A stretch of 64,000 nt of DNA from Congzhengia sp. (GTDB taxonomy: Bacteria; Bacillota; Clostridia; UBA1381; UBA9506). How positions within the stretch are numbered: position 1 is the stretch's first letter; every line of letters begins with the position of its first letter. This document shows, piece after piece, positions 1 to 64,000 of the stretch. Under the pieces are notes generated by a model, which was given only the letters and a program-made list of their open reading frames with translations, searched no databases and was not told the origin of the DNA. The position numbers and the translations under genes were made by a program. Location of the stretch: NCBI GenBank assembly GCA_045591015.1, contig JAZNSC010000008.1, positions 28,546 through 92,545 of the forward strand, written 5' to 3'.

Positions 1-675
1 CATACAAAAATCCCTGACAAGTGGAAGATAAATTTCTCGCCCCTTAATTTAAGTTTTTACGTAAAACCCATGGGCTTTAAGCATACGGGACTTTTTCCTG
101 AGCAAGCTGTAAACTGGATGTGGTTTTCAGAACTTATAAAAAATGCCAAAAGGCCCATTAAGGTTTTAAACCTTTTTGCATATACCGGCGGAGCAACGGC
201 GGCAGCAGCAGGCGCAGGAGCGTCTGTCGTTCACGTTGATTCATCAAAGGGTATGGTTGCCTGGGCGAAAGAAAATCTGGAGTGCTCAGGTCTTCGCGAT
301 AAGCCCGTGAGATTTATTGTTGATGATGTTATCAAATTCGTAGAAAGAGAAGCGCGCCGAGGCAACACCTACGACGGAATCATAATGGACCCACCCTCCT
401 ACGGCAGAGGTCCCAATGGTGAAGTGTGGAAGCTTGAGGACGAGCTGTTTCCCTTGGTAGAAAGATGTATCAAGATTTTATCACCGGAACCGCTGTTTTT
501 CTTGATAAACTCATACACAACAGGACTTCAGCCTACGGTGTTATCAGACATATTGAAGTTAAAAATAAAGAAAAAATTCGGCGGGAACGTAGAAGCCGAT
601 GAAATAGGCATTCCTGTTACAAATTCAGATTTAATTCTTCCCTGCGGTGCGGCAGGAAGATGGTGGCAAGGTTAG
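1..675 (+). CDS. class I SAM-dependent methyltransferase (RlmI/RlmK-like catalytic domain), 5' end outside window
   Basis: The frame of ORF 70..675 stays open back to nt 1, so the gene starts upstream of the window. SAM-binding motif I 'VLNLFAYTGGATAAAAGAGA' and motif IV 'IIMDPPSYG' are present. Confidence 0.75.
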   Translation, partial: HTKIPDKWKINFSPLNLSFYVKPMGFKHTGLFPEQAVNWMWFSELIKNAKRPIKVLNLFAYTGGATAAAAGAGASVVHVDSSKGMVAWAKENLECSGLRDKPVRFIVDDVIKFVEREARRGNTYDGIIMDPPSYGRGPNGEVWKLEDELFPLVERCIKILSPEPLFFLINSYTTGLQPTVLSDILKLKIKKKFGGNVEADEIGIPVTNSDLILPCGAAGRWWQG

Positions 676-723
676 GTATGTTGGGTTCAACTTCCTTATG
701 CCTAACGAGAAAGGAGTATAAAT

Positions 724-1416
724 ATGCTTACAGATCAGAGAATTTTAGTAGTAGATGATGACAGAAATATCTGTGAAATTATAAGACTATATCTTGAAAA
801 AGAGGGATTTGAAGTTGTTATTGCTTACGACGGCAAGCAGGCAATAGAGCTTTTCAAAGAAAAGACACCCTCTGTGGTATTACTTGACGTTATGATGCCA
901 AAGATGGACGGTTTTCAGGTGTGCCGCGAAATAAGAAGAATAAGCAGTATACCCATAATTATGCTTACCGCCAAGGGCGAAACCTTTGACAAGGTTTTAG
1001 GGCTTGAACTTGGTGCTGACGACTATATGGTAAAACCCTTTGACAACAAAGAACTTGTTGCTCGTATCAAGGCTATACTTCGCAGATATGAGCCCAAAGA
1101 TGCAACCGACAAAGAAATTATTTACCCAAATATAGTTATAAACCTTACAAATTATGAGTTGAAGATAAACGGCGAAACAATAGACATTCCGCCGAAAGAA
1201 TTAGAACTTTTGTATTTTCTTGCAACAAACCCCAACAAAGTATTTACAAGAGAACAGCTCTTAGAAACTGTATGGGGCTTTGATTATTTCGGCGATTCCA
1301 GAACAGTAGACGTTCACGTAAAGAGACTCCGTGAAAAGCTGGAGCTTGCAGGAGATAGTGTGAGCTGGCAGTTAAAAACCGTATGGGGTGTAGGGTATAA
1401 ATTCGAGGTGAAATAA
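724..1416 (+). CDS. OmpR/PhoB-family response regulator
   Basis: AAGGAG RBS. Receiver domain 'ILVVDDD...LLDVMMPKMDG...KP'. Winged-helix output 'TVDVHVKRLREKL...VWGVGYKF'. Confidence 0.92.
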   Translation: MLTDQRILVVDDDRNICEIIRLYLEKEGFEVVIAYDGKQAIELFKEKTPSVVLLDVMMPKMDGFQVCREIRRISSIPIIMLTAKGETFDKVLGLELGADDYMVKPFDNKELVARIKAILRRYEPKDATDKEIIYPNIVINLTNYELKINGETIDIPPKELELLYFLATNPNKVFTREQLLETVWGFDYFGDSRTVDVHVKRLREKLELAGDSVSWQLKTVWGVGYKFEVK

Positions 1417-2829
1417 GTGAAAACACGCAGTATATTTACAAAACTTTTCACTATGGTAATGGCAATATTTTTTATAAGCGTAGTCATTATGGGTACGCTT
1501 ATTTTCGGTTTTTTGGGTTCGTATTTTACCGAAACTAACGAAAAAGAACTAAAAACTATCTCAAAGCAGATAGCCGATATGACTTTGGAGATGGCAGAGC
1601 TAAATCAGCCTACCTCTCACGAATCTTATACAAAAAACCTACAGACATTAGCAGAAACCACAGGAACTGAAATTTTTGTGATAAACACAAAGGGAGAGCT
1701 TGTAGCCTCCAGCGTTGAAAACTACAAAGGCAAAATAAAAGAAACTTATACAAAAAGTATTCTTGAGGGAAACACCGAAACCTTTCGCGGCAGTATAAAC
1801 GGCGTATCAAGTGTAAGTATGCTGGCGGTAGGTTGTCCCATTGAATATCAGGGAAGTGTGGTAGGCGGTGTTTTGGTAAGTGTTCCCATGCCGCAGGTTT
1901 CACAGGGGCGCGAAGAAGTACTTAAGATTTTTCTTTGGACGGTGCTTTTAGTAATAGTGATAGTTGCGGTATTGGTGTATATTGTTTCAAAAAGGATTTC
2001 AAAACCCATAAACAAGCTGAACGAAGCGGCAAAATCCATAGCCAGCGGAAATTTCAAACAGCGCGTAGAGGTTGATGAAATAAACGAAATCGGAGAGCTC
2101 AGCGAAACCTTTAACTATATGGCAGAATCCATAGAGCAATTCGAAAACAATAGAAATAGCTTCCTAGCGAATGTTTCTCACGATTTGCGCACTCCCATGA
2201 CTACTATTACGGGCTTTGTTGAGGGAGTTTTAGACGGAACAATTCCCGAAGACAAGCGCGACTGGTATTTGTCTATCGTCCTTGATGAGAGCAAGCGACT
2301 TTCCCGTATTGTTACTGACCTTTTTGATGTAAGTAAAATAGAACAGGGAAGCATAAATTTAGACCAAAAGAACTTTGATATAAACGAGCTCGTAAGACTA
2401 AATATCATAAAACTTGAAAAACGCATAACCGATAAAAACGTTCAACTGTCAGTAGAATTCGAACGTGACGGAATATATGTTTTTGCGGATAGAGATGCTA
2501 TCTCACGAGTTCTTATGAATCTTTTTGAGAACGCTATTAAATTTACTCAAGAAAACGGCTATATAAAAATTCGTGTAGGCACTAAAGATTCAAAAGCCTA
2601 CGTGAGCGTAGAAAATTCAGGAATAGGCATAGACGAAGATGAACTTTTGCATATTTTTGACAGATTCTACAAAACCGACAAATCCCGCAGCCTTGACAAA
2701 AACGGCGCAGGGCTCGGTCTTTACATTGTAAAGGGAATCGTTCAGGCACATGGCGAGCGCGTCTGGGCAGAAAGTGTCAAAAACGAATACGCACGCTTTA
2801 GCTTTACCATGAAGCTTGCAGACCAATAA
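1417..2829 (+). CDS. sensor histidine kinase (two TM segments, HAMP, HisKA, HATPase)
   Basis: GTG start abuts the regulator's stop codon, with GAGGTG RBS. H-box 'SHDLRTPMT', N-box 'NLFENAIKF', G-box 'GLGLYIVKG'. Confidence 0.9.
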   Translation: MKTRSIFTKLFTMVMAIFFISVVIMGTLIFGFLGSYFTETNEKELKTISKQIADMTLEMAELNQPTSHESYTKNLQTLAETTGTEIFVINTKGELVASSVENYKGKIKETYTKSILEGNTETFRGSINGVSSVSMLAVGCPIEYQGSVVGGVLVSVPMPQVSQGREEVLKIFLWTVLLVIVIVAVLVYIVSKRISKPINKLNEAAKSIASGNFKQRVEVDEINEIGELSETFNYMAESIEQFENNRNSFLANVSHDLRTPMTTITGFVEGVLDGTIPEDKRDWYLSIVLDESKRLSRIVTDLFDVSKIEQGSINLDQKNFDINELVRLNIIKLEKRITDKNVQLSVEFERDGIYVFADRDAISRVLMNLFENAIKFTQENGYIKIRVGTKDSKAYVSVENSGIGIDEDELLHIFDRFYKTDKSRSLDKNGAGLGLYIVKGIVQAHGERVWAESVKNEYARFSFTMKLADQ

Positions 2830-2849
2830 TTAACTAAAGAGGGAAAACC

Positions 2850-3929
2850 ATGGCTTTAAAAATCATTCACTGTGCCGACGTGCATTTTGATTCTGCAATG
2901 TCAGGCATAAAGGAAATTGCAAAAGTAAATATACGCCGCAACGAAATGAAAGAAACATTCTCACAAATCGTGAGTTGCGCCAAGTGCGCAGATTTGCTCT
3001 TGATTTCAGGAGACTTATTTGACGGCAAAAACGTGTCAAAGTCAACACTTTCGTTTTTAAAAGAGGAGTTTTCAAAAATCCCCGAAACAAAAGTTTTCAT
3101 CTGTGCAGGAAACCACGATTATATGGGAGAGACGAGTCCCTATCGTGAGTTTGACTTTGGCGAAAATGTGCACGTTTTCACAACAGAGATGGAGTGCTTG
3201 GAGTTTTCCGACTTTGACGTTTACGGTATGTCTTTTAAATCTGCCAATGACCAGCGAGAGATGCTCGCGGGCTTTTCGGTTAAAAACCCTGAAAAGATAA
3301 ACATCTGCGTTATGCACGGCGACGTAGGAGGTACTGACTACAACCCCATAAAAGTTGCAGATATAGAAAAAAGCGGACTTGATTACTTAGCGCTTGGACA
3401 TATTCATAAGGCAAGCGGCCTCAAGAAAGCTGGTATAACACACTATGCTTACCCGGGTTGCCCCGAGGGCAGAGGCAATGACGAAACCGACGAAAAGGGC
3501 ATATATGCCATAGAACTTATAAAAGGGAATGTAGTAAACTTTGATTTTGTGCCAACTTGCAGAAGAATGTATATAGATGAAACGATAGATGTGAGCGGTG
3601 CTAAAAACTACGACCAACTCCTTGAAAAAATCCAGGAAAAACACAAGGGCGATGAGCATCTTTATCGCTTTACACTTACAGGCGGTTGTGATTTTTTTAT
3701 TGATAATGATGTCCTAAAGGAAAAAATCCAAGGCTTTTCCGTTACAATAAAAGACAAAACAACAACATCAATAGATATAGAAAAAGAGTCCCAGGAATTT
3801 TCGCTAAAGGGCTTGTTCTTGAAATTCGCATTGGAAGAAAAAGACGCCATAAGCGACGAAGAATTTAACGATGCACTAAAGGCAGGACTCAACTACATAG
3901 AAAAAGAGGAAAACAATGAGAATAGATAA
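2850..3929 (+). CDS. SbcD/Mre11-like metallophosphoesterase nuclease (YhaO-type)
   Basis: Calcineurin-like motifs 'HCADVHFD', 'GDLFDG', 'GNHD', 'GHIH'. Overlaps the downstream ATPase gene by 14 nt. Confidence 0.8.
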   Translation: MALKIIHCADVHFDSAMSGIKEIAKVNIRRNEMKETFSQIVSCAKCADLLLISGDLFDGKNVSKSTLSFLKEEFSKIPETKVFICAGNHDYMGETSPYREFDFGENVHVFTTEMECLEFSDFDVYGMSFKSANDQREMLAGFSVKNPEKINICVMHGDVGGTDYNPIKVADIEKSGLDYLALGHIHKASGLKKAGITHYAYPGCPEGRGNDETDEKGIYAIELIKGNVVNFDFVPTCRRMYIDETIDVSGAKNYDQLLEKIQEKHKGDEHLYRFTLTGGCDFFIDNDVLKEKIQGFSVTIKDKTTTSIDIEKESQEFSLKGLFLKFALEEKDAISDEEFNDALKAGLNYIEKEENNENR

Positions 3930-5934
3930 GGTAGAAATAGACGGCTTTGGAAAACTGAATAATCGCGAGTTTGTTTTTGCCGACGGAGTAAATCTTATCT
4001 ACGGCGAAAACGAAAGCGGAAAAAGCACACTGTGTGAGTTTTTGCTTTCAGCATTTTACGGGCTTCCCACCGAAACAAAAAAAGACATAATAGATATGCC
4101 CACTCGCCAAAAGTACCGTCCCTGGAATACGGACGCTTTCGGCGGCAGGGTGTATTTTACCGACGATAGCGGCAAAAATTACGTAATCGAAAAGAGTTTT
4201 AAAACCACTCCCAGAAGTGACAAATCAGTTCTTCGTGATGCTGCCACCTGGGAAGAAATCGATAGCGGAGAAAATCTGGGAGAGAGAATTTTTGGACTTT
4301 CCCGCAAGGCTTTTTTAAAGACCTTATACGTAAGAAGCCTCGGCGCCGACAGTTTAAAATCCGACGACGGCGAAATTATGTCGAGACTATCAAACCTTGA
4401 GACAGGCGGAGACGAGGACATTTCCTATTCTAAAATCATAAACGCTTTGGAAAAGGAAATCTTCCACCTTAAAACCAAAACCGGCAGAGGCGGAAAAATA
4501 ACCGAATTGGAAGATAAAATAAATGCACTAAAGCAAGAACTTTCACTGTCACAAATGACTTATAGCGCCCTTTTGTCAGAGGAAAAAAGAGCACAAGAAC
4601 TAAAAGCAATTTCCGAACAAAAGGAAAAAGAGGCAAAGTTAAAGGATGCAAAATACAACCTTGCCTTAATGCACGAAAAATACGAAAATAGCAAAAAAAT
4701 CAAAGAAACGAAGCAAGCAATCGAAGAAAGAATAAAATCTGCAAAAGAAAAACTAAATGAAACAAACGACAAACTCCAAAATCTTGACACAGAAGATGAT
4801 GTCAAGGTTTCACCTGATGAAATCAGCCGTGCAAGAGCACTAGAAACTAAAAAACTTCTGGCAGAAGAAAAACTGCAAAGCATAAACTCGCAAAAGTCAT
4901 CATCTGTAAATGTAAGCGCTTTTGCCTGGCTATTACTTTCAGTAGCGGGCATTGTGGCTATAATTTTAAAATGGTTTGTTTTGGGCGGTGCGCTTTTAGT
5001 TTTGGGAGTTGGTTTGTTCTTTGCTTTCTTCAATAAAGGCAAAAACAAAAATCACGAAATCCTAAATTCCGCCCAAAAGGAATTAGACGGAATAAATGAT
5101 GAACTATCTGCCATTTTTAAACGCTACGGAGTTTCGGTGTCCGACGAATTATCGGCACTTTTTATGAATTCCAAAGGCAAGGAAGAAAAACGTGCGGAGC
5201 TCACCCGATTGATTAAGGATTACGAAACAGAAATCGAAGCCCTGATAAAAAGCATTCCCCAAGAGAGTACGGAGGAATTTTCCGATGAGGTAAAGAACTA
5301 CTCAGGCGAAAGTTCTGATGAAATTTACCAAAATATCAAAGCATTAAGAGAAGAAAGCATTGCACTGAATGAAGAGGCTGCTCAAATCTCAGTAAGACTT
5401 GCAAGAGAAACTGCCGAAATAAGAAAAGAAGCAGACATCACAGCGGACCTGCAAATGGTTACCGAAGAAGCGGAAAGTTTAAAGAAAAGACACGCATCAT
5501 TAACCAAAGCAGCAGAGTGGTTAGCTCGTGCTCACAGTGAAATCAAAAACAACTTTGCCCCCAAACTAAACCAAAAGGCATCGGAGTTTTTGGCGTATTT
5601 GACTGCTGAAAAGTACCAGGACGTAAGGGCGACGGACGCTTTCGGTATAAACTTAAAAAATTCAACAGGCGAAATAGTAGAAGCAGAATATATGAGCCGT
5701 GGAACTTATGACTTAATGTATTTAGCGCTTCGCTTTGCGGCTATGAGTGTCTTAACAGAGGGGAAAATCCCGCCCGTGATTTTGGACGATGCTTTTTCAC
5801 AACTGGACGACACAAGGCTGAAAGCCGCCCTGGGTTTAATAAAGGAAAGCCCCGAATTTTCGCAGGTGTTGCTTTTTACCTGTCACGAAAATTACAAAAC
5901 AATATCTGATGATTTTAATGTAGTCGAGCTGTAA
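3916..5934 (+). CDS. SbcC/Rad50-like AAA ATPase with long coiled coil and two central TM helices (YhaN-type)
   Basis: Walker A 'GENESGKST' at the N-terminus, K/E-rich coiled-coil stretches, and C-terminal 'VILDDAFSQLDD' Walker B/D-loop. Hydrophobic stretch 'FAWLLLSVAGIVAIILKWFVLGGALLVLGVGLFFAFF' encoded at about nt 4915..5030. Confidence 0.75.
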   Translation: MRIDKVEIDGFGKLNNREFVFADGVNLIYGENESGKSTLCEFLLSAFYGLPTETKKDIIDMPTRQKYRPWNTDAFGGRVYFTDDSGKNYVIEKSFKTTPRSDKSVLRDAATWEEIDSGENLGERIFGLSRKAFLKTLYVRSLGADSLKSDDGEIMSRLSNLETGGDEDISYSKIINALEKEIFHLKTKTGRGGKITELEDKINALKQELSLSQMTYSALLSEEKRAQELKAISEQKEKEAKLKDAKYNLALMHEKYENSKKIKETKQAIEERIKSAKEKLNETNDKLQNLDTEDDVKVSPDEISRARALETKKLLAEEKLQSINSQKSSSVNVSAFAWLLLSVAGIVAIILKWFVLGGALLVLGVGLFFAFFNKGKNKNHEILNSAQKELDGINDELSAIFKRYGVSVSDELSALFMNSKGKEEKRAELTRLIKDYETEIEALIKSIPQESTEEFSDEVKNYSGESSDEIYQNIKALREESIALNEEAAQISVRLARETAEIRKEADITADLQMVTEEAESLKKRHASLTKAAEWLARAHSEIKNNFAPKLNQKASEFLAYLTAEKYQDVRATDAFGINLKNSTGEIVEAEYMSRGTYDLMYLALRFAAMSVLTEGKIPPVILDDAFSQLDDTRLKAALGLIKESPEFSQVLLFTCHENYKTISDDFNVVEL

Positions 5935-5940
5935 AAATGC

Positions 5941-5969
5941 TTGCAATAGGGATTTTACTGTGGTATAAT
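5941..5969 (+). promoter_or_regulatory. sigma-A type promoter for tyrS (TTGCAA-17 nt-TATAAT with TG extension)
   Basis: TTGCAA at 5941..5946, 17-nt spacer ending in TGG, TATAAT at 5964..5969. Only about 30 nt of leader precede the RBS. Confidence 0.6.
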
Positions 5970-6004
5970 TTATAGATAATGCGAACAACAAAGGAGAAAA
6001 ATAA

Positions 6005-7225
6005 ATGAAAAACGTTTTTGACACCTTAAAAGAGCGTGGTTTAATCGCGCAGACAACACACGAAGAAGAAATAAGAGAACTTCTCGGCAAAGAGAAAGTA
6101 ACTTTTTATATTGGTTTTGACCCCACTGCAGATAGCCTCCACGTAGGCCACTTCTTGCAGATGGTAGTTATGCGTCACATGCAGGATGCAGGCCATCGCC
6201 CCATTGCTTTGGTGGGCGGCGGCACAGGTATGATTGGCGACCCGTCAGGCAGAACAGATATGCGCCAGATGATGACAGTAGAAACAATCAACCACAACTG
6301 CGAATGCTTCAAAAAACAGCTTTCCTGTATTATTGATTTTGCTGATGACAAGGCTATTATGGTAAATAATGCCGACTGGTTAAGAGAATTAAACTACATC
6401 GAATTCTTGCGTGAGATTGGCTCATGCTTCTCTGTAAACGAAATGCTCCGAGCAAAATGCTTCCAGACAAGACTTGAAAAAGGTCTTTCTTTCCTTGAAT
6501 TCAACTATATGCTTATGCAGAGCTATGACTTCTTGGAATTAAACCAGAGATATGGTTGCGTAATGGAGCTTGGCGGTGACGACCAGTGGAGTAACATCTT
6601 AGGCGGTATCGACCTTTGTCGCAGAAAGGCAAATAAGCAGGTTTATGGTATGACCTTTACACTTCTTACCACATCAGACGGCAAGAAAATGGGTAAAACC
6701 GCAAAAGGCGCTCTCTGGCTTGACCCCGAAAAAGTTTCTCCCTACGAGTTCTACCAGTATTGGAGAAATGTAGACGATGCAGACGTAGTTCGCCTTATTA
6801 AGATGATTACATTCGTTCCCATGGAAGAAATTTATGAAATGGAAAAATGGGAAGGCGCAGAGCTTAATAAAGCAAAAGTTCGCCTTGCTTATGAGGTTAC
6901 AAAGCTCGTTCACGGCGAAGAAGAAGCAAACAAAGCAAAAGCCACAGCAGAGGGAATCTTTGCAGGAGGCGCATCAGGTGACATGCCCACAACAGAGCTT
7001 GAAGCAGCAAATGTAGCAGAGGAAACACAACTTCTCGACCTGATGGTTACAGCAAAGCTTATCCCCTCAAAAGGCGAGGGCAGACGCTTAATCCAGCAGG
7101 GCGGCGTATCTGTTGACGATGTAAAAATCACAGAACCCAACTACACAGTTAAAAAAGAAGATTTATTAAACGGAATAGTTATCAAAAAAGGTAAGAAAGT
7201 ATTCCACAAAGTAATTGCAAAATAA
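6005..7225 (+). CDS. tyrS: tyrosine--tRNA ligase
   Basis: HIGH motif 'SLHVGHF', KMSKS-type 'KKMGKT', and a C-terminal S4-like domain '[16 protein letters not shown]'. Confidence 0.95.
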
Positions 7226-7246
7226 CATAGTAAAGAAGGTAACAAA

Positions 7247-8518
7247 ATGAAATTAGATACAAAATGTATTCACGCGGGCTATACCCCTAAAAACGGCGAG
7301 CCCAGACAGATGCCTATTTATCAGAGTACAACATTCAAATACGACACAAGCGAAGAAATGGGAAAACTCTTTGACTTAGAAGCATCAGGTTATTTCTATA
7401 CAAGACTTCAGAACCCTACCAATGATTATGTAGCGGCGCGTATTGCAGCTTTAGAGGGTGGTACTGCTGCCATGCTCACATCATCAGGTCAGGCGGCAAA
7501 CTTCTTTGCAGTGTTTAACATTGCATCCTGCGGTGACCACGTTGTGTCATCTTCTGCTGTCTATGGCGGTACATTCAATTTGTTTGCCGTTACAATGAAG
7601 AGAATGGGCATTGAGTTTACATTTGTATCTCCCGATGCAACAGAAGAAGAACTGCAAGCGGCAGTAAAGCCCAACACAAAAGCATTCTTCGGTGAAACTA
7701 TCGCAAATCCTGCATTAAATGTTTTAGATATCGAAAAATTCGCACGCGTTGCTCATAAAAACGGCGTGCCGTTAATCATCGACAACACATTCCCCACACC
7801 TATAAACTGCAGACCTATTGAGTGGGGAGCGGACATTGTTACACATTCTACAACAAAATACATCGACGGACACGCATCATCAGTAGGTGGTTGTATCGTG
7901 GATTCGGGTAAATTTGACTGGACAAAATACCCCGAAAAATTCCCCGGACTTTGCACACCTGACGATAGTTACCACGGTGTAACATATACCGAGCGCTTTG
8001 GCCTTGAGGGTGCATTTATCACAAAGGCAACGGCACAGTTGATGCGTGATTTTGGTGCTATTCAGTCACCTCAGCACGCATACTACATCAATTTAGGATT
8101 AGAGAGCTTACCTCTTCGTATGAAGCGCCACTGCGAAAATGCACAGAAAGTTGCAGAATACTTGAGCAAACACGAAAACATCTCCTGGGTAAGTTATTCA
8201 GGTCTTCCCGGTGACAAATACTACGACCTTGCACAGAAATATATGCCCAACGGCGGTTGCGGTGTTGTAAGTTTTGGCGTAAAAGGCGGAAGAGCAGCAG
8301 CAGAGGCCTTTATGAAGAAATTAAAGCTTGCATCTATCGAAACTCACGTTGCGGACTCTAAGACCTGTTGCTTGCATCCTGCAAATGCTACACATCGTCA
8401 GATGAACGATGCAGAGCTTGAGGCTTGCGGTATCACACCTGATTTGGTGAGATTTTCTTGCGGCTTAGAAGACGCAGAGGACATCATCAAAGATTTAGAA
8501 CAGGCACTCAAAAACTAA
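7247..8518 (+). CDS. metY: O-acetylhomoserine aminocarboxypropyltransferase (sulfhydrylase), PLP-dependent
   Basis: Cys/Met-metabolism PLP family. PLP-lysine region 'HSTTKYIDGH'. N-terminus 'KCIHAGY...PIYQSTTF'. Confidence 0.9.
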   Translation: MKLDTKCIHAGYTPKNGEPRQMPIYQSTTFKYDTSEEMGKLFDLEASGYFYTRLQNPTNDYVAARIAALEGGTAAMLTSSGQAANFFAVFNIASCGDHVVSSSAVYGGTFNLFAVTMKRMGIEFTFVSPDATEEELQAAVKPNTKAFFGETIANPALNVLDIEKFARVAHKNGVPLIIDNTFPTPINCRPIEWGADIVTHSTTKYIDGHASSVGGCIVDSGKFDWTKYPEKFPGLCTPDDSYHGVTYTERFGLEGAFITKATAQLMRDFGAIQSPQHAYYINLGLESLPLRMKRHCENAQKVAEYLSKHENISWVSYSGLPGDKYYDLAQKYMPNGGCGVVSFGVKGGRAAAEAFMKKLKLASIETHVADSKTCCLHPANATHRQMNDAELEACGITPDLVRFSCGLEDAEDIIKDLEQALKN

Positions 8519-8536
8519 CGGTAGGGAGGCTAATCT

Positions 8537-9454
8537 ATGCCCATAAAAATACCTAATGAATTGCCGGCGGTTAAGGTTTTAAACAGTGAAAACATATTCG
8601 TAATGACGGAAAAGCGTGCTATCACGCAGGATATCCGTCCGTTGAAGCTTTTGATTTTAAACCTTATGCCTTTAAAAATTGATACAGAAACACAACTTTC
8701 AAGAATGCTAGGAAACACACCCCTGCAGATAGAAATCGAACTTTTAAAGACAAGCACCTATGAGTCAAAGAACACTGCCCAAGAGCATCTTTTGAGTTTT
8801 TACAAGACCTTTGACGAGGTAAAGGACAGAAAGTTCGACGGTCTTATTATTACAGGTGCACCTGTTGAGCACATGGAATTTGAAGAGGTTGAGTACTGGG
8901 ACGAACTCTGTGAAATCATGGAGTGGTCCAAGAAAAACGTCACAAGCACATTCCACATTTGCTGGGGCGCACAGGCGGGACTTTATTACCACTACGGCAT
9001 AAAGAAATACCCCCTTGAGAAGAAACTCTTTGGCGTGTTTAAACATAAGGTGGATTACAAAAAGTCAATCCTTATGCGTGGCTTTGACGATGAATTCTAT
9101 GTTCCTCACTCAAGACACACCACAGTAAAAAGAGAAGACATCGAAGCAGTAAAAGGACTAAAAATTCTTTCGTCTTCGCCTGATGCAGGCGTGTATGCCG
9201 TAAGTAGTAAAAACGGAAGACAGATATTTATCACGGGACACTCAGAATACGACCCCGGCACACTGAGAAAAGAATACGAAAGGGATAAAGCGGCAGGTCT
9301 TCCCATCGATATTCCCGTGAACTATTTCCCCAATGATGATGATACAAAAGAGCCCGTTTCCACTTGGCGAGCACACGCAAATCTTCTATATACAAACTGG
9401 CTCAACTATTTCGTATACCAGACAACACCGTACGATATCAACGACATCAAATAA
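8537..9454 (+). CDS. metA: homoserine O-acyltransferase (MetA family)
   Basis: Typical MetA N-terminus '[11 protein letters not shown]...L..ENIFVM...[16 protein letters not shown]', and 'HICWGAQA' containing the catalytic Cys. Confidence 0.9.
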
Positions 9455-9495
9455 ATTTTATTAAATAAAAAAACTAAGGTATGGGAGAGAACATT

Positions 9496-10602
9496 ATGAG
9501 TGACAGAGTTTTAAAAGTAGGCGTTGTAGGATTAAGACGCGGACGCGACATTGTAAACAGTATCGTTGGCGAACCCAATATGCGCCTTTATGCAATTTGC
9601 GACGCTGATGAAGAAAGATTGGAAGACGCTAAAAAACACTTCGAAGGAAAAGGCGTAGAGGACCTTCAGTGCTTTACATCTTACGAGGAATTTTTAAAGT
9701 CTGATGTAGAGGCTGTAGTAGTAGCATCAGGCGTTGACCGTCACGTTGCTATGTCAATTCAGGCAATGGACGCAGGCAAACACGTTTTAAGTGAAATCCC
9801 TGTAGTAAATACAATAGAAGAAGCAAAAATCCTAAAAGATGCAGTAAAGAGCCACCCCGAACTTAAATACTTCGCAGGCGAAAACTGCTGCTTCTGGAGA
9901 TTTGTAGACGAATGGAAAAAACTCATCGAAAAAGGCTACGTTGGCGACCCTGTATACATTGAGGGTGATTATCTTCACCACACATATACAGAAAAACCCG
10001 GTCCTTTGAGCTTAAATCCCGACGGAACACTTAACTGGAGAGCAGACTTAAATGCTATTCAGTATTTAACCCACGAACTCGGTCCTATTCTTTATATGTT
10101 AGGCGATGACAGAGTTGTAAGCGTATGCGGCTTTGCTCCCGGCTTTGAAACTGTTCCATGGAAGCAGGGCAGAGGTCAGTCCAACGAAGTAGCAATGTTT
10201 AGAACCGCCAAAGGCGCACTTATCAAAATCTTCATTGGTTTTGGTGTTCATTGCGGCTTTGACCATAACTTTGTTGTTTACGGTTCAAAAGGCACAATTG
10301 AAACAGACAGAAGAGAAATGGTAGTAAACGCTCACTCATACGGAAGATTCCACGATATTAAGGACATCAGTCCTGACAAAATCGAGCTTCCTTACACCAC
10401 ACAGTACCCCGGTGAAAAGGACGACGGCCACGGCGGCGCTGATACACAGATGATGAAAGCATTTGCAAAATGTATTATAGAAGACACAAAACCTGCCGTT
10501 GATATTGATATGGGCATCCAGATGTCCATTGCAGGAATTTATGCTCACGAATCAGCCATGAATGGCGGCGTTCCCATAGAAATTCCCAGTTTTGACGACT
10601 AA
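9496..10602 (+). CDS. Gfo/Idh/MocA-family NAD(P)-dependent oxidoreductase, copy 1
   Basis: Rossmann N-terminus 'LKVGVVGLRRGRD'. ATG 9496 (GGGAGAG RBS) aligns with the start of the downstream paralog; ATG 9481 is the alternative start. Confidence 0.8.
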   Translation: MSDRVLKVGVVGLRRGRDIVNSIVGEPNMRLYAICDADEERLEDAKKHFEGKGVEDLQCFTSYEEFLKSDVEAVVVASGVDRHVAMSIQAMDAGKHVLSEIPVVNTIEEAKILKDAVKSHPELKYFAGENCCFWRFVDEWKKLIEKGYVGDPVYIEGDYLHHTYTEKPGPLSLNPDGTLNWRADLNAIQYLTHELGPILYMLGDDRVVSVCGFAPGFETVPWKQGRGQSNEVAMFRTAKGALIKIFIGFGVHCGFDHNFVVYGSKGTIETDRREMVVNAHSYGRFHDIKDISPDKIELPYTTQYPGEKDDGHGGADTQMMKAFAKCIIEDTKPAVDIDMGIQMSIAGIYAHESAMNGGVPIEIPSFDD

Positions 10603-10613
10603 TAAAGAACGAT

Positions 10614-10647
10614 AAAAATCTGCAGAAATTTTCTGCAGATTTTTTTG
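10614..10647 (+). terminator. rho-independent terminator
   Basis: Inverted repeat ATCTGCAG...CTGCAGAT followed by TTTTTTT. Confidence 0.75.
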
Positions 10648-10679
10648 TGTAAATTTGTATTAAAATTGTGTTAAAAGTA

Positions 10680-10708
10680 TTGACAAATAAAAATAGACAT
10701 ACTAAAAT
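10680..10708 (+). promoter_or_regulatory. sigma-A type promoter for oxidoreductase copy 2
   Basis: TTGACA 10680..10685, 17-nt spacer, TAAAAT 10703..10708. Confidence 0.6.
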
Positions 10709-10715
10709 AAAAGTG

Positions 10716-10737
10716 TCTGATAAAATGAATTATCAGA
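10716..10737 (+). promoter_or_regulatory. candidate operator (perfect 8-bp inverted repeat TCTGATAA-N6-TTATCAGA)
   Basis: The palindrome starts 8 nt downstream of the -10 box and therefore overlaps the expected transcription start. Confidence 0.45.
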
Positions 10738-10778
10738 TGTAAAAAAATACACTTTTTCAAGGTATAGGAGAGGGTAAC

Positions 10779-11882
10779 ATGAGCGACAGAATTTTAAAAG
10801 TCGGCGTAGTAGGCTTACAGCGCGGACTCAACATTATCAGCAGTATTGTTGGTGAGCCTAACGCTTGCGTATATGCAATTTGCGACGCAGATGAAAAAAG
10901 ACTCGAAGAAGGCAGAAAAAAATTAGAAGAAAAAGGTGCAAAGGACATTAAGTGCTTTACATCTTACGAAGAATTTTTAGCATCAGATGTTGAGGCGGTA
11001 GTAGTAGCAACAGGCGTTGCTCTTCACGTTCCTATGTCAATTCAGGCATTGGATGCAGGCAAGCACGTTTTAAGTGAAATTCCCGTTGTAAATGACATCG
11101 AAGAAGCAAAAATCTTAAAGAATGCAGTTAGAAATCATCCCAACCAGAAATATTTCGCAGGTGAAAACTGCTGCTTCTGGAGATTCGTAGACGAATGGAG
11201 AAAGCTCGTTGAAAAAGGATATGTAGGCAAGCCCGTTCTTGTTGAAGGCGAATACTTACATCACGAAGCAGAAGGAAATACAACACCTCCTGATTATTAT
11301 TACAATCCCGACGGCACAATCGGTTGGAGAGCAGACCTCCATGCTATTCAGTACTTAACACACGAACTCGGTCCTATTCTTTATATGTTGGACGATACAG
11401 TTGTAAGCGTATGCGGCTTCAAACCTGATTTTGAAACAGTAGTTTACAAAGAGGGCAGAGGCGCATCAAACGAATTAGCCGTATTTAAAACAAAGAAGGG
11501 TGCTATTATCAAAATCTTCATCGGTTTTGGTGTAGACGTTGGCTTTGACCACAACTTCATTCTCTATGGTTCAGAGGGCTCACTCGAAACTGACAGAAGA
11601 ACAATGGTAGTTGATGCACATTCATACGGAAGATTCTACCATATGAAAGATATCAAGTCCGGTAGGATTGAACTTCCCTGGACAACAAAATACCCCGGCG
11701 AAAAAGACGACGGACACGGTGGCGCTGATACACAGATGATGAAAGCATTTATTAAATGTATCATCGAAGATACAAAGCCCGCTGTTGATGTTGATATGGG
11801 TATCCAGATGTCAATCGCAGGACTTTACGCTCACGAATCAGCTGTAAAGGGCGGTATTCCGATAGAAATCCCCGAATTTTAA
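10779..11882 (+). CDS. Gfo/Idh/MocA-family NAD(P)-dependent oxidoreductase, copy 2 (tandem paralog)
   Basis: Collinear with copy 1 over its full length (by eye roughly three quarters identical). Long identical blocks include 'KYFAGENCCFWRFVDEW' and 'GHGGADTQMMKAF'. Confidence 0.8.
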   Translation: MSDRILKVGVVGLQRGLNIISSIVGEPNACVYAICDADEKRLEEGRKKLEEKGAKDIKCFTSYEEFLASDVEAVVVATGVALHVPMSIQALDAGKHVLSEIPVVNDIEEAKILKNAVRNHPNQKYFAGENCCFWRFVDEWRKLVEKGYVGKPVLVEGEYLHHEAEGNTTPPDYYYNPDGTIGWRADLHAIQYLTHELGPILYMLDDTVVSVCGFKPDFETVVYKEGRGASNELAVFKTKKGAIIKIFIGFGVDVGFDHNFILYGSEGSLETDRRTMVVDAHSYGRFYHMKDIKSGRIELPWTTKYPGEKDDGHGGADTQMMKAFIKCIIEDTKPAVDVDMGIQMSIAGLYAHESAVKGGIPIEIPEF

Positions 11883-11901
11883 TTAATAATACATACACAA
11901 A

Positions 11902-11939
11902 AACAGACTATAGAGTGACTCTATGGTCTGTTTTTTTTA
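11902..11939 (+). terminator. rho-independent terminator
   Basis: 14-bp stem AACAGACTATAGAG/CTCTATGGTCTGTT (one G-U pair), 3-nt loop, T8 tail. Confidence 0.85.
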
Positions 11940-11987
11940 TTATAAAAAAACTTTCGTACAATATTACCAAAATATTACGAAATTTTC

Positions 11988-12016
11988 TTGACTTTAGTAG
12001 GTATGTGTGATATACT
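11988..12016 (+). promoter_or_regulatory. sigma-A type promoter of the PqqD/ABC/peptide/kinase operon
   Basis: TTGACT 11988..11993, exactly 17-nt spacer, TATACT 12011..12016. Confidence 0.65.
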
Positions 12017-12070
12017 CTACATAGTATGATAGATGTCGGGGGGTATCTATGCCTATTTTTGGGGGAAACC

Positions 12071-12337
12071 ATGAAAATTAAAGACGGATTTATGTTAAAA
12101 AAAATATTAGATGATTATATAGTTGTCCCTACCGGCGATAATATAGTAGACTTTGCTGTGGCGGTATCTTTAAACGAAACGGGGGCTTTCCTTTGGAGCC
12201 AACTGGAAACAGAAAAAGACATCGAAACTTTAGCAAATGCCTTAGCCGAAGAATACGACGTTACCTACGATGTTGTCATAGATGATGTGGTTGAATTTGC
12301 TGCACTCTTAAAAGCTCACAGCTTTTTAGCAGAATAA
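12071..12337 (+). CDS. PqqD-family protein (RiPP recognition element / peptide chaperone)
   Basis: 88 aa from ATG 12071 (GGGGGAAA RBS). The pattern 'GFMLKKILDDYIVVP...LNETGAFLWSQLE...IETLANALAEEYDV...DVVEFAALLKAHSFL' matches the small winged-helix PqqD/RRE family layout. Confidence 0.7.
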   Translation: MKIKDGFMLKKILDDYIVVPTGDNIVDFAVAVSLNETGAFLWSQLETEKDIETLANALAEEYDVTYDVVIDDVVEFAALLKAHSFLAE

Positions 12338-12362
12338 GGAAAAAAACGAAAGGCGGACCTGA

Positions 12363-14060
12363 ATGAAAGAGAAAAAATCCGAAACAGGCAAATGGATTTT
12401 CAAACGAATCCGCCCATTTATACCATATATCGTATTTCTTATAGTGGCAGTTATTGCCGTTGCTTACATTAACGTACAGTTCTCACTTGTGTCAAAGAGT
12501 CTTATTGACATTGCGACCAAGCAGACAGAAGGAAGCCTGATGCATAGCGCAATTTTACTTGTTGTGTTGCTTGTACTACAGCTTCTTTTGCAGGTTATAT
12601 ATACACGAGTCCACGTAACAGTAAGCGGAAAACTCGCTATGTCAATCCGCACAGAGCTTTTTTATAAACTCTTGGGCAAGGATTATAGCCGTGTATCACA
12701 GATTCACTCAGGTGAAGTGCTAAACCGCCTCACCAGTGATGTAAGCTTACTGTCAGAAAAAGTTACAGAGATAATTCCTAATGTATTTGCTTTGTTTTCA
12801 ACTGTAGTGTTCAGTTTTGTAGCGCTTTACAGTTTAGACAGAACCTTTGCATTGTTTTGCTTGTGCTGTGGTCCTATTATTTTGATTGCGGCATACATAT
12901 ACAAGAAGAAAATCAAAACCCTTCATTTAAAATGTCGCGAAAGTGACGGCAAGGTACGTTCCCACTTACAGGAAACGATACAAAACTTTATAGTTATCAA
13001 GGCTTTCAAAAAAGAAAACCTTATGAGAAAAAATTCTCAAAAACTCCAACAGGACAATTACCGATTAAATATCAAGCGTACTACAGTTGGTATTATGTCA
13101 AACATACTGTTCTTCCTTGCGATGACGGTTGTTTATTATGCGGCGCTTGCCTGGGGTGTATATAAACTCAGTGTCGGCGCTATCACATTTGGTACTGTTA
13201 CAGCAATGCTTGGACTTGTAGGTCAGCTGCAGTCGCCATTCCGTGAAATTGCATCGGTGCTTCCTCAATGCTATATGGTGCTTGCATCAACCGACAGACT
13301 AATAGAACTTGAGCAAATCCCTGACGATGAAGTAAAAGAAAAGTTCACTCAAGACGACGTATCAAACTTCGAAAAAATTGTTTTTTCCGATGTTGACTTT
13401 TCCTATGGTGCGGTTGACGTTTTAAAGAATATTGATTTCACTGTAAATAAAGGCGAATTCGTTGCTATTTGCGGTGTATCGGGAGCAGGAAAGAGTACTC
13501 TTTCAAAAATTATGCTCTCCGTAATTAAGCCTGATGGCGGAAATGCTTATGTAAAAGCAGGAAGCAAGACAGCAGAATTTTCTGCAGAAACAAGAAAGCT
13601 GTTTTCCTATGTTCCTCAAGGAAATCTGATACTGTCAGGCACAATCAGGGACAACGTTACATTCTGTGATGAAAACCCCGATGAAGAAAAGATAATTAGT
13701 GCGTGCACAGCCGCACAGATTATAGATGATATAAACAAAATGCCCGAGGGCTTTGACACTATCTTGGGCGAAAAAGGTCACGGCATGTCCGAAGGACAGA
13801 TTCAGCGTCTGGCTATAGCGCGAGCGCTTTACCACGATGCACCTGTACTTTTGTTGGACGAAGCCACATCGTCACTTGATATTGCTACAGAGGACAGACT
13901 GTTATCAGCTATCAAATCAATGACCGATAAAACCTGCATCATCATTTCCCACAGAAAAGAAGTTATGCAGGCTTGTGACAAAACTTACATATTGCAGAAT
14001 TGCTCACTTAACGAGCTTATAATATCCCCCCCGGATTTATCAATCCAATCCATGATTTAA
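12363..14060 (+). CDS. ABC exporter half-transporter (N-terminal 6-TM domain + C-terminal NBD), no peptidase domain
   Basis: The TM region starts at residue ~20. Walker A 'GVSGAGKST', signature 'MSEGQIQRLA', Walker B 'VLLLDEATSSLD'. Confidence 0.9.
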   Translation: MKEKKSETGKWIFKRIRPFIPYIVFLIVAVIAVAYINVQFSLVSKSLIDIATKQTEGSLMHSAILLVVLLVLQLLLQVIYTRVHVTVSGKLAMSIRTELFYKLLGKDYSRVSQIHSGEVLNRLTSDVSLLSEKVTEIIPNVFALFSTVVFSFVALYSLDRTFALFCLCCGPIILIAAYIYKKKIKTLHLKCRESDGKVRSHLQETIQNFIVIKAFKKENLMRKNSQKLQQDNYRLNIKRTTVGIMSNILFFLAMTVVYYAALAWGVYKLSVGAITFGTVTAMLGLVGQLQSPFREIASVLPQCYMVLASTDRLIELEQIPDDEVKEKFTQDDVSNFEKIVFSDVDFSYGAVDVLKNIDFTVNKGEFVAICGVSGAGKSTLSKIMLSVIKPDGGNAYVKAGSKTAEFSAETRKLFSYVPQGNLILSGTIRDNVTFCDENPDEEKIISACTAAQIIDDINKMPEGFDTILGEKGHGMSEGQIQRLAIARALYHDAPVLLLDEATSSLDIATEDRLLSAIKSMTDKTCIIISHRKEVMQACDKTYILQNCSLNELIISPPDLSIQSMI

Positions 14061-14074
14061 AGGAGGAAGAAAAA

Positions 14075-15007
14075 ATGGCAAAATTTGGGATATTCAAGAA
14101 AGTTGCCGCTTTAGCTATGGCAGTTGCATTAGTTTTATGCTTTGCTGTTAGCGCTGGTGCTGTTACAGTTACAACATCAACATCATACCTCGATGGTAAC
14201 GAAGGCGATATCTTGGTAGAAGTTACAGTTGCTGGCGAAGAACTCGTAGGCAAAAGCGTAACATACTATGCTTATGACAGCAGCAATAACCCTGTTTACA
14301 TCGATCAGTATGAAGATACTACTGCAGATGGCGCATACTTTGAATTCGCAACAGATGATGCGAACCTCAATACTGGAGTAAAGGTTGGCTACACAGGTGC
14401 AAGTGATGCTACACCCTCACAGATTGACGCATATACAGTAACATGGGGCGATCAGGTTGTTTACATTCCTAACAATGCAGATGTTGCTACAGTAAAATTC
14501 GCAACAACAGCTACATCAGTAGAAGCAATCAGTGCTACAGGCGCAACGGTTGTAGATAAAAACATCGCAGCTGGCAGTGGTTATCTCACAGTTATCTTGG
14601 GAGATATCACAGGCAATGTTACATTAAACGTAACAGTAGGTGCTGAAGTTGTTGTAGAAACTATCGACGCAGCGTTCCTTATTTCTAACGGTTCTGACGA
14701 CCATCACCAATTAGCAGATACAGCTGCTGGCGACAGAAAGTTAACAGTTGTTGGTAGAGTATTAAACGCTGATGAATTTGGTGTCGTTTTAGCGGAAAAA
14801 GACGGTATCGCTACAGGTGAAAAATACCGTGCAATCGCAACACAGGGCGATTTACAGGGTAAAACATCTGAAGGTTACTATGCTATCCAGTTCATCGACG
14901 ATTCTGAAACAGACAAGTGGCTTGATGCAACAAAATCATACGATGTAGCTGCATACGGTGATAATGAAGTAGCAGCACCTAAGACAGTTACAGCTAGAAA
15001 CCAGTAA
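14075..15007 (+). CDS. secreted acidic T/V/A-rich protein of unknown function (signal peptide)
   Basis: AAAGGAGGAAG RBS. Signal peptide 'MAKFGIFKKVAALAMAVALVLCFAVSAGA'. Beta-rich composition; no SLH, LPXTG or lipobox. Confidence 0.7.
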   Translation: MAKFGIFKKVAALAMAVALVLCFAVSAGAVTVTTSTSYLDGNEGDILVEVTVAGEELVGKSVTYYAYDSSNNPVYIDQYEDTTADGAYFEFATDDANLNTGVKVGYTGASDATPSQIDAYTVTWGDQVVYIPNNADVATVKFATTATSVEAISATGATVVDKNIAAGSGYLTVILGDITGNVTLNVTVGAEVVVETIDAAFLISNGSDDHHQLADTAAGDRKLTVVGRVLNADEFGVVLAEKDGIATGEKYRAIATQGDLQGKTSEGYYAIQFIDDSETDKWLDATKSYDVAAYGDNEVAAPKTVTARNQ

Positions 15008-15022
15008 GGAGGTAGTGATATA

Positions 15023-15214
15023 ATGAAGAAGTATGTAAAACCGAGCATTAATGTAATCGAATTACAGCTCAAAGAAAATATCGCTGGCCTTCCTACAACA
15101 GTTTACAGAGGTTCAGCGAGCAGCAAAAACAGTGCTTTGTACAACATCGCACTTTCAACCGAAAAGTCAGGTCTTGAAGAACACAAGTACGGCGAAGACG
15201 GTTGGGTTAGCTAA
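15023..15214 (+). CDS. 63-aa candidate RiPP precursor peptide (lasso-like YxxPxI leader motif, C-terminal Ser)
   Basis: Consensus AAGGAGG SD 9-10 nt upstream of the ATG. Sequence: 'MKKYVKPSINVIELQLKENIAGLPTTVYRGSASSKNSALYNIALSTEKSGLEEHKYGEDGWVS'. It sits between operon genes with 15-nt and 13-nt gaps. Confidence 0.6.
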   Translation: MKKYVKPSINVIELQLKENIAGLPTTVYRGSASSKNSALYNIALSTEKSGLEEHKYGEDGWVS

Positions 15215-15227
15215 TTTCTTGAATATT

Positions 15228-16100
15228 ATGATTTATCGTATTGCAAACAGTTTAATTGAAATTAAAGGTTTACAAAACGAATATTTAGAGCGTAGATTAA
15301 GTGCTTACCTGTCAACAGGTAAGCACTCTGCGCCTGATATCACTGTAACCTTTAGAGAAAACACAGAGATTGAAGTACCGACGGGACAGGAATTTCGTCG
15401 GCTTGATGCGTGGTACTGGATTAAAAGAGACGACGGAGGGTACTCTGCTGTCAAACAAAATTCCAAGTACCGTTTTAATTTAATAAGAATGGATTTTGAC
15501 CAGTTCTGTACAAAAATCGACATCGAGTACCTCAATGTTGATGATTTTTACAGTGATATGACTACAGAACGATTGTTGCACTTGATTTTGGGAGAGGCAT
15601 TTGCTTTTTGCCAGACGGTAAGAGGAAATACAGTTCTTCATTCGGCAGCGGCTTCCTACAAAGGTCAGGCAATGCTGTTTTCGGCGCCGTCCGAAACAGG
15701 AAAATCCACTCACACATCCCTTTGGAAGAAGTTCTATCCTGATGACGTGGTATTGTTTAACGATGACACACCTGTCATTACTGAAATTGACAACGAGTTC
15801 TACGCTTGCGGGACACCCTGGAGCGGAAAGACTGAAATAAATGAAAACGAAATTTTCCCATTAAAAGCTATAGTATTTTTAAAGCAGGGAAAGGAAAATT
15901 CCATAAAAAAATTATCTACAATCGAAGCTGTAGTTAAGCTTTTAAACGAAACCAGAAAGCCCGTTTTTGAGCATTTGATGGATTCGCATATGGAAATAAT
16001 CAAAAAAATAATCGAAAAAACACCTATCTATGAATTGACCTGCAATATTTCAAAAGAAGCAGTTGATTTAGTAAAAGAAACAATATTTAGTGAAGAATAA
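15228..16100 (+). CDS. HprK-related P-loop kinase-like protein (RiPP precursor kinase candidate)
   Basis: 290 aa from ATG 15228. Core 'NTVLHSAAASYKGQAMLFSAPSETGKSTHTSLW' resembles the HPr kinase C-terminal domain/Walker A region found in lasso-cluster kinases. The longer ORF from 15132 would overlap the peptide gene. Confidence 0.6.
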   Translation: MIYRIANSLIEIKGLQNEYLERRLSAYLSTGKHSAPDITVTFRENTEIEVPTGQEFRRLDAWYWIKRDDGGYSAVKQNSKYRFNLIRMDFDQFCTKIDIEYLNVDDFYSDMTTERLLHLILGEAFAFCQTVRGNTVLHSAAASYKGQAMLFSAPSETGKSTHTSLWKKFYPDDVVLFNDDTPVITEIDNEFYACGTPWSGKTEINENEIFPLKAIVFLKQGKENSIKKLSTIEAVVKLLNETRKPVFEHLMDSHMEIIKKIIEKTPIYELTCNISKEAVDLVKETIFSEE

Positions 16101-16133
16101 ACCTTTATGGTTGTGGTAAAGGAGTACAATAAA

Positions 16134-17753
16134 ATGAAAAAAATATTAGCAATGATTTTGTGTATAAGTATGATCTTATCATTGGGCTTTTGTGTAAGCG
16201 CTGCAGGATTTTCGGATTTAGCGGCAGACCACTGGGCATACAATGATATCACAACATTGGTAAATGAAGGCACCATCAACGGTTACACAGATGGAACATT
16301 CAAACCTTCAAAAACAGTAACACGTGCCGAATTTGTAAAAATGATTGGCAAGTGGGACAAAAAATCAGATGTTGAGTTTTCAGACTTATCTCCCGAGCAT
16401 TGGGCTTATGAGTACCTTATGTGGTCAGGTTTAGAGCCTGCAGGAATATCGATTATGCCTGATGTAGAGATAAAGAGATCTGATGTTATAAACCTTATCT
16501 GGAAGAGAAACGGCTCTCCCAAAAATGATAGCGCACCCTCTGTAATTACCAATCAGGGCAAGAATAAAGACGCAGTATCATGGGCATATACAATAGGACT
16601 TATGCAGGGCAACGATGGCTTAAATCTTCGCCTTGACAGCTCATTAACACGTGCAGAAGCTGCAACTCTTATTGTTCGTTCAAGAAAACTCGTAGCAGAA
16701 AACAATAGTGTAAACTTTGTAGATACAGTAAGTGATGAATTGTTGAAATTCACATACGAGGGACTTAACTTAATCGCTGACCCCTATAGACCTAATAAAG
16801 AACTCACATATACAGAATTGGCAAGAATGTCATATAGATTTGGTGCAAACGGTTCAAATGTAGGTTTTGTAGGCGATGACCGTGCAGATGAGCCCATTGA
16901 CCACGTTTATGCACACGAAATGCATATTATGACCTCCAAGGTATGGGGTGACGATATGTACACAATGGAAATGGCAGACAAGCAAGCCACCGTTCAGGAT
17001 GCTATAGGTGCCATTATGCACGGCTTTACAAGACGTGGCACAGCCCCCAGTGATATGGGCAAAATGAACGAATATTATTCTGACTGTAAAGATGTAAACA
17101 AAGGCTTTGAAAACATTTACCTTACATATGCAAACAAAAAAGGCATCAAACTCTTTGCAGGCAGTGAACTCGGCGCAGACGAACCTATTACAGTAAAAAA
17201 ATACACAGCGCTTTTGGTTCAGTTCAATGAAATCGTAGGTCTTGGCGTAAAATACGAAAATGGCGAAATCCAAAACGCAAAAATATGTGCAAGTATTGAT
17301 ACATTACCCGGTGACTACAAAGCATATAAAACAACAATAGATGAAATTCCTATGGAAATCTATAATATGAAAGCAGAGCATATTTCTGCAAAATCAAGAT
17401 TCAACTTCCTCAATCAGTGTGCTTTTGTATTTAACTCATATTTGGGCACTGCAAACAGTCACGCAAAGCAAAACACAGGCTACACAATGAACTATACCTA
17501 CTATCCGTCAGTTTCTTACTTTAACGATAGCGGTAACGTTGTATTTGTAACCAAAATGTCAGTTAACCTACCCGGTGAAAATGTAACATCAATTTCTGTT
17601 GATGAGCTTTTCAAAGACGTTATCACAGAACCCACAGGGAAAACCGTTAAACCGAAGCAAGATTTCTTTGTAGTGTTTGAAACAAACGGAGCATTCATGG
17701 ATGTTTCGCTCGCATACGATGAAGCTCACGTAAAAGCAGTAGTTATTCCTTAA
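16134..17753 (+). CDS. SLH-domain cell-surface protein with unknown C-terminal domain
   Basis: AAGGAG RBS before ATG 16134, followed by a signal peptide. SLH repeats include 'FSDLAADHWAYNDITTLVNEGTINGYTDGTFKPSKTVTRAEF', 'FSDLSPEHWAYEYL' and 'DAVSWAYTIGLMQGNDGLNLRLDSSLTRAEA'. Confidence 0.85.
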   Translation: MKKILAMILCISMILSLGFCVSAAGFSDLAADHWAYNDITTLVNEGTINGYTDGTFKPSKTVTRAEFVKMIGKWDKKSDVEFSDLSPEHWAYEYLMWSGLEPAGISIMPDVEIKRSDVINLIWKRNGSPKNDSAPSVITNQGKNKDAVSWAYTIGLMQGNDGLNLRLDSSLTRAEAATLIVRSRKLVAENNSVNFVDTVSDELLKFTYEGLNLIADPYRPNKELTYTELARMSYRFGANGSNVGFVGDDRADEPIDHVYAHEMHIMTSKVWGDDMYTMEMADKQATVQDAIGAIMHGFTRRGTAPSDMGKMNEYYSDCKDVNKGFENIYLTYANKKGIKLFAGSELGADEPITVKKYTALLVQFNEIVGLGVKYENGEIQNAKICASIDTLPGDYKAYKTTIDEIPMEIYNMKAEHISAKSRFNFLNQCAFVFNSYLGTANSHAKQNTGYTMNYTYYPSVSYFNDSGNVVFVTKMSVNLPGENVTSISVDELFKDVITEPTGKTVKPKQDFFVVFETNGAFMDVSLAYDEAHVKAVVIP

Positions 17754-17782
17754 GAAAAAACGGTCACAAGGAGAAATAAACG

Positions 17783-18514
17783 TTGGATAAACAATTTAAC
17801 TTAACAGACCTTTTAAAATTATATTTAAGACATTGGTGGAGAATAGTGCTGGTAATGGTTATATGCGGACTTTTGTCAGGCTTATACACAGCGTTTTTCG
17901 TTCATCCCACATATCAGTCTGCAGGCTCTTTGTATGCTGAAAATACATCAGAACCTGTTGCAGGTACTAATAATGTAAACCTAAGCGAAGTTATGGTACG
18001 TCAGGAGCTTGTAAAAACTTATGCTGAAGTTCTTTCCAGCAATGTTTTCTTGAAGAAAGTAGCAGACAAGGTAAACCTCGGTTATACATACCGCGATATA
18101 CTGAATATGCTTACAATGACAGACAAGAACGAAACCGAAATTCTTGTTATATGTGTTGAATCATACGATCCCCAGCACGCTTATGTTATTGCACAGACGA
18201 TAATAGACTTGGCATCTGAGCAAATCACAACAATCGTAAAAGGCGGTAACGTAAAGGTGCTCGATGAGCCCGAATACCCGATAGCACCCTCATCACCTAA
18301 TCTGGTGAAGAATATCGCTGCCGGACTTTTGGGCGGTTTGATACTTTGTCTTGCGGTAATCTATCTTATAGAGATGCTTGACAATAAAATCAAAGATTCC
18401 GAAATGTTATCAAAGACCTTTAAATATCCGATTTTGGGCGAGGTTCCATACATTGCCTCATCAGCAAACGGAAAAAAAGACGCAAAACAGAAACAAACTG
18501 CACTGAAGAATTAA
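17783..18514 (+). CDS. Wzz/CpsC/YwqC-type polysaccharide chain-length determinant (BY-kinase modulator) protein
   Basis: TTG start with AAGGAGA RBS. N-terminal TM 'WWRIVLVMVICGLLSGLYTAFFV' followed by 'PTYQS', and a C-terminal TM 'IAAGLLGGLILCLAVIYLIE'. Confidence 0.8.
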   Translation: MDKQFNLTDLLKLYLRHWWRIVLVMVICGLLSGLYTAFFVHPTYQSAGSLYAENTSEPVAGTNNVNLSEVMVRQELVKTYAEVLSSNVFLKKVADKVNLGYTYRDILNMLTMTDKNETEILVICVESYDPQHAYVIAQTIIDLASEQITTIVKGGNVKVLDEPEYPIAPSSPNLVKNIAAGLLGGLILCLAVIYLIEMLDNKIKDSEMLSKTFKYPILGEVPYIASSANGKKDAKQKQTALKN

Positions 18515-18530
18515 ATACAATCATAACAAA

Positions 18531-18558
18531 TAAGCCGCGACCCTCCGCGGCTTATTTA
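18531..18558 (+). terminator. rho-independent terminator
   Basis: Stem TAAGCCGCG/CGCGGCTTA followed by TTTAT. Confidence 0.7.
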
Positions 18559-18576
18559 TCTATAAAGGAGAAATAA

Positions 18577-19044
18577 ATGATAAAAAAACTTTTGCTTTAT
18601 ATAGCTATAATATTTGTTTCTGTACAAATATTCAATGCCTCATCACAGGTTGCCACAGAGTCTGCTGAAATGAGTGGCAAAATCACAAAAAAAGTGGTTG
18701 ACGTGATTGCCAAAGTGAAAAAAGTGGAACCGGAGAAAAAAGAAGATTTGTTTAATTCTGTACATCTTGTAATAAGGAAAACGGCGCACTTTGCAGAATA
18801 CGCATTGCTTACGCTGTTGGTGTTTTTGCTTACAAAATGCTATAAGCTCAAAAATTTCTGGTGCTTTTTAATAAGCTTGGGATACTGTATCATTTTTGCT
18901 GCAAGTGATGAGATCCACCAGCTTTTTGTATCGGGGCGAAGCGGAGAAATAAGAGACGTCATACTCGATTTCTGTGGCGGAATCACGGGAAGTGTTTTTG
19001 GATTTTTAGCCTGCAAAATTACCTCCGGAAAAAAAGCGCAATAA
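18577..19044 (+). CDS. VanZ-family membrane protein
   Basis: Four TM segments. 'RKTAHFAEYALLT' and 'DEIHQLFVSGRSGEIRDVILDFCG' are typical VanZ-like motifs. Confidence 0.8.
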   Translation: MIKKLLLYIAIIFVSVQIFNASSQVATESAEMSGKITKKVVDVIAKVKKVEPEKKEDLFNSVHLVIRKTAHFAEYALLTLLVFLLTKCYKLKNFWCFLISLGYCIIFAASDEIHQLFVSGRSGEIRDVILDFCGGITGSVFGFLACKITSGKKAQ

Positions 19045-19149
19045 ACGACAAAAAAATATTTTTTTCACATTTAACAATTTGTTCATACCGTTGTAAAAAT
19101 TATAGTTTATTATAATGATATAAAGAAATCTATTCGGGGGTAAATCAAG

Positions 19150-20535
19150 ATGGACGAATTCAAAAATAACATAAGCGATGAAAATAAAAATCACGAAAAT
19201 GAATATACAGATTATAAATTCTATGAGGCTGAAGCAGAACCGGCAATGAGCGGTACTATTTCCGAAGAAAACGCTCTTTCCATATATCGCCCAAAGAAAA
19301 AGAAAAACATATTCAAAAGCCCTATATTTGCAGCGATTATAAGCGCTGTTGTTACCAGTGCGATATGCTTTGGTATATTTACGGGTTTGAGCGGTGTTAT
19401 CGGTTCTACTCCAAAGAAAACCTTTCCGAAAAGTGAGCTTACAATAGCAAAAGGCAAAGATGATAACACAAAAACTGTAGTAAGCACTCCCACAGGCGAG
19501 AAGATGGCGGTGCCGGATATCTACGATAAAGTTTCTCCTTCTGTGGTAAGTATTATTTGCACGTCGCACGGAAGCGCACTCCAATTGGGCGCAAAGAGCA
19601 GTGGTTCAGGTGTAATACTCACAAAAGACGGATACATTGTAACCAATAACCACGTAATCGAAGGAGCAGCTATAATAACAGTTAAAACAATCGCAGGTCA
19701 GAGCCTTACAGCTCAGCTTGTTGGAACAGACGAAAGAACAGACCTTGCAGTTTTAAAGGTTGAAAGCGACAAAGACCTTCCCTTTGCTGAACTTGGTGAT
19801 TCATCGTCACTTCGTGTAGGGGATATGGCGATAGCTATCGGTAATCCCTTGCAGGCAGAGCTTGTTAGCACACTTACGGTTGGTTATATCAGTGCGATAA
19901 ACAGAACAATGGTAATAGACCAAAGACAGATGACCATGCTCCAGACAGATGCGGCTATCAACCCCGGCAACTCCGGCGGCGCACTGATAAATGAATACGG
20001 TCAGGTAATAGGCATTACAACAGCAAAGCACACAGGTTACGATATCGAAGGACTTGGCTTTGCTATTCCAAGTAACGAAGCAATACCGGTAATCGAGTCC
20101 ATAATTGCAAATGGCTACGTAACCGGAAGACCGCTTATCGGTATCACAGGTATAGACGTAACGGAAGCTATAGCAGAAGCAAATGACTTGCCTGTAGGCG
20201 TATTTGTTGATAAAGTCGTAAAAGGAAGCGCTGCAGACTTGGGCGGCATCAAAAAAGGTGACGTTATAGTAAAATTTGACGGCGAAAACGTCAAGAGTGT
20301 AGATGAAATAAACGCTATCCGCGATGACCACAAGATTGGCGACAAAATTGATGTTGTAGTTTCACGAAACGGCAAAAAAGTTAAATGCACAATAGAATTA
20401 CAGGAAGAAAAACCCGGCGAGCAGCAAGACGCTCAAAACGAACAGTACGATCAGGGTCAGCAGGACGGTTCAGATGGAGGAAGATATCCATCATACGGAT
20501 TCCCCTCTGATTTCTTCTCAATCTTCGGTTGGTAA
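19150..20535 (+). CDS. htrA: HtrA/DegP-family serine protease with N-terminal TM anchor and PDZ domain
   Basis: Catalytic triad contexts 'VTNNHVI', 'TDLAVLKV', 'GNSGGALIN'. PDZ domain 'GVFVDKVVKGSAADLGGIKKGDVIVKFDG'. Confidence 0.9.
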   Translation: MDEFKNNISDENKNHENEYTDYKFYEAEAEPAMSGTISEENALSIYRPKKKKNIFKSPIFAAIISAVVTSAICFGIFTGLSGVIGSTPKKTFPKSELTIAKGKDDNTKTVVSTPTGEKMAVPDIYDKVSPSVVSIICTSHGSALQLGAKSSGSGVILTKDGYIVTNNHVIEGAAIITVKTIAGQSLTAQLVGTDERTDLAVLKVESDKDLPFAELGDSSSLRVGDMAIAIGNPLQAELVSTLTVGYISAINRTMVIDQRQMTMLQTDAAINPGNSGGALINEYGQVIGITTAKHTGYDIEGLGFAIPSNEAIPVIESIIANGYVTGRPLIGITGIDVTEAIAEANDLPVGVFVDKVVKGSAADLGGIKKGDVIVKFDGENVKSVDEINAIRDDHKIGDKIDVVVSRNGKKVKCTIELQEEKPGEQQDAQNEQYDQGQQDGSDGGRYPSYGFPSDFFSIFGW

Positions 20536-20554
20536 AAGTGTTATAAATTTTATA

Positions 20555-20591
20555 AAGAAGCAAACGCAATATGGTGTTTGCTTCTTTTTTT
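20555..20591 (+). terminator. rho-independent terminator after htrA
   Basis: Stem AAGAAGCAAAC/GTTTGCTTCTT followed by a T-run. Confidence 0.8.
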
Positions 20592-20597
20592 GTCAAC

Positions 20598-20626
20598 TTG
20601 ACAAAAGGGGTGGTAAAGGGTATAAT
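20598..20626 (+). promoter_or_regulatory. consensus sigma-A promoter of trkA-trkH
   Basis: TTGACA 20598..20603, 17-nt spacer, TATAAT 20621..20626. Confidence 0.75.
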
Positions 20627-20632
20627 TGACAC

Positions 20633-20839
20633 ATACGGGATTTTATTTCATAAAATCCCTAAAAGCCTAATGGCTTTTTGTGGTCTTGCGACCACTGTGT
20701 CAATTGACGGCGTCGTAAAAATGCCCTTGCAAGCAAGCATTTTTACTCCTGGTAGAATTTGCCTAGCATCTAAACCATTGGTGTAAGACATCAAAACACT
20801 TCAGTCTTTACATAATATTTAAAATAAAGGACAAAATTT
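20633..20839 (+). promoter_or_regulatory. structured ~205-nt 5' leader of trkAH (candidate riboswitch/attenuator, class unresolved)
   Basis: Four stem-loops: 10-bp GGGATTTTAT/ATAAAATCCC (20637..20659); AAAAGCC/GGCTTTT plus T-run (20661..20679); GTGGT/ACCAC (20680..20695); AAAAATGC/GCATTTTT (20717..20744). Confidence 0.4.
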
Positions 20840-22243
20840 ATGATTATGAAGAAAAAAGCAAAAAATCAAAATAACGGTGGTTTAAACATCATAATTGTCG
20901 GCTGCGGTAAAGTAGGCACGACACTTATTTCGCGCCTTTGCGAAGAGGGTCACGATATTACCGTCATAGACAAAAACAAAGACGTAGTACGTAATATATG
21001 CGAAACCTACGACGTTTTAGGCGTAGTGGGTAATGGTTCAAGCTACAAAGTACAGATGGAAGCAGGTATAGAAAAAGCCAACCTTATGGTTGCTGTTACA
21101 GATTCTGATGAGCTTAACATTCTGTGTTGTACAATGGCAAAAAAAGTAGGTAAATGCTCCACAATCGCGCGAGTAAGAACGCCTGACTATGTAGACGAGC
21201 TTCACTATCTTCGTGAAAAGCTTGAGCTTTCGATTATCATAAATCCCGAGCTTGAAACGGCAAACGAAATAGCAAGACTCTTAAAATTCCCTGCGGCTCT
21301 TTCTATAAATTCCTTTGCCAGAGGTCAGGTAGAAATGATAACTTTTAAAATACCTGAAAAAAATATGATATGCGGAATGCCCCTTTATAAGTTGCAGCAG
21401 GAGCTTCCTTTTCAGGTACTTATCTGTGCAGTAGAGCGTGATGGCGAGCTTATAATTCCTAACGGTTCTTTTGTTTTAAATGCCGGTGACGTAGTGTCAT
21501 ACGTTTCCACTGCGAAAAACGCTCACGAATTCTTCAAAAAAATCGGACTAAAAACTCATAGAGTTTCAAATTCATTTATAGTAGGCGGCGGCAAAACATC
21601 TTACTACCTTGCAAAGCAGTTGCTTGAAATGGGCATTGAGGTTAAAATCGTTGAGAAAGATTTGGCACGATGCGAAGAATTAAGCGCATTACTTGACAAA
21701 GCAGTAGTTATCTGCGGCGACGGAAGCGACGAAAAGCTTTTAGACCGTGAGGGCTTTGACAAGGCAGAATCTTTCATTCCCCTTACAGGTATGGACGAGG
21801 AAAATATTTTCCTTACACTTCACGCGAAGAGAAGCCCCGAAACTAAAGTTATAACAAAGGTAAACAGAATAAGCTTTAATAATGTTATTGATAGTTTAGA
21901 GCTTGGTAGCGTTGTGTACCCTAAACACATCACAGCAGAGACCATTATCGCATACGTTAGAGCTAAAAAGAATTCTATCGGCAGTAACGTAGAAACTCTC
22001 TATCGCATATTTGGTGACAGAGCAGAGGCGATAGAATTTAAAATACAGACAGGTTCTCCTATTGTTGGTATTCCATTAAAGGATTTACGCTTAAAGAAGA
22101 ATCTCCTTGTTGCGTGTATTTCACGAGGCGGCAGGGTAATAATCCCCGGTGGTAATGATACTATAGCTGTTGGCGACAGAGTTGTAGTTGTTACAATGGA
22201 AAACGGATTTAAAGATGTTGCAGACATACTTAGTGAGGACTAA
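20840..22243 (+). CDS. trkA: Trk/Ktr potassium uptake regulatory subunit TrkA (two RCK/NAD-binding modules)
   Basis: Two Rossmann motifs, 'IIIVGCGKVGTTL' and 'FIVGGGKTSYYLA', each followed by an RCK_C-like segment. Confidence 0.9.
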   Translation: MIMKKKAKNQNNGGLNIIIVGCGKVGTTLISRLCEEGHDITVIDKNKDVVRNICETYDVLGVVGNGSSYKVQMEAGIEKANLMVAVTDSDELNILCCTMAKKVGKCSTIARVRTPDYVDELHYLREKLELSIIINPELETANEIARLLKFPAALSINSFARGQVEMITFKIPEKNMICGMPLYKLQQELPFQVLICAVERDGELIIPNGSFVLNAGDVVSYVSTAKNAHEFFKKIGLKTHRVSNSFIVGGGKTSYYLAKQLLEMGIEVKIVEKDLARCEELSALLDKAVVICGDGSDEKLLDREGFDKAESFIPLTGMDEENIFLTLHAKRSPETKVITKVNRISFNNVIDSLELGSVVYPKHITAETIIAYVRAKKNSIGSNVETLYRIFGDRAEAIEFKIQTGSPIVGIPLKDLRLKKNLLVACISRGGRVIIPGGNDTIAVGDRVVVVTMENGFKDVADILSED

Positions 22244-22248
22244 TAATT

Positions 22249-23733
22249 ATGAACATTAAGGCAATAAGATATATCTTGGGTTGGGTAATGAATATGGAAG
22301 CGGTATTTATGCTTTTGCCCTTTTTAGTATCATTTATTTATGGTGAGCGTGCAGGTTGGTCATTTTTGATGGTGGCACTTTTATGTGCTGCAATCGGCGC
22401 TGTTGCTGTCATAAAAAAACCCAAGAATATGGTTATATATGAAAAAGAGGGCTTTTTAATAGTTGCTTTTTCCTGGATATTGTTTAGTATTTTTGGTTGC
22501 TTGCCCTATGTATTAAATGGCGACATACCAAACTTCACCGATGCGCTTTTTGAAACTGTATCGGGATTTACCACAACAGGTGCTTCTGTTTTATCGAACG
22601 TGGAAGGACTTTCGCACTCAAGTCTTATTTGGCGAAGCTTTACCAACTGGATAGGCGGTATGGGTGTTTTGGTATTTTTACTGGCTATCTTACCCCAAAA
22701 GGGAGATGGCTCACAGATACACATTATGCGTGCAGAAAGCCCGGGCCCATCAGTTGAAAGACTTGTACCAAAAGTAAGAAATACAGCGTCTATTTTATAT
22801 ATTATGTATATAGCTTTGACCGTTGCGGAAATGATTTTTCTCATAGCGGGCAAAATGCCTGTATTTGATGCTGTAAATACTGCCTTTGCCACAGCGGGAA
22901 CAGGCGGATTTTCCGTTTATAATGATAGCTTTATAAGTGCCACACCTTATGCCCAGTGGGTAATTGGTGTGTTTATGGTACTTTTTGGTGTAAATTTCGG
23001 AGCATATTTCCTGATTGCTATGCGCCGTATTAAGCAAGCATTTCGCTATGAAGAAGCGCGCTGGTATATATTTATCATCATTGCAGCGGTAGCTATAATT
23101 ACCTGGAGATTGTTGCCCCAGGATATGAGCATTGAAGAAACAGTAAGACATTCGTTTTTCCAGGTGGCATCTGTTATAACGACTACCGGTTTTTGCACAG
23201 CTGACTTTAACCTATGGCCTCAAGCGGCAAAGGTAATAATGGTGCTTCTGATGTTTATAGGTGCTTGCGCAGGAAGTACAGGCGGCGGTATTAAGGTTTC
23301 GCGTATAATGATACTTGCCAAAACAGTAAAAAAAGAAATAATGATATACATCCATCCAAACAGTGTAAAGAAAATCAAAATGGAAGGCAAAGTAGTAAAT
23401 CACGAAACTGTTCGTGCGACAAACGTATTTATAATAACGTATATTGCTATATTTGTTGTTTCTGTATTTTTGCTTTCTTTTGAGGAGCACACATTGGAAA
23501 CAAGCTTCACAGCCGTTGTGGCTACACTCAGCAATATCGGCCCCGGCTTATCAGAGGTTGGTCCTGTGAGCAACTATGCACACTTTAATGATTTTTCAAA
23601 GTACGTTTTGATGTTTGATATGTTGGCAGGAAGATTGGAGCTCTATCCTATGCTTATGATATTTAACTACGGTATGTGGAAATCAGCTGTCGTTCCTGCA
23701 GTAAAAAAGAAACTCATAAGAAAAGAAAATTAA
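22249..23733 (+). CDS. trkH: TrkH/KtrB-family potassium transporter membrane subunit
   Basis: Multi-pass membrane protein with selectivity-filter-like repeats 'SGFTTTGAS', 'TAGTGGFS', 'TTTGFCT', 'GSTGGGIK'. Confidence 0.9.
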   Translation: MNIKAIRYILGWVMNMEAVFMLLPFLVSFIYGERAGWSFLMVALLCAAIGAVAVIKKPKNMVIYEKEGFLIVAFSWILFSIFGCLPYVLNGDIPNFTDALFETVSGFTTTGASVLSNVEGLSHSSLIWRSFTNWIGGMGVLVFLLAILPQKGDGSQIHIMRAESPGPSVERLVPKVRNTASILYIMYIALTVAEMIFLIAGKMPVFDAVNTAFATAGTGGFSVYNDSFISATPYAQWVIGVFMVLFGVNFGAYFLIAMRRIKQAFRYEEARWYIFIIIAAVAIITWRLLPQDMSIEETVRHSFFQVASVITTTGFCTADFNLWPQAAKVIMVLLMFIGACAGSTGGGIKVSRIMILAKTVKKEIMIYIHPNSVKKIKMEGKVVNHETVRATNVFIITYIAIFVVSVFLLSFEEHTLETSFTAVVATLSNIGPGLSEVGPVSNYAHFNDFSKYVLMFDMLAGRLELYPMLMIFNYGMWKSAVVPAVKKKLIRKEN

Positions 23734-23737
23734 AAAT

Positions 23738-23768
23738 AAAGAGCTGTAGCGATAGCTACAGCTCTTTT
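23738..23768. terminator. bidirectional rho-independent terminator between convergent trkH and the DUF1836 gene
   Basis: 13-bp stem AAAGAGCTGTAGC/GCTACAGCTCTTT flanked by an A-run and a T-run. Confidence 0.8.
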
Positions 23769-23769
23769 G

Positions 23770-24333
23770 TTATTCTGTTTTTTCAGAAATCCATTCGGTC
23801 ATCAATTTAAAGATATTTGCAGAAACCGCAACCTGAAGCACTAAATCATTTAACTTTTCGGGTGTGGCGTTATCGTCATCAAAGAAACGTTTTGCCACAC
23901 TGTAAATTTGGTCAGAAACATAAGAATATGCTTTGCCGTGGTTTGTAACAAAGGACGTATAAACAACCCTTAACGCGTCTTCATCGAGGTCAGGCGGTAT
24001 AATTTTAGAGATTGTTGCCATACTGAGAGTTTGCTTTAATATGCTGACCATAATCAGATACGCAAGGTGTATTTTTGAGTAACGTTTTCTCACCGGAGCA
24101 GGAATGGTTTTGTGCTTTACGTAGTTATTTATCATTGTGGAAGTGATTTGCAAGTCACTCTTTGGTGCTAAAAATATACTTAGATATTCATTTAGTAAAA
24201 CAACCACCTGGTCCATATATAAATCAATGGTAGGAAAATCATCCCAAGAGGGAAGCGAGAATGCCTTTAAATATTGTTCGCCTACCGTAAAAATTTGGTC
24301 CAACTGTTCTTTTGTGTAATTCACATATATCAT
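23770..24333 (-). CDS. DUF1836-like protein (commonly divergent from or adjacent to degV)
   Basis: Segment 'LPSWDDFPTIDLYMDQVVVLLNEYL...ITSTMINNYVKHK' recalled as DUF1836-like. The ATG sits directly after AGGAG, so the real start may be the GTG 9 nt downstream. Confidence 0.55.
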   Translation of the reverse strand: MIYVNYTKEQLDQIFTVGEQYLKAFSLPSWDDFPTIDLYMDQVVVLLNEYLSIFLAPKSDLQITSTMINNYVKHKTIPAPVRKRYSKIHLAYLIMVSILKQTLSMATISKIIPPDLDEDALRVVYTSFVTNHGKAYSYVSDQIYSVAKRFFDDDNATPEKLNDLVLQVAVSANIFKLMTEWISEKTE

Positions 24334-24417
24334 CTCCTATGAAGATTTTACCACAAAAAGTATCAAAAATCAAGAAATATAATTTTAAATATCAGCAAGA
24401 AACAAGTATATATACAC

Positions 24418-24446
24418 TTGACAAGTTATTCAATATGTGATAACAT
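24418..24446 (+). promoter_or_regulatory. candidate sigma-A promoter for degV
   Basis: TTGACA 24418..24423, 17-nt spacer, TAACAT 24441..24446. Confidence 0.45.
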
Positions 24447-24482
24447 AGTATCAGATACTAAATGCAATTTGGAGGTATAACA

Positions 24483-25352
24483 ATGTCATTCAAAATCATT
24501 ACTGACTCATCCTGTAATTTAAGCTTAGAAATGCTTAATGAACTTGGTGTTATTTTTAAGTCACTTACGCTTGTAATAGATGGCGAAGAAATCAACGACT
24601 ATATGACAGATGAGCGTTTCAGCTATAAAGGCTTTTATGATAAGCTTAGAAACAAAGAACATATCAAAACATCTCTAATCAATGTAGATGAATACACAAA
24701 AACTTTTGAAGAAATATTGAAGGACGGAGAAGACGTTCTTGCAATAACTATCTCAAGCGGCATCAGCGGAACATACCAGGCGGCAAAAATCGCCGCTGAC
24801 GGACTCCGCGAAAAATACCCCGACAGACAGATTATAGCCATAGATTCACTGGCTGCTTCTATCGGTCAGGGCATACTTGTTTACCACGCGGCAATGATGC
24901 AAAAAGAAGGTAAGTCAATAGAAGAGGTTGCAGATTTCGTTTACAAAAACCGTCTCAATATGGTACACAAGTTTACAGTTGATGACTTGTTCTTCTTAAA
25001 GCGCGGCGGACGTCTTTCGGGTGGTGTTGCTATCGTAGGTACAATCCTGCAGATTAAGCCTGTACTTCATGTAACCGACGAGGGCAAACTCGTTGCTCAG
25101 GATAAAGTAAAAGGCAGAAAGAAATCTATTAACAGTATTTTTGAAGAGTTTAAAGCAAATGCCATCGACCCCGAAAATCAGGTGCTTGCGATTTGCCACG
25201 GCGACTGCTTAGAAGATGCAGAATATTTAGCAGAAAAAATAAAAAGTGAATTTAACGTAAAAGATATTATTATAAATTACTGCGACCCGGTGCTTGGTGC
25301 ACATGCAGGTCCCGGAGTATTGGCACTATTCTATTTTGCAGATAAAAGATAA
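24483..25352 (+). CDS. DegV-family fatty-acid-binding protein
   Basis: GGAGG RBS before ATG 24483. 'KIITDSSCNLS', 'ISSGISGTYQAA', 'GAHAGPGVLALFY'. Confidence 0.9.
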   Translation: MSFKIITDSSCNLSLEMLNELGVIFKSLTLVIDGEEINDYMTDERFSYKGFYDKLRNKEHIKTSLINVDEYTKTFEEILKDGEDVLAITISSGISGTYQAAKIAADGLREKYPDRQIIAIDSLAASIGQGILVYHAAMMQKEGKSIEEVADFVYKNRLNMVHKFTVDDLFFLKRGGRLSGGVAIVGTILQIKPVLHVTDEGKLVAQDKVKGRKKSINSIFEEFKANAIDPENQVLAICHGDCLEDAEYLAEKIKSEFNVKDIIINYCDPVLGAHAGPGVLALFYFADKR

Positions 25353-25412
25353 GATAGGCTTTCGAAAAAGCGCAGACCACACAAGGCAGGAATTATTTTT
25401 AAATAGTAAAAC

Positions 25413-25456
25413 AAAGAAGCAATTCGCCATTTGCGAATTGCTTCTTTTGTGTTTTT
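25413..25456 (+). terminator. rho-independent terminator after degV
   Basis: 15-bp stem AAAGAAGCAATTCGC/GCGAATTGCTTCTTT followed by a T-rich tail. Confidence 0.85.
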
Positions 25457-25530
25457 ACATATATTAAGGAAAAAACTCTTTACAAAAAAGAATTTTTGTA
25501 GTATTTTATTATATAGGTGATTAAATCGGT

Positions 25531-26706
25531 ATGAATGACTTCAAAGATTTAGGAATACAAGAGTATATTGATTATTGGCTTTGGCTTTCACTAAAACCCG
25601 GTATGAACTCGGGAAAAATGCAGAAGCTTTTAGAGATTTTCTCGTCGCCCGAAGCCGTATACAATATGTCAGCAAAGGAGATTAGTCAGGTACGTGGCAT
25701 TGACAAACGTACCATAGCTGCCCTTTCTGACAAAAGCACTGCGCGCTTAAGTGAAGTCAAGCATCACTGCAAGCGCTTTGGAATTTTTATTTTAACCTAC
25801 GACAGTCCATATTTTCCTGAAAATCTAAAAAACATTTCATGCCCACCTTATGTGCTCTACACCAGAAGCCACACCAGAATAGATTTAAACAAATATATGC
25901 GCATTTCCGTTGTAGGCAACAGAATCGCCACCGACTACGGCATTACTGCTGCAGAAAATTTTGGCTATGCTTTAGCTGCAAATAACTTTGTAGTTGTCAG
26001 CGGTATGGCACTGGGCATTGACGGTGCTGCCCACACAGGAGCATTAAAGGCCGACGGAATAACTGTCGCGGTGTTAGGCTCGGGACTAGAAACTGCCTAC
26101 CCGAAATCACATCAGGAACTTATGAGAAGAATAATGGAAAAAGGTATGCTGATATCAGAATACCCGCCATATTCTAAACCTGAGCGCTGGCATTTTCCTG
26201 AAAGAAACAGAATTATTTCCGGTCTTTCTCAGGGAACATTAGTAGTAGAAGCGCCAAAAAGAAGCGGCTCTTTGATTACTGCAAACTACGCATTAGATGA
26301 GGGAAGAGATATATTTGCACTTCCCGGAAATATAGACAATACCAACAGCGAGGGTACTAATAATTTAATCAAGGACGGTGCATATTTAGTTACATCGCCT
26401 CGCGACATAGTGGAGCATTATTCCTTTGAATATTCTGAAGTAGCAAAAATAAAGGAAGCCCAAAGCTCACAAATGCCGCCCCAAAAAGCAAAAAAAGAAA
26501 TACCCGAAAGCTTTTATGAGGGCTTAACAGACGAAGAAAAGCATATAATAAGTAAGCTGTCCGATACGCCTGTGAATTTTGAAGTGTTGCTCACGCAGAC
26601 AGAAATTCCCGCCGACAGACTGGCATCGCAAATTACCATGCTTGAAATAAAAGGTAAAGTAAAAACCCATCCGGGCAAAAACTTTACATTAAATACAAAC
26701 AGATAG
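25531..26706 (+). CDS. dprA: DNA-processing protein DprA (Smf)
   Basis: 'VVSGMALGIDGAAH' and 'ERNRIISGLS.GTLVVEA..RSGSLITA' Rossmann-like DprA core, with a C-terminal winged helix. Confidence 0.9.
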   Translation: MNDFKDLGIQEYIDYWLWLSLKPGMNSGKMQKLLEIFSSPEAVYNMSAKEISQVRGIDKRTIAALSDKSTARLSEVKHHCKRFGIFILTYDSPYFPENLKNISCPPYVLYTRSHTRIDLNKYMRISVVGNRIATDYGITAAENFGYALAANNFVVVSGMALGIDGAAHTGALKADGITVAVLGSGLETAYPKSHQELMRRIMEKGMLISEYPPYSKPERWHFPERNRIISGLSQGTLVVEAPKRSGSLITANYALDEGRDIFALPGNIDNTNSEGTNNLIKDGAYLVTSPRDIVEHYSFEYSEVAKIKEAQSSQMPPQKAKKEIPESFYEGLTDEEKHIISKLSDTPVNFEVLLTQTEIPADRLASQITMLEIKGKVKTHPGKNFTLNTNR

Positions 26707-26716
26707 GAGAAAGAAA

Positions 26717-28786
26717 ATGGCGAACAATCTTGTTATAGTTGAGTCACCTGCCAAAGCAAAAACCATCAAACAGTATCTCGGAAAATCATATAACGTAATT
26801 GCATCTATGGGACATGTAAGAGACCTTCCCAAGAGCCAGTTGGGTATAGATGTAAAGAATGGTTTTGAACCCAAATACATCACAATAAGGGGCAAAGGCG
26901 ACCTTCTTTCCAAACTGAAGAAAGACTCAAAAACAGTCAAAAAAGTATATCTCGCAACTGACCCTGACCGTGAAGGTGAGGCAATTTCTTGGCATTTGGC
27001 ACAGCTTTTAGACATCGACGAAAGCTCAAAGTGTCGAATTACATTTAACGAAATCACAAAAAATGCAGTAACTCAGGCGATAAAAGAGCCTCGTCCCATT
27101 GACATAGACCTTGTAAACGCACAGCAGGCAAGACGAGTTTTGGACCGAATTGTAGGTTACAAAATCAGTCCTATACTTTGGCGCAAGGTAAAAAAAGGCT
27201 TGAGCGCAGGTCGTGTTCAGTCTGTTGCAACCAGAATGATAGTTGACAGAGAGCGTGAAATCGAAGGCTTTAATCCTGAAGAATACTGGACAGTTGGTGC
27301 AGAGCTTAAAAATTCTCAAGGGGAAAAATTCGTTGCCACATTAGTATCAAAAGGCGGCAAAAAAATAAAACCCTCATCAGAAACTGCAGTAGAAAAAATT
27401 GCTGAGGACTTAAAGGGCAAAGACTACATCGTAGAAGATGTAAAAACAGGCGAAAAGAAGAGAAATCCCGCGCCTCCCTTTACCACAAGTACACTCCAGC
27501 AGGAAGCATCAAGAAAGCTTAATTTCACAGTAAAAAAGACAATGATTGCAGCGCAGAAGCTCTACGAAGGTGTAGCTGTTGCAGGACACGGCACAGTAGG
27601 TCTTATCACCTATATGAGAACAGACTCACTGCGTATATCTGCTGATGCCTTGAGCGATGCCAGACGCTTAATCGGTGAAAAATACGGCGAAGGCCTGCTT
27701 CCCGAAAAGCCTAACGTATATAAAACAAAAAACAGCGCACAGGACGCCCACGAAGCTATTCGTCCCACATACGTATCAATTACACCTGCAGAAATCAAAG
27801 ACCAGGTGCCCGCTGATATGTACAAGACCTATAAGCTTATTTGGGAGAGATTTGTAGCTTCACAGATGAAAGCAGCAATCTACGAAACAACAACAGTGGA
27901 TATAAAAGCAGGGGACTACGGTTTCCGCGAAACAGGTTCAAAGCTTGTATATAAAGGCTATATGACCGTATACGTTGAGGGCAGAGACGACGGCGCAACA
28001 GAAAAAGATAACATTCTGCCAAAAATGTCAAAGAATGAAAAATTAGAATTCATAAGCTTTAAGAACGAGCAGCATTTTACACAGCCCCCTCTTCGCTATA
28101 CAGAAGCAACATTGATTAAAGCAATGGAAGAAAAGGGTATAGGACGTCCCAGTACCTATGCTCCTACAATTACGACAATTATGGCAAGAGGCTATGTAGG
28201 TCGTGACAAAAAGCAGCTTGTTCCCACAGAGCTTGGCACAGTTGTAACAGATATTTTAACAGAGCATTTCCCCAATATTGCAGGTACAGAATTTACCGCT
28301 GCTATGGAAGAAAGATTAGATAAAATCGAAAGCGGAGATGTTGATTGGGTTGAGATTTTGTCTGATTTTTACGGACCCTTTGAAGATAGTCTCAAAAAAG
28401 CGGACACAGCAATCGGCAAGGTAAAAATTGCTGATGAGGAATCAGATATAATCTGCGAAAAATGCGGTCGCAAGATGGTTTTCAAAATGGGTAGATTTGG
28501 AAAATTCCTGGCTTGTCCCGGCTTTCCTGAATGCAGAAACGCAAAGCCTATCGTTGTGGAAACAGGCGTAGATTGTCCCAAATGCGGCAAAAAAATCTTA
28601 GAGAAAAAATCCAAAACAGGCAAAACCTACTATGGTTGCGAAGATAATCCCAAGTGTGATTTTATGATTTGGGATGCACCTGTAAAAGGCGAAAAATGCC
28701 CCCAGTGCGGCAGTATTTTAGTTAAGAAAAAAGGCAAACGTTCAGGAACATTTTGCGTAAATGCTGAATGTGGTTACAAAAAATAA
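26717..28786 (+). CDS. topA: DNA topoisomerase I
   Basis: Toprim 'LVIVESPAKAKTI', 'DPDREGE', active-site Tyr region 'ITYMRTDS', and three C-terminal CxxC...CxxC zinc ribbons. Confidence 0.95.
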   Translation: MANNLVIVESPAKAKTIKQYLGKSYNVIASMGHVRDLPKSQLGIDVKNGFEPKYITIRGKGDLLSKLKKDSKTVKKVYLATDPDREGEAISWHLAQLLDIDESSKCRITFNEITKNAVTQAIKEPRPIDIDLVNAQQARRVLDRIVGYKISPILWRKVKKGLSAGRVQSVATRMIVDREREIEGFNPEEYWTVGAELKNSQGEKFVATLVSKGGKKIKPSSETAVEKIAEDLKGKDYIVEDVKTGEKKRNPAPPFTTSTLQQEASRKLNFTVKKTMIAAQKLYEGVAVAGHGTVGLITYMRTDSLRISADALSDARRLIGEKYGEGLLPEKPNVYKTKNSAQDAHEAIRPTYVSITPAEIKDQVPADMYKTYKLIWERFVASQMKAAIYETTTVDIKAGDYGFRETGSKLVYKGYMTVYVEGRDDGATEKDNILPKMSKNEKLEFISFKNEQHFTQPPLRYTEATLIKAMEEKGIGRPSTYAPTITTIMARGYVGRDKKQLVPTELGTVVTDILTEHFPNIAGTEFTAAMEERLDKIESGDVDWVEILSDFYGPFEDSLKKADTAIGKVKIADEESDIICEKCGRKMVFKMGRFGKFLACPGFPECRNAKPIVVETGVDCPKCGKKILEKKSKTGKTYYGCEDNPKCDFMIWDAPVKGEKCPQCGSILVKKKGKRSGTFCVNAECGYKK

Positions 28787-28804
28787 ACAAAAAGAGGTGA
28801 GGTT

Positions 28805-29842
28805 ATGTCAGCTCTAGTGGAAAAATTAAAAAAGACCGGTAACCTTACAGATATTGAATTAAAAGAGCTTATAGAAACAGACCTCTATGATGAGGAGTTA
28901 AGGGCGTCAGCAGACGAAGTCAGAAGAGAGCATTACAAAAATACGGTATATATAAGAGGACTCATTGAGTTTTCAAATTACTGCAGATGCAATTGCCTTT
29001 ACTGCGGCATACGTCGTGATAATAAAAACGCCAAGCGCTACCGCTTGACAAAGGAAGAGATTTTATCTTGCTGTCAGGAGGGTTACAGACTCGGCTTTCG
29101 CACCTTTGTGCTTCAAGGTGGTGAGGACCCTCACTTTACAGATGATGTAATGTGTGATATTGTTGCATCTATCAAGAGTGAGTACCCTGATTGTGCGGTG
29201 ACACTCTCGTTAGGAGAGCGCACAAAGGAAAGCTATATGCGCCTAAAGAATGCAGGTGCAGACAGATACTTGCTTCGTCACGAAACGGCGGCGGAGGAGC
29301 ATTTTAAGAAGCTTCACCCCGAAGAAAACAGCTTACAAAATCGAAAGCAATGCCTTTTTGATTTAAAAGAGCTTGGTTTTCAGGTAGGTTCAGGCTTTAT
29401 GGTAGGCTCTCCCTACCAGACAACAGAAAACCTGATTTCAGACTTAAGATTCCTACAAGAACTAAAACCCGATATGATAGGCATAGGACCGTTTATCTCC
29501 CATTGTGATACACCCTTTGCAAAGGAAAAAAATGGTGGTTTTGCGCTTACCTTACGAATGCTTGCAATATTAAGACTTATGTTTCCAAAGAGCTTGATTC
29601 CTGCAACCACTGCATTAGGTACAATTTCTGCGGGTGGTAGAGAATTGGGAATTATTGGCGGCGCAAATGTAATTATGCCTAATTTATCGCCCGACGCTGT
29701 GAGAAAAAAATACCTTCTTTATGACAACAAGCTCTCATCAGGATTAGAGGCGGCAGAAGAAATCGAAAAACTTAAAGAACAAATCAAATCTATAGGTTAT
29801 GAGATAGTTACAGATATAGGACACGCAAAAACCATAGAATAG
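28805..29842 (+). CDS. hydE: [FeFe]-hydrogenase maturase HydE (radical SAM)
   Basis: Radical SAM motif 'CRCNCLYCGIR' and biotin-synthase-like fold. The overall pattern 'IRGLIEFSNYC' and length (345 aa) are typical of HydE. Confidence 0.75.
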   Translation: MSALVEKLKKTGNLTDIELKELIETDLYDEELRASADEVRREHYKNTVYIRGLIEFSNYCRCNCLYCGIRRDNKNAKRYRLTKEEILSCCQEGYRLGFRTFVLQGGEDPHFTDDVMCDIVASIKSEYPDCAVTLSLGERTKESYMRLKNAGADRYLLRHETAAEEHFKKLHPEENSLQNRKQCLFDLKELGFQVGSGFMVGSPYQTTENLISDLRFLQELKPDMIGIGPFISHCDTPFAKEKNGGFALTLRMLAILRLMFPKSLIPATTALGTISAGGRELGIIGGANVIMPNLSPDAVRKKYLLYDNKLSSGLEAAEEIEKLKEQIKSIGYEIVTDIGHAKTIE

Positions 29843-29851
29843 GAGAAAAAT

Positions 29852-30715
29852 ATGAAAAAAGCAGTAGTGTTGTTTTTGATATTTAATTTAATAATGACCC
29901 TTTGTGCTTGCGGTATCAAAAAAGAGGAATCTGTTACAGTAAAAGATGCAGACCTCTACAGCGAATACAAAATAGACCAGACTGCCATTTCAGAAAAAGA
30001 CGATTTTTCGAAAGACGGTGTAGTAGTAGCTGTTGGAGATATAACCTATGAAGACGTTGTTACAAAAATAAATTTAAATATAGAAAACAATCGAGAAGAA
30101 AAAATCACAGTAATAGCCACAGAATTATCAGTCAACGGACTTATGTGTAATGACTCGCTGATGGTTTCTATGGAGCCCTCAAGCAAAAGCGACAACTTCA
30201 TAGAAATAAGCAATCAGTGGTTTGGCGAAATGAATATCGAAACTATTTCAGATATAGAGTTCGTGATAAAAGCCTTTAATGAAAAAGACGAAGAAATATT
30301 AAAATCAGACACATTAAAAATCAAGACCGACGCTTCCTGGACATACAAACAAGAATATGACGAGGGCGGGCACATTATTTACAAAGATAATGACATAACA
30401 TTATCTGCCCGCGAAGTGAAAAAAAGCAAACTTTCAGAAGATTATGAACTTGTGTTTTTTGCTGAAAATAACACAAAAGGCCCGATTTCAATAATGTCAG
30501 AGGAAGTGTCAGTAAACGGAAAAGCAATAGAACCACTTTTTGTTATGACAATAGGTGCAGGCAAAAAATGTGTGGATTCTATGCTCTTTTACAAAGCAGA
30601 TTTAGATGAGTTAGAAATAAAAGAAATCAAAAAAGTAAAAGCAAGCTTCAAAGCCTTTGACGGAAATTTAAAAACCGTTTTTGAGATTAAAGGTGTGGAA
30701 GTTCCCATAAAATAA
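29852..30715 (+). CDS. lipoprotein with an internally duplicated ~120-aa domain, unknown function
   Basis: Signal peptide with lipobox-like 'LCAC'. Two similar modules: 'ITVIATELSVNGLMCND...' and 'ISIMSEEVSVNGKAIEP...'. Confidence 0.7.
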   Translation: MKKAVVLFLIFNLIMTLCACGIKKEESVTVKDADLYSEYKIDQTAISEKDDFSKDGVVVAVGDITYEDVVTKINLNIENNREEKITVIATELSVNGLMCNDSLMVSMEPSSKSDNFIEISNQWFGEMNIETISDIEFVIKAFNEKDEEILKSDTLKIKTDASWTYKQEYDEGGHIIYKDNDITLSAREVKKSKLSEDYELVFFAENNTKGPISIMSEEVSVNGKAIEPLFVMTIGAGKKCVDSMLFYKADLDELEIKEIKKVKASFKAFDGNLKTVFEIKGVEVPIK

Positions 30716-30771
30716 CATAATGTTTTCTGCCTTTGCATAAGGTTAATTAGTACCTGTGCGGAGGTGAGAAA

Positions 30772-32247
30772 TTGAAAAAACAATTTATAAAAAATGCAGC
30801 AATTCTCACCGCGGTATCGCTATTTATGCGAGCGGTGAGTTTTTCTTTTAATGTATATATTGCAAACAGAATAGGCTCATCGGGAATGGGACTGTTTGCT
30901 TTAATTATGTCTGTGTATAATTTTGGTGTCACTTTTGCTGCTTCCGGTATAAACCTTGCATCGACCAAGGTCATATCAGAAGAAATCGCACAAGGAATGA
31001 GCAAATCCGCAGCCACAAAAAAATGCGTGCAGTACGCTTTGTTTTTTGGGGTTTTGGCTGCGGCTTTTATATATTTTACAGCACCCTTTTTTGGCAGAAA
31101 TATTGTAAATGACGAAAGAGTAGAGCTTCCGCTTAAGATACTGTCATTATCACTTCCTTGTGTTGCTGTGTCCTTTAGTCTGAATGGTTACTTTACAGCC
31201 ACAGGTAAAATATACAAAGCCTCATTGGTGCAAATCACAGAACAAATAATAAAAATTTTCGGTGCTGTGATATTCCTTGATTTACTAAATGGGAGAAACG
31301 CCCAAAATGCCTGTGTGTCGTTAGTCTTAAGCGGAACGGTAGCAGAGGTTGCATCGTGCTTGATTTTGGTGCTGGTGTACTTTTTTGATGTGAAAAAAGA
31401 AAGGAAAAAAGCATCTTCTGACTTAACCTCCAGAGTTCTGCGCTACGGACTTCCCGTTGCGGTGAGCAGTTATCTTCGCTCGGCACTTTCCACAACGGAG
31501 CACACCCTGATTCCAAAGGCGCTGGAGAAATTTTGCGGAGCTAAAGAAGTGGCGCTTTCTGCCTACGGCGTAGTACACGGTATGGTAATGCCGATGATTT
31601 TTTTGCCCTCGGGCGTTGTGGCATCTGTTGCAACACTGCTTGTTCCTGAAATCACAAAACTCAACAAAACAGGAAACCACAGAAAAATTGATAACATCAT
31701 CGAGCGGACGCTTTCTTTAACTTTGACATTTTCCGTGGGTGCGGCGGGCATTCTTTACTTTTTTGCAGATGAAATAGGAATGCTTTTTTATAAAAGCACG
31801 GAAGCGGCACATTTTTTGAAACTCATTGCACCGTTAGCGGCGGTAATGTATGCAGACGGCGTAGTGGACGCAGTGCTCAAAGGACTAAACCAAGAAATCC
31901 ACGCTATGCGCTATGATATTGTGCTGTCGGTTGTGTCAATCGGGCTGATAAGCACGCTTATTCCACTAAAGGGCGTCGTAGGGTATGTTGCAATAATTTA
32001 CATATCGGAGATGATAAACGCCTACCTCAGCATCAACAGACTAATGGAAGTGTCAAATTTTGAAATAAAGCCGTTTTTGTGGATGATTTGCCCTGCTGTG
32101 GTGGTGCTGATTTCCTGTGCCGTTGTAAAAAATATTCTCCAAAACCCTGTGATGAGTATCGTCAGTTCAGTGGTAATTTATGCCCTTTTTATGTTTGTAA
32201 TCAGGAGAAATCTGCCTTTACAAAAGAGGGGTGTTGTGATAAAATAA
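30772..32247 (+). CDS. spoVB: MOP-superfamily flippase, stage V sporulation protein B-like
   Basis: TTG start after GGAGGTGA. Many (about a dozen) hydrophobic segments. N-terminus 'FIKNAAILTAVSLFMRAVSFSFNVYIANRIGSSGMGLFALIMSVY' is typical of SpoVB/MurJ-like proteins. Confidence 0.7.
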   Translation: MKKQFIKNAAILTAVSLFMRAVSFSFNVYIANRIGSSGMGLFALIMSVYNFGVTFAASGINLASTKVISEEIAQGMSKSAATKKCVQYALFFGVLAAAFIYFTAPFFGRNIVNDERVELPLKILSLSLPCVAVSFSLNGYFTATGKIYKASLVQITEQIIKIFGAVIFLDLLNGRNAQNACVSLVLSGTVAEVASCLILVLVYFFDVKKERKKASSDLTSRVLRYGLPVAVSSYLRSALSTTEHTLIPKALEKFCGAKEVALSAYGVVHGMVMPMIFLPSGVVASVATLLVPEITKLNKTGNHRKIDNIIERTLSLTLTFSVGAAGILYFFADEIGMLFYKSTEAAHFLKLIAPLAAVMYADGVVDAVLKGLNQEIHAMRYDIVLSVVSIGLISTLIPLKGVVGYVAIIYISEMINAYLSINRLMEVSNFEIKPFLWMICPAVVVLISCAVVKNILQNPVMSIVSSVVIYALFMFVIRRNLPLQKRGVVIK

Positions 32248-32278
32248 ATATATCATAAAAAAACGAGGAGAGATACCT

Positions 32279-35200
32279 ATGGCAACAAAGTGGACAGCAG
32301 AACAAACAAGCGCAATAACATCAAAAAATCAAAATTTGCTTCTTTCTGCAGCTGCAGGAAGCGGTAAAACTGCTGTGCTTGTTGAGAGGATTATTTCTCG
32401 TATCACAGATGCGGACAACCCTATGGACGCAGACAGACTGTTGGTAGTTACTTTTACCAATGCTGCAGCCAATGAAATGCGCGAAAGAATTATCGCGGCC
32501 TTAGAACGTAAAATTTCAGAAAACCCACAGGACGCGCACCTTTTACGACAGTTGACACTTGTAAAAAAAGCGCAGATTACAACTATTGACTCTTTTTGTA
32601 TTGACGTGCTTCATAAATATTTCGTAGAGGCAAATCTTTCTCCCGATTTTGGCATAGCAGACCCTACAGAATGCAAAGTAATGCTGGAAGAAGCTCTTGA
32701 TAACGTAATAAATAAAATGTATGACGATGTGGAGTTTGGTGCTGATTTCCTTGAACTTATTGAATCCTACACCAATTCCAAGGCAAACGACGTAAATTTC
32801 AGAGAACTCCTGATTTCTATATATTATTTTTCACAGAGTTTACCGTACCCTGATGTATGGCTTGATGATGCAGGCGAAAAATTCAATATATCGGGAAAAT
32901 TTTCCGAAAACAGCTATAAAGATATCATCATAGAAGAAGCCCACAGCGAGATAAAGCGCATAATTTCCGAATACGGCATAATGCTTGAACTTGCAGCAAA
33001 GGACATGCTTGATGACTTTTTGGGGATTTTAACTATTGAGCAGAATTTCTTCGCAGAGTGCCTCAAAATTTCCGATTACGACGAATTAAAAAAACGCATA
33101 GATGATTTTGTATTTGAGAGAAAAAGACGTGTACCCAAAGATATGACGCCCATATATGTTGACGATATAAATGAAATGCGCGACAAAGTCAGATACAGAC
33201 GTATGGGTAAACTCAGGGAAAAACTCTTGAATTTAACCTCACAACAACAGGAAAACGCCATCAAAAAAATGCATCCGCTTATGGTGTGTCTGTCAGAAAC
33301 GGTAAAAAGACTCTCGCAAGAATTTACCGAAATGAAGTCCAAAAAGAACATTTTGGACTTTTCTGATTGCGAGCATTATTGCCTTAACATTTTGACCAAG
33401 GACGGCAAAAATACAGAAATCGCAGAGCTTTTGAAGAATAGCTTCGACGAGATATACATCGACGAATATCAGGACACATCGAAGCTGCAAGAGGCGATAT
33501 TTTCTGCCATAAAATCCCAAAACAATCTCTTTATGGTTGGCGATATCAAGCAGAGTATATATCGTTTCAGAAACACCGACCCTCTGCTTTTTAAAACAAA
33601 AAGAGAGAACTTTTCAAAGGACGAAACAGCAGAGGACCGCAAAATTATTCTTTCAAAAAATTTTAGAAGCCGAGAAAATATTTTAGACTGTGTAAACTGT
33701 ATTTTTGAGAGAATAATGTCGGCAGAAGCAGGGGAGATAGACTACAACGAGGACGAAAAACTCTACCTTGGCGCAGACTACCCAGACGATGCCCTAAACC
33801 CCATAGACACCGAAACAGAAATCGCAATTATCGATACAAAATCCATCGAAGAAGAAAACGACGATTTTGAAAAAATTGAATTAGAAGCCATATACTGCGC
33901 AAAAAGAATTGCAGAACTTGTGGAAAGCGGAGTTATGGTTTTTGACAAGGGCGAATACAGAAAAATCACCTACAGTGATATTTGTATAATTTCAAGAAAT
34001 GTCAAAGACAACGCTATAATCCTAAACTCTGTTTTTGCAGAGTTTGGTATTCCATGCTTTGCAGAAAGCACAGGCGGTTACTTTGAGAGCCGTGAGGTTG
34101 AGATTATACTCTCACTGCTTTCGGTTATCGACAATCCCTATCAGGATTTGCCGTTACTTTCTGTTTTGCGTTCGATTATATTTAACGTAAGTTCGGACGA
34201 ACTGGCAAAAATAAGATGCTATGACAGACGAAAGACTTTCTACGATGCGGTAAAAGCATGTGCCCTAACCGACACCCCCGAGGGCAAGACAAGCCGTGAA
34301 ATAGTGGAAATAATAGAAGACCTCTGCGAAAAATCACGCAGAATGAGTGTCAGCGAACTGGTGCTTGAAATTTACAACACCACTGGCTTTTACGATGCAC
34401 AGCAAACAATGACAAACGGCACCATAAGACGTGCGAACCTGCGTCTTTTATACAACCGTGCAAAAGCCTACGAGAGCACAGGCTTGCGAGGCCTTTATAG
34501 CTTCATAAAATTCATCAATGATTACAAAAACACAGGCAACGATTTAGAAGCCGCAAAACAGATAAGCGAATACAACGATGCGGTCCGTATTATGAGTATA
34601 CATAAGAGCAAGGGCTTGGAGTTCCCGGTTGTTATACTTTTTGCGGCAGAGCATAAGTTTAATTTACAAGATTTGCACAGAAGCGTGCTTTATCACTCGG
34701 AGCAAGGCTACGGCCCGAAATTTGTAGATACAGATTTGCGCATTACATATACCTTTGCGCCGAGAGCAGCATTAGAGAGTGCTTTGTACCAAGAGAGTGT
34801 AGCCGAAGAAATGCGAATTCTTTATGTGGCATTAACTCGTGCCAAGGAAAAACTCATTATAATCGGTGCCGATAAAGATATAAAGAAAAAGGTGCGAAAC
34901 TGCCTGTCAGGTGAAATAGGCTACAGAATAGGCGGCTCTGTTGTGTCGGAGCATACCTCTTACCTTGACTGGATTATTATGGCGCTTGTGGATCACGAAA
35001 GTTGCGGCGAGCCACTGAGAAAGTATGTAGAAGCCGACAGAAGTATGCACTTATACGACCACAACAGTAAATTCAACATCAACGTCATATCTTCCGTGGA
35101 GGAACTCTACCTTGCGCGGGAAGAGGAATGCACTGAAAAAGCTAAGGAAAAGAGCTTTGATGATATACTGTCGTTCTTCGATTTTGAGTATGCAAATATT

Positions 35201-35836
35201 GACGATACCAAACTACCATCTAAAGTGACAGTATCAGAACTAAAAAAACGAAAAGAAGATCAAAGATTAGAAGATGGAGTAGAGATTTTCAAAAAGCCTG
35301 TTAAGGTAACAGAAAAAACCTCGGGCCTGTCATCTGCAGAAATCGGCATTGCCTATCATACGGTTTTACAAAGATACGATTTAGCGACACCTCCCGAAAC
35401 CAAAGAGGACGTAAAGGCGCAGATTGATATCATAAGAGAAAAAGGCTTTTTGACAGAAGAAGAGGCAGGAGTAATAAACCCTGAAAAAATCCTCAAATTC
35501 TTCAAATCGGGAACGGGCAGAATGATGCTTTCTGCTAAAGAAGTAAAAAGAGAAGTGATGTTTTGTGTATCAATAATCGCTAAGAACTTCATCACTACCA
35601 CAAACAGTGAAAAGGAAATCATGCTCCAGGGCGTAATAGATTGCCTGCTTATAACAGACGAGGGACTAGTGATAATCGACTACAAAACAGACCGAAACTT
35701 CGACGCAGAAGACACAGTGGAAAAATACAGAATCCAACTTGACTGCTACCAGTATGCAGCAGAAAAAATATTCCAAAAACCAGTAATATCAAGAATCTTA
35801 TTTATGCTTGATACGGGCATGGGAATGACTTTATAA
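32279..35836 (+). CDS. addA: helicase-exonuclease AddAB subunit AddA (UvrD-like helicase + PD-(D/E)xK nuclease)
   Basis: 'WTAEQ..AI', Walker A 'AAAGSGKT', 'IDEYQDTS', and C-terminal nuclease 'QGVIDCLL...LVIIDYKTD'. Confidence 0.9.
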   Translation: MATKWTAEQTSAITSKNQNLLLSAAAGSGKTAVLVERIISRITDADNPMDADRLLVVTFTNAAANEMRERIIAALERKISENPQDAHLLRQLTLVKKAQITTIDSFCIDVLHKYFVEANLSPDFGIADPTECKVMLEEALDNVINKMYDDVEFGADFLELIESYTNSKANDVNFRELLISIYYFSQSLPYPDVWLDDAGEKFNISGKFSENSYKDIIIEEAHSEIKRIISEYGIMLELAAKDMLDDFLGILTIEQNFFAECLKISDYDELKKRIDDFVFERKRRVPKDMTPIYVDDINEMRDKVRYRRMGKLREKLLNLTSQQQENAIKKMHPLMVCLSETVKRLSQEFTEMKSKKNILDFSDCEHYCLNILTKDGKNTEIAELLKNSFDEIYIDEYQDTSKLQEAIFSAIKSQNNLFMVGDIKQSIYRFRNTDPLLFKTKRENFSKDETAEDRKIILSKNFRSRENILDCVNCIFERIMSAEAGEIDYNEDEKLYLGADYPDDALNPIDTETEIAIIDTKSIEEENDDFEKIELEAIYCAKRIAELVESGVMVFDKGEYRKITYSDICIISRNVKDNAIILNSVFAEFGIPCFAESTGGYFESREVEIILSLLSVIDNPYQDLPLLSVLRSIIFNVSSDELAKIRCYDRRKTFYDAVKACALTDTPEGKTSREIVEIIEDLCEKSRRMSVSELVLEIYNTTGFYDAQQTMTNGTIRRANLRLLYNRAKAYESTGLRGLYSFIKFINDYKNTGNDLEAAKQISEYNDAVRIMSIHKSKGLEFPVVILFAAEHKFNLQDLHRSVLYHSEQGYGPKFVDTDLRITYTFAPRAALESALYQESVAEEMRILYVALTRAKEKLIIIGADKDIKKKVRNCLSGEIGYRIGGSVVSEHTSYLDWIIMALVDHESCGEPLRKYVEADRSMHLYDHNSKFNINVISSVEELYLAREEECTEKAKEKSFDDILSFFDFEYANIDDTKLPSKVTVSELKKRKEDQRLEDGVEIFKKPVKVTEKTSGLSSAEIGIAYHTVLQRYDLATPPETKEDVKAQIDIIREKGFLTEEEAGVINPEKILKFFKSGTGRMMLSAKEVKREVMFCVSIIAKNFITTTNSEKEIMLQGVIDCLLITDEGLVIIDYKTDRNFDAEDTVEKYRIQLDCYQYAAEKIFQKPVISRILFMLDTGMGMTL

Positions 35837-35860
35837 TGAATTGTACGGAGGTAAAAAATT

Positions 35861-36670
35861 ATGAACGCAGAAAAAATTTTAGACTTTTTAGTTGAACTTG
35901 GTATGTCCTTGGGGGCAAAACTCATTTTTGCAATACTCATTTTTATCGTTGGACATGCTATCGTTAAGTTTGTGAAAAAAAGAATACTTTTGTCTAAAAA
36001 ATTCGACAAAATTGACCGTGGAGTACAATCCTTTCTATCAAGTTTTATAGTAATTATACTTTACATTGTGATATTTATTACAATTGCAATGATTTTGGGA
36101 ATTCCCACCACATCATTTATCACAGCACTTGCTTCTTGCGGTGTTGCTATAGGCCTTGCGCTCCAGGGCGCTCTTGGCAATCTGGCAGGCGGAATTATCA
36201 TTCTTATATTTAAACCTTTCAGAGTTGATGATTACATAAGTACACAGGGCGAAGAGGGAAAAGTAACAAAAATCACAATTATGTACACCTGCCTTACAAC
36301 AGTGGACAATAAAAGCATCACAATTCCCAACGGCTCTCTTACGAATGCTGTTATAAAAAATTATTCAGTTGAAAAACTTCGCAGAGTTGATTTTGTGTTC
36401 TCCGCATCTTATGATTGCGATGTAGAAAAGGTTAAATCAGTTATAAGAGATGTTATAGAAGCGCACGAAAAAGTTTTAAAAGAACCTGCCACCTTTGTTC
36501 GCTTGTCGAAGCATGCAGACAGTGCGTTGGAATTTACTGCTCGTGTATGGTGCAATAATGAAGACTATTGGGATGTTAACTTCGACATTATCGAACAGGT
36601 CAAAGAAGCATTCAAGCAAAATGACATCTCTATTCCTTATCCGCAACTTGATGTTCACATCGATAAATAA
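35861..36670 (+). CDS. mscS: small-conductance mechanosensitive channel (MscS family)
   Basis: Three TM helices followed by 'LAGGIIILIFKPFRVDDYI...GKV..I....T.L...DNK.ITIPNG'. Confidence 0.9.
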   Translation: MNAEKILDFLVELGMSLGAKLIFAILIFIVGHAIVKFVKKRILLSKKFDKIDRGVQSFLSSFIVIILYIVIFITIAMILGIPTTSFITALASCGVAIGLALQGALGNLAGGIIILIFKPFRVDDYISTQGEEGKVTKITIMYTCLTTVDNKSITIPNGSLTNAVIKNYSVEKLRRVDFVFSASYDCDVEKVKSVIRDVIEAHEKVLKEPATFVRLSKHADSALEFTARVWCNNEDYWDVNFDIIEQVKEAFKQNDISIPYPQLDVHIDK

Positions 36671-36691
36671 TTTGCAAGGAAGTTTTTTAAA

Positions 36692-37465
36692 ATGATATTA
36701 AATCAAAACAAGGATTACATTAAAATCAAAGAAGACCTTAAAAATTTAGGAATACAAAAAGGCGATGACCTTATGGTTCATTCTGCCTTTAAAGCGCTGG
36801 GTGGAGTAGACGGCGGAATCGAAACTGTTATTTTAGCACTTCTTTCTGTCATTGGAGATAGCGGCACGTTGCTTTTTCCGACATTAAGCTATGCTAATGT
36901 AAATCCGGAGCCACCTGTATCTAATCCTGTTTTTGATGTGATAAATACCCCTGCCTGCGTCGGTGCTATGCCTAATGTTTTTATGAAAATGGACGGCGTA
37001 GAGCGAAGTATTCATCCTACCCATTCCGTTGCGGCCCTCGGCGCAAGACAAACAGAATATATAAAAAATCATCAGGATGACACGGAGCCCGTAGGAAAAA
37101 ATTCGCCATTTTTTAAGCTCGGCAAATTGGGTGGTAAGGTGCTTTTTTTAGGATGCTCCACCAATTCAAACACATCTATGCACGGCGTGGAGGAATATGT
37201 GGGTGTGCCGTACGTCTTAAGTAAAGACACGAGAAGATACACCATTATAGATAAATTCGGCAACAAAACAGAAAAAGATTATCACTACCATTACATACGT
37301 CAAAATGGCTTTGAACAAAGGTACTCAAGACTTGAAAACGTTATGGAGTTTACACGTGGTAATGTTCTTGCGGCACCCTGTGCCGTTGTGGATTGCCGTA
37401 CTATGTGGGAAACGGGCGCAAAAATGATGGGACAGAACCCTTACTATTTTGTGGAAAAAATCTGA
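36692..37465 (+). CDS. AAC(3)-family aminoglycoside N-acetyltransferase-like protein (YokD-like)
   Basis: 'GDDLMVHSAFKALGGVDGGIETVILALLSVIGDSGTLLFPT', 'SIHPTHSVAA', 'LGC...NTSMHGVEE'. Confidence 0.75.
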   Translation: MILNQNKDYIKIKEDLKNLGIQKGDDLMVHSAFKALGGVDGGIETVILALLSVIGDSGTLLFPTLSYANVNPEPPVSNPVFDVINTPACVGAMPNVFMKMDGVERSIHPTHSVAALGARQTEYIKNHQDDTEPVGKNSPFFKLGKLGGKVLFLGCSTNSNTSMHGVEEYVGVPYVLSKDTRRYTIIDKFGNKTEKDYHYHYIRQNGFEQRYSRLENVMEFTRGNVLAAPCAVVDCRTMWETGAKMMGQNPYYFVEKI

Positions 37466-37483
37466 TCACAAGCAGGAGATAAT

Positions 37484-38500
37484 ATGGGTAACTATATTGA
37501 AAAAATCGGCGATTCTATTAGCAGAGCAGAGAAAAAAATAAGCGAAATCAGAAAACAAGATTCTCTTGTTTTTTCAATATTCACGGATTTACATACAGTA
37601 GATGCAGAGCATGAATATATGGATAGACTGATTTATGCATTAAAGCTTATCACAGATAAAATTGAATATGATGCAGTTATTGATCTTGGGGATAATTTTG
37701 CAATGTTAGGCAGAGATTTGCACATATCAAATGAAGAGTTGAGGGCACGTTTTAAAAGGATATTTTCTGCAATATACTCTGCAACAAATCATCCCATAAT
37801 AAATGTGAACGGGAATCACGATGCAATCGGAACAGATTTTTTTAAGGCTGATTTCTGGAATGATATAGTAAAAGGCAAATATGGGAATACTTCAGCAGTT
37901 TACGGCGATAGCGGTAGTTATTATTATGTAGACTATGAAAAGGCAAACACAAGACTTGTCATTCTTTCGCTTCCTTATGATTCAGACATTGAAAGCGAGA
38001 TGCCAACGCCGCTGTGGAAATTTGGAAAATGTCAGCTTGACTGGCTTAAGAATAGTGCGCTTAGCACAACAAAAGATGTTATTATTCTTTCTCACGTACC
38101 TTTTTATTATAGATATACAGGCAACAAAGAGGAAACACTTCCAGTGTGGGATGGTAAAAATAGTAAAAAGTCATACATCGCAGCACTTTGCGGTGAAATT
38201 GGAGATTTGGATGAAGCAATATCAATAGTAAATGAGTATTATAACAGAGATAACACAAGACTTGTTGCATGCCTTAGTGGGCATACTCACGAAGATTCAT
38301 TGCGGCTACCTGGTGAGCAAAAAGACGAGTATAAAAATCCGCTACCTTGTTGCCAAATTGTAACTGAATCCACAGTATTATTTAATGGGAATGACCGAGA
38401 AATAGGGTTAAGCCTTGATATAGCAGTGTGGAATCCGTCGGAAGGAAAGCTTTATATGATTCGTGTTGGTGATGGTGAAGATAGGGATATATCCGTTTAA
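37484..38500 (+). CDS. metallophosphoesterase-family protein
   Basis: Calcineurin-like motifs 'FTDLH', 'LGDNF', 'NGNHD', 'SGHTHED'. Confidence 0.75.
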   Translation: MGNYIEKIGDSISRAEKKISEIRKQDSLVFSIFTDLHTVDAEHEYMDRLIYALKLITDKIEYDAVIDLGDNFAMLGRDLHISNEELRARFKRIFSAIYSATNHPIINVNGNHDAIGTDFFKADFWNDIVKGKYGNTSAVYGDSGSYYYVDYEKANTRLVILSLPYDSDIESEMPTPLWKFGKCQLDWLKNSALSTTKDVIILSHVPFYYRYTGNKEETLPVWDGKNSKKSYIAALCGEIGDLDEAISIVNEYYNRDNTRLVACLSGHTHEDSLRLPGEQKDEYKNPLPCCQIVTESTVLFNGNDREIGLSLDIAVWNPSEGKLYMIRVGDGEDRDISV

Positions 38501-38547
38501 AATTCATAGGATATGGCATGAAACAAATGATCATACGGCTTAAGTTT

Positions 38548-38572
38548 GCATCTAAACCCTACATCCCTTGTA
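38548..38572 (+). repeat. left copy of 25-nt direct repeat GCATCTAAACCCTACATCCCTTGTA
   Basis: 22/25 identical to 38761..38785. The two copies bracket the hairpin/8-mer array. Confidence 0.8.
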
Positions 38573-38573
38573 T

Positions 38574-38750
38574 GCGGTCTGTAAGACCGCAATGAATTGC
38601 CTTGCGGCATAAATTGAAATCTTGCGATTTCATGAATTGAGCCTAACGGCTCATGAATTGTGCTAACGCACATTAAAGGCAATTCAATTCATGATGTGAA
38701 ACATCAATTCATGGCGGAGCCAATTCATGACAACAAAGTTGTCAATTCAT
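38574..38750. repeat. mirrored array: (hairpin + ATGAATTG) x4-5, then (CAATTCAT + hairpin) x4
   Basis: ATGAATTG at 38592, 38632 and 38653, with degenerate copies at 38609 and 38672. The reverse complement CAATTCAT is at 38685, 38705, 38721 and 38743. Interleaved stems: GCGGTC/GACCGC, GAAATC/GATTTC, GAGCC/GGCTC, GTGC/GCAC, GATG/CATC, GGC/GCC, GACAAC/GTTGTC. Confidence 0.85.
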
Positions 38751-38760
38751 TTGTAGCTTG

Positions 38761-38785
38761 GCATCTAAACTCTACATCACTTATA
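38761..38785 (+). repeat. right copy of 25-nt direct repeat GCATCTAAACTCTACATCACTTATA
   Basis: See the left copy at 38548..38572. Confidence 0.8.
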
Positions 38786-38827
38786 AAAAAGATGTCGAAA
38801 AATATCGAAAGGAGAAAATGTGGTGAG

Positions 38828-38854
38828 AATTGCAATAAATTGCGTGAAAATTGC
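38828..38854 (+). promoter_or_regulatory. three phased AATTGC boxes (10- and 11-nt spacing), the last overlapping the -35
   Basis: AATTGC at 38828, 38838 and 38849. Confidence 0.5.
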
Positions 38855-38882
38855 AAGAATATATATATATATATATTATAAT
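38851..38882 (+). promoter_or_regulatory. candidate promoter of the multi-CBM esterase gene with an (AT)9 tract in the spacer
   Basis: TTGCAA 38851..38856, (AT)9 38859..38876, TATAAT 38877..38882 (20-nt spacer). An alternative -10, TATTAT, lies at 17-nt spacing. Confidence 0.5.
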
Positions 38883-38926
38883 ATTAGCGGGGATATTATA
38901 AAACAATGATGAAAGTAGGTAAACTT

Positions 38927-41900
38927 ATGAAAAAAATCTTATCGATAGTAATGTGCGTAGCTTTACTTATGAGTGTTATGTTTGTGATTCCTGTAAGTGC
39001 AGCAGCAACAAGCGACACATACTATATGAACGATTTTGAAAACGGAAGGGAAAACATCAGCAGTTGGTCAGACCACAACAGAGTGACTCTGGCTGCAGGC
39101 GGTGCATACGGTTCAAAGTATGCAGGTCGTGTAGTTGCAGATGACTACAACTACGGCTCTGACATTTTAAAGTATGGTGCAGGAACTGCGCAAAGATTTG
39201 AAGCACATTCCGGAGAAATCTTCGAGGCTTCTATGCTTATGAAGCTAGAAACACCTCAGGCGGCAGATAGTGCCGGTCAATGTATGCTTATTCTCTGGAC
39301 GGACGGTACAATTTCAGGTACCGCTACATACAAAATTATAATAAGCAGTTTTGATAAAACTTCAACAGACTGGCAGAGAGTAAACTTCAAATACATCTTC
39401 ACACAGGATGTGCTTGATGACCCTGCAACAACAAGTAAATTCGAAGGCATCAAAAAAGTAGAAATCCGTATGAATGGTGGTGTATCAAACAAAGCAGCAG
39501 ATGGTACAACAAAGTGTTCTTACCTGATTGATGACCTTGAAATGTACATCAAAAAAAATGACGGCAGAATCAAATACACCACAAGTTTTGAAACGAGTGA
39601 CACATTGGCTGTCCTTTCTTCAGGCGGAAAATACACCGCGCAGAAAGTAACAACAGAAGCTCATACAGGTGCCCAGTCTACATTAGTTACAGTAAATAAC
39701 GAAGCAGGTATGTATGCTTACAAAGCAGACATCAGAAACAATGGTGCCAACATCACAGTACCTGTAGAAAAAGGTACAGAAATTACAGTTACCGCATATA
39801 TCAAACTCCATCAGGCATTTAAATCTTCATCTTCAGGTACTTTTGCCGTTATGTCTTATTTCAACAAGGCAGTTGATTTAGATGGCGATGGAAATGCTAC
39901 AAACGGCTACAGATTCTTTACCGGAAAAATAGCCGACGTAACAAATACAACCGACTGGCAGAAAATTACCGCATCTTATACATGGCCCATAGATACTGTG
40001 GCTGAACTTAATTCATGGGAATTGCGTCTTGCAGACGACAATATCTTACCTGACGGCACAAGCAGCGCTCCCGGCGAGAGAAAATTCTATGTAGACGACC
40101 TTACAATAGAAACAAAATATGTAAACCCTAACGCTTGTAAATTCAGCAGTGAAGCAGGCGAGACTAATTACATAGGTACAGGCACAAACTACAATGTAGC
40201 AACAGTGAATACTACAAGCCGCACAGGCGAAAAATCTGCACTTGTTACAGTAGCAAATAAATCCGGAATGTATAATTACGAAGCGCTTTTGAGAAAAAGC
40301 GGCGGTGCAAACCTGAACATTGCAGTAGCAAATGGTGATACTCTCACAATTTCGGCATATATCAAACTCTATCAGGCGTTTGATGCATCATCTTCAGGCA
40401 CATTTGGATTTTTGTCATACATCAGCCCTGCTGTTGACTTTGACGGTGACGGCAATGCTGCAAACGGATATAGAATCTTTACTGCAAGTATTGCAGATGT
40501 AACAAATACAACTGACTGGCAGAAGATCTCTGTTACATTCCCGTGGTCATATGGAAGCACTACATTGACACAGTGGGGATTGCGTCTTGCAGATGCCAAC
40601 ATCTTACCCGGTTGTACAACAAGTGCTCCCGGTGAGAGAAAATTCTATGTTGATGACTTAAAGATAGAAATAACAAATGCAAACACCAAACCCACACCAC
40701 CTGAACTTTCAGATGTTAAAGAATCAGGTACATTCAAACTTGGTGAGCAAGTGGGAGTTCAGTATGATTTTGAGGCGTCAGGCGGAGCAACAGACCAATC
40801 TGTAATCAAACTTATGTCAGGAAGTGTAGGCAAGAGTGCGTGTATTGCGACACTTAATCCCGGTGGTACAATTACAGTAACATCCGATATGCTTGGTAAA
40901 GAGTACTACTGGGAAATTCTTCCCATTGCCTCAAACGGACTCTATGGCGATAAAGTAATACTTTATGCTACCAAACCTGAATTCGGTGACTTTAAGATTT
41001 ATAACTTTGAAGATGAAGACACACTCGACATCGAAGGTGCAACAATATCAGAAAATGGTTACCTCGGTACAAACGGTCTTGCTGTTAGTTCTGATTCTAT
41101 AACATTTGCAACGACATTAGACCCTGATTTTGCATACAGCATTTCAGCCAAGGTAAAAGCATCAGACACACCTGTTGCAACCTTTGCAATGAGTGATTCA
41201 AATACTTTCAATGATGTTGATATGACTGTTACACAGCTTGAAAACAGCTGGTACAAATTAACTCTTGATAACTATAATTTCAACACAGCAAACAATACAA
41301 ACTACGGTGCAAACCAACTTGGTGTAAAAGCAAAAATCACGTTTGGTGCGACAGATAACTACATTTTAGACGATATCGTTATCAAGCCTTACGAAATGGA
41401 AGTAAGCTCTGACGATTCTGTTGTTCTTCCTGCCAACGGTAAAATTTTTGACACAGTAAATGCTACTGTTAATACAACATCAGATAATGTATACTACATT
41501 TTTGAAGTTGCAGAAAACGGCACAGACTGGGCAATTACAGACTTTGGCATCACATCAGGTAAGACAATACCTTACTATATGGACGATGATGCGGCAGGCA
41601 AAAACTTGCGCGTTACAGTTTACACAAGCGGTGCAACATATCAGTATGCGGTGTCAAATGTGTTACAGGAAACCACAACCGATCTGGTAGCATCTGAAAT
41701 AAAAGTTACAAACTCATCAGGAAAAGAAGTAGAGGATGTAAAATCCGGCATACTTACAACAACAGTATCGGTTTATAATCCTTATGACGAAGCAAAGACT
41801 GTAACACTTTACAATGCAGTATATACCACTGTGCCCGTAAAACTTGCTGTTCTTCAGCCTAAGGAAGTAACTGTAGCAAAGGGCACAACCGTTATAACTG

Positions 41901-42925
41901 ATACAGTTGACCTGACAGATGTTTCTCACTACTCACAGTACACACATTGCCTGAAGACTTTTGTTTGGAACGAGTATATTCCGATTGGTCCGTCAAAGGA
42001 AACAGCGGCATGCGAACTCATTGATGGTGCAGTTTACAATATGTATATCGACGAAAGCATCGAAACCGTTGAAGGTATCGTAATGATGAACCAACACGGC
42101 GAATCGGGAAGTTACGCTACAAATGCTAAATTCCGTCAGTTCTGTAAAGAGAGAAACCTTGCAATATTTGACTTCTATGACGGGGCTGCAGGAAATCTCA
42201 AATACTGGCACAATGAAGATTTTGCGATGGAAGTATTAAATACAAAAATCGCAGAAATAGCATACAAAACAGGTCACCCCGAACTCAACTATGTTCCTAT
42301 AGCAACACTCGGTCACTCAAACGGTTGTGTAGCGGCAGGCAGAATAGCAAAACTCAACCCCGAAAGAACATTCGCAGTACTTTGCTTTAAATCTGCTTAT
42401 CCCTATCAGTTTGAATTTGATGAGTTGGTAGAAGCAAAAGTTCCGGTATTTATAATCACAGGCGAAACAGACTGGGATTGGGGTTATCACGGACAGATTC
42501 ACGCAGCAGAAAGAATAGTTAAAGCCGGCGGTGTGGCAACATATGTACAGCAGAAAAATGCAGGTCACGGCAATATGACCACAGCAGAAGATATTATGCT
42601 TGCATTCTTAGATGAAGCTTATAAAGCAAAGGTTAAAAATGCAACTGTGGTAAATGGTGTAACAGTAATGCCTGAAATTGATCTTGAAAGCGGCTACATA
42701 GGTTACGGCACATATACAGAAACAGTAGAACCCAAGTGGAACTATGATGCAAATGGATATGTAGACGAAACTGTTTATGTATACGAAAATCCCACGTACA
42801 TCCCTTATGCAGAGGCTCAGGAAATAATCAAAAACGACAGTAGTTTCCTTGCTCAGTCATGGCTCTTCAATGAAGACTTTGCTAAAAAATGGGTAAACTT
42901 CATAAATAAAGGCACAATTAACTAA
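38927..42925 (+). CDS. large secreted protein: three CBM4_9/CBM22-like modules, Ig-like middle region, C-terminal alpha/beta-hydrolase (esterase) domain
   Basis: Signal peptide 'MKKILSIVMCVALLMSVMFVIPVSAAA' from ATG 38927 (ORF open from 38906). CBM-like modules end in 'YLIDDLEMY', 'FYVDDLTIE' and 'FYVDDLKIE'. Nucleophile elbow 'GHSNG' is encoded at 42311..42325. Confidence 0.8.
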   Translation: MKKILSIVMCVALLMSVMFVIPVSAAATSDTYYMNDFENGRENISSWSDHNRVTLAAGGAYGSKYAGRVVADDYNYGSDILKYGAGTAQRFEAHSGEIFEASMLMKLETPQAADSAGQCMLILWTDGTISGTATYKIIISSFDKTSTDWQRVNFKYIFTQDVLDDPATTSKFEGIKKVEIRMNGGVSNKAADGTTKCSYLIDDLEMYIKKNDGRIKYTTSFETSDTLAVLSSGGKYTAQKVTTEAHTGAQSTLVTVNNEAGMYAYKADIRNNGANITVPVEKGTEITVTAYIKLHQAFKSSSSGTFAVMSYFNKAVDLDGDGNATNGYRFFTGKIADVTNTTDWQKITASYTWPIDTVAELNSWELRLADDNILPDGTSSAPGERKFYVDDLTIETKYVNPNACKFSSEAGETNYIGTGTNYNVATVNTTSRTGEKSALVTVANKSGMYNYEALLRKSGGANLNIAVANGDTLTISAYIKLYQAFDASSSGTFGFLSYISPAVDFDGDGNAANGYRIFTASIADVTNTTDWQKISVTFPWSYGSTTLTQWGLRLADANILPGCTTSAPGERKFYVDDLKIEITNANTKPTPPELSDVKESGTFKLGEQVGVQYDFEASGGATDQSVIKLMSGSVGKSACIATLNPGGTITVTSDMLGKEYYWEILPIASNGLYGDKVILYATKPEFGDFKIYNFEDEDTLDIEGATISENGYLGTNGLAVSSDSITFATTLDPDFAYSISAKVKASDTPVATFAMSDSNTFNDVDMTVTQLENSWYKLTLDNYNFNTANNTNYGANQLGVKAKITFGATDNYILDDIVIKPYEMEVSSDDSVVLPANGKIFDTVNATVNTTSDNVYYIFEVAENGTDWAITDFGITSGKTIPYYMDDDAAGKNLRVTVYTSGATYQYAVSNVLQETTTDLVASEIKVTNSSGKEVEDVKSGILTTTVSVYNPYDEAKTVTLYNAVYTTVPVKLAVLQPKEVTVAKGTTVITDTVDLTDVSHYSQYTHCLKTFVWNEYIPIGPSKETAACELIDGAVYNMYIDESIETVEGIVMMNQHGESGSYATNAKFRQFCKERNLAIFDFYDGAAGNLKYWHNEDFAMEVLNTKIAEIAYKTGHPELNYVPIATLGHSNGCVAAGRIAKLNPERTFAVLCFKSAYPYQFEFDELVEAKVPVFIITGETDWDWGYHGQIHAAERIVKAGGVATYVQQKNAGHGNMTTAEDIMLAFLDEAYKAKVKNATVVNGVTVMPEIDLESGYIGYGTYTETVEPKWNYDANGYVDETVYVYENPTYIPYAEAQEIIKNDSSFLAQSWLFNEDFAKKWVNFINKGTIN
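39575..40669 (+). repeat. in-frame tandem duplication of a ~179-aa CBM-like module (39575..40111 and 40136..40669)
   Basis: The modules align end to end, e.g. 'IADVTNTTDWQKI', 'LRLAD.NILP', 'TSAPGERKFYVDDL', 'YIKL.QAF..SSSGTF'. Confidence 0.85.
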
Positions 42926-42928
42926 TTT

Positions 42929-42959
42929 TAAAGCCATCGCTTTCGCGATGGCTTTTTTA
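42929..42959. terminator. bidirectional rho-independent terminator
   Basis: Stem AAAGCCATCGC/GCGATGGCTTT with loop TTTC and a T-run, located between convergent genes. Confidence 0.85.
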
Positions 42960-42962
42960 TGT

Positions 42963-44633
42963 TCAATTTTCTGTAAAGAAATCCTCATCATACGCAAGTT
43001 TTATAGCATCAAAAGTTTCCACATCAACAATACCCGTAGGTGCAATGTTTCTTTCTTCCTGAAAAACTCTTACTCTTTCTGTTGTCTGCGCACCGAAAAT
43101 GCCGTCAGGAATACCTGGTAAATCTTTATCCTGATTTATAATTCGGAGCATATACTGAACAGAATATATGGGACGGCCATTGAGTTCATCGACGGAAATT
43201 GCAATTCCGCGCACCTCGTCTTGCATACCTTCTTTTAAATCATAACCGGGATATTGACCGAATTGAGCCTGTGTGTTATCTGTAACCATTCGTCTCATTC
43301 TTTCAATGCCGTTCCAGGTATTTTCGTCTACAGTACCGTTTTGGGGCAGATTTAATCTGTTCTGTATTTCCATTACGGCGTTTCTTGTATTAGTACCGAA
43401 ATTACCCGTAGTGTTAACTGGTAAAGCATTTGCAAAAACGGGTACTACATCGTTTATGTGGTTTTGCAGGGTCATAACAGCATTGCCCCTTGCGCCTACT
43501 GACAAAGGTATACCTGGGTACTGTACTGATGTAGGATTTGTACTGAATTCTTGTGACCTGCCCTCGGCAATATAAATACCTTTTATTGCATTATACATAC
43601 TCTCCCAGGTAAGAGGGCCTACCACACCATCAACAGGCAATCCATACACACGCTGAAAAGCAGAAACAGCCTGTGTAGTTGCAGGACCGTAAACTCCGTC
43701 TGGCGAAACAGAAGGTACTGTCTCGTAATATTCAGACAATAGGTTTAACATCTGTTGAAGAATCAAAACACCTTCGCCTGCGTCACCTTCTTGCAATGCT
43801 TCAGGGTATTCTAACGATAATCCAAATATAACATCACCTCGGGCGTTAAGTTCGTTTAACCTGTTTATCCCCGTAAAGAGATTTACGAGTTTATACCAGG
43901 TGGCACGACCTACTACGCCATCAGGCGTAAGGTTGAAAATTCTCTGGAAAGTCCTTACGGCATTTTCAGTTGATTCGCCAAAAACCGCCCCCGTGGGAAC
44001 TTTGGGAATAGCGGGGTAGTTGGTGGAAATAGCATTGAGAAGAATCTGTACTCTCTGTACATCAGGACCTACATCGCCTAATCGTATAGGAGTTCCGGGA
44101 TAGGATTCGCCTACTGATTCTACGGGAACATTGGAGATGATATTTACATCGTCGCCGTAGTAATAACGTATAATCTGAAATGGCAGATTTCCTTGATTCG
44201 CAAGGGTTACCGTGCCCCACTGAGAAAGCCCGGAACAAGTTACTGTGGTACCGTTGCAGAATTGGGAAGCCAAAGGCTCGATAGCACCATCGCGACGCAA
44301 ATATGAGTCAAAAATATCATCAACAATATCGCTGATATTTTCAAAAATAGTTCTTCCATAAACAAACGCCTGGTCAAACTGCGTTGTGTTGGTTATGTCA
44401 AAGTTGTATCCGCGACTTCTGTAGAATTCCGTATAAATTTTATTAAGGGCAAAAGAAATCTGTGCATAGATATTTGCGCGCAACGCACTTTCGGGCCAGG
44501 TGGGATAAATTTCACTTGATGCCACGTTTTTAATGTAATCAATAAATGGAACTGTTACATTCTGGGCAGCGGAGTCAGGGGGTCCTAAATGTACGGTTAT
44601 AAATTCGGGAATTACCGGTGTTATTTCTGGCAT
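42963..44633 (-). CDS. peptidoglycan-binding protein with four PG_binding_1 repeats and a conserved N-terminal domain
   Basis: AAGGAGG RBS. Four repeats of the type 'G..G..V..LQ..LN.......PDG.FG..T..AV..FQ....L..DG.VG..TW'. Confidence 0.8.
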   Translation of the reverse strand: MPEITPVIPEFITVHLGPPDSAAQNVTVPFIDYIKNVASSEIYPTWPESALRANIYAQISFALNKIYTEFYRSRGYNFDITNTTQFDQAFVYGRTIFENISDIVDDIFDSYLRRDGAIEPLASQFCNGTTVTCSGLSQWGTVTLANQGNLPFQIIRYYYGDDVNIISNVPVESVGESYPGTPIRLGDVGPDVQRVQILLNAISTNYPAIPKVPTGAVFGESTENAVRTFQRIFNLTPDGVVGRATWYKLVNLFTGINRLNELNARGDVIFGLSLEYPEALQEGDAGEGVLILQQMLNLLSEYYETVPSVSPDGVYGPATTQAVSAFQRVYGLPVDGVVGPLTWESMYNAIKGIYIAEGRSQEFSTNPTSVQYPGIPLSVGARGNAVMTLQNHINDVVPVFANALPVNTTGNFGTNTRNAVMEIQNRLNLPQNGTVDENTWNGIERMRRMVTDNTQAQFGQYPGYDLKEGMQDEVRGIAISVDELNGRPIYSVQYMLRIINQDKDLPGIPDGIFGAQTTERVRVFQEERNIAPTGIVDVETFDAIKLAYDEDFFTEN

Positions 44634-44646
44634 GCTGCAACCTCCT

Positions 44647-45114
44647 TTATAAATTCTGTCTTGGAATGATGACAGTTCTGTCTATGTCACCATTTGAAAA
44701 TTCTGGAATCGGGATAAGATTTACGGGCAAAAGTGTTAAATTATCGCCAAAAACCTGAACATTTTCGATGACGGCGGTAAAATAATCAGGGTGTGTGATA
44801 GTAACCCTGTATTCAGCAAAAGGAATGCTCTGAGTCGGCTCTTGTGAAGCAGAGGCTGGGGGAGCCGCCAATGTGAATGCGATGGTTCTACCGCTTCTGT
44901 CAGTATCTGATGAAAGTTCTTCTTGCGTTGTTCCATTTTCTGCTGCAACTGTGACTGTAGCATTAACAACAGGCAACAACTGATTTGCGGTAAATACACT
45001 TACAACCAACTGTCCCTCACTGCTGTCGGCAAACTCAGTGTTAGTTATCTGTGTGTCGTTCTGTTCTGTGTTTTGCTCATTGGTATTTGGTGTTTCGTAA
45101 TAGTTCTCAGGCAT
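44647..45114 (-). CDS. carboxypeptidase-regulatory-like (Ig-like beta-sandwich) domain protein
   Basis: ATG 45114 preceded by AAAGGAA. 'QLVVSVFTANQLLPVVNATVTV...YRVTITHPDYFTAVIENVQVF' is a CarboxypepD_reg-like pattern. The longer ORF to 45183 lacks an RBS. Confidence 0.65.
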   Translation of the reverse strand: MPENYYETPNTNEQNTEQNDTQITNTEFADSSEGQLVVSVFTANQLLPVVNATVTVAAENGTTQEELSSDTDRSGRTIAFTLAAPPASASQEPTQSIPFAEYRVTITHPDYFTAVIENVQVFGDNLTLLPVNLIPIPEFSNGDIDRTVIIPRQNL

Positions 45115-45339
45115 AGATTGTTCCTTTCTGCTATAATGATGTGATAATTTATATGTATTTGATTTGCCAAAAATTACACACATAATTTGCGGAACAAAAG
45201 AAAACTTTTTTCGTTTAAAGTAATGTGAGCAATGGCTTGCGACATACAGGGTATTAACCCATAAAATATTTTTTAAGCACCACTTAAGACTTCATCGGAC
45301 CAGACGCAAAATTTAAAAATTTTAAGGAGGAAAACTTAA

Positions 45340-47925
45340 ATGTTTAAAGCAAAAAAACTGACATCTTTCATTTTAGCAGCATTGATGATGGCAACCTTTG
45401 CCGTAACATCATTTGCATCAGTTCCTCAGGATGCACAAAATTCTAAGTACAAAGAAGCAATAGAACTCTTAGGTGCATTAGAAATCATGGTAGGCGATGC
45501 AGAGTCAGGCGCTTTTCGTCCTGAAGACACAATCAGACGTTCAGAATTTGCCAAAGTTGCAGTAATGGCAATGGGCATGGAAAAAATCGCAGACAGTTCA
45601 ACACATCCCACCAAATTCCCTGACGTAGTGGACAACCACTGGGCAAACGGCTACATCAACGTAGCAACAAATCAGGGCATTATCATTGGTGACGATGCGG
45701 GTAATTTCCGTCCTGACGATACAATCACATACGCCGAAGCGGCAACAGTGCTTGTACGTTTAATCGGACATTCTCCCGTAGCAGAAAGAAAAGGCGGCTT
45801 CCCCCAGGGTTATGTGGCGGTAGCGGCACAGACAGGCATTACAAAAAATGCAATAGCATCTAACGACACACCCGTTGTTCGTGGTATGGTAGCGCAGATG
45901 ACAGCCAATGCATTAGTTACCAAGAAAATGGAACAGACAAGTTTCGGTAGTGACGAATCCTTTGAAGTAGTAGACAAAACTTTACTTGACGACGAACTTT
46001 CAACCGAAATCATTTATGACCAGGTTACAGCAGTTGGCACAAGTGCGCTGACAGGCTCATCTTCATTGAAAAAAGATGAAGCAAAAATCGGTACAGAAGT
46101 ATACGAAGTAGCAGATAAAGCACTTTTAGACGTAAGAAAACTTTTAGGCTTTAATGTAGAAGCCTATGTAAGAGAAGACACTTACGGCGACAAAACTCTT
46201 ATATTAGCAAGAGAACAAAAAGGCAAAAACTCATCTGTAAAAATCGGCACAACAGATATCAAAGACATAACAGAAGATACAACAATCACAGTAGAGTATT
46301 GGCCTGATGCAGACAACAAAAAGGACACAGAAGAAGCAGTAATTGCAGATGATGCAAAATACCTCTACAACGGTCAGGCAATTGCAAAAGACGTATCAGA
46401 ACTTCGTCCTGAAGCAGGTTCACTTACACTTTTGGACCGTGACCGCGACGATATTTACGATGTAGTATTTATCGAAGAATACGAAAACTATGTAGTAGAA
46501 GAAGTAATCGCATCAAGTAACCGTGTAACAGACAAATACGGCAAACCCTCTTTAGTATTAGACCCCAAAAACGAAGATGTAAAATTCGTAATCACACGTG
46601 GCGGTCAGGAAATAAAGCTTTCAGACCTTAACGAATGGGACGTATTGTCAGTAGCAAAGAGCAAAGACTCATCAGTAGTAATCGTAGAAGTAACATCAGA
46701 AAAAGTAGTAGGTAAAGTAACAGAACTTCACGGTGATAAATTTGTAATCGACGGTAAAGAATACGCAGTTGCGGCAAACTACACCGATGATATCAACTTA
46801 AACGATGAGGGCACATTCTACCTTGATAAAGATGGTAACATCGCAGCAGTAGATGCAACATCTGCACTTTCTTCAAATTACGCATACCTTACAGCAGCCG
46901 AAATGACAACAGGCTTTGACAAGCGTCTTGAAATCGAAGTCTTTGACAAATCAGGTAAGGTAGAAGTATTAAAAACAGCCAAAAAAATAAGATTAAATAC
47001 AGCAACAAACAAAACACCTCAGGAAGTGTTTGACGCATTAAAAACAGAGGGCACAATCCAGCCTATGCTTATCACTTACGAATTAAACAGTGACGGCGAA
47101 ATTTCAAAGATAAGCACAGCAACAGATAAAACCTCAGGCGGAATCGATAAAGACGTATTCTCACTTAACGCACAGGGTACACTCAAATACCGTGAATCAG
47201 CTAAAAAACTCGGTATGTACAATGTAGACGAAAGCACAATCGTGTTTGACATTCCTGCAGGGGAAACAGATGCAAAGAAATATTCCGTAACAACAGCAGA
47301 ACTTTTTGAAGATAACACAGATTACGATGTATTGGTGTTTGACGTTCGCGAGGACTTAACAGCAGGCGTTGTAATTGTTACAAATTCAACAGGCATTGCA
47401 AACTTAGAGGCATCAGCAGTTATCGTTGAAAAGATTGCAACATTCTTAAACGAAGATGACCAGAGAGTAGAAAAACTCTACGCCTTTGTTGACGGCGAAA
47501 GAAAAACATTTGTAACAGCAGAAGAGGGCGTACTTGTTAACGGCGACGGAGTAAAACTTTCTGCCGGCGACATCCTCCAGCTTAAAACAAACGCAAAGGA
47601 TGAAATCGAAGATATCAGAATTCTCTTTGAAGCAGCCGACAAAGAAACAGAAGTAAAACAGACAATCAGCGAAGATTTAGTTACAGTTTACGGTAAGGTT
47701 ACGAAGAAATTCGCAAATTCAATCAACGTATCTGTTAACGGCGGAGCAGTAGAAAACTACTCGATCACAGGCGCTACAGTTTACGAATTTGATTCAAGCG
47801 AAGATGTTAACCCCGTAACAGTTGCCGAAGCAGGTGACATCACACAGTACGATGAATTAGATGTAAGCCGAGTATTTATAAGAATTTATAAAGACCAGGT
47901 AAAAGAAATCGTAATCGTAAGATAA
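45340..47925 (+). CDS. S-layer protein (signal peptide + three N-terminal SLH domains + large T/E/D/K-rich body)
   Basis: AAGGAGG RBS. SLH repeats 'AFRPEDTIRRSEFAKVAV', 'FPDVVDNHWANGYINVATNQGIIIGDDAGNFRPDDTITYAEAATVLVRL' and 'GGFPQGYVAVAAQTGI'. Confidence 0.85.
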   Translation: MFKAKKLTSFILAALMMATFAVTSFASVPQDAQNSKYKEAIELLGALEIMVGDAESGAFRPEDTIRRSEFAKVAVMAMGMEKIADSSTHPTKFPDVVDNHWANGYINVATNQGIIIGDDAGNFRPDDTITYAEAATVLVRLIGHSPVAERKGGFPQGYVAVAAQTGITKNAIASNDTPVVRGMVAQMTANALVTKKMEQTSFGSDESFEVVDKTLLDDELSTEIIYDQVTAVGTSALTGSSSLKKDEAKIGTEVYEVADKALLDVRKLLGFNVEAYVREDTYGDKTLILAREQKGKNSSVKIGTTDIKDITEDTTITVEYWPDADNKKDTEEAVIADDAKYLYNGQAIAKDVSELRPEAGSLTLLDRDRDDIYDVVFIEEYENYVVEEVIASSNRVTDKYGKPSLVLDPKNEDVKFVITRGGQEIKLSDLNEWDVLSVAKSKDSSVVIVEVTSEKVVGKVTELHGDKFVIDGKEYAVAANYTDDINLNDEGTFYLDKDGNIAAVDATSALSSNYAYLTAAEMTTGFDKRLEIEVFDKSGKVEVLKTAKKIRLNTATNKTPQEVFDALKTEGTIQPMLITYELNSDGEISKISTATDKTSGGIDKDVFSLNAQGTLKYRESAKKLGMYNVDESTIVFDIPAGETDAKKYSVTTAELFEDNTDYDVLVFDVREDLTAGVVIVTNSTGIANLEASAVIVEKIATFLNEDDQRVEKLYAFVDGERKTFVTAEEGVLVNGDGVKLSAGDILQLKTNAKDEIEDIRILFEAADKETEVKQTISEDLVTVYGKVTKKFANSINVSVNGGAVENYSITGATVYEFDSSEDVNPVTVAEAGDITQYDELDVSRVFIRIYKDQVKEIVIVR

Positions 47926-47977
47926 TTTAAGCCGACCATATTTAAAAATATTTCACACCATGTTTTTCACACAAAAA

Positions 47978-48012
47978 AACAGCGGGCAGTTTTACTGCTC
48001 GCTGTTTTCTTT
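47978..48012. terminator. bidirectional terminator overlapping the 3' end of the minus-strand membrane-protein gene
   Basis: 13-bp stem AACAGCGGGCAGT/ACTGCTCGCTGTT (one G-U pair) flanked by A7 and a T-rich tail. Confidence 0.75.
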
Positions 48013-48792
48013 TTCTTCGTCTATTACAGGTATGAATTTTTTGGCGAAATTCCCTCTGCCGCGGTTCTTTATATAAAAGAATCCGATAATACTAAAAATT
48101 ATTGCACCAACAAAATTAACTAATAGGTCTTTCATAGTGTCGATAAGACCGATATCAAGGTACCCCCCAAGACCTAAATCACGACCATTTACTGTAACTG
48201 AAGTTATACCGGAAATTGTCTGGGGAATGTTGCGCATTTGGGGGTCTAAGGTTACAGAATTTATAGTATTTACAACAAAGTCCTTTTGCATATCTTTACC
48301 CAAGAACATATCGCACCCAAACTCAAAAAACTCCCATAATACGCCGATAGTCATAGAAAAGCAAAACGCCACAACTGCAAGATAAATAGGCGATAACTGA
48401 AACTTTATGTTGGGATTTCGGTTTATAATATCTAAAAGTGCAAAGCCGAATGCCGCAAACAAAAACCCGTTCAATGTGTGCAAAACCGTGTCCCAATAAG
48501 GTACTTTCATATAGTAGTTATGAATTTCACCCAATATTTCTGCCGAAAATATAAAAAGCAGTATAATAATTTCAAAGGTTGTAGGCAGGTCGATTTTTAG
48601 ACTCTTTTCAATAAAGGTCGGCACCAAAAACAAAACCAACGACAAAGCACAAACAAAGACGTTTTCGTATTCGCCGCGGACAGCCGCCATTACTAATGAT
48701 ATGATAACAAAAGTTCTCAATATAAGATAGACAATAAATTTTACTTTTTCCTTTTTTATGTCCTCTTTTGCCTGTTTTATAAATCCTGCCAT
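47992..48792 (-). CDS. conserved multi-pass membrane protein, function unknown
   Basis: AGAGGTG RBS 6 nt before ATG 48792 ('MAGFIKQAKE...'). Six or more hydrophobic helices. Confidence 0.75.
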   Translation of the reverse strand: MAGFIKQAKEDIKKEKVKFIVYLILRTFVIISLVMAAVRGEYENVFVCALSLVLFLVPTFIEKSLKIDLPTTFEIIILLFIFSAEILGEIHNYYMKVPYWDTVLHTLNGFLFAAFGFALLDIINRNPNIKFQLSPIYLAVVAFCFSMTIGVLWEFFEFGCDMFLGKDMQKDFVVNTINSVTLDPQMRNIPQTISGITSVTVNGRDLGLGGYLDIGLIDTMKDLLVNFVGAIIFSIIGFFYIKNRGRGNFAKKFIPVIDEEKENSEQ

Positions 48793-48851
48793 AACAAACA
48801 CCTCTTAAAAATTATTATTATAATTATATCTATAAAAAATATACACGTCAA

Positions 48852-48880
48852 TAAAAAAGGCTGTGCAATAGCACAGCCTT
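48852..48880 (-). terminator. rho-independent terminator of the HTH-cupin-acyl-CoA synthetase gene
   Basis: Stem AAGGCTGTGC/GCACAGCCTT with loop AATA and a T-run on the minus strand. Confidence 0.85.
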
Positions 48881-48890
48881 TACAAATTGT

Positions 48891-51173
48891 TTATTTTTTA
48901 CCGTTTTCACGAAGCTCAACTCTTCTGATTTTACCACTGATTGTCTTGGGAAGTTCATCCACAAATTCAACAATTCTCGGGTACTTATAAGGAGCAGTGT
49001 GAGTTTTTACATAGTCCTGAATTTCCTTTTTCAAATCGTCAGAAGCCTTTGTTCCTTTAGTGAGAACGATTGTAGCCTTTACAATCTGACCACGGATTTC
49101 GTCAGGAACAGCGGTAATAGCACATTCCAAAACGTAAGGCAACTCCATGATAACACTTTCGATTTCAAAGGGTCCGATACGATAGCCTGATGACTTGATA
49201 ACGTCATCGGAACGTCCTACATACCAAAGATAACCGTCCTCATCGCGCCAAGCAAGGTCGCCTGTGTGATAGATGTTGTTATCGTAGGATTTTTTGGTAG
49301 CCTCTTCGTCACGGTAATAACCCATATACAAACCGCAGGGAACTTTTTTATCTGTTTTAACAACGATTTCGCCTGTTTCGCCTACTGCTGCTGATGTACC
49401 GTCGTCTAAGATTACGTCAACATCGTACAAGGGACTGGGTTTACCCATTGAGCCCGGTTTGGGGTGCATACCCCAAAGGTTTGCAACAGTAAGGGTGGTT
49501 TCTGTCTGACCGAAGCCCTCCATAAGCTTTAAGCCTGTTGCTTTTTTCCACTGCTCATAAACTTCGGGATTCAGCGCCTCGCCTGCAACGGTAGAGTACT
49601 CGATACTTGTCAAATCATACTTTGACAAATCTTCTTTGATGAAGAAACGATACATTGTAGGAGGTGCGCAGAATGTGGTGATGTTGTATTTTGCAAACAT
49701 AGGCAAGATATCTTCTGCCGCGAATTTGTTGAAATCGTATACAAATACTGCAGCCTCGCACAACCACTGACCATAGAGTTTGCCCCAGAGAGCCTTACCC
49801 CAACCTGTATCAGAAATTGTAAAATGCACACCATCAGGGTTTACATTGTGCCAGTATTTTGCAGTGATGTAGTGACCCAAGGGGTACTTGTGGTCGTGTG
49901 TTGCGATTTTGGGGTAACCCGTTGTGCCTGATGTAAATAACATAAGCAGAGGGTCAGAACCGCAAGCAGAATCATCGCTTCTTTCGTAAACGTCAGAATA
50001 ACGTGTGATTTCTTTGTTAAAGTTGTGCCAGCTGGAACGACTGCCGCCAACCATGATTTTGGTTAAACTTTCGCCGTAATTTTTCTCTGCCAAATCAACC
50101 TGATGTGCAACATCGCCGTCAGCGGTACACACAATAGCAGAAACACCTGCAGCCTTAAAGCGGTAATCAAAATCGTGCTCAACCAAAAGGTTAGTAGCAG
50201 GGATTGCAATAGCACCGATTTTGTGAAGTGCAAGCATTGAGAACCAGAACTGGTAATGACGCTTCAGCACCAACATTACGCGGTCGCCTTTTTTGATACC
50301 TAAGGTTTCAAAATAGTTTGCCGTCATATTTGAGTATTTCTTCAAATCCGCGTATGTAAAGAGTGTTTCCTCTTTCTTTTCGGAAATGTGAATCATAGCC
50401 ACTTTATCAGGGCATTTTTCTGCTAATTTATCTACGCAGTCAAAAGCAAAGTTAAACTTTTCTTCGTTTTTGAAGTTGATTTCAAGAAGCGCACCTTTAT
50501 CGTCTTCTGTGCATTCGATAAAGTCTTTATGCACGTCGGGAACGGTTTTTCCTGCGACTTTCTTTGTAAATTCTTCTTCCTGCTGACGGAAATCATCGGT
50601 TTCTGATTCTTTCATAACCAAAGCATAGATTTCTACGTCTTTTCCGCCGTAGGCTTCGAGCTTGTGGGGGATAGTACTGTTGTAATAAATAGAATCTCCC
50701 GCCTCTAAAATCTGGGTATTGTTGCCGATTGTGATTTTAAGTTGACCTGAAATTACAATATCGAACTCCTGTCCCTTGTGTGAAGACGCGTCGTGCTTAT
50801 CGCCGTTTTCAACATAAGGTATAATTACACGAAAAGGCTCCGTGGTTTTATTTTTGAACATTGGGGCAAGGTTTTTGTACTCATTGCCTGCTTTTCTTGT
50901 AATGGGTAATCCGCCTCCGCGCTTTGTCACTTCAAAGCTTGTGAGTCTCGGACTTGTACCTTTTAAAAGGTCTGTGGGGTCTACGTTAAAGCACTTGGCA
51001 CACTTATAAATGAATGTAAAATCCATATCCTTTTCGCCGCTTTCGTAAGCCTTGTAGTCAGAAAGCGAAACGTCTGTGTTTTTAGCCATTATTTCTTGTG
51101 TTACTCCCAAGTCTTCTCTGGCATTTCTAATTCGTAACGCCACATCCTTTAAAGTATCATTGTTTTCAAACAT
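48891..51173 (-). CDS. fusion protein: XRE-type HTH + cupin domain + AMP-forming acyl-CoA synthetase (ACSM-like)
   Basis: AAGGAGG RBS. HTH 'LGVTQEIMAKNTDVSLSDYKAYESGE'. Cupin 'EFDIVISGQLKITIGN..QILEAGDSIYYNSTIPHKLE'. Adenylation motifs 'LMLFTSGTTGYPK', 'GYYRD', 'YHTGDLA', 'SGKIRR'. Confidence 0.85.
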   Translation of the reverse strand: MFENNDTLKDVALRIRNAREDLGVTQEIMAKNTDVSLSDYKAYESGEKDMDFTFIYKCAKCFNVDPTDLLKGTSPRLTSFEVTKRGGGLPITRKAGNEYKNLAPMFKNKTTEPFRVIIPYVENGDKHDASSHKGQEFDIVISGQLKITIGNNTQILEAGDSIYYNSTIPHKLEAYGGKDVEIYALVMKESETDDFRQQEEEFTKKVAGKTVPDVHKDFIECTEDDKGALLEINFKNEEKFNFAFDCVDKLAEKCPDKVAMIHISEKKEETLFTYADLKKYSNMTANYFETLGIKKGDRVMLVLKRHYQFWFSMLALHKIGAIAIPATNLLVEHDFDYRFKAAGVSAIVCTADGDVAHQVDLAEKNYGESLTKIMVGGSRSSWHNFNKEITRYSDVYERSDDSACGSDPLLMLFTSGTTGYPKIATHDHKYPLGHYITAKYWHNVNPDGVHFTISDTGWGKALWGKLYGQWLCEAAVFVYDFNKFAAEDILPMFAKYNITTFCAPPTMYRFFIKEDLSKYDLTSIEYSTVAGEALNPEVYEQWKKATGLKLMEGFGQTETTLTVANLWGMHPKPGSMGKPSPLYDVDVILDDGTSAAVGETGEIVVKTDKKVPCGLYMGYYRDEEATKKSYDNNIYHTGDLAWRDEDGYLWYVGRSDDVIKSSGYRIGPFEIESVIMELPYVLECAITAVPDEIRGQIVKATIVLTKGTKASDDLKKEIQDYVKTHTAPYKYPRIVEFVDELPKTISGKIRRVELRENGKK

Positions 51174-51206
51174 TACATATCCTCCTTCTTAAAATATTTT
51201 TTTATA

Positions 51207-52235
51207 TTACAGTAAATCTGCAATGTCTAAAATTAGTTTTTCTGTTTTTTCCCAACCAAGACAGGGGTCGGTAATTGATTTTCCGTAGATACCTTCTTCA
51301 ATCTTCTGTGCGCCGTCTTCAATGTAGCTTTCAATCATAAAGCCTTTTACCATGCTGTTAATTTCTTCCGAATGACGCATACTGTGAAGTACCTCTTTAC
51401 AAATTCTAATCTGCTGGAGATATTGCTTGTTGGAATTTGCGTGGTTGGCATCAATTATTACTGCCATATTTTCAAGATTTTTCTCTTTATATTCGTGATA
51501 AAGTCTAATCAAATCCTCAAAGTGATAGTTGGGAAGTGACTGACCGTGCTTGTTTACATAGCCTCTTAATATCGCGTGAGAATAGGGGTTACCCATAGAT
51601 TCTACTTCCCATGCACGATAAATGAAGGTGTGCTGATGCTGTGCTGCTGTAATAGAGTTAAGCATTACGGAGTAGTCACCACTGGTGGGGTTTTTCATAC
51701 CTACGGGAACATTCATGCCGCTGGCTACCAATCTGTGCTGCTGATTCTCAACAGAACGTGCACCTACTGCAACGTATGACAATAAATCTGAAAGATAAAG
51801 CCAATTCTCAGGGTAAAGCATTTCATCGGCACAGAAGAAGCCTGTTTCTTTTATAACGTCCAAGTGCGCCTTTCTTATAGCAATAAGGCCGTGGAGCATA
51901 TCAGCCTTCTTTGTGGGGTCGGGCTGATGGAGCATACCCTTGTAGCCGTCGCCTGTTGTACGGGGCTTGTTTGTATATACTCTGGGTATAATCAAAATCT
52001 TATCTTTAACTTTTTCCTGAATTTTTGCTAATCTTTTGCAATAGTCCAAAAGAGCATTTTCGTTGTCTGCAGAGCAGGGACCGATGATGAGTAAAAATTT
52101 ATCGGATTTGCCTGCGAAAATGTCTTTTATTTCGCTATCAAATTTTTCTTTTTTAGCAGTAAATTCTGCGGGCAATGGGTACCTTTCCTTTATTTCTTCG
52201 GGTGTAGGAATTGCACCGACAAATTTCATTCTCAT
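51207..52235 (-). CDS. 3-deoxy-7-phosphoheptulonate (DAHP) synthase, class I
   Basis: AGGAGAG RBS before ATG 52235 ('MRMKFVGAIPTPEEIK...'). 'LLIIGPCS', 'RVYTNKPRT..GYKG', 'IDANHANS'. The 5' extension of the ORF to 52394 runs through a terminator. Confidence 0.85.
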   Translation of the reverse strand: MRMKFVGAIPTPEEIKERYPLPAEFTAKKEKFDSEIKDIFAGKSDKFLLIIGPCSADNENALLDYCKRLAKIQEKVKDKILIIPRVYTNKPRTTGDGYKGMLHQPDPTKKADMLHGLIAIRKAHLDVIKETGFFCADEMLYPENWLYLSDLLSYVAVGARSVENQQHRLVASGMNVPVGMKNPTSGDYSVMLNSITAAQHQHTFIYRAWEVESMGNPYSHAILRGYVNKHGQSLPNYHFEDLIRLYHEYKEKNLENMAVIIDANHANSNKQYLQQIRICKEVLHSMRHSEEINSMVKGFMIESYIEDGAQKIEEGIYGKSITDPCLGWEKTEKLILDIADLL

Positions 52236-52373
52236 AATATACTCTCCTAAACGTAAAATTGCTGATATTACGATATTAACATATAGAAAATACCGTGTCA
52301 AACAAATTTTGCTATTTTTTATTCTAAAAGCAAAAAACAGCAACATTTCTTTCATAACTTTTGCTTTTAGAGC

Positions 52374-52407
52374 GAGAAAAAAAGGCTGTGGCATTGCCTC
52401 AGCCTTT
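52374..52407 (-). terminator. rho-independent terminator after the DUF1292 gene
   Basis: Stem AGGCTG..GGCA/TGCC..CAGCCT with a T-run on the minus strand. Confidence 0.75.
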
Positions 52408-52418
52408 ATATACGAATC

Positions 52419-52721
52419 TTACTCGAAATCGTATTCATCACTCATGCGGTTTTTGAATTCTTCGTAAGCTGCATCGAGCTCTGCTTCGTCTTCGATGGGA
52501 AGTAAGGTTTCGGAGCCGTCTTCTTCTACTTTTAATGTGTAGATTAAGACCTCGTCGCAATCCTCGTCACCCTCGTCAGCAGGAAGCAATACCACATAAA
52601 CCTCACCATTAAATTCAAAAGAATCAAGGTGTAAGAAATTGTGATGTTCGCCGTCTTCGTTAACCATTGTAACGAGACCCTCTTCCTCTTCGGGAATGTT
52701 GTTGTTTATATTTTCTGCCAT
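52419..52721 (-). CDS. DUF1292-family acidic protein
   Basis: 'VTMVNEDGEHHNFLHLDSFEFNGEVYVVLLP' followed by an acidic tail. AAGGAGG RBS. Confidence 0.8.
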   Translation of the reverse strand: MAENINNNIPEEEEGLVTMVNEDGEHHNFLHLDSFEFNGEVYVVLLPADEGDEDCDEVLIYTLKVEEDGSETLLPIEDEAELDAAYEEFKNRMSDEYDFE

Positions 52722-52735
52722 TTTATTTCCTCCTT

Positions 52736-55363
52736 TTAAGCACCGAAAGCCTTAAGACTTTCTTCTACCTGAATGAGCATTTGCTTATATTTTTCACCTT
52801 TTGCCTTTTCTTCTTCTACAACGTGAGCAGGAGCCTTTGCCACAAATCCCTCGTTTGAAAGCTTACCCTCAACACGTTTGATTTCGCCGATGAGCTTTTT
52901 CTGCTCTTCTTTTAATCTTGCGATTTCTTTTTCAGCATCAACCAACTCGCCCATAGGCATATAAATCTGTGCGCCGTCAACGATAACTGCAACGTAGGTA
53001 TCATCAATACCCGACTTTTCTGCTGTAACCGTAACAGAAGCCGCACTTGCAAGTTTTGTAAAGAATACACTGCCGCTTTCAAAAACATCCACATTATCTG
53101 TCACGATAACCATACTTGCCTTTTTAGAGGGCGGAATGTTCATTTCTGCGCGCTTGTTTCTTACTGCCTTTACGGCGTTCATAATCATTTCCATCTGTGA
53201 TGCTTCTTCAGGGAATGAAAGGGCATCACTTGCCTTCGGCCAGTCAGATATCACGATGCTTTCGCCCTCGTGGGGTAGTGAGAGCCAGATTTCTTCTGTG
53301 ATAAAGGGCATAAAGGGATGTAATAGCTTTAATGTGTTCGAAAGCACATAAGATAATACATACTGCGCTGTTTCGTTTGTGGGGTCGTTTTCATCGTAAA
53401 GACGAGGCTTTACAAGTTCGATGTACCAGTCACAGAACACATCCCAGATAAAGTCATATAACTTTGCAACAGCAACGCCAAGCTCGAACTTATCGAGGTT
53501 TTCTGTAACTTCTTCTACTAATTTATTGTACTTGGTTAAAATCCACTTATCTTCAATGCAAAGGTTTTCGGGAACTTTGAGTTCGGAGATGTTTAAATTC
53601 ATCTGCACAAAACGTGATGCGTTCCAGATTTTATTTGCAAAGTTTCTGCTTGCGGTAACCTTTTCTACGGAGTAACGCATATCGTTACCGGGTGAGTTAC
53701 CTGTAGCAAGTGTAAAGCGGAGAGCGTCAGCACCAAATTCTTCGATAACTTCTAATGGGTCAACGCCGTTGCCTAAAGATTTACTCATCTTTCTGCCCTG
53801 GGCGTCACGAACAAGACCGTGAATTAAAACGTGTTTAAAGGGTTCTTTGCCCATATGCTCCATAGCAGAGAAAATCATTCTTGCTACCCAGAAGAAGATG
53901 ATGTCATAGCCTGTAACCAAAACACTTGTGGGGTAGAAGTACTCTAAATCTTCGGTTTTTTCAGGCCAACCAAGTGTTGAGAAGGGCCACAGCGCTGATG
54001 AGAACCAAGTATCTAAAACGTCCTCGTCCTGCTTTACCTTGCCGCCGCACTTGGGACATACTGTGATGTCGTCACGAGATACTGTTGTTTCGCCGCAATC
54101 CTCACAGTAGAAAGCAGGGATTCTGTGTCCCCACCACAACTGACGAGAAATACACCAATCGTGTACGTTTTCCATCCAGTTGATGTAGGTTTTTGAGAAT
54201 CTGTCAGGAACGAATTTTACTGTTCCGTCTTTTACAACTTCTAATGCTTTTTCAGCAAGAGGCTGCATTTTTACGAACCACTGCTTTGATGTGATAGGCT
54301 CAACAGTAGTTCCGCAACGGTAACACTGACCTACGTTATGTGTATGGTCTTTTACATTAACTAAAAGACCCTCTGCTTCTAAATCTGCAACCATCTGCTT
54401 TCTTGCTTCATAGCGGTCAAGACCTTCGTATTTTCCGCCGTAAGCATTTATGGTAGCATCGTCATTTAATACTTTAATTACTTCTAAATTGTGACGCTTG
54501 CCAACTTCGAAATCGTTGGGGTCGTGAGCAGGTGTGATTTTTACGCAACCTGTACCGAAGTCCTTGTCAACGTATTCGTCGGCAATAACGGGAATTTCGC
54601 GACCAACAAGGGGAAGTATAAGCATTTTGCCTACTAAATCCTTGTATCTTTCATCGTCAGGATGAACGGCAACCGCAGTATCACCAAGCATAGTTTCAGG
54701 TCTTGTGGTTGCAATTTCAACAAAGCCGTCAGAATCCTTGATGGGATACTTGATGTGCCAGAAATGTCCTGCCTGTTCTGCGTATTCTACCTCTGCATCA
54801 GACAATGCAGTAATACATTTAGGACACCAGTTTATGATACGGTTTCCCTGATAGATAAGCTCTTTTTCATATAATGATACAAAAACCTCGCGAACTGCCT
54901 TTGACAAGGTTTCGTCCATTGTGAAGCGCTCCCTTGACCAGTCACATGAACTGCCGAGCTTCTTTAACTGATTTATGATTCTTGAGCCGTAGAGCTTTTT
55001 CCAATCCCATACGCGCTCGATGAACTTTTCACGACCTAAATCGTAACGTGAAAGACCTTCTTCTTTTCTTAAAACCTCTTCCACCTTAACCTGTGTCGCG
55101 ATACCTGCGTGGTCTGTGCCGGGTACCCAGAGGGCATTAAAGCCTGCCATACGCTTGTATCTTATTAAGATGTCCTGTAATGTTTCATCTAATGCATGTC
55201 CCATGTGAAGCTGACCTGTAACATTCGGGGGAGGTATTACAATAGTAAAAGGCTCCTTTGATTTATCAGCTTTAGGGGTGAAATAGCCGTTTTCTACCCA
55301 ACGGTTATAGAGTCTGTCTTCCACCTCTTTGGGATTATATGTTTTGTTGATTTGTTCAGCCAC
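52736..55363 (-). CDS. valS: valine--tRNA ligase
   Basis: GTG start after AGGAGGAAA. HIGH '[15 protein letters not shown]', KMSKS 'KMSKSLGN', and a C-terminal coiled coil. Confidence 0.95.
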
Positions 55364-55559
55364 CGAACTTTCCTCCTAACCAAAAGAATATGATACAACC
55401 GATAATGACTAAAATAAGACCTGCTGATTTTGTAAGATAAACCGCCTTGTCGCAAGCTTCACTATCGGTGATTTTTTTCTTGATAAATACAGGTGCTACA
55501 AAATTGATTAAAGCACCAATCGCAATAAGTACGATAGAAATTATAGTAAATGTTTTCAT
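55356..55559 (-). CDS. small two-TM membrane protein (67 aa)
   Basis: AGGAGG RBS. Overlaps the pgsA stop by 4 nt and the valS start by 8 nt. Two hydrophobic helices. Confidence 0.6.
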
Positions 55560-56125
55560 TGCTCTATACCTCCTGAGTGCATATCGTCGAGATAATCTTT
55601 ATACTGCTCGTGCTTTAGTGCGTATATGTAAATGTACGAGCCGATGGCAAGGAAATTTGAAATTGCAGAAATTGCAAGCATTATATCTGTCACGATAACG
55701 CTTGTATGCGCAAACAACATTACCACCATTGTAATAAACAATATCAAAGTATTGACCTTACCAAATATGTTTGACTTGACGAATGTTTTTTTGGAGTAGA
55801 GGAAAATTCCACCCACTATCATAAATATTTCTTTTAACGCAAGGATAATAACAAACCAAAGGGGAAGTATCTTTGCGATCAAAAGTGATATAACCACAGT
55901 CAATTGCATCAGTTTGTCCGCCAGAGGATCTAATAACTGTCCTTGCTTTGTAGACATATTAAATTTTCTTGCAATAAAACCATCTAACACATCAGTAACG
56001 CTGGCAATAATAAAAATCCAGGCTGCCAGGTTTTTGTCACTGCTTGTGGCAAATGCTACTATGTAGACAGGAATAAGACAAAACCTAAACATAGTAAGTA
56101 TGTTTGGTATGTTCATAGGTATCAT
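55556..56125 (-). CDS. pgsA: CDP-diacylglycerol--glycerol-3-phosphate 3-phosphatidyltransferase
   Basis: CDP-alcohol phosphatidyltransferase motif 'DVLDGFIARK......G..LDPLADK'. Confidence 0.88.
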   Translation of the reverse strand: MIPMNIPNILTMFRFCLIPVYIVAFATSSDKNLAAWIFIIASVTDVLDGFIARKFNMSTKQGQLLDPLADKLMQLTVVISLLIAKILPLWFVIILALKEIFMIVGGIFLYSKKTFVKSNIFGKVNTLILFITMVVMLFAHTSVIVTDIMLAISAISNFLAIGSYIYIYALKHEQYKDYLDDMHSGGIEQ

Positions 56126-56136
56126 AAATGAGCCTC

Positions 56137-57327
56137 CTATATAAATTTTCCCTTCACGCTTCCGTCAGAAAGTCTGAGAGAAAAATCTTTGCCTTTTGTT
56201 GCGCATTCGACGGAAGAAATAATATTTCCGTCATTGTCTGTTGCAATGGAATACCCTCTGGACAAAACTTTAAGAGGGCTTAATGCGTCTAATTTTGCCG
56301 TATTTTTAATAAGCTTGTTTTTGTTGTCAGTGATAATTTTATGTGAAAGGCTTTCAGCTGTGGTAATCAAAGTGTCCACATACTGTCTGCGAGAAGAAAG
56401 CATATCGACAAATTTCAAAAAACCATAAGAGCCGGAAAGCTTATCAAGCTTTAACTTTTTTCTTTCAATATTGCTTTTCAAAAGAATGAAAAGCCTTGAT
56501 TTTGCACTGTTTATAAATTCCAAAAGCTCCTGCATTGACGGGCAGACAAGCTCTGCTGCAGCAGACGGAGTAGGAGCTCTTAGGTCTGCTACGAAATCAG
56601 CAATGGTAAAGTCCGTTTCGTGACCTACTGCTGAAACAACAGGAATATGGGAATTAAAAATTGCATTTGCAACAATTTCTTCGTTAAATGCCCACAAATC
56701 CTCGATAGAGCCGCCGCCGCGGCCTACAATCATTACATCGCAGGAGTTGTTTTTGTTCATATAATCTATTGCGTGTGCGATTTCGCCGGAGGCAGAAACA
56801 CCTTGAACACTTACAGGGAATAAAATGATTTCAGCCTTAGGGTAGCGACGCTTCGTGATATTTAAAATATCTTGCAAAGCCGCACCGCCTTGGGCAGTGA
56901 CTACGCCGATTTTTTCAGGAAAGCGGGGAAGAGGCTTCTTCTGACTTTCTTCAAACATACCTTTTTCCCGTAACTTTTCTTTTAACTTTTCGAATGCCGC
57001 ATATAAAGAGCCCTCGCCGTCGGGTTCAATTGATTCCGCGTATATCTGATATATTCCGCCTTGCTCATATACGGAAATTCTGCCACGAACAATTACTTTC
57101 ATGCCGTCCTCGGGACGAAATTTTAAAAATTGCGCCGCAGAACGAAACATCACAAGCTTGATAACGCCGCCCTCATCTTTTAAACTTGCGTAGATGTGAC
57201 CTGATGAGTGAAGCTTAAGATTAGAAAGCTCGCCTGTGACCTTGATGTCTGCAAGGTAAGAATTAGCATCTAATACTCTTTTTATATAATTGTTAAGCTG
57301 AGAAACACTTACAGTCAAAATTTCCAT
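56137..57327 (-). CDS. xseA: exodeoxyribonuclease VII large subunit
   Basis: N-terminal OB fold 'VSQLNNYIKRVLD......I.V.GE.SN.K.H.SGH.Y..LKD', then 'GRGGGSIEDLW.FN'. Confidence 0.9.
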   Translation of the reverse strand: MEILTVSVSQLNNYIKRVLDANSYLADIKVTGELSNLKLHSSGHIYASLKDEGGVIKLVMFRSAAQFLKFRPEDGMKVIVRGRISVYEQGGIYQIYAESIEPDGEGSLYAAFEKLKEKLREKGMFEESQKKPLPRFPEKIGVVTAQGGAALQDILNITKRRYPKAEIILFPVSVQGVSASGEIAHAIDYMNKNNSCDVMIVGRGGGSIEDLWAFNEEIVANAIFNSHIPVVSAVGHETDFTIADFVADLRAPTPSAAAELVCPSMQELLEFINSAKSRLFILLKSNIERKKLKLDKLSGSYGFLKFVDMLSSRRQYVDTLITTAESLSHKIITDNKNKLIKNTAKLDALSPLKVLSRGYSIATDNDGNIISSVECATKGKDFSLRLSDGSVKGKFI

Positions 57328-57328
57328 A

Positions 57329-57733
57329 TTATTGTTCTTTTGATTTGTACACGGAAGAGAGAATACCGTTTACAAATTTTGCACTTTTTTCATCGTTGTA
57401 AATCTTTGCGATTTCAACCGCTTCATTTATGGCGATACTGTCTGCAATGTCATCTTTGTATAAAATCTCACAGATAGCCACACGAAGAACAGCCAATGTA
57501 ACTTTTGCAAGACGAGAAACCTTCCAGCCTTTTGAAAACTTTTCGATTATTTCATCGATTTTTTCTACGTTTTCAATGGCACAATTCACAGTAGAATTGA
57601 TGTATTCTGTCTGTGCGTCTGCATCACCGTTCAACTCATAAAAGAGTGCAAGGGCATCATCAGCTGATAACTTCTGTACTTCATATTCAAATAGGAGTTT
57701 AAAACAATTTTCTCTTGCTTCTTTTCTGGTCAT
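57329..57733 (-). CDS. nusB: transcription antitermination factor NusB
   Basis: AAGGAGA RBS before ATG 57733 ('MTRKEARENCFKLLFEYE'). 'AINEAVEIAK.Y....S.KFVNGIL'. Confidence 0.9.
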   Translation of the reverse strand: MTRKEARENCFKLLFEYEVQKLSADDALALFYELNGDADAQTEYINSTVNCAIENVEKIDEIIEKFSKGWKVSRLAKVTLAVLRVAICEILYKDDIADSIAINEAVEIAKIYNDEKSAKFVNGILSSVYKSKEQ

Positions 57734-57842
57734 AGTGTTCTCCTTATTGGGTTTGATTTCCGCGTGCTTACACATAATTCTGCTAACTTTAATATTATAC
57801 ACCATTTTATAGGAAAAATAAAGAGTTTTTTTGAAAAAATAT

Positions 57843-57876
57843 AAAAAAATAAAGCCACGGTTTTCCGTGGCTTATT
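57843..57876 (-). terminator. rho-independent terminator after the NlpC/P60 gene
   Basis: Stem AAGCCACGG/CCGTGGCTT with loop TTTT, flanked by an A-run and a T-run. Confidence 0.85.
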
Positions 57877-57877
57877 T

Positions 57878-58591
57878 TTATTGAACAATTCTTCTTGCTG
57901 CATAGTAACAGTTATTAAAATAACCTGAAACAATGCTTGCGTATTTAATAACATCGCCCGTTCTGGGAGAATGTATCATCATACCGTTACCAACGTAGAT
58001 GCCTACGTGGCTGATACGGCTTGCGCCGGGCTGCTTAAAGAGAAGCAAATCTCCGGGCATAAGTTCAGATTTGCTAACGGGAACACCGTTGTTAATCTGC
58101 TGATATGATGAACGATATAGGCTATAGCCTAACTGTTTGTATACATACGATGTAAATCCTGAGCAGTCAAAACCGGCAGGTGTAGAACCACCGTAAATGT
58201 AGGGAAGACCCAAATACTGCTCTGCGATTTTTACCACACGCTGTCCTGCTGATAATGTAGACATATCGCCGTAGTCGACGCTGATGTTTGTTCTGGGTGC
58301 GGGAACTGTAGTGCTGATGTAATCGCCTGAGATGTAAGCGTAACCAACATCTGATAAAGGATAGGTAATCTTGTACCAACCATTTTCCTGACCAAGTAAA
58401 ACTACGGCAGCACCGTAATCAACCTGACCGTAAGAAGGATACGCAGTTGATGGACCTGAGCGAACATTTACGCTTGAGCCCGTAGAATAACCTGTGCAAG
58501 GATATGTAACGGCAAAAGTAGAAGCCGCAGTGCTCATAAGCAATAAAATTGCAAGTGTAGCCGCACAGATTACCTTTGTAATCTTTCTCAT
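57878..58591 (-). CDS. secreted SH3-domain + NlpC/P60 peptidoglycan endopeptidase
   Basis: GGAGG RBS before ATG 58591, then a signal peptide. SH3b 'VNVRSGPSTAY...GWYKI'. Catalytic 'FDCSGFTSYVY' and 'ISHVGIYVG'. Confidence 0.88.
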   Translation of the reverse strand: MRKITKVICAATLAILLLMSTAASTFAVTYPCTGYSTGSSVNVRSGPSTAYPSYGQVDYGAAVVLLGQENGWYKITYPLSDVGYAYISGDYISTTVPAPRTNISVDYGDMSTLSAGQRVVKIAEQYLGLPYIYGGSTPAGFDCSGFTSYVYKQLGYSLYRSSYQQINNGVPVSKSELMPGDLLLFKQPGASRISHVGIYVGNGMMIHSPRTGDVIKYASIVSGYFNNCYYAARRIVQ

Positions 58592-58755
58592 TATAAACCT
58601 CCGAATTACGGTAAAAGATGCAAAAAGCACAACTTTCACCTTTATTCCACGTTAGCCATTATACACACAAAAATATAATTTGTCAATAGTTTTTAAAACT
58701 TTTTTAACAATTTTGTAGCATTTGTAACATAATTGAAATAATAGACCTAAAAAGC

Positions 58756-58784
58756 TTGAATATTTAAATATGTTGTGGTAGAAT
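58756..58784 (+). promoter_or_regulatory. candidate sigma-A promoter for rhaB
   Basis: TTGAAT 58756..58761, 17-nt spacer, TAGAAT 58779..58784. Confidence 0.5.
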
Positions 58785-58822
58785 GAAATAGTAAGTAAAA
58801 AAATAACAAAGGAGTTGTAAAT

Positions 58823-60307
58823 ATGGCAGAAATAACAAAGGTTTTGGCGTTTGACTTTGGTGCTTCAAGCGGCAGAGCTATGCTTTTTACATTCGACGGC
58901 GAGAAACTCTCAATTGAAGAAATGCACAGATTTTCAAACGACCCCGTAATGATAGGTAAACACTTTCACTGGGACGTTTTAAGACTTTTCTTTGAAATCA
59001 AGCAAGGTATAAACAAGACAGTTTTAGCAGGTCACAAGGACATTCAGGCTATCGGTATTGATACCTGGGGTGTTGACTTTGGCCTCTTTGATAAAAACGG
59101 AAAACTCCTCGGCAACCCCTACCACTACCGTGACACAAGAACAGACGGTATGATAGAGTATGCAGATGATAAAATCGGCAAAAAATACATCTTCGAAAGA
59201 ACAGGTATTCAGTTTAACTTCTTTAATACATTGTTCCAGTTTATGTCAATGGTAAAGGACAACGACCCCTTACTTTCAATTGCTGACAAGATGCTCTTTA
59301 TGCCTGATATCTTCAACTACCTTTTAACAGGCGTTATGAAGAACGAGTATTCTATTGCATCAACATCACAACTTTTGGAAGTTCATTCAAAAACCTGGGA
59401 CAAAGAACTCATGAAAAAAGCAGGCATTCCCGAAAACATCTTCGGCGAAATCGTTATGCCCGGTGAAGTAGTAGGCATGTTATCAGACGATATTTGTGAA
59501 GAATTAGGCTGTCCCAAAATCCCCGTTATCGCAGTAGGTTCACACGATACAGCGTCAGCAGTAGCAAGTGTTCCCGTAACAGAAGATTACAAATACGCAT
59601 ATATCTCAACAGGTACATGGGCGCTGATGGGCTCAGAGCTCGACGCACCTAATGTAAACGATACAACATACGCATACGACTTCACAAACGAGGGTGGCGT
59701 ATGCGGAAAAATCCGTTTCTTAAAGAATATTATGGGACTCTGGATTATTCAGGAAAGCAGACGTCAGTGGAAGAGAGAGGGCAAAGAATTCTCCTTTGAC
59801 GATTTAGAGCAGGCAGCATGGGCAGCAGAGCCGTTTAAGTGCTTTATTGACCCTGATTATGTTGATTTTGCTACACCCGGCAATATGCCCAAGAAGATTC
59901 GCGATTTCTGTGAACGTACAGGACAGTATGTGCCCAAGACTGAGGGCGAAATCATCAGATGTGCGGCACAGAGTTTGGCAATGAAATTCCGTATGGTTAC
60001 AGAAGCCATGGAAGATATTACGGGCGAGCCTTTAGTTGCAGTTCATATGGTAGGCGGCGGTATCAAAGATACAATGGTTTGCCGCTTCACAGCTTCAGCT
60101 ACAGGCAAAAAAGTTATCGCAGGACCTGTAGAAGCTACAAGCACAGGTAATGCTGCAGTTCAGCTTATGGCATTAGGTAAGGTTCGTGATTTAACAGAAG
60201 CAAGACAAATAGTTAAGAATTCTTTCCCTGTTAAGACTTATGAACCCGAAGATGCAGATGCTTGGAACAAAGCATACGAAGATTTCAAAAAAATCGCAAA
60301 AATGTAA
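58823..60307 (+). CDS. rhaB: FGGY-family sugar kinase, rhamnulokinase-like
   Basis: 'LAFDFGASSGRAML', 'HRF.N.PV......HWD', 'IGIDTWGVDFGL', 'YHYRD.RT', 'VGGG'. Confidence 0.8.
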   Translation: MAEITKVLAFDFGASSGRAMLFTFDGEKLSIEEMHRFSNDPVMIGKHFHWDVLRLFFEIKQGINKTVLAGHKDIQAIGIDTWGVDFGLFDKNGKLLGNPYHYRDTRTDGMIEYADDKIGKKYIFERTGIQFNFFNTLFQFMSMVKDNDPLLSIADKMLFMPDIFNYLLTGVMKNEYSIASTSQLLEVHSKTWDKELMKKAGIPENIFGEIVMPGEVVGMLSDDICEELGCPKIPVIAVGSHDTASAVASVPVTEDYKYAYISTGTWALMGSELDAPNVNDTTYAYDFTNEGGVCGKIRFLKNIMGLWIIQESRRQWKREGKEFSFDDLEQAAWAAEPFKCFIDPDYVDFATPGNMPKKIRDFCERTGQYVPKTEGEIIRCAAQSLAMKFRMVTEAMEDITGEPLVAVHMVGGGIKDTMVCRFTASATGKKVIAGPVEATSTGNAAVQLMALGKVRDLTEARQIVKNSFPVKTYEPEDADAWNKAYEDFKKIAKM

Positions 60308-60326
60308 TTAAAGAATTTTAACGATA

Positions 60327-60362
60327 CGGTCTGTATAAAATAAATACAGACTGTATTGTTTT
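60327..60362 (+). terminator. rho-independent terminator after rhaB
   Basis: Stem CGGTCTGTAT/ATACAGACTG followed by a T-rich tail. Confidence 0.65.
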
Positions 60363-60380
60363 AAGTAGGAGAGTTCTCTT

Positions 60381-61730
60381 ATGAACGTGACAGAATTCAA
60401 AGAATATATAAATGGCAAAAAAGTAAGCGTTATAGGTATCGGAATAAGCAACCGCCCGTTGATTAAGTATCTTGTGTCTTTGGGTGCAATTGTATCTGCC
60501 TATGACAAAAAGACAGAAAGTCAACTGGGAGATATCGCAAAAGAACTCAAAGATATGGGCGTTACACTGGTTTTGGGAGAGAGTTACTTAGATAATTTAT
60601 CAGGAGAAATAATCTTCAAAACCCCCGGTATGAGATATGACCATCCCTCAATAGAAAAATGCAGACAGCAGGGAAGTGTTATCACATCCGAAATGGAAGT
60701 CTTTTTTGATATATGCCCTGCAAAAATCATTGCAGTAACAGGCAGCGACGGAAAGACCACCACCACGACCCTTATTCATACAATGCTCACCGATGCAGGC
60801 TACACAGCACACCTGGGTGGAAACATTGGCACACCGCTAATGACAAAAGCCGAAGAAATGAAGGCTACAGACTATGCAGTTTTAGAGCTTTCAAGTTTTC
60901 AGCTCCACACTATGAAAAAAAGCCCTAAAATTGCAGTAATTACAAATATCACGCCAAATCACCTTGACTGGCACAAAGATTACGCAGAATATATAGAAGC
61001 AAAGAAAAACATAATGCTCTATCAGGGGAAAGACGATATATTAGTTACAAATGCGGAAAACGAAGTTACACGCCAAATCGGAAAAGAAGCCAAAGGAAAA
61101 AATATTAGCTTTTCTTCCAAAAGTGAGGCAGACGTTTATATAAAAGACGGTGTTATTTTTGTTGGAAATGATGCAGTACTTGATATTTCCGATATCAAAA
61201 TCCCCGGACACCATAATATAGAAAATTATATGACCGCCATAGCGGCAGTATATGGTTTGGTAAATAAGGAAACAATACAGAATGTAGCAAAAACCTTTGG
61301 TGGTGTTCCACACAGAATAGAACTTGTGAGAACATTGGACGGCGTAAGATACTACAACAGTTCTATCGACTCATCGCCAAATCGTACTATAAATACATTG
61401 AACGTATTTTCTGAGCCTGTAGTTTTGATAGCAGGCGGCAAGGACAAGGGTATCCCCTATGACGAAATAGGCGAGCCCATTGCAAATCACGTAAAGACTC
61501 TAATTTTAATCGGTGCAACCTCAAAGGTAATAGATGAAGCAGTAAAAAAGACAGGAAAATCAGTTCCTACAATATTTGCAAAAACTTACGAAGAAGCAGT
61601 AAAACTTGCAAAAGAAAATGCAATATCAGGCGACGTGGTATTACTTTCATCTGCAAGCACAAGCTTCGATATGTTCAATAATTTCGAAGAAAGAGGAAAT
61701 CTTTTTAAAGAATTGGTAAATAAATTATGA
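60381..61730 (+). CDS. murD: UDP-N-acetylmuramoyl-L-alanine--D-glutamate ligase
   Basis: Rossmann N-terminus 'VSVIGIGISNRPL', P-loop 'VTGSDGKTTTT', 'ITNITPNHLDWH', 'FGGVPHRIE'. Confidence 0.92.
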   Translation: MNVTEFKEYINGKKVSVIGIGISNRPLIKYLVSLGAIVSAYDKKTESQLGDIAKELKDMGVTLVLGESYLDNLSGEIIFKTPGMRYDHPSIEKCRQQGSVITSEMEVFFDICPAKIIAVTGSDGKTTTTTLIHTMLTDAGYTAHLGGNIGTPLMTKAEEMKATDYAVLELSSFQLHTMKKSPKIAVITNITPNHLDWHKDYAEYIEAKKNIMLYQGKDDILVTNAENEVTRQIGKEAKGKNISFSSKSEADVYIKDGVIFVGNDAVLDISDIKIPGHHNIENYMTAIAAVYGLVNKETIQNVAKTFGGVPHRIELVRTLDGVRYYNSSIDSSPNRTINTLNVFSEPVVLIAGGKDKGIPYDEIGEPIANHVKTLILIGATSKVIDEAVKKTGKSVPTIFAKTYEEAVKLAKENAISGDVVLLSSASTSFDMFNNFEERGNLFKELVNKL

Positions 61731-62776
61731 TAAAAGAACTCATAAACCTTTCTGACAAAGGCGGTATATCAGGTTATGAATACACTGTTACACCGGAAAT
61801 AGAAAAACTTTTAGCAAAATACTGCGACGAAGTAAAAACCGACATCTCAGGAAATGTAATCGGCTATATCAAATCAGAAAAAACTGACGCTCCTACCGTT
61901 ATGATAGAGGCACACACAGACGGAATCGGCCTTATGGTAAAGGACATAACTGATGACGGTTTTATCACTTTTGTTGCTATCGGCGGAGTAGACCCGAGGA
62001 TTTTACCCTCTTGCGAGGTAATCGTCTGCGGAAAAAGTGAACTCTATGGTGTAATAGGTGCAAAAGCGCCACACCTGATGACAGATGATGATAAAGACAA
62101 AGCACCCGGCATTGAAGATATGACAATAGATGTAGGACTTGATGCTAAAAAGGTAAAGAAACTCGTAACGCCCGGCGATATGATTTATTTTAAGACCAAT
62201 GCTGTAAAACTTTTAGACAAAAAACTCTCGGGAAAATACCTTGACGACAGAGCAGGAGTTATTGCACTAATTATGGCGCTAAAAGCCTTAAAAGGCAAAA
62301 AACTCCCCTTTAATCTGGCTGTTCTTTGCGCCGTCCAGGAGGAAGTTGGACTTCGCGGAGCATTAGTCGGAGCAAACGGAATCAATCCTCTTTGTGCGAT
62401 AGTTGTTGATGTTTGCCATGGCACTACACCCGATAGCGGTTCTGCTACAACCTTTAAATTAGGCTCGGGCACAGTTATAACCTGCGGACCCAATATTAAC
62501 AGAAAACTGTTTAATATTGCAAAAAGTACAGCAGAGGAAGAAAAGATAAAATACTCAATTGAAGCCGAGGGAGGCCACACAGGAACAGATGCATGGGTGG
62601 TGCAAACTGCAGGTTGCGGCGTTGCCACACTTTTGCTTTCTATACCGCTTCGCTATATGCACACAACTGTGGAAACACTTTCCATAAAAGACGTTGAAGC
62701 CACAGCAAAGCTAATCGAAAAAACACTTTTAAAAATAAATGCGGAGGAGTTTTCATTATGTACCTTAAAGAGTTGA
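61727..62776 (+). CDS. M42-family glutamyl aminopeptidase/endoglucanase-like peptidase, paralog 1
   Basis: ATGA overlap with murD. 'HTDGIGLMVK.I.DDGF', 'LDDRAG', 'VQEEVGLRGA'. Confidence 0.85.
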   Translation: MIKELINLSDKGGISGYEYTVTPEIEKLLAKYCDEVKTDISGNVIGYIKSEKTDAPTVMIEAHTDGIGLMVKDITDDGFITFVAIGGVDPRILPSCEVIVCGKSELYGVIGAKAPHLMTDDDKDKAPGIEDMTIDVGLDAKKVKKLVTPGDMIYFKTNAVKLLDKKLSGKYLDDRAGVIALIMALKALKGKKLPFNLAVLCAVQEEVGLRGALVGANGINPLCAIVVDVCHGTTPDSGSATTFKLGSGTVITCGPNINRKLFNIAKSTAEEEKIKYSIEAEGGHTGTDAWVVQTAGCGVATLLLSIPLRYMHTTVETLSIKDVEATAKLIEKTLLKINAEEFSLCTLKS

Positions 62777-63768
62777 CCGCGCTCTGCGGTTGCGCGGGCA
62801 ATGAAGACGCTGTCCGCGACTTTATATTAGAAAAAATCAAAGACAAATGTGACGAAATTTATCAGGATTCAATAGGTAACCTAATAGCCGTAAATCGCGG
62901 AATGAGCAAAAATCCCAAGAAAGTTATGGTCTGCGCTCATATGGACGAGGTTGGGTTGATAATTACCAAAATCACTGACGAGGGATTTCTAAAGTTTGAT
63001 ACCTTAGGCGGTATTGACACATCTGTTTTGGTTTCAAAGAAAGTTTTGGTAAATGGCAAAATCCACGGCGTTATCGGTGCTAAGGCTATTCACTTGCAGA
63101 AAAAGAGCGAGCGCGCCAAAAAGATGGAAATAGAGGATTTATACATTGACATTGGTGCAAAAGACAAAAAAGATGCAGAAAAGTATGTAGCTATCGGCGA
63201 CTGCGCAATGTTTGACAGCGAATATGTAGAATTCGGCGACGGCTTTATCAAGGCCAAGGCTTTAGACGACAGAGTAGGCTGCAGTGCGATGCTTGAGCTT
63301 TGTGACAAAAGATACGACTTCGATTTGTATTTGGTTTTTACAGTTCAGGAGGAAACAGGTCTTCGCGGTGCACAGATTGCGGTGAAGCGAATTTGCCCTG
63401 ATTTCGCAATTGTTCTGGAAACTACCGCCTGCAATGATTCCTGCGGCGGAACAGACGGAGAGAAATCTACTATATCAGGTAACGGCGTGGCGCTGAGCTT
63501 TGCCGATATGCGCACCTATTACAATAAAGAGATTATAGCCGATGTGGTTTCGGTTGCCGAAAAGTACAACATACCCTATCAGTTCAAAAAGACAGTTTCA
63601 GGGGGAAATGATGCAGGAGTAATACACACCGCTTGCGGAGGAGTAAAGACTATTACCATGTCTGTTCCCACCCGATACATTCATTCGCCATCGTCTGTAA
63701 TTGCAAAGTCGGATTTTGAAGCAATGAAAACGCTAGCGCAAAAATATTTAGAGGAGGTAAAACTCTGA
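62758..63768 (+). CDS. M42-family peptidase, paralog 2
   Basis: 'HMDEVGLIITKITDEGFL', 'LDDRVGC', 'VQEETGLRGA'. Confidence 0.85.
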   Translation: MYLKELTALCGCAGNEDAVRDFILEKIKDKCDEIYQDSIGNLIAVNRGMSKNPKKVMVCAHMDEVGLIITKITDEGFLKFDTLGGIDTSVLVSKKVLVNGKIHGVIGAKAIHLQKKSERAKKMEIEDLYIDIGAKDKKDAEKYVAIGDCAMFDSEYVEFGDGFIKAKALDDRVGCSAMLELCDKRYDFDLYLVFTVQEETGLRGAQIAVKRICPDFAIVLETTACNDSCGGTDGEKSTISGNGVALSFADMRTYYNKEIIADVVSVAEKYNIPYQFKKTVSGGNDAGVIHTACGGVKTITMSVPTRYIHSPSSVIAKSDFEAMKTLAQKYLEEVKL

Positions 63769-64000
63769 TGGAATTACTAAAAAACCTCACACAGATAACG
63801 GGCCCCTCAGGCAATGAGGAAAAAGTGAGGGCATTTATAGAACAAGAAATAAAAAGCTACGTTGACGAAATCTATCGCGATAATTTAGGAAATTTAATTG
63901 CCCACAAAAAAGGTGACGGCAAAAAGGTTATCTTCGATGCTCATATGGACGAAATAGGCGTTATCTCAACCTTCGTTGAGGACAACGGCTATATCAGATT
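63768..64000 (+). CDS. M42-family peptidase, paralog 3 (3' end outside window)
   Basis: The ATG overlaps the previous TGA (TGATG). 'ITGPSGNEEKVRAFI...HMDEIGVISTFVEDNGYI'. The frame is open to the window end. Confidence 0.8.
   Translation, partial: MELLKNLTQITGPSGNEEKVRAFIEQEIKSYVDEIYRDNLGNLIAHKKGDGKKVIFDAHMDEIGVISTFVEDNGYIR

Follow-up and report, generated by a model that had tools for sequence, protein, structure and literature searches.

Which kind of product does an operon make that encodes an RRE, a kinase-like protein, an ABC exporter and a small serine-terminated peptide, with none of the lasso-forming enzymes nearby? We addressed this question for a locus in a 64-kb stretch of Congzhengia sp. 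DNA (64,000 nucleotides of contig JAZNSC010000008.1, hereafter the window). The first-pass annotation had argued that the product was something other than a lasso peptide and that the architecture could not be assigned to a described RiPP class. The second of these statements has to be withdrawn. The operon is a gut-Clostridia relative, if a distant one, of the LPP gene clusters, which were first reported from Bacilli in 2026. LPPs are linear polyphosphorylated peptides made by LppA/K/B/S/D/N and encoded within capsule loci (Popov et al., Nat Commun 2026, PMC13381572). That study, published in May 2026, examined one Paenibacillus cluster in a heterologous host and centred its analysis on Bacilli (PMC13381572). 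We consider the window locus to be, probably, a reduced Clostridial LPP-type (linear phosphorylated peptide) RiPP operon.

Organization and boundaries of the operon

The upstream Gfo/Idh/MocA gene ends in an intrinsic terminator (11899..11935, + strand) that consists of a 17-pair stem and a T-run and sets the 5′ boundary of the transcription unit. Just 3′ of it lies a sigma-70-type promoter, TTGACT-17-TGaTATACT (11988..12016, + strand; 10/12 matches, TG ahead of the −10 box). This promoter had been proposed before without the TG, and it proved to be the best-scoring promoter-like site of the region. Five related loci (L002, L003, L085, L087 and L005) carry both boxes ahead of the RRE gene, at the same distance from it, with TTGAC(T/A/T) at −35 and a TGnTAnAAT-type sequence or TATACT at −10. 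Because the boxes are equidistant from the RRE gene in these five loci, the placement of the promoter is not due to chance.

The six genes annotated earlier are all present on the + strand. They encode a discrete PqqD-like RRE (12071..12337), an ABC exporter (12363..14060), a secreted 310-aa protein (14075..15007), a 63-aa precursor peptide (15023..15214), a ScmC/LppK-type P-loop kinase-like enzyme (15228..16100) and an SLH protein (16107 or 16134..17753). Intergenic gaps, first given as 13–33 nt, range from 6 to 33 nt. The lack of an internal terminator was borne out: the only terminator-like matches on the + strand inside the operon were two 5-bp stems, both without a T-run. The six-gene extent was an underestimate. 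A Wzz-type chain-length determinant (17783..18514, + strand; PF02706 E = 1.8e-13) and a VanZ-like membrane protein (18577..19044, + strand; PF04892 E = 3.4e-21) are probably co-transcribed with the operon, as the SLH-to-Wzz gap is 29 nt and holds no terminator. This run-on had been overlooked.

RRE and exporter

The 88-aa RRE matched PF05402 above the cut-off in a Pfam scan (E = 2.3e-14), the family expected of it. Its top PDB sequence match was 9x8z_B, the structure of LppB, but with E = 0.022 only. Pairwise BLASTP with LppB gave 30% identity (E = 3e-7), and an HMM of Clostridial RREs scored LppB at 3.7e-12 versus 8.4e-10 for the lasso protein PbaB1. N35 and D72 of the window RRE align to N33 and D70 of LppB. 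Asn33 and Asp70 are the determinants in LppB for a Tyr-type YxxP leader (PMC13381572). These comparisons indicate that the window RRE is LppB-like, with the Tyr-motif determinants kept. The LPP study itself left Clostridial RREs unclassified, as "RRE others" with their LPP fields not determined (PMC13381572).

The 565-aa exporter consists of an ABC_membrane domain (residues 24–293) and an ABC_tran domain (354–503). As first described, it has no C39 match in Pfam scans, and it has no N-terminal extension. MsbA was its best NCBIfam similarity, and it is 28% identical to Paenibacillus LppD over 444 aa (E = 8e-62). We therefore read it as a predicted MsbA-like TMD-NBD half-transporter that resembles LppD.

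The kinase-like protein

The start of the 290-aa kinase-like protein at 15228 is correct, rather than a GTG at 15132, because its homologues begin MxYRIA. An HprK-like kinase had been predicted here. The fold was confirmed: Foldseek with the AF2 model (pLDDT 92.3) returned ATP-PEPCK and HprK/P on top with probability 1.0. The expected PF07475 (PadeK/ThcoK) type was not, since the Pfam scan gave no match to PF07475 (Hpr_kinase_C). Precomputed matches assign the window protein and, with a single exception, its 120 listed homologues to PF27840 (ScmC). LppK likewise carries PF27840, whereas the lasso kinase PbaK carries PF07475. By hhalign, LppK was recovered at 97.5% (E = 8e-12) and PbaK at 88.7% (E = 2.5e-6); an HMM of the Clostridial kinases scored LppK at 6e-25 and PbaK at 2e-14. 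The profiles thus place the window enzyme closer to LppK than to the adjacent lasso kinase, at 22–29% identity to LppK over about 120–150 residues.

Invariant residues of the family are H138, G158-K-S-T-H162, N178-D-D180 and P197-W-S-G-K201. The P-loop, the His before it and the acidic pair after it are arranged as in HprK/P-type kinases. PWSGK and H162, which follows the P-loop, are family-specific and align to different residues in LppK, the only PF27840 member with demonstrated activity (PMC13381572).

The precursor peptide

The peptide gene lies behind a consensus Shine-Dalgarno sequence, AAGGAGG, and has 53 non-redundant homologues. In most pairwise comparisons, synonymous codon differences are at least as numerous as amino-acid-changing ones, and this pattern, with the conserved Shine-Dalgarno sequence, indicates that the ORF is a real gene. 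The peptide comprises a leader (Y4-x-x-P7-x-I9 ... E18-N-I-A21), the segment P24-T-T-V-Y-[KR]-G30, a variable core and the C-terminal Ser63. Residues 1–30 are nearly invariant among 51 sequences. The early emphasis on the terminal serine was well placed: 43/53 homologues end in Ser, and no other of the last ten positions varies as little. About 40 residues follow the leader, and they lack ring-forming geometry.

In Clostridia the leader consensus is MKxYxKPxxEVIELxxxExIA, and in LPPs it is YxxPxVLxHQxIxFETxxS with a variable C-terminus (PMC13381572). The window peptide has YxxPx[I] and the variable tail and lacks HQ, FET and Ser(+3). Leader-type peptides came from only 25/96 sources, usually adjoining the kinase gene, and about 70 related loci had no recognisable precursor. 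Many divergent loci carry a small ORF directly 5′ of the kinase gene, sometimes in 2–3 copies with hypervariable tails.

Related loci in Clostridia

Relatives of the operon were found in at least 297 species-level genomes of gut, rumen and other anaerobic Clostridia. For 52 fully flanked loci, each with at least 3.5 kb on either side, neighbourhoods were compared out to 5 kb from the kinase gene. None of the 52 encoded the lasso enzymes C or B2. In the 64-kb window, neither the six-frame searches (HMM and phmmer) nor the Pfam scans, which covered 36 ORFs, found an Asn_synthase or Transglut_core3 domain, in agreement with the first reading, and there was no match to PbaC or PbaB2 (phmmer with PbaC in six frames). 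The inference that the product is not a lasso peptide is supported by both sets of results.

A SpI-type (LppS-like) peptidase was present in 24/52 related loci; the HMM built from 39 Clostridial SpI sequences scored LppS at 1.5e-25. In the LPP family, cleavage by the SpI/S26-type LppS depends on LppB, and LppS is the feature by which the family was discovered (PMC13381572). NTP_transf_5, the domain of LppN, occurs in a minority of Clostridial loci, for example L015 (PF14907, 1e-52). In a Herbivorax locus (L023) the order peptide-kinase-RRE-SpI-ABC-NTase equals that of lppAKBSDN. Fuller versions are found in the cultured Ruminiclostridium cellobioparum subsp. termitidis CT1112 and Herbivorax sp. 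ANBcel31.

The S26/SpI leader peptidase and the NTP-transferase were absent from 8/8 loci of the Congzhengia-like clade. Six-frame searches of the 64 kb with the SpI HMM or LppS, and for NTP_transf_5, likewise found nothing. The dedicated leader-cutting enzyme has been lost in this clade. Neither the peptidase of the relatives nor its loss had been noticed in the first pass. The operon holds a fixed chromosomal position in the window clade, between housekeeping and capsule-type genes.

Envelope-associated neighbours

The 310-aa protein has a hydrophobic N-terminus that reads as a signal peptide, and no Pfam, NCBIfam or PDB match. Its gene is kept between the ABC and precursor genes in 9/52 fully flanked loci, and it occurs in all subclade loci inspected (the window, L002–L005, L009, L024, L085, L087, L089, L093 and L096–L098). 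The protein is specific to the window subclade. Throughout this subclade the SLH gene (SLH E = 1.4e-17) lies directly 3′ of the kinase gene, often overlapping it. PDB matches of the SLH protein are confined to the SLH region, leaving a C-terminal remainder of about 350 aa.

Wzz is kept downstream in related loci, and a Wzz gene stands beside the lpp cluster of Paenibacillus too. LPP clusters of Bacilli have VanZ among their listed co-occurring domains (PMC13381572, Suppl. Data 2), and we found it near Clostridial loci as well, including L015 and L023. The conservation of this Wzz/VanZ link across classes makes a role in the envelope or in biofilms more plausible.

Comparison with known systems

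The window operon shares with LPP clusters a PF27840 kinase, an Asn/Asp-type discrete RRE, a YxxPx[VLI] leader with a hypervariable tail, an MsbA-like exporter, the lack of a macrolactam synthetase and the proximity of Wzz/VanZ capsule-type genes. The likeness extends, in related Clostridial loci, to the SpI-type leader peptidase, NTP_transf_5 and, in one locus, the gene order. It differs in that its proteins are distant (22–30% identity), its peptide has neither the full LPP leader consensus nor a Ser in the register of LppA Ser3, and its clade lacks LppS and LppN and adds the secreted 310-aa and SLH proteins. Furthermore, the order is rearranged (RRE-ABC-SP310-peptide-kinase-SLH), and the clade has a conserved C-terminal Ser and a stable chromosomal position.

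With the paeninodin-type systems (PadeK/ThcoK/PbaK) the operon has in common a discrete RRE and [Y/W]xxPxL leader, an HprK-fold kinase, a Ser-ending precursor and a McjD/MsbA-type exporter. Membership in that group was rejected: C and B2 are missing, the kinase is PF27840 rather than PF07475, the leader has Tyr where theirs has Trp, the RRE has Asn where theirs has Gly, and the post-leader region of about 40 residues offers no geometry for a ring.

In the SynChlorMet system (ScmC and ScmD with the rSAM/SPASM enzymes ScmE/F), a P-loop protein of the ScmC family is likewise paired with a small protein of the PqqD family. The NCBIfam matches of the window proteins were weak (TIGR04249, 1.1e-7; TIGR04248, 9e-3) and far under the equivalog cut-offs (31.5 versus 125 bits and 16.2 versus 100 bits, respectively), and a Pfam scan found no radical SAM protein among the operon genes. 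Both results exclude this assignment.

A proposed pathway and its alternatives

In the pathway that we propose, the operon would be transcribed from the promoter at 11988, and the Y4xxP7xI9 leader of the precursor would dock on the discrete RRE, whose N35/D72 pair corresponds to the one that holds a Tyr-type leader in place in LppB. The RRE would hand the peptide to the ScmC/LppK-type kinase for ATP-driven serine phosphorylation, possibly several times. No macrolactam ring would be formed. The leader may be kept, or cut by an unlinked protease, because the clade has lost the RRE-dependent S26/SpI-type peptidase of its relatives. The MsbA-like half-transporter would then carry the linear product to the cell envelope, where it may act together with the secreted and SLH proteins and with the Wzz/VanZ capsule-type genes. 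A linear phosphopeptide was the guess of the first-pass annotation, and it agrees with experiments on the homologous Paenibacillus lpp cluster, in which LppK polyphosphorylates LppA at Ser3, beside the leader-core junction, and the product is linear (PMC13381572). Ser63 at the C-terminus is the most likely acceptor of the phosphate; it is conserved across the clade, and paeninodin-type systems use this site. The alternative candidate is Ser31, which directly follows the invariant PTTVY[KR]G and would parallel LppA Ser3.

Several observations count against an LPP-type assignment. Only one system has been characterised; the homology to it is distant (kinase 22–29%, RRE about 30% identity), and the full leader consensus, a Ser in the Ser3 register and, within 64 kb, the leader peptidase and NTP-transferase are absent. 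The LPP authors' listing as "RRE others", the recovery of a precursor from only 25/96 sources and the limitation of demonstrated ScmC-family activity to LppK weigh in the same direction. It is possible, if unlikely, that the locus represents a separate class and not a degenerate LPP system. The ScmC-type enzyme would then modify the C-terminal Ser of a leader-retaining peptide of about 63 aa, by phosphorylation or by a phosphodiester link to a glycan, and the peptide would be exported with the secreted and SLH proteins and built into the S-layer or capsule. If so, this would be vertically inherited housekeeping RiPP machinery for cell-surface assembly, with no diffusible natural product.

We regard as rather improbable a RiPP-type system in which the ScmC-type enzyme does not phosphorylate serine. 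Its chemistry might be adenylylation, formation of a phosphodiester to a polysaccharide or other carrier, or ATP-dependent ligation, giving a product unlike LPPs. The low identity to LppK as the sole PF27840 enzyme of demonstrated activity, the different residues aligned to PWSGK and H162, the missing Ser3 register and the tie to SLH, Wzz and VanZ envelope genes would all fit such a system. However, the P-loop, preceding His and acidic pair are arranged as in HprK/P, the fold agrees, and the conserved terminal Ser matches, in residue type and in position, the target of lasso-associated HprK-like kinases.

Very little probability attaches to the idea that no peptide natural product is made and that the RRE, ScmC-like protein and exporter serve another envelope substrate. 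Such a substrate could be the 310-aa or the SLH protein or an intermediate of the capsule, and the small ORF would be a regulator or bystander. The fixed chromosomal position in the clade contrasts with the patchy distribution reported for LPPs of Bacilli; the absent leader peptidase and the roughly 70 loci without a recognisable precursor point the same way. Yet the small ORF bears the RRE-binding YxxPx[ILV] motif and an almost invariant 30-residue N-terminus, it abuts the kinase gene in many divergent loci, sometimes in 2–3 copies with hypervariable tails, a hallmark of RiPP precursors, and the Paenibacillus homologues act on exactly such a peptide (PMC13381572).

A conventional lasso cluster split across the genome, which was inspected over 64 kb, is scarcely credible: the leader resembles Bacillota lasso leaders (an HMM of the Clostridial leaders weakly picks up the lasso precursor PbaA) and the peptide ends in Ser as do paeninodin-type precursors, but C and B2 are missing from the window and all 52 loci, relatives use a SpI-type peptidase in place of B2, the kinase and RRE (Asn versus the paeninodin-type Gly) are nearer to LPP types, and no residue past any Thr(−2) seems fit to start a ring with Asp/Glu at core positions 7–9.

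Implications

LPP-homologous systems are common in Clostridia, well beyond the Bacilli-centred description. The window clade offers a natural experiment, as its operon operates without the dedicated leader peptidase and NTP-transferase. The near-invariant 30-residue N-terminus, the terminal Ser, the fixed chromosomal position and the missing enzymes together yield testable hypotheses about the site at which the kinase may act and about the need for leader removal.

Operon structure and boundaries

The promoter and six same-strand genes described in the first-pass annotation were all found, on the plus strand. A terminator (11899-11935, a 17-bp stem) ends the upstream gene. The promoter TTGACT-17-TATACT (11988-12016), in which TG precedes the -10 box, is the top-scoring promoter-like site of the region. 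Its -35 and extended -10 boxes are kept in five related loci at an unchanged distance from the RRE gene, and this conserved position excludes a chance match. Within the 5' UTR (12017-12070) a stretch running into the SD, tatgc[ct]...attt[tg]gg[ag]g, is partly conserved in the equivalent regions of the related loci L002, L003, L085 and L087. An ATG at 12026, upstream of the RRE start, spuriously lengthens the RRE ORF at its N-terminus.

The first gene (12071-12337) encodes a PqqD-family protein, the RRE, with the predicted PF05402 domain (E=2e-14). It is followed by a 565-aa ABC half-transporter (ABC_membrane and ABC_tran domains, TMD from residue 24, no C39 match in a domain scan), a 310-aa protein that matched no family and whose N-terminus is hydrophobic, the 63-aa precursor peptide ORF with AAGGAGG in front, a 290-aa kinase-like protein (15228-16100) and an SLH protein. 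PDB sequence searches with the 310-aa and SLH proteins gave no functional lead except the SLH domain. The six genes are separated by 6-33 nt, with no convincing terminator inside the unit. Wzz (17783-18514) starts just 29 nt after the SLH gene and is followed by VanZ (18577-19044), both on the plus strand; the transcription unit therefore probably continues into Wzz and then VanZ, past the end first assigned to it. A BY-kinase gene (ParA/CbiA-type, ~236-250 aa) lies between Wzz and VanZ in loci L001-L003 and L096-L098. It is absent from the window at 18514-18577, where VanZ directly follows Wzz.

The kinase-like protein

The 290-aa protein had no significant match in local Pfam, and a PDB sequence search was likewise uninformative. 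Its NCBIfam matches were sub-threshold only (ScmC, 1e-7; HprK_rel_A), and membership of the SynChlorMet and HPr-rel-A systems was dropped for that reason. A large protein collection contained 729 relatives. The family assignment comes from precomputed annotation, which places PF27840 (ScmC) on the window protein and on all but one of the 120 matches listed, and support for the fold comes from structure prediction. The AlphaFold2 model (21 homologues) had a pLDDT of 92.3, and a structure search with it returned ATP-dependent PEP carboxykinases and HPr kinase/phosphorylases on top, at probability 1.0. This agrees with the HprK-like core recognized at first pass. The PF07475-like domain then expected is found instead on PbaK, the kinase of a Paenibacillus paeninodin-type lasso cluster. 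Residues H138, G158-K-S-T-H162, N178-D-D180 and P197-W-S-G-K201 are invariant in the family, and the motifs run from His to P-loop to acidic pair, the order in HprK/P. The ScmC assignment would also accommodate an enzyme that performs a different chemistry; beside the HprK/P-like fold and motif order we consider this unlikely.

Clostridial relatives and their neighbourhoods

When each species was represented by one genome, the scan found relatives in at least 297. Among the matches listed, the carriers were Clostridia almost throughout, chiefly gut and rumen MAGs, and the closest were from Congzhengia sp. (60-74% identity). A metagenome scan returned no relative with a single-protein query and 14 loci with an alignment query. 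Neighbour genes were clustered for 80 loci and recounted by HMMs on the 52 loci with 3.5 kb or more of flanking sequence on each side. A PqqD/RRE gene lies near the kinase gene in 38 of these 52, mostly directly downstream, a ~155-aa protein with a GNSMxPL motif is encoded in 24 and an MsbA-like ABC exporter in 22, while NTP_transf_5, Wzz and VanZ are rarer members of the recurrent neighbourhood.

Leader-type ORFs (MKxYxKPxxEVIELxxxExIA, with hypervariable tails) were found in 25 of 96 sources, usually beside the kinase gene and in one to three copies, and none was recognisable in about 70 loci. Clustered small intergenic ORFs in the latter, considered as a second precursor family, proved to be merely out-of-frame pieces of conserved genes. 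Most of L026-L080 encode a shorter kinase-like protein (~235 aa) that matches the window protein from residue ~110 to ~290 only; it adjoins an RRE, the S26/LppS-like leader peptidase SpI is present or absent, and no leader-type ORF was detected beside it.

Comparison with linear polyphosphorylated peptide clusters

Linear polyphosphorylated peptides (LPPs) were described in Bacilli by Popov et al. (Nat Commun 2026, PMC13381572). The core proteins are the precursor LppA (leader YxxPxVLxHQxIxFETxxS), the HprK-like kinase LppK, the RRE LppB, the MsbA-like pump LppD and the NTP-transferase LppN, and the clusters often lie within capsule loci and often beside paeninodin-type lasso clusters (PMC13381572). 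In a heterologous host LppK places several phosphates onto core Ser3, leader removal by the peptidase LppS depends on LppB, whose N33 and D70 were shown to fix the Tyr-type leader, and the product is linear (PMC13381572). In the supplementary table of that study, minor network clusters contain a small number of SpI proteins from Clostridia (Dehalobacter, Anaerocolumna, uncultured Ruminococcus), with the RRE entered as 'others' and the LPP fields as 'ND' (PMC13381572). The Clostridial branch has thus already been glimpsed, and neither classified nor studied.

We compared the Clostridial proteins directly with a Paenibacillus locus carrying both lpp and lasso genes (L081). LppK, like the window protein, is assigned to PF27840. 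The window kinase matched LppK at E=1e-8 and PbaK at E=3e-4 by BLASTP; the corresponding values were 97.5% and 88.7% for hhalign of the Clostridial kinase alignment, and 6e-25 and 2e-14 for a 79-sequence kinase HMM. The HMM of the Clostridial ~155-aa peptidase scored LppS at 1.5e-25, and that of the Clostridial RREs scored LppB at 3.7e-12 versus 8.4e-10 for the lasso RRE PbaB1. The LppB crystal structure was the top PDB match of the window RRE, at E=0.022 only, and N35/D72 of the window RRE aligned with N33/D70 of LppB. LppD and the window exporter share 28% identity (E=8e-62). In a Herbivorax locus (L023) the order peptide-kinase-RRE-SpI-ABC-NTase is identical to lppAKBSDN, and a cultured strain of Ruminiclostridium cellobioparum (L015) has all six gene types with three precursors. 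By these sequence comparisons and the gene content of the latter two loci, the Clostridial family is homologous to LPP clusters, but distant (22-30% identity).

The L015 precursors (subsp. termitidis CT1112; 5839-6042, 7555-7725 and 7768-7899) share the leader type and have very different cores, two containing Cys and one rich in Gly/Trp/Phe (…GGFFWGGLGNWFGGFLGRGNRR); the locus also holds NTase, RRE, kinase, SpI, ABC and VanZ genes. The leader consensus of the Bacilli LPPs differs from the Clostridial one (KxYxKPxLEVxEL). The leader of the lasso precursor PbaA, MKKEWLKPELEVLEV (L081, 15444-15578), is nearer to the Clostridial consensus than the Bacilli LPP leader is, and the Clostridial leader HMM matches PbaA weakly (E=0.32).

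The Congzhengia-like clade

Gene order in the clade of the window is rearranged, to RRE-ABC-SP310-peptide-kinase-SLH-Wzz-(BY-kinase)-VanZ-HtrA, where SP310 is the secreted 310-aa protein. None of the eight Congzhengia-like loci (the window's own, L002, L003, L085, L087 and L096-L098) has an SpI gene, and the RRE and ABC genes are directly adjacent in all eight; SpI is still present at that position in the next-closest loci of the same order (L004, L005, L009 and L024). The 64-kb window as a whole lacks genes for S26/SpI-like and NTP_transf_5 proteins. HtrA (19150-20535) was considered as a stand-in leader protease and set aside: the clade retains the gene downstream, yet nothing ties it to the peptide.

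In the window and in L096-L098, the three loci whose flanks carry Pfam annotation, the operon occupies the same chromosomal place, downstream of TyrRS, Cys/Met-PLP and HTS and upstream of HtrA and TrkA, which suggests vertical inheritance. In the window, two Gfo/Idh/MocA oxidoreductase paralogues in tandem (9481-10602 and 10779-11882; 75% identity) separate the HTS gene from the operon. They are absent at the syntenic site in L096-L098, where the RRE gene directly follows HTS or, in L097, an additional gene for an MFS transporter; the pair suggests an insertion and duplication specific to the lineage. Elsewhere in the window, a 1339-aa ORF with no Pfam match at E<=1e-5 (38906-42925) lies near a second SLH protein (45340-47925) and a minus-strand gene (42963-44633) whose product has four PG_binding_1 repeats; this neighbourhood may be another cell-envelope gene group.

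The precursor peptide and candidate phosphorylation sites

The 63-aa ORF is a real gene. Its GGAGG SD is conserved, over the first 30 codons synonymous differences are at least as numerous as amino-acid-changing ones in 13 of 15 pairs, and residues 1-30 (MKKYVKPSINVIELQLKENIAAVPTTVYKG) are almost invariant among 53 non-redundant homologues. An ALSxxxSGL-type motif recurs in mid-core. The C-terminal residue is Ser in 43 of the 53, with an entropy of 1.0 bit, the lowest of the last ten positions (others 2.1-3.3); because homologues were gathered via shared N-terminal words, this conservation is no search artefact. A naive binomial P of 4e-28 for the terminal Ser ignores shared ancestry and is merely indicative. 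Eight other homologues end in G[IL]S[IVA][LA]. This ending places Ser at -3 (for example P0210, P0213, P0229, P0230, P0236, P0237 and P0239), and L097 has such a peptide within an otherwise identical operon. Peptides of the wider Clostridial family end in a residue other than Ser.

Given its conservation at the C-terminus, Ser63 is the leading candidate for the phosphorylation site, by analogy with paeninodin-type systems. By analogy with LppA Ser3, a putative alternative is Ser31, which follows the invariant PTTVY[KR]G motif. The LppA site itself is not simply transferable, since a Tyr-register alignment puts the predicted cleavage after N19 and leaves no Ser at +3. A system that serves envelope assembly, its substrate being a protein or a non-peptide molecule, would suit the SLH, Wzz and VanZ neighbours; with a conserved peptide gene inside the operon we regard it as improbable.

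Lasso enzymes and the proposed mechanism

No Asn_synthase or Transglut_core3 protein is encoded anywhere in the 64-kb window, as the first-pass annotation had noted, and none of the 52 fully flanked loci has a lasso cyclase or B2 protease gene within 5 kb of the kinase gene; this bears out the annotation's view that this is not a lasso system. An Asn-synthase match near L025 (283 bits, ~5 kb from the RRE) was not accepted as a lasso cyclase, having full GATase domains and no B2 partner; it may be an ordinary AsnB, an ambiguous case because the lasso cyclase PbaC too has GATase matches. A split lasso cluster is very improbable.

On balance we consider an LPP-like mechanism probable. The RRE would bind the leader through Y4xxP7xI9 and present the peptide to the ScmC/LppK-type kinase, a serine would be phosphorylated, and the linear product would be exported by the MsbA-like pump, perhaps for a role at the envelope, with the leader either kept or cut off by an unlinked protease. 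The earlier suggestion of a linear phosphopeptide is probably right. The accompanying verdict that the architecture could not be assigned has been overtaken by the description of LPPs (PMC13381572). The locus extends LPP-like systems to Clostridia, where the association with capsule loci is conserved, and a clade without leader peptidase and with a conserved terminal Ser offers a handle on mechanism and function.

Follow-up and report, generated by a model that had tools for sequence, protein, structure and literature searches.

Linear Polyphosphorylated Peptides (LPPs) are made from lppA-K-B-S-D-N clusters in Paenibacillus alginolyticus DSM5050 and other Bacilli (Popov et al., Nat Commun 2026, PMC13381572), and the family was discovered through LppS, a leader peptidase resembling archaeal/SipW-type signal peptidases (PMC13381572). 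LPP precursors carry the motif YxxPxVLxHQxIxFETxxS, the YxxP part of which is fixed by Asn33 and Asp70 of LppB, and LppS cleaves after T-1 only when the leader is presented by LppB (PMC13381572). In the one characterised LPP, LppK polyphosphorylates core Ser3, which adjoins the point of cleavage, rather than the C-terminus, and it does not accept a Thr or Tyr substituted for this Ser; glycosylation of the final product is suspected (PMC13381572). For the lasso peptide paeninodin (PadeA/PadeK; Zhu et al. 2016, as related in PMC7533575 and PMC13381572), the kinase is described as (poly)phosphorylating the C-terminal Ser. Clostridial RiPP recognition elements (RREs) of the type treated here appear in the dataset of Popov et al. 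as "RRE others", with precursors not determined, and not as LPP (PMC13381572).

Here we analyse a 63-aa ORF in the window (the whole 64-kb stretch of Congzhengia DNA that was examined), which is probably the precursor, analogous to LppA, of a Clostridial variant of the LPP RiPP pathway. The closest known system is the LPP family (PMC13381572), of which this locus would be an uncharacterised version from gut Clostridia.

The peptide gene and its homologues

The peptide gene occupies 15023-15214 (+), and its translation reproduces the 63-aa sequence given in a preliminary description, which had proposed a RiPP-type precursor with an N-terminal RRE-binding motif. The peptide has no Cys, as that description stated; the 11 Ser/Thr it counted in the last 41 residues are 10, a trivial discrepancy. 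The Shine-Dalgarno (SD) region (15008..15022, +) has AGGAGGT 9 nt 5′ of the ATG, the longest such match in the operon, and the claim that this SD is the operon's strongest holds by a narrow margin over the AGGAGG of the upstream gene for an Ig-like protein. The kinase gene starts 13 nt downstream of the peptide gene and has no SD. A promoter-like site at 14995-15024, which would make the peptide gene its own transcription unit, was rejected because the last bases of its -10 box fall on the start codon.

Neither Pfam nor NCBIfam returned a match for the peptide. Searching a set of 5.8 billion proteins recovered 53 homologues, a profile search of 1.84 billion proteins gave 54 representative clusters at E<=1e-3, and distinct homologues number 104, all of 48-71 aa. 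In 17 independent loci, with kinase identities of 30-84%, the peptide gene immediately precedes the kinase gene, and this position is fixed even where the kinases are only 30-40% identical. Conserved codons show synonymous changes in the orthologue comparison, and an SD-like site is kept in every orthologue checked. Judged from these comparisons, the ORF is a real, conserved gene under purifying selection, kept in orthologous operons as the preliminary description had expected.

The same description had suggested looking for the N-terminus beside PqqD genes, and a PqqD gene is indeed found in the operon of nearly every related locus reaching far enough upstream; PqqD and ABC genes share an operon with the peptide wherever the fetched sequence extends that way, with one exception (L007). 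More broadly, the kinase occurs in at least 592 genome loci of gut and rumen Clostridia, and PqqD is adjacent in most of the 80 genome loci fetched by kinase. Clostridial type-B loci (kinase-PqqD-S26-ABC) have the gene order K-B-S-D in common with Paenibacillus LPP clusters. No recognisable precursor lies within 7 kb of most type-B loci, and a relaxed leader regular expression applied upstream of their kinases recovered only L016, L031, L037, and L088.

The predicted leader (residues 1-22, MKKYVKPSINVIELQLKENIAG; 15023..15088, +) contains the putative RRE-binding motif Y4-x-x-P7-x-I9, and Y-x-x-P-x-[I/V] is the motif bound by discrete lasso and LPP recognition elements. Across homologues the N-terminus is near-invariant (MKxYxKPxhxVhELxhKENIAA) and the tails are variable; the leader is near-invariant in the 53 homologues and conserved also in distant loci, the pattern of a RiPP-type precursor. 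The predicted core (residues 23-63, LPTTVYRGS...GWVS, with the stop codon; 15089..15214, +) ends in a hypervariable tail, and an [ST]x[YF] motif is found in 98 of 104 peptides. By analogy with LppA, T25/T26 are candidate phosphosites in the place of Ser3, with Y28 and S31 as further candidates. The C-terminal Ser, to which the preliminary description had drawn attention, is present in 46/58 close homologues and in 14/46 more distant ones, among which the residue varies, an outcome that the description had named as counting against its reading; by these alignments, conservation of S63 is confined to the Congzhengia-like clade.

The Ig-like, SLH, and Wzz genes

Directly upstream of the peptide gene, 14075..15007 (+) encodes a 310-aa secreted protein. 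Behind its Sec signal peptide the mature N-terminus reads VTVTTSTSY, and the protein contains three Ig-like domains of beta-sandwich type in tandem. No Pfam or NCBIfam family matched it, and a fold search returned generic Ig and scFv matches only, with no TasA or pilin. Every type-A locus (the type to which the window belongs) has an analogue immediately 5′ of the peptide gene, and a TTTxY-type motif is found at the mature N-terminus in nearly all of them, L009 having an S-rich variant. Downstream of the kinase gene is a gene for an SLH-domain cell-wall-anchored protein (16107..17753, +; likely start Met at 16137), which is similarly placed in nearly all related peptide loci. A Wzz/CpsC-type polysaccharide chain-length determinant follows 3′ of the operon (17783..18514, +); such a gene also comes directly after the Paenibacillus-type LPP cluster L090, and Wzz and BY-kinase genes lie 3′ in L003 and L005, as they do in L090.

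These neighbours bring in an alternative that we consider unlikely: that the peptide is an ABC-exported cell-surface partner working with the Ig-like protein and the SLH anchor, with PqqD as export chaperone and phosphorylation secondary or absent. It could act as a mimic or donor of the Ig-like N-terminal beta-strand, or as a second carrier of a T-x-Y O-glycosylation or recognition motif. The fixed position of the Ig-like gene and the resemblance of its TTTxY-type mature N-terminus to the core T-x-Y speak for it, as do the SLH and Wzz genes downstream in related loci and the AF2 model, which places residues 31-38 of the Ig-like protein in the first strand of domain 1. Matched Ig-like/peptide pairs are more alike than shuffled ones in hand-anchored windows (p~4e-4), and an unbiased 8-mer scan of the pairs gave p=0.065 and 0.017; the covariation is nonetheless weak without hand-picking, and these statistics ignore phylogeny. 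Thr-rich strands ending in Tyr are, moreover, common in beta-sandwich proteins, and such a role leaves unexplained the fixed RRE and kinase, homologous to LppB and LppK. It is also compatible with an LPP-type precursor as its downstream function, and is to that extent not a true alternative.

We speculate, again at low probability, that in the type-A cassette a phosphopeptide pathway of the LPP type is tied to a surface module (Ig-like, SLH, and Wzz), with the core T-x-Y imitating the Ig-like N-terminal strand. If so, the matured peptide would take part in surface assembly, whether by donating a strand, as a cap, or as a glycosylation or attachment sequon common to both partners, and LPP and paeninodin-type peptides would thereby gain their first known function; the pathway would then be seen, in the Congzhengia clade, to run without its signature leader peptidase.

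The kinase-like enzyme, recognition element, and exporter

The gene at 15228..16100 (+) encodes a P-loop kinase-like enzyme of 290 aa, an LppK homologue with a PEPCK/HprK fold that the JGI precomputed annotation places in Pfam PF27840 (ScmC family). Its AF2 model (pLDDT 92) matches PEPCK and HprK/P in Foldseek with probability 1.0, whereas by sequence alone its profile finds only a marginal PEPCK match in the PDB (E=0.31). The bona fide LppK of L090, a sequence that came from a metagenome scan, matches the profile of the window kinase family at 1e-15 and aligns with the window kinase by BLASTP at 24% identity over 190 aa (E=3e-11), and one NCBIfam pattern is common to the two. A tblastn search of PLSDB plasmids with an LppS sequence, seeking LppK, gave no match. 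The P-loop of the window kinase, SAPSETGKST, is a clade-specific variant with Glu (SETGKST) where PEPCK, HprK, and 52 of the 120 relatives listed have Gly, a substitution that could alter kinase activity.

The best NCBIfam match of the enzyme is ScmC (TIGR04249), at 31 bits against a 125-bit cutoff. This resemblance adds no mechanism because ScmC is itself uncharacterised, and we found nothing useful in the literature on SynChlorMet and ScmC.

O-phosphorylation, favoured in the preliminary description, is our best guess for the chemistry because the neighbouring enzyme has, in its predicted model, a PEPCK/HprK-fold P-loop kinase structure. Since LppK accepts neither Thr nor Tyr, Thr25 as a target would need changed specificity. 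There is a small chance that the peptide is a RiPP precursor whose PEPCK-fold enzyme does not phosphorylate Ser/Thr, or for which phosphate is a handle for glycosylation. The enzyme might then carry out carboxylate activation or nucleotide transfer, or enzymes of the polysaccharide locus might glycosylate the peptide, and the product would not be a phosphopeptide. The enzyme does align best with PEPCK, with which it has the H-x-S-A motif and the P-loop in common, its SETGKST loop is clade-specific, and the LPP product is itself unknown, with glycosylation suspected (PMC13381572). Against this, the accounts cited above describe LppK and the paeninodin kinases, the only homologues with tested activity, as Ser O-kinases.

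At the 5′ end, a terminator-like hairpin with a 17-bp stem and a T-run (11899..11935, +) ends the upstream Gfo/Idh/MocA gene and thus marks the boundary of the operon. A candidate promoter lies at 11988..12016 (+), the best sigma-70-like match (TTGACT-17-TATACT, extended TG), although this is a consensus match only; an Rfam scan of the whole 64-kb window at gathering thresholds gave no match. The first gene (12071..12337, +) encodes a PqqD-family RRE of 88 aa (Pfam PqqD, E=3e-14), the LppB analogue; its ORF is listed from 12026 and its homologues begin at MKIKDGF (12071). Among solved structures its best match is LppB (9x8z_B), followed by the lasso RRE TbiB1, and an ungapped alignment sets N35, D72, and F76 against LppB N33, D70, and F74. 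It scores 39 bits with an LppB profile and 15 bits with a paeninodin-type B1 profile.

Very improbable is a lasso precursor, with a leader bound by B1 and cut by B2, cyclisation by an Asn-synthetase-like enzyme, and a C-terminal Ser phosphorylated as in paeninodin. The leader does resemble Firmicute lasso leaders such as MKAWNTPVIETLEINETAA↓G (↓ marking the cut), the PqqD protein weakly matches the lasso_PqqD_Bac model, and within the clade the C-terminal Ser is kept. The lasso analogy drawn in the preliminary description nevertheless fails: the SGGxDS PP-loop motif, which stood in for a domain-level search for the cyclase, is absent from the 64-kb window, and the predicted core LPTTVYRGS has no ring Asp/Glu at positions 7-9. 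In addition, its first residue is not Gly/Ala/Ser/Cys, the 17 related operons show neither B2 nor a conserved gene of cyclase size, and the leader has Tyr where paeninodin-type leaders typically have Trp.

The RRE gene is co-linear with that for an MsbA-like ABC exporter (12363..14060, +), a permease-ATPase fusion of 565 aa analogous to LppD, whose best NCBIfam match is MsbA (E=6e-80, under the equivalog cutoff). As described earlier, it has no C39 domain; the ABC_membrane domain begins at residue 24. An LppS homologue was sought in the 64-kb window and not found (best E=0.33), and LppS is absent also from five Congzhengia-clade operons. An S26 leader peptidase is present in 45 of the kinase loci gathered, scoring 40-60 bits with an LppS profile; carriers are the type-B relatives and the other type-A relatives that reach far enough upstream. 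In most related loci its gene lies between the PqqD and ABC genes and encodes a tail-anchored, SipW/LppS-like protein that lacks a TM segment at its N-terminus and has a Ser/His/Asp layout like that of LppS (S29/H68/D93). For LppN (NTP_transf_5), a profile made from 14 homologues finds nothing in the window and matches only 6 of the Clostridial loci.

From the hydrophobic-x-small site F-E-T of LppA and its cleavage point, we infer cleavage after residue 22. The two patterns would run in parallel, I-A-A↓V-P-T in this peptide family and F-E-T↓x-x-S in LPP, each with a hydrophobic-x-small triplet, the cut, and x-x-hydroxyl. A double-glycine precursor (a class II bacteriocin or quorum peptide) cut by the exporter after A21-G22, which the preliminary description had seen as a double-glycine-like site, can be dismissed with hardly a doubt: the Ala-Gly pair does follow an N-terminal segment of ~20 residues, and the operon does have an ABC exporter, yet Gly22 occurs in 1/58 close homologues, that of the window (Ala-Ala in 52/58; the others AK, AS, or AN), the leader departs from the double-glycine consensus, the exporter lacks the C39 peptidase domain, and relatives encode the SipW-like S26 peptidase for cleavage.

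Proposed pathway and comparison with known systems

If the peptide is an LPP-type precursor, it would be made in excess over the enzymes, a stoichiometry suggested by its strong SD and the lack of one on the kinase gene. The leader would dock as a beta-strand, through Y4-x-x-P7-x-I9, into the PqqD protein (12071-12337), which retains the Asn and Asp with which LppB grips the Pro kink and the Tyr hydroxyl. The kinase (15228-16100) would then use ATP to place at least one phosphate on a hydroxyl residue in the core, most likely Thr25/Thr26, in the conserved block after the leader and in the place of LppA Ser3, with Ser63 as the alternative. Leader removal is predicted near I-A-(A/G)↓(V/L)-P; the S26 peptidase appears to have been lost from the Congzhengia-clade operon, so this step would either depend on an enzyme encoded elsewhere or be dispensable. 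The MsbA-like pump would export the product, which may act at the cell surface; the linkage to Ig-like, SLH, and Wzz genes is plain.

LPPs became known as recently as 2026, from Bacilli; among Clostridia of the gut and rumen, a sister system proves to be widespread. The present family supplies precursors for a subset of the Clostridial loci published as "RRE others, precursor not determined", and it offers natural variants that test the published LPP model: a clade without LppS or LppN, Thr in place of Ser3, and a Gly-to-Glu change in the P-loop. The linkage to Ig-like, SLH, and Wzz genes is a testable lead on peptide function at the cell surface.

In the SynChlorMet cassette, ScmC travels with a PqqD homologue. 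The window resembles it in the best NCBIfam match of its kinase and in the PqqD homologue alongside, and differs in that the cassette is expected to have two radical SAM/SPASM partners, none of which was found among the operon genes scanned with Pfam and NCBIfam. The tapA-sipW-tasA operon encodes the biofilm fibre of Bacillus subtilis. As a lead only, the window's relatives resemble it in having a SipW-type S26 gene beside those for a small partner and a secreted protein of beta-sandwich type, with an N-terminal strand motif common to the Ig-like protein and the peptide. However, the relatives' peptidase has no TM segment at its N-terminus and is a homologue of LppS, a cytoplasm-facing RiPP peptidase, and the Ig-like protein has no detectable TasA similarity.

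The likeness to paeninodin lies in a [Y/W]xxPx[L/V/I] leader with a discrete PqqD-type B1, an HprK-superfamily kinase, an ABC exporter, and the Ser that ends 46/58 of the Congzhengia-clade peptides. On the other side, no B2 or macrolactam synthetase was found at window-type operons, the ring-forming Asp/Glu is absent, the leader of the window has Tyr rather than Trp, and its RRE has Asn where paeninodin RREs have Gly.

The locus departs from LPP in its leader, which past YxxPx[IV] reads ELQLKENIAA in place of VLxHQxIxFET and lacks the FET↓xxS signature; a profile of published LPP leaders gives the window peptide 4-9 bits, with no match past KxYxxPs[VI], and finds nothing significant beyond the YxxP core among all small ORFs. 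Core position 3 is Thr in the window clade and Ser in LPP, the Congzhengia clade has neither LppS nor LppN, and the kinase P-loop has Glu for Gly. The gene order is B-D-[Ig-like]-A-K-[SLH], with the Ig-like and SLH genes as conserved additions, and the hosts are Clostridia (Congzhengia) rather than Bacilli. The YVKPSI stretch of the window leader is identical to that of some LppA leaders, such as MKPYVKPSV, and the remainder differs. Both systems have a linear precursor of ~35-200 aa whose N-terminus is conserved and whose C-terminus is hypervariable. Both also have a discrete RRE of the PqqD type that carries the Asn/Asp pair, homologous LppK kinases, an MsbA-like exporter, no lasso cyclase, and a place in a polysaccharide (capsule/EPS) locus with Wzz adjoining; the window's relatives add to these a SipW-like leader peptidase homologue and the K-B-S-D order.

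A conserved peptide gene within an operon

The ORF at 15023–15214 (+) translates exactly to the 63-aa peptide given in the preliminary description, and the gene is both real and conserved. Among 5.8 billion proteins searched, 53 homologues of 52–71 aa were identified; in their alignment, residues 1–30 (MKKYVKPSINVIELQLKENIAAVPTTVYKG) hardly vary, the middle part is hypervariable, with indels, and at least 90% of sequences end in Ser. Differences at the conserved codons of orthologous genes are synonymous, and an SD-like site is kept in every orthologue checked. Run against 1.84 billion representative proteins, the peptide-family profile matched 54 clusters at E ≤ 1e-3, and some 40 of them are peptides of 48–69 aa with the same N-terminus. 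Long profile matches (proteins P0197, P0202, P0206, P0211, P0212, P0215, and others; 240–600 aa) carry 3–8 tandem repeats of NLPTDIAAIPTTAMRGTDSAALASVATEARLAELDAA, which match profile positions 18–57 (IAA-[IV]-PTT...ALS); by impression these look like phage tail-fibre-type repeat proteins, and the likeness may be convergent.

A strong terminator (11899–11935) and a promoter-like site (11988–12016) precede the operon, in which genes for a PqqD protein (12071–12337), an MsbA-like ABC exporter (12363–14060), a 310-aa secreted protein (14075–15007), a 290-aa P-loop protein (15228–16100), an SLH protein (16107–17753 for the ORF as listed), and Wzz (17783–18514) lie on the same strand as the peptide gene. 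The peptide gene had been credited with the strongest SD in the operon, and its AGGAGGT, nine bases upstream, is the longest match, narrowly ahead of that of the upstream gene; the P-loop protein gene starts 13 nt past the peptide stop codon, with no SD before it. A promoter-like match at 14995–15024 (TAGAAA-18-TATAAT with TG) is ruled out as a promoter of the peptide gene as annotated, its −10 box ending on the start codon, and is probably a chance match in the AT-rich SD region. The listed SLH start at 16107 has no SD; an in-frame Met at 16137, which has an AGGAG SD and opens a typical signal peptide (MKKILAMILCISMILS), seems the likelier start.

In the window, two tandem paralogous Gfo/Idh/MocA oxidoreductase genes (9481–10602 and 10779–11882) lie between metA and the operon. 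The slot just upstream of the cassette is variable among related loci, with one such gene in L001, none in L003, and an MFS transporter in L005. In L003 (11554–12264) and L005 (11573–12277), the gene after Wzz encodes a CpsD-like BY-kinase (AAA_31); L001 and the window (18514–18577) lack it and have VanZ directly after Wzz.

Cassette linkage in the Clostridia

The loci first compared for the peptide have even their housekeeping flanks (tyrS, metY, metA) in common, so they represent one lineage and are no proof of functional linkage. The P-loop protein has 729 homologues. GTDB species genomes contain at least 592 loci for it, exclusively in Clostridia and with the nearest in Congzhengia MAGs, and these loci show two cassette architectures, type A (17 loci) and type B (most others). 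As read from loci reaching far enough upstream, the type-A order is PqqD, an S26 peptidase of ~150 aa, ABC, a secreted Ig-like protein, the peptide, kinase, SLH, and Wzz, with L007 as an exception; the Congzhengia clade, window included, belongs to type A without having the S26 gene, and no S26 homologue is found anywhere in the 64-kb window. The peptide N-terminus recurs across type A, in a small ORF directly upstream of the kinase even where the latter is only 30–40% identical. Type-B loci have the order kinase, PqqD, S26 peptidase, ABC, with no recognisable peptide nearby, and mostly no recognisable precursor gene lies within 7 kb (L015, L017–L025, L027–L028, L033, and others).

The Ig-like gene immediately precedes the peptide gene in every type-A locus (window 14075–15007; L001, L003, L005, L007–L009, L011–L014, L026, L032, L053, L057, L063, and L086). 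The modelled 310-aa protein has three Ig-like sandwiches and no specific structural relative in a fold search; it is more conserved in the signal peptide than in the mature part. In nearly all type-A loci the mature N-terminus, just past the signal-peptide cleavage site, reads TTTxY, resembling the T-x-Y of the peptide core more closely when pairs are matched than when they are shuffled (p~4e-4, hand-anchored windows); an unbiased scan gave p=0.065, and 0.017 on clade representatives, with phylogeny not controlled for, so that co-variation of the two motifs is suggestive only.

Kinase, RRE, and peptidase

Linear Polyphosphorylated Peptides (LPPs) were described in Bacilli by Popov et al. (Nat Commun 2026; PMC13381572), where lppA-K-B-S-D-N encode a precursor, HprK-like kinase, discrete RRE, SipW-like leader peptidase, MsbA-like pump, and NTP transferase, within capsule loci. 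The window encodes homologues of the kinase, RRE, and pump. A confident AF2 model of the P-loop protein (pLDDT 92) matches ATP-dependent PEP carboxykinases and HprK/P in a structure search (probability 1.0), and its family conserves H-S-S-A, the P-loop (S)GTGKST, N-D-D, and G-T-P-W-S-G-K. Scanning metagenome contigs with an LppS alignment yielded a Paenibacillus-type locus, L090 (LppN-LppK-LppB-LppS-LppD-Wzz-BY-kinase), whose LppS shares 97% identity with the Paenibacillus sp. 598K protein. The profile made for the kinase family of the window picks up the L090 LppK at 1e-15, and an alignment of this LppK with the window's kinase itself spans 190 aa at 24% identity (E=3e-11). Both have LHSS, GPSGxGKST, and acidic motifs, and the same NCBIfam pattern (ScmC at ~31 bits, then HprK_rel_A), so the window's protein is an LppK homologue. 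Codon 156 (15693–15695) encodes Glu, giving the P-loop SAPSETGKST; SETGKST occurs in 55 of the 120 listed homologues, all of the window's clade, which excludes a sequencing error. Relatives outside the clade, PEPCK, and HprK have Gly here (SGTGKST), and L005, another locus without the S26 peptidase, retains the Gly.

The best solved-structure match of the window's PqqD is LppB (9x8z_B), whose N33, D70, and F74 align without gaps with N35, D72, and F76; an LppB profile made with Supplementary Data 1 of Popov et al. (PMC13381572) gives it 39 bits and a paeninodin-type B1 profile 15, so the window's PqqD has the features of an LPP-type RRE. The relatives' S26 proteins match archaeal/SipW-type signal peptidase I, have a C-terminal hydrophobic tail and no N-terminal TM segment, and score 40–60 bits against an LppS profile; an LppS counterpart is thus present in relatives only. 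A profile search found LppN neither in the window nor in most type-A loci. Some Clostridial kinase-PqqD-S26 loci that also have an LppN-like transferase encode peptides of 34–45 aa (L031, 6607–6738 and 7556–7690; L037, 899–1003; L088, 11311–11448), with the leader MKKE[YF]xxPExEVVEFExED and a tail rich in Trp, Gly, and Asp; these look like a second precursor family, nearer the canonical LPP organisation.

Leader, candidate phosphosites, and comparison with LPPs

The lasso-like leader of the preliminary description is a real likeness, and Butyrivibrio lasso precursors have a similar one (MKAWNTPVIETLEINETAA ahead of G), but the lasso reading is rejected: ring-forming residues are missing from the core, no cyclase PP-loop motif occurs in the window, and related operons show neither a B2 nor a cyclase gene. 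The double-glycine site also fell, since only the window has Gly at residue 22, where 52 of the 58 close homologues have Ala; the adjoining ABC protein does lack a C39 domain, as stated. The last 41 residues hold ten Ser/Thr on recount, not 11.

The C-terminal Ser had been singled out as the position that lasso-associated HprK-like kinases modify, and it is the phosphosite in paeninodin (Zhu et al. 2016, as cited in PMC7533575 and PMC13381572). The last residue is Ser in 46/58 close homologues and only 14/46 distant ones, against a background frequency of ~0.11, and is selected in the window's clade without being a rule for the family. In LPPs, LppK polyphosphorylates core Ser3 (PMC13381572), and the block I-A-A/V-P-T-T-V-Y of the peptide family parallels F-E-T/x-x-S (slash, cleavage point, predicted in the peptide) in a hydrophobic −3, small −1, and hydroxyl +3. 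Because of this block after the leader, and of [ST]x[YF] in 98/104 peptides, we place Thr25/Thr26 slightly ahead of Ser63 as the better-conserved candidate; since LppK rejects an S3T variant (PMC13381572), their phosphorylation would require a changed specificity.

The LPP leader consensus is YxxPxVLxHQxIxFETxxS, with the Pro kink and Tyr hydroxyl of YxxP held by LppB N33 and D70, and LppS cutting after T-1 requires leader presentation by LppB (PMC13381572). On the peptide, an LPP-leader profile matches only the KxYxxPs[VI] core. The table of Popov et al. places Clostridial SpI+RRE pairs in SSN clusters 4 and 9, under the label "RRE others" and with no precursor determined (PMC13381572), so this branch was seen but not analysed; those RREs start MKIKEGF..., resembling the window's RRE. 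The analysis establishes that the gene is real and conserved, that the cassette is linked, and that RRE, kinase, and pump are homologous to their LPP counterparts. We infer RRE binding, phosphorylation and its site, cleavage position, export, and function of the peptide, and consider it likely to be the precursor in an LPP-like pathway of Clostridia. The window's clade differs from LPPs in having neither signature peptidase nor transferase and only part of the leader consensus, and resembles them in its homologous RRE, kinase, and pump, its linear precursor, and its genomic setting. The peptide would then be a Clostridial variant of a kind described only in 2026 (PMC13381572), of greater interest if the fixed surface-protein module reveals what LPP-like peptides are for.

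Follow-up and report, generated by a model that had tools for sequence, protein, structure and literature searches.

Between a metallophosphoesterase gene and a 1339-aa open reading frame (ORF), the window (the whole 64 kb stretch of clostridial DNA that was analysed) carries a block in which an 8-nt motif alternates with small hairpins, at first in one orientation and then in the other. The question it raises is whether the block is a structured RNA, an operator in duplex DNA, a mobile repeat or a signal of some other kind. The answer developed here is that it is a gene-less ("solo") member of a family of dyad-symmetric linker/mini-hairpin arrays found in Clostridia of gut and rumen as well as on viral contigs. 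In its full form the array is the usual module upstream of stand-alone IVP genes (Avd-like four-helix bundle). Loop statistics and promoter predictions suggest that the array may work as folded DNA rather than RNA.

Layout of the block and its flanking boxes

All the linkers and hairpins are at the positions given by an earlier reading of the sequence on its own (the sequence-only reading). The left module (38592–38672), built like the array that Rfam Gut-1 represents for the GUGAAAU clade, has exact ATGAATTG at 38592, 38632 and 38653 on the + strand and ATAAATTG at 38609. Its hairpins are hp1 (38598–38609), hp2 (38615–38632), hp3 (38638–38653) and hp4 (38659–38672), the loops of which read GCAA, GCAA, GTTA and GTTA on the − strand. 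In the right module (38685–38750) the linker is the complement, CAATTCAT, at 38685, 38705, 38721 and 38743, and the loops of hp5 (38692–38706), hp6 (38712–38722) and hp7 (38728–38744) read GAA, GGA and AAA on the + strand. A longer flanking hairpin, P0 (GCGGTC-TGTAA-GACCGC, 38574–38590), also folds. In all, the linkers alternate with eight different perfect hairpins, and the eight stems pair as had been claimed. ATTAAAGG is present at 38672, but it is not the degenerate linker it was taken for: the overlapping AAGGCAATTCA (38676–38686) is a perfect 11-nt complement of TGAATTGCCTT (38593–38603), which comprises linker 1 and the 5′ arm of hp1. These are the two strands of a long-range helix, P1, the 3′ strand being within the asymmetric centre ATTAAAGGCAATT(CA) at 38672–38686. 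The centre also holds a partial extra linker (CAATT) before R1.

Exact ATGAATTG/CAATTCAT occurs 11 times in the window, against 4.3 expected and with no shuffle attaining 11, and 7 of these copies are inside 160 nt of the block, with a start-to-start spacing of 13–23 bp. The stems take their T-A and G-C closing pairs from the linkers, so that every hairpin has the form 5′-TG...CA-3′, which leaves 5 nt of each linker single-stranded, TGAAT or ATTCA.

The direct repeat that flanks the array is real (28 nt, 86% identity; 38545–38572 and 38758–38785), and the 25-nt pattern by which it was noticed has only these two copies in the window. It is not a bracketing part of the element, as was first proposed, but a promoter-like box, which is also present at 20766 and in loci without arrays. 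Copy 1, TTTGCATCTAAACCCTACATCCCTTGTA, on the + strand, has a degenerate −10-like part that stops one base short of P0; the corresponding place in relatives is taken by an extended −10 (TGnTATAAT). Copy 2, TTGGCATCTAAACTCTACATCACTTATA followed by AAA and likewise on the + strand, is the likely promoter of the 1339-aa ORF (38906–42925, with a signal-peptide-like start at 38928), for which there was no Pfam match. In L062 the same box precedes an array and P0 that are near-identical, and it precedes an ordinary gene there too. Related boxes ending TATAAT are found in L065, L015, L120 and L226 and at 20766 in the window, and boxes homologous to copy 2 are downstream of the arrays in L065, L015, L099 and L092. 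This recurrence rules out the repeat as a target-site duplication. Because the genes downstream of the arrays are unrelated (LOG-like, TIM-barrel, LysR, pyrH, IVP and secreted proteins), the block was also rejected as a riboswitch, or a leader or regulator specific to the secreted protein downstream.

A dispersed family and its link to IVP genes

A pattern of three spaced CAATTCAT linkers was fitted by at least 120 loci, mostly in MAGs of gut and rumen Clostridia, with roughly 1–2 chance loci expected on a rough, uncomputed estimate. Nine MAGs are represented by two loci each among the matches listed. (Matches outside Clostridia, in Terriglobia, Planctomycetota, Bacteroidota and giant-virus contigs, were plain tandem repeats and were discarded.) Hairpin-type arrays are present in 86 of 222 loci, including the viral contigs L134, L201 and L203, and many copies show the same >>>><<<< layout. 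The module of the family consists of three or four short palindromes of differing sequence (5′-TG...CA-3′, 4–8 bp stem, 3–4 nt loop) joined by one invariant linker of 7–9 nt. Two modules face each other, so the left linkers are the reverse complement of the right ones. The oppositely oriented half-sites of the sequence-only reading thus stand as inverted modules, recast as polar units each made of a linker plus a hairpin.

Dispersed copies, by which a REP- or MITE-like selfish repeat was to be recognised, do occur in related genomes. Near-identical arrays are at the non-orthologous loci L099, before a LysR gene, and L092, before pyrH, and tandem and duplicated copies are found in L101 and L055. 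The window has a single array. BLASTN of the block against phage and plasmid collections gave no match, a literature search on the 8-mers gave nothing but miRNA and primer noise, and homologues of the upstream metallophosphoesterase are at most 69% identical, have other genes beside them and adjoin only short intergenic regions.

Only one family, PF05635, recurs in the 150 ORFs that flank arrays. An IVP gene adjoins or nests in the array in L120, L040, L042, L226 and L037, in the last of which its ORF occupies the array centre. An upstream array, counted as at least three chained linkers plus at least two reverse-complement copies directly upstream, is present in 64 of the 72 stand-alone IVP (PF05635/TIGR02436) loci with sufficient upstream DNA. 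These 64 represent 37 distinct arrays with at least 8 linker pairs, and the linker type follows the IVP clade. One cassette locus, of the GTGATAT type, recurs across many assemblies from the human gut (L258–L291). The cassettes are directly after a tRNA or tmRNA gene in 26 of 48 cases, and none of the 25 families most often seen in the 57 IVP-flanking ORFs is a reverse transcriptase or transposase. The window copy has the mirrored modules, complementary linkers, P0 and left-end/centre P1 of the arrays upstream of IVP cassettes, and its layout and several of its stems match the IVP-linked copy in L120. As there is no IVP homologue among the window ORFs and none directly downstream, it is a solo copy. 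Co-location and co-variation suggest that IVP may bind the array, though shared descent could produce both. The literature searched yielded no function for the abundant PF05635 "23S rRNA intervening-sequence proteins". (PDB entry 2RLD, itself uncharacterised, is homologous to IVP.)

That the diversity of the hairpins reflects selection on structure, as first suggested, is borne out by comparison. Compensatory changes are seen at 16 of 38 predicted pairs in a 19-element alignment, all 16 in local hairpins. Paralogues within one MAG keep their stems at almost every position while every loop differs, and an orthologous pair is ~97% identical in the array and ~85% in the adjacent gene. Where linker sequence differs between lineages, complementarity of left and right linkers is retained as a block. 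Position-specific stems are common to the window, L015, L065, L106, L120, L099 and L092, and a hairpin of 7–12 bp is ahead of the left array, in the position of P0, in all relatives. (In other linker clades, P0 is bidirectional-terminator-like.)

Gut-1 and the choice between RNA and DNA

The sequence-only reading recognised no known ncRNA family in the block. For the window copy this holds: Gut-1 (RF01706) has no match in the window at the gathering threshold (Rfam scan, 50-bit curated cut-off), none in 38300–39000 even at E ≤ 10, and none in the other CAATTCAT-type loci scanned (L015, L065, L106, L099, L092, L120 and L042). For the family it does not, as Gut-1, an orphan motif in Rfam, is the GUGAAAU-type half of the element, one half-array with a sister linker. 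RF01706 matches 16 of 23 cassettes with non-CAATTCAT linkers, coinciding exactly with the left array (+ strand) and, on the opposite strand, with the right one. The Gut-1 consensus is CAaUGAAAU-hp-GUGAAAU-hp-GUGAAAU-hp-GUGAAAU, and the window's ATGAATTG-hp, repeated four times with covarying stems, fits this layout of invariant RTGA-type linkers. Gut-1 and the family share at least three short covarying hairpins, an identical 7–8 nt linker beginning RTGA and an origin in uncultured gut Clostridia. They differ in the linker (AUGAAUUG in the window, GUGAAAU in Gut-1), and Gut-1 in Rfam is one half-array only whereas the family has a mirrored second module. In the part of the source available, Gut-1 is described only from human-gut sequences, without function or gene context (Weinberg et al. 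2010, PMC2864571). Rfam and these authors class it as an sRNA, and Rfam curators rated it certainly an RNA (PMC2864571). As far as was found, the mirrored module, P1, the IVP gene, tRNA proximity, solo dispersal and loop polarity are undescribed.

The RNA fold of the block is far better than that of shuffles (z = −6.0 for the + strand and −4.8 for the − strand). P1, pairing 38593–38603 with 38676–38686, is used by the MFE structure and is mutually exclusive with hp1. This type of long-range helix is conserved across linker families: pairing of left end and centre, by other sequences, extends to at least 10 nt in 32 of 38 distinct elements (shuffle mean 5.2 nt). An equivalent centre, in the order complement of the hp1 arm, 5 nt of linker, first right linker, is seen in the GTGAAAT, GTGATAT, GTGAAGT and ATGATG families. 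The sequence-only reading had envisaged left linkers pairing with right linkers in an RNA ladder of stacked four-way junctions. Of three explicit models the ladder is the least stable, both with RNA parameters (ladder −40.6, local hairpins −51.6, P1 plus hairpins −61.1 kcal/mol) and with DNA parameters (−24.9, −36.2 and −39.3 kcal/mol, respectively). Half-arrays without a complementary partner are common, and the polarity of the loops reverses between the two halves, both of which also tell against it. (Kissing of left UNC with right GNA loops, examined by eye in the window and L259, was discarded as the loops have no mutual complementarity.)

On the strand where the linker reads CAATTCAT, the loops are c-GNA-g or c-GNNA-g, and so the favoured strand differs between the halves. 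Loops of the G..A type number 58 and of the T..C type 4 on CAATTCAT-strand units, the corresponding numbers on ATGAATTG-strand units being 0 and 49 (Fisher p = 3e-27). Read in the direction of the IVP gene, the loops are 31 T..C and 2 G..A in left arrays, and 46 G..A and 4 T..C in right arrays. Triloops outnumber tetraloops, 135 to 82, and the G..A tetraloops listed divide into 19 GNRA and 21 GNYA. Both c-GNA-g and c-GNNA-g are extraordinarily stable DNA mini-hairpin loops (PMC13037366, PMC3201870). Sixteen c-GN(N)A-g mini-hairpins with a stem of at least 4 bp occur in the window, five of them in the block, four on the − strand in its left half and one on the + strand in its right half. In each half the G(N)NA strand is the more stable as ssDNA, the − strand in the left module (−20.4 versus −17.6 kcal/mol) and, slightly, the + strand in the right module (−12.1 versus −11.2 kcal/mol). 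G-T and A-C account for 11 of 787 stem pairs (1.4%), without strand bias; excess of G-U over A-C as an indicator of the transcribed strand was uninformative (19 versus 29, then 8 versus 3). Of 37 cassettes, 21 have an extended −10 after the array and before the IVP start, and 2 have one upstream of the array. Taken together, loop polarity, the rarity of wobble pairs and promoters downstream of most arrays favour folding as DNA.

Some features point the other way. The CAATTCAT-clade array is probably transcribed, with an extended −10 one base before P0 in L015, L065, L106, L120, L099 and L115, and a ribosome-binding site for the next gene 10–45 nt after the last linker in L106, L120 and L058. 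Further, P1 spans 70–90 nt, a distance that fits pairing within a free strand of RNA or ssDNA better than extrusion from a duplex, and in linkers of the GTG type the T-G closing pair forms a wobble on the TGA strand alone. One rival, which we consider possible though rather unlikely, is a structured ncRNA: an extended Gut-1-type sRNA or 5′ leader, transcribed across both halves from a P0-side promoter, that would fold into P1 plus hairpins, or the ladder, and serve as a protein sponge, a processing/stability element or a type-III-antitoxin-like partner of IVP. The covariation of hairpins and of P1, the complementarity of left and right linkers in every family, the fold z-scores, the promoter and ribosome-binding site that enclose the array in CAATTCAT-clade loci, its location between two genes of an operon in L040 and L228, and the sRNA class given to Gut-1 by Rfam and Weinberg et al. 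speak for it. However, because polarity reverses between the halves, no single transcript carries all the favoured loops. These loops, GNA or GNNA with no purine preference at position 3, are not of the RNA-stable GNRA/UNCG type, and wobbles are few. In most IVP cassettes the array is preceded by a terminator-like P0 and followed by the promoter, solo half-arrays show no clear orientation bias to co-directional genes (10 versus 6, with a crude ORF caller), and the ladder is 11–20 kcal/mol worse than its alternatives.

Proposed mechanism and known systems

The explanation preferred, to which we give about an even chance, is that the block is a solo copy of the IVP-linked family with polar units that fold as DNA and linkers that are recognised by an IVP-like factor. 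The working unit would be polar, a 5′ linker and then a hairpin with a G(N)NA loop, and it would fold not within one RNA but in DNA, either single-stranded or extruded, with the two halves using opposite strands. The identical linkers would be recognised by a lineage-specific factor, for which the IVP of the cassette itself is the best candidate. In that case the array would serve as a cis site controlling or propagating a small, transposase-less IVP cassette, and solo copies such as that in the window would be IVP-less derivatives, analogous to REPINs. Between its two promoter-like boxes, the window array would at most modulate transcription into the 1339-aa secreted-protein gene. A bolder proposal, speculative and unlikely as it stands, is that array and IVP together are an unrecognised minimal element, a ~0.6 kb cassette without transposase or reverse transcriptase. 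Its cis site would be the dyad array of strand-polar ssDNA mini-hairpins with their recognition linker, an Avd-like four-helix-bundle oligomer would read that site, and the cassette would take up positions after tRNA or terminator hairpins and give rise to solo arrays in genomes and phages alike.

REP, BIME and REPIN sequences resemble the family in being short, intergenic, hairpin-forming repeats, in mosaic arrays of alternating or inverted units with inverted doublets, and in enrichment at the 3′ ends of genes. REP/RAYT recognition of ssDNA is strand-polar, to which the polarity of the arrays can be likened. That the arrays are themselves a selfish repeat of this kind, recognised and moved by a host HUH (RAYT/IS200-type) or other enzyme with one gene elsewhere in the genome, and with IVP as a frequent passenger or neighbour, is nevertheless improbable. 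It would account for multi-copy, intergenic dispersal, including the near-identical arrays in L099 and L092 and the tandem or duplicated ones in L101 and L055, for the REPIN-like inverted doublets, and for polar hairpins, which suit ssDNA-acting enzymes. Half-arrays are also depleted between divergent genes (2 of 30, with 12 convergent; a weak pattern from a crude ORF caller), and the arrays often have further REP-like hairpins close by. However, what is conserved is the reverse of REP: the family keeps its linker while its palindromes all differ, as do the eight stems in the window, where the linker alone is conserved. The family has no GTAG-type head, no RAYT was found among the 207 flanking ORFs, and it is tied to a four-helix-bundle gene. 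A passenger would not be expected to have a near-obligatory array with clade-specific linkers upstream of it, orthologous copies are more constrained than the adjacent gene, and no target-site duplication was found, the flanking repeat being a promoter box. No Y1/HUH or other transposase is among the 25 most frequent families of either the 150 or the 57 flanking ORFs, which is weak evidence as such a gene would be single-copy.

Very improbable is a duplex-DNA operator in which a di- or multimeric transcription factor on CAATTCAT/ATGAATTG palindrome halves regulates a neighbouring promoter and the hairpins are incidental, since, though linkers are invariant in both orientations, persist in half-arrays that lack the pairing partner, and arrays adjoin promoters, the varying linker spacing would put sites on different helix faces, the spacers are always palindromes with compensatory changes and strand-polar loops, neither of which a duplex operator needs, and P1 covaries.

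Other known elements were set aside. For a MITE, the only flanking direct repeat is the 28-nt, 86% promoter-like box without target-site duplication, and the best terminal inverted repeat of the block is 18 nt at 78%. For integron attC, the block has no GTTRRRY core sites, and none of the 25 families most often seen in the 150 array-flanking ORFs is an integrase. Type III toxin-antitoxin and CRISPR were rejected on defining features. (L095 alone shows a cassette-like series.)

Closer to the preferred reading, RSF1010 has two ssi signals on opposite strands. In ssDNA priming sites and N4 promoters, c-GNA-g/c-GNNA-g loops on short stems act as ssDNA signals, as proposed for the family, though such mini-hairpins are single and at replication origins or phage promoters, whereas the arrays are chromosomal and dispersed, with no sign of an origin (PMC13037366). 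The target of DGRs includes a DNA hairpin beside avd in which stem sequence is free and a 5′-GRNA loop on the sense strand matters (Guo et al. 2011, PMC3240598). Like the arrays it is directly upstream of an Avd-family gene, IVP being an Avd homologue (PF05635). However, the DGR has one GC-rich hairpin of 7–10 bp and the family 7–8 small hairpins with GNA/GNNA loops, and the reverse transcriptase, template and variable repeats of a DGR are not near the arrays: no RVT family is among the 25 most frequent of the 57 IVP-flanking and 150 array-flanking ORFs. The 23S rRNA intervening sequences with an S23p/IVP ORF, as in Coxiella, are small, selfish-looking units in which strongly pairing sequence bounds or surrounds the IVP ORF (PMC4990558) and, like IVP cassettes, are associated with stable-RNA genes. 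They have a simple stem, whereas IVP cassettes are outside rRNA and bounded by a linker/hairpin array.

Gut-1 has been in Rfam since 2010 without organism, context or function, and its link to PF05635 gives each a testable partner. The family is far larger than the Rfam model, with at least 8 linker types of which most are invisible to it. It is built of two mirrored modules, and its solo copies spread among gut Clostridia and their phages. If the DNA reading is true, these would be natural arrays of extraordinarily stable DNA mini-hairpins serving as a genomic signal, and a caution for RNA-motif annotation. If the minimal-element proposal is also true, it would explain the origin of the IVP-bearing 23S rRNA intervening sequences, and "Gut-1 RNA" would be reassigned as a DNA element.

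The array block and its dispersed relatives

The mirrored array at 38501-38790 lies within a 405-nt gap, with a metallophosphoesterase ORF (37484-38500, + strand) on one side and a 1339-aa ORF (38906-42925, + strand) on the other; the latter has a signal-peptide-like start (MKKILSIVMCVALLMSVMFVIPVSAAA) and no Pfam domain at E <= 1e-3. Its exact linkers, at 38592, 38632 and 38653 (ATGAATTG, left module) and at 38685, 38705, 38721 and 38743 (CAATTCAT, right module), are 7 of the 11 exact copies in the whole window, for which 4.3 are expected. Seven perfect hairpins, all different, alternate with them, and an eighth, the longer P0, is just upstream (38574-38590). The motif copies and hairpins described in the sequence-only reading are confirmed; the interpretation placed on them is partly supported. 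On re-parsing, each hairpin is 5'-TG[stem]loop[stem']CA-3', with TGAAT (left) or ATTCA (right) as unpaired linker, and the window fold is far beyond that of shuffles (z = -6.0 and -4.8). Between the element and the 1339-aa ORF (38816-38885), two direct 21-nt repeats in tandem (AAATGTGGTGAGAATTGCAAT / AAATTGCGTGAAAATTGCAAG) precede a (TA)n tract; this stretch could serve that gene as a regulatory site or as a phase-variable tract.

The 25-nt direct repeat flanking the block exists (25-28 nt) but is not part of the element: a lineage-specific promoter-like box, which recurs upstream of ordinary genes, is present here twice. The layout, (T)GGCATCTAAA, 12-14 nt (often TCGTTCACTGATT), then TATAAT, is shared by several related MAGs, in which it precedes unrelated genes. 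These GCATCTAAA-type boxes, ending in a -10-like hexamer, are at 38548-38572, 38761-38785 and, upstream of another ORF, 20766-20795 in the window, and 5′ of ordinary genes at loci elsewhere (L062, two copies; L065 5683; L015 2560; L120 1183; L226 5165 and 11777). Across the 25-nt repeat, one L062 box matches the first box of the window at all but one base. Recurrence of the box at 20766 and at ordinary genes elsewhere rules out a target duplication. A lineage-specific sigma factor or regulator may recognise the box.

Whether the block is single-copy or dispersed had been left as a question. When one genome per species was scanned for an exact pattern, three copies of CAATTCAT at 5-24 nt spacing, at least 120 loci matched, against the 1-2 or so expected (a rough hand estimate, not computed by a tool), and the window block is one copy of a large dispersed family. 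Among the matches listed, most are gut and rumen Clostridia MAGs (Oscillospiraceae, Acutalibacteraceae, Christensenellales, "Eubacteriales") and nine MAGs have two loci each; matches in other phyla are plain tandem repeats and were rejected as members. A >>>><<<< layout over ~160 nt is common to many Clostridia loci, single loci can carry tandem or multiple copies (L101, L055, L095, L134), and copies are also present on IMG/VR viral contigs.

In a close group (the window, L015, L065, L106, L120, L099, L092, L115 and L203) the stems cc/gg, gaaatc/gatttc, gagcc/ggctc and gacaac/gttgtc are conserved position by position, and the loops vary, even between two copies within one MAG. An alignment of 19 elements has compensatory changes in 16 of 38 predicted pairs, all 16 in local hairpins, which upholds the earlier view that hairpin diversity preserves structure; linker-linker pairs are invariant throughout. 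For the orthologous pair L053/L090, the array is ~97% identical whereas the adjacent gene is ~85% identical, and the few array differences are mostly in loops.

Long-range pairing and modular build

Pairing of left with right linkers in RNA had been proposed to yield a ladder of stacked four-way junctions. For the window this has the worst energy of three models (-40.6 kcal/mol with RNA parameters, -24.9 with DNA parameters, against -51.6 and -36.2 for local hairpins only and -61.1 and -39.3 for P1 plus hairpins) and is not favoured; to solo half-arrays it cannot apply. P1 is a long-range helix that pairs the centre with linker 1 and the 5′ arm of the hairpin that follows it; its two strands in the window, TGAATTGCCTT (38593-38603) and AAGGCAATTCA (38676-38686), are perfect complements. 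Of 38 distinct elements, 32 have a P1 of 10 nt or more (shuffle mean 5.2 nt), and since the pairing is held by very different sequences, P1 is conserved by covariation.

The arrays are built of modules and are not one single palindrome. Half-arrays (four units, one orientation) frequently stand alone, the inverse order <<<< >>>> is also found, the halves are split by a gene in L048, and the centre contains extra hairpins in L075 and a whole ORF in L037. Curated half-arrays lie between convergent (12), co-directional (16) or divergent (2) genes, and the genes flanking arrays are unrelated housekeeping genes. In L037 (852-1480) a gene for the Avd-like "23S rRNA intervening-sequence protein" (IVP) is antisense inside the array centre, and in L042 (1900-2480) an IVP gene has the right module upstream and the left module downstream; these arrangements suggest recombination at or between arrays. 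L095 (1-4000) resembles a set of gene cassettes: it has four unrelated small genes, every one of them with an extended -10 promoter of its own, separated by ATGAATTG x4 half-arrays, and behind two of these half-arrays comes a same-strand run of hairpins linked by GTGAAGTT. Other short repeats often surround arrays (L023, L069, L024, L093, L026, L059, L063): GTAGGGGC-type REP-like hairpins, CTCCC...GGGAG hairpins and 7-8 nt tandem repeats (AACTCCT, CTGACTA, CATTGCG). Composite mosaics, with the linker families ATATCGA, ATATCGC or ATATCAC, and ATGAATTG side by side in one intergenic region, occur at L118 1199-1450, L025 1421-1608, L056 2450-2591 and L163 15-1113.

Association with IVP genes

The same architecture with linkers AGCTAAATT/AATTTAGCT precedes a PF05635 "23S_rRNA_IVP" gene in L226, and IVP homologues adjoin or nest within CAATTCAT arrays in L120, L040, L042 and L037. 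A generic array finder added the linker families ATATCGA/TCGATAT, ATATCAC and GTGAAGTT. PF05635 is the sole recurrent family among 150 array-flanking ORFs, and there is no transposase among the families listed for them. A protein-first metagenome scan yielded 80 IVP loci; 72 have 260 nt or more of upstream sequence, and of these 64 have an array directly 5′ of the gene (at least three chained copies of a 6-mer plus at least two reverse-complement copies), representing 37 distinct arrays. The linked pairs include ATGAATTG/CAATTCAT, ATGAAAT/ATTTCAT, GTGAAAT/ATTTCAC, GTGATAT/ATATCAC, GTGAAGT/ACTTCAC, GTGATGT/ACATCAC and ATGATG/CATCAT (left consensus RTGAWNT), and AATTTAGCT was met there in right arrays only, its partner AGCTAAATT being known from L226. 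IVP clade and linker type go together. [Within one clade, MKENKL-type proteins accompany ...TCAT linkers and MxESKL-type ...TCAC linkers. Most left linkers start RTGA (ATG or GTG, then A), a start codon overlapping a stop codon, the exceptions being AGCTAAATT and TCGATAT.]

The protein is TIGR02436 and has a homologue in the PDB, the uncharacterised five-chain entry 2RLD; PADLOC does not include it. The loci are not DGRs, because no RVT-family match is among the families listed for neighbouring ORFs. In 26 of 48 IVP loci (including L237, L239, L245, L255-L260, L283, L286, L289 and L296, the last with tmRNA) the cassette directly follows a tRNA or tmRNA gene of the same strand; the tRNA is the last gene of a cluster, with many different isoacceptors, and the parts run tRNA, terminator-like P0, array, promoter, IVP. 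In L297 (1109-1300) two tandem c-di-GMP-I riboswitch aptamers are downstream of the cassette.

DNA or RNA, and the relation to Gut-1

The loops are strongly polar relative to the linker, being c-GNA-g or c-GNNA-g on the CAATTCAT strand (cGCAg 22, cGAAg 17, cAAAg 13, cGTAg 9, cGTAAg 9, cGCAAg 8, cGTCAg 8). G..A and T..C loops number 58 and 4 in CAATTCAT-strand units, and 0 and 49 in ATGAATTG-strand units (Fisher p = 3e-27). When cassettes of all linker types are oriented by IVP, left arrays have 31 T..C and 2 G..A and right arrays 46 G..A and 4 T..C, so the two halves carry their favoured loops on opposite strands, which counts against the array working as RNA. So does the type of loop: c-GNA-g and c-GNNA-g are classic, extraordinarily stable DNA mini-hairpin loops (PMC13037366, PMC3201870), not of RNA GNRA or UNCG type. 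Triloops outnumber tetraloops (135 vs 82), and by hand count the listed G..A tetraloops (19 GNRA, 21 GNYA) have no purine preference at position 3. In both halves of the window array, folding as ssDNA is more stable for the G(N)NA strand. Wobble-type pairs, rare (11 of 787 stem pairs) and unbiased, also speak against RNA, as does the predicted location of most arrays outside the IVP mRNA, given an extended -10 between right array and IVP start in 21 of 37 cassettes and an upstream P0 resembling a bidirectional terminator. On the side of RNA are the CAATTCAT clade, where an extended -10 is one base before P0 and the ribosome-binding site of the next gene directly after the array, the 70-90 nt span of P1, and the U-G pair at hairpin bases in the Rfam Gut-1 model. 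We lean towards DNA; action as RNA is a serious but less probable reading.

As DNA, the polar linker-plus-mini-hairpin units would fold in single-stranded or extruded form and be recognised by some lineage-specific factor, for which IVP itself is the most plausible candidate. Such a reader is proposed because all linkers in an element are identical, change in concert with IVP clade, and stay conserved in half-arrays, where they have no pairing partner. The window copy, with no IVP gene, is best seen as a solo derivative between two promoter-like boxes.

The impression that no known ncRNA family was involved stands for the window, where no Rfam family matches at gathering and none of relevance does at E <= 10, but not for its sisters with other linkers: Gut-1 (RF01706; three hairpins with GUGAAAU between) matches the left array in 16 of 23 non-CAATTCAT cassettes. 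It also matches right arrays on the opposite strand (L239 is above threshold on both arrays; the L259 right array scores 40.5 bits), and matches none of the eight CAATTCAT-type loci scanned, window included. The array family is thereby related to Gut-1. The Gut-1 passages of Weinberg et al. (PMC2864571) report it just as occurring in human-gut sequences, list 43 representatives, rate it an RNA, and give neither gene context nor function.

The window element is therefore of a known, Gut-1-like kind, itself uncharacterised; for the mirrored architecture and the IVP link no published description was found. The function suggested here is a proposal from sequence. For the putative reading of DNA hairpins the nearest precedent comes from DGR targets, where a DNA hairpin next to avd has a GRNA loop and is strand-specific (PMC3240598). 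In 23S rRNA intervening sequences IVP ORFs are embedded in pairing sequence (PMC4990558), and the combination of an IVP ORF with pairing sequence is common to these and the IVP-linked arrays.
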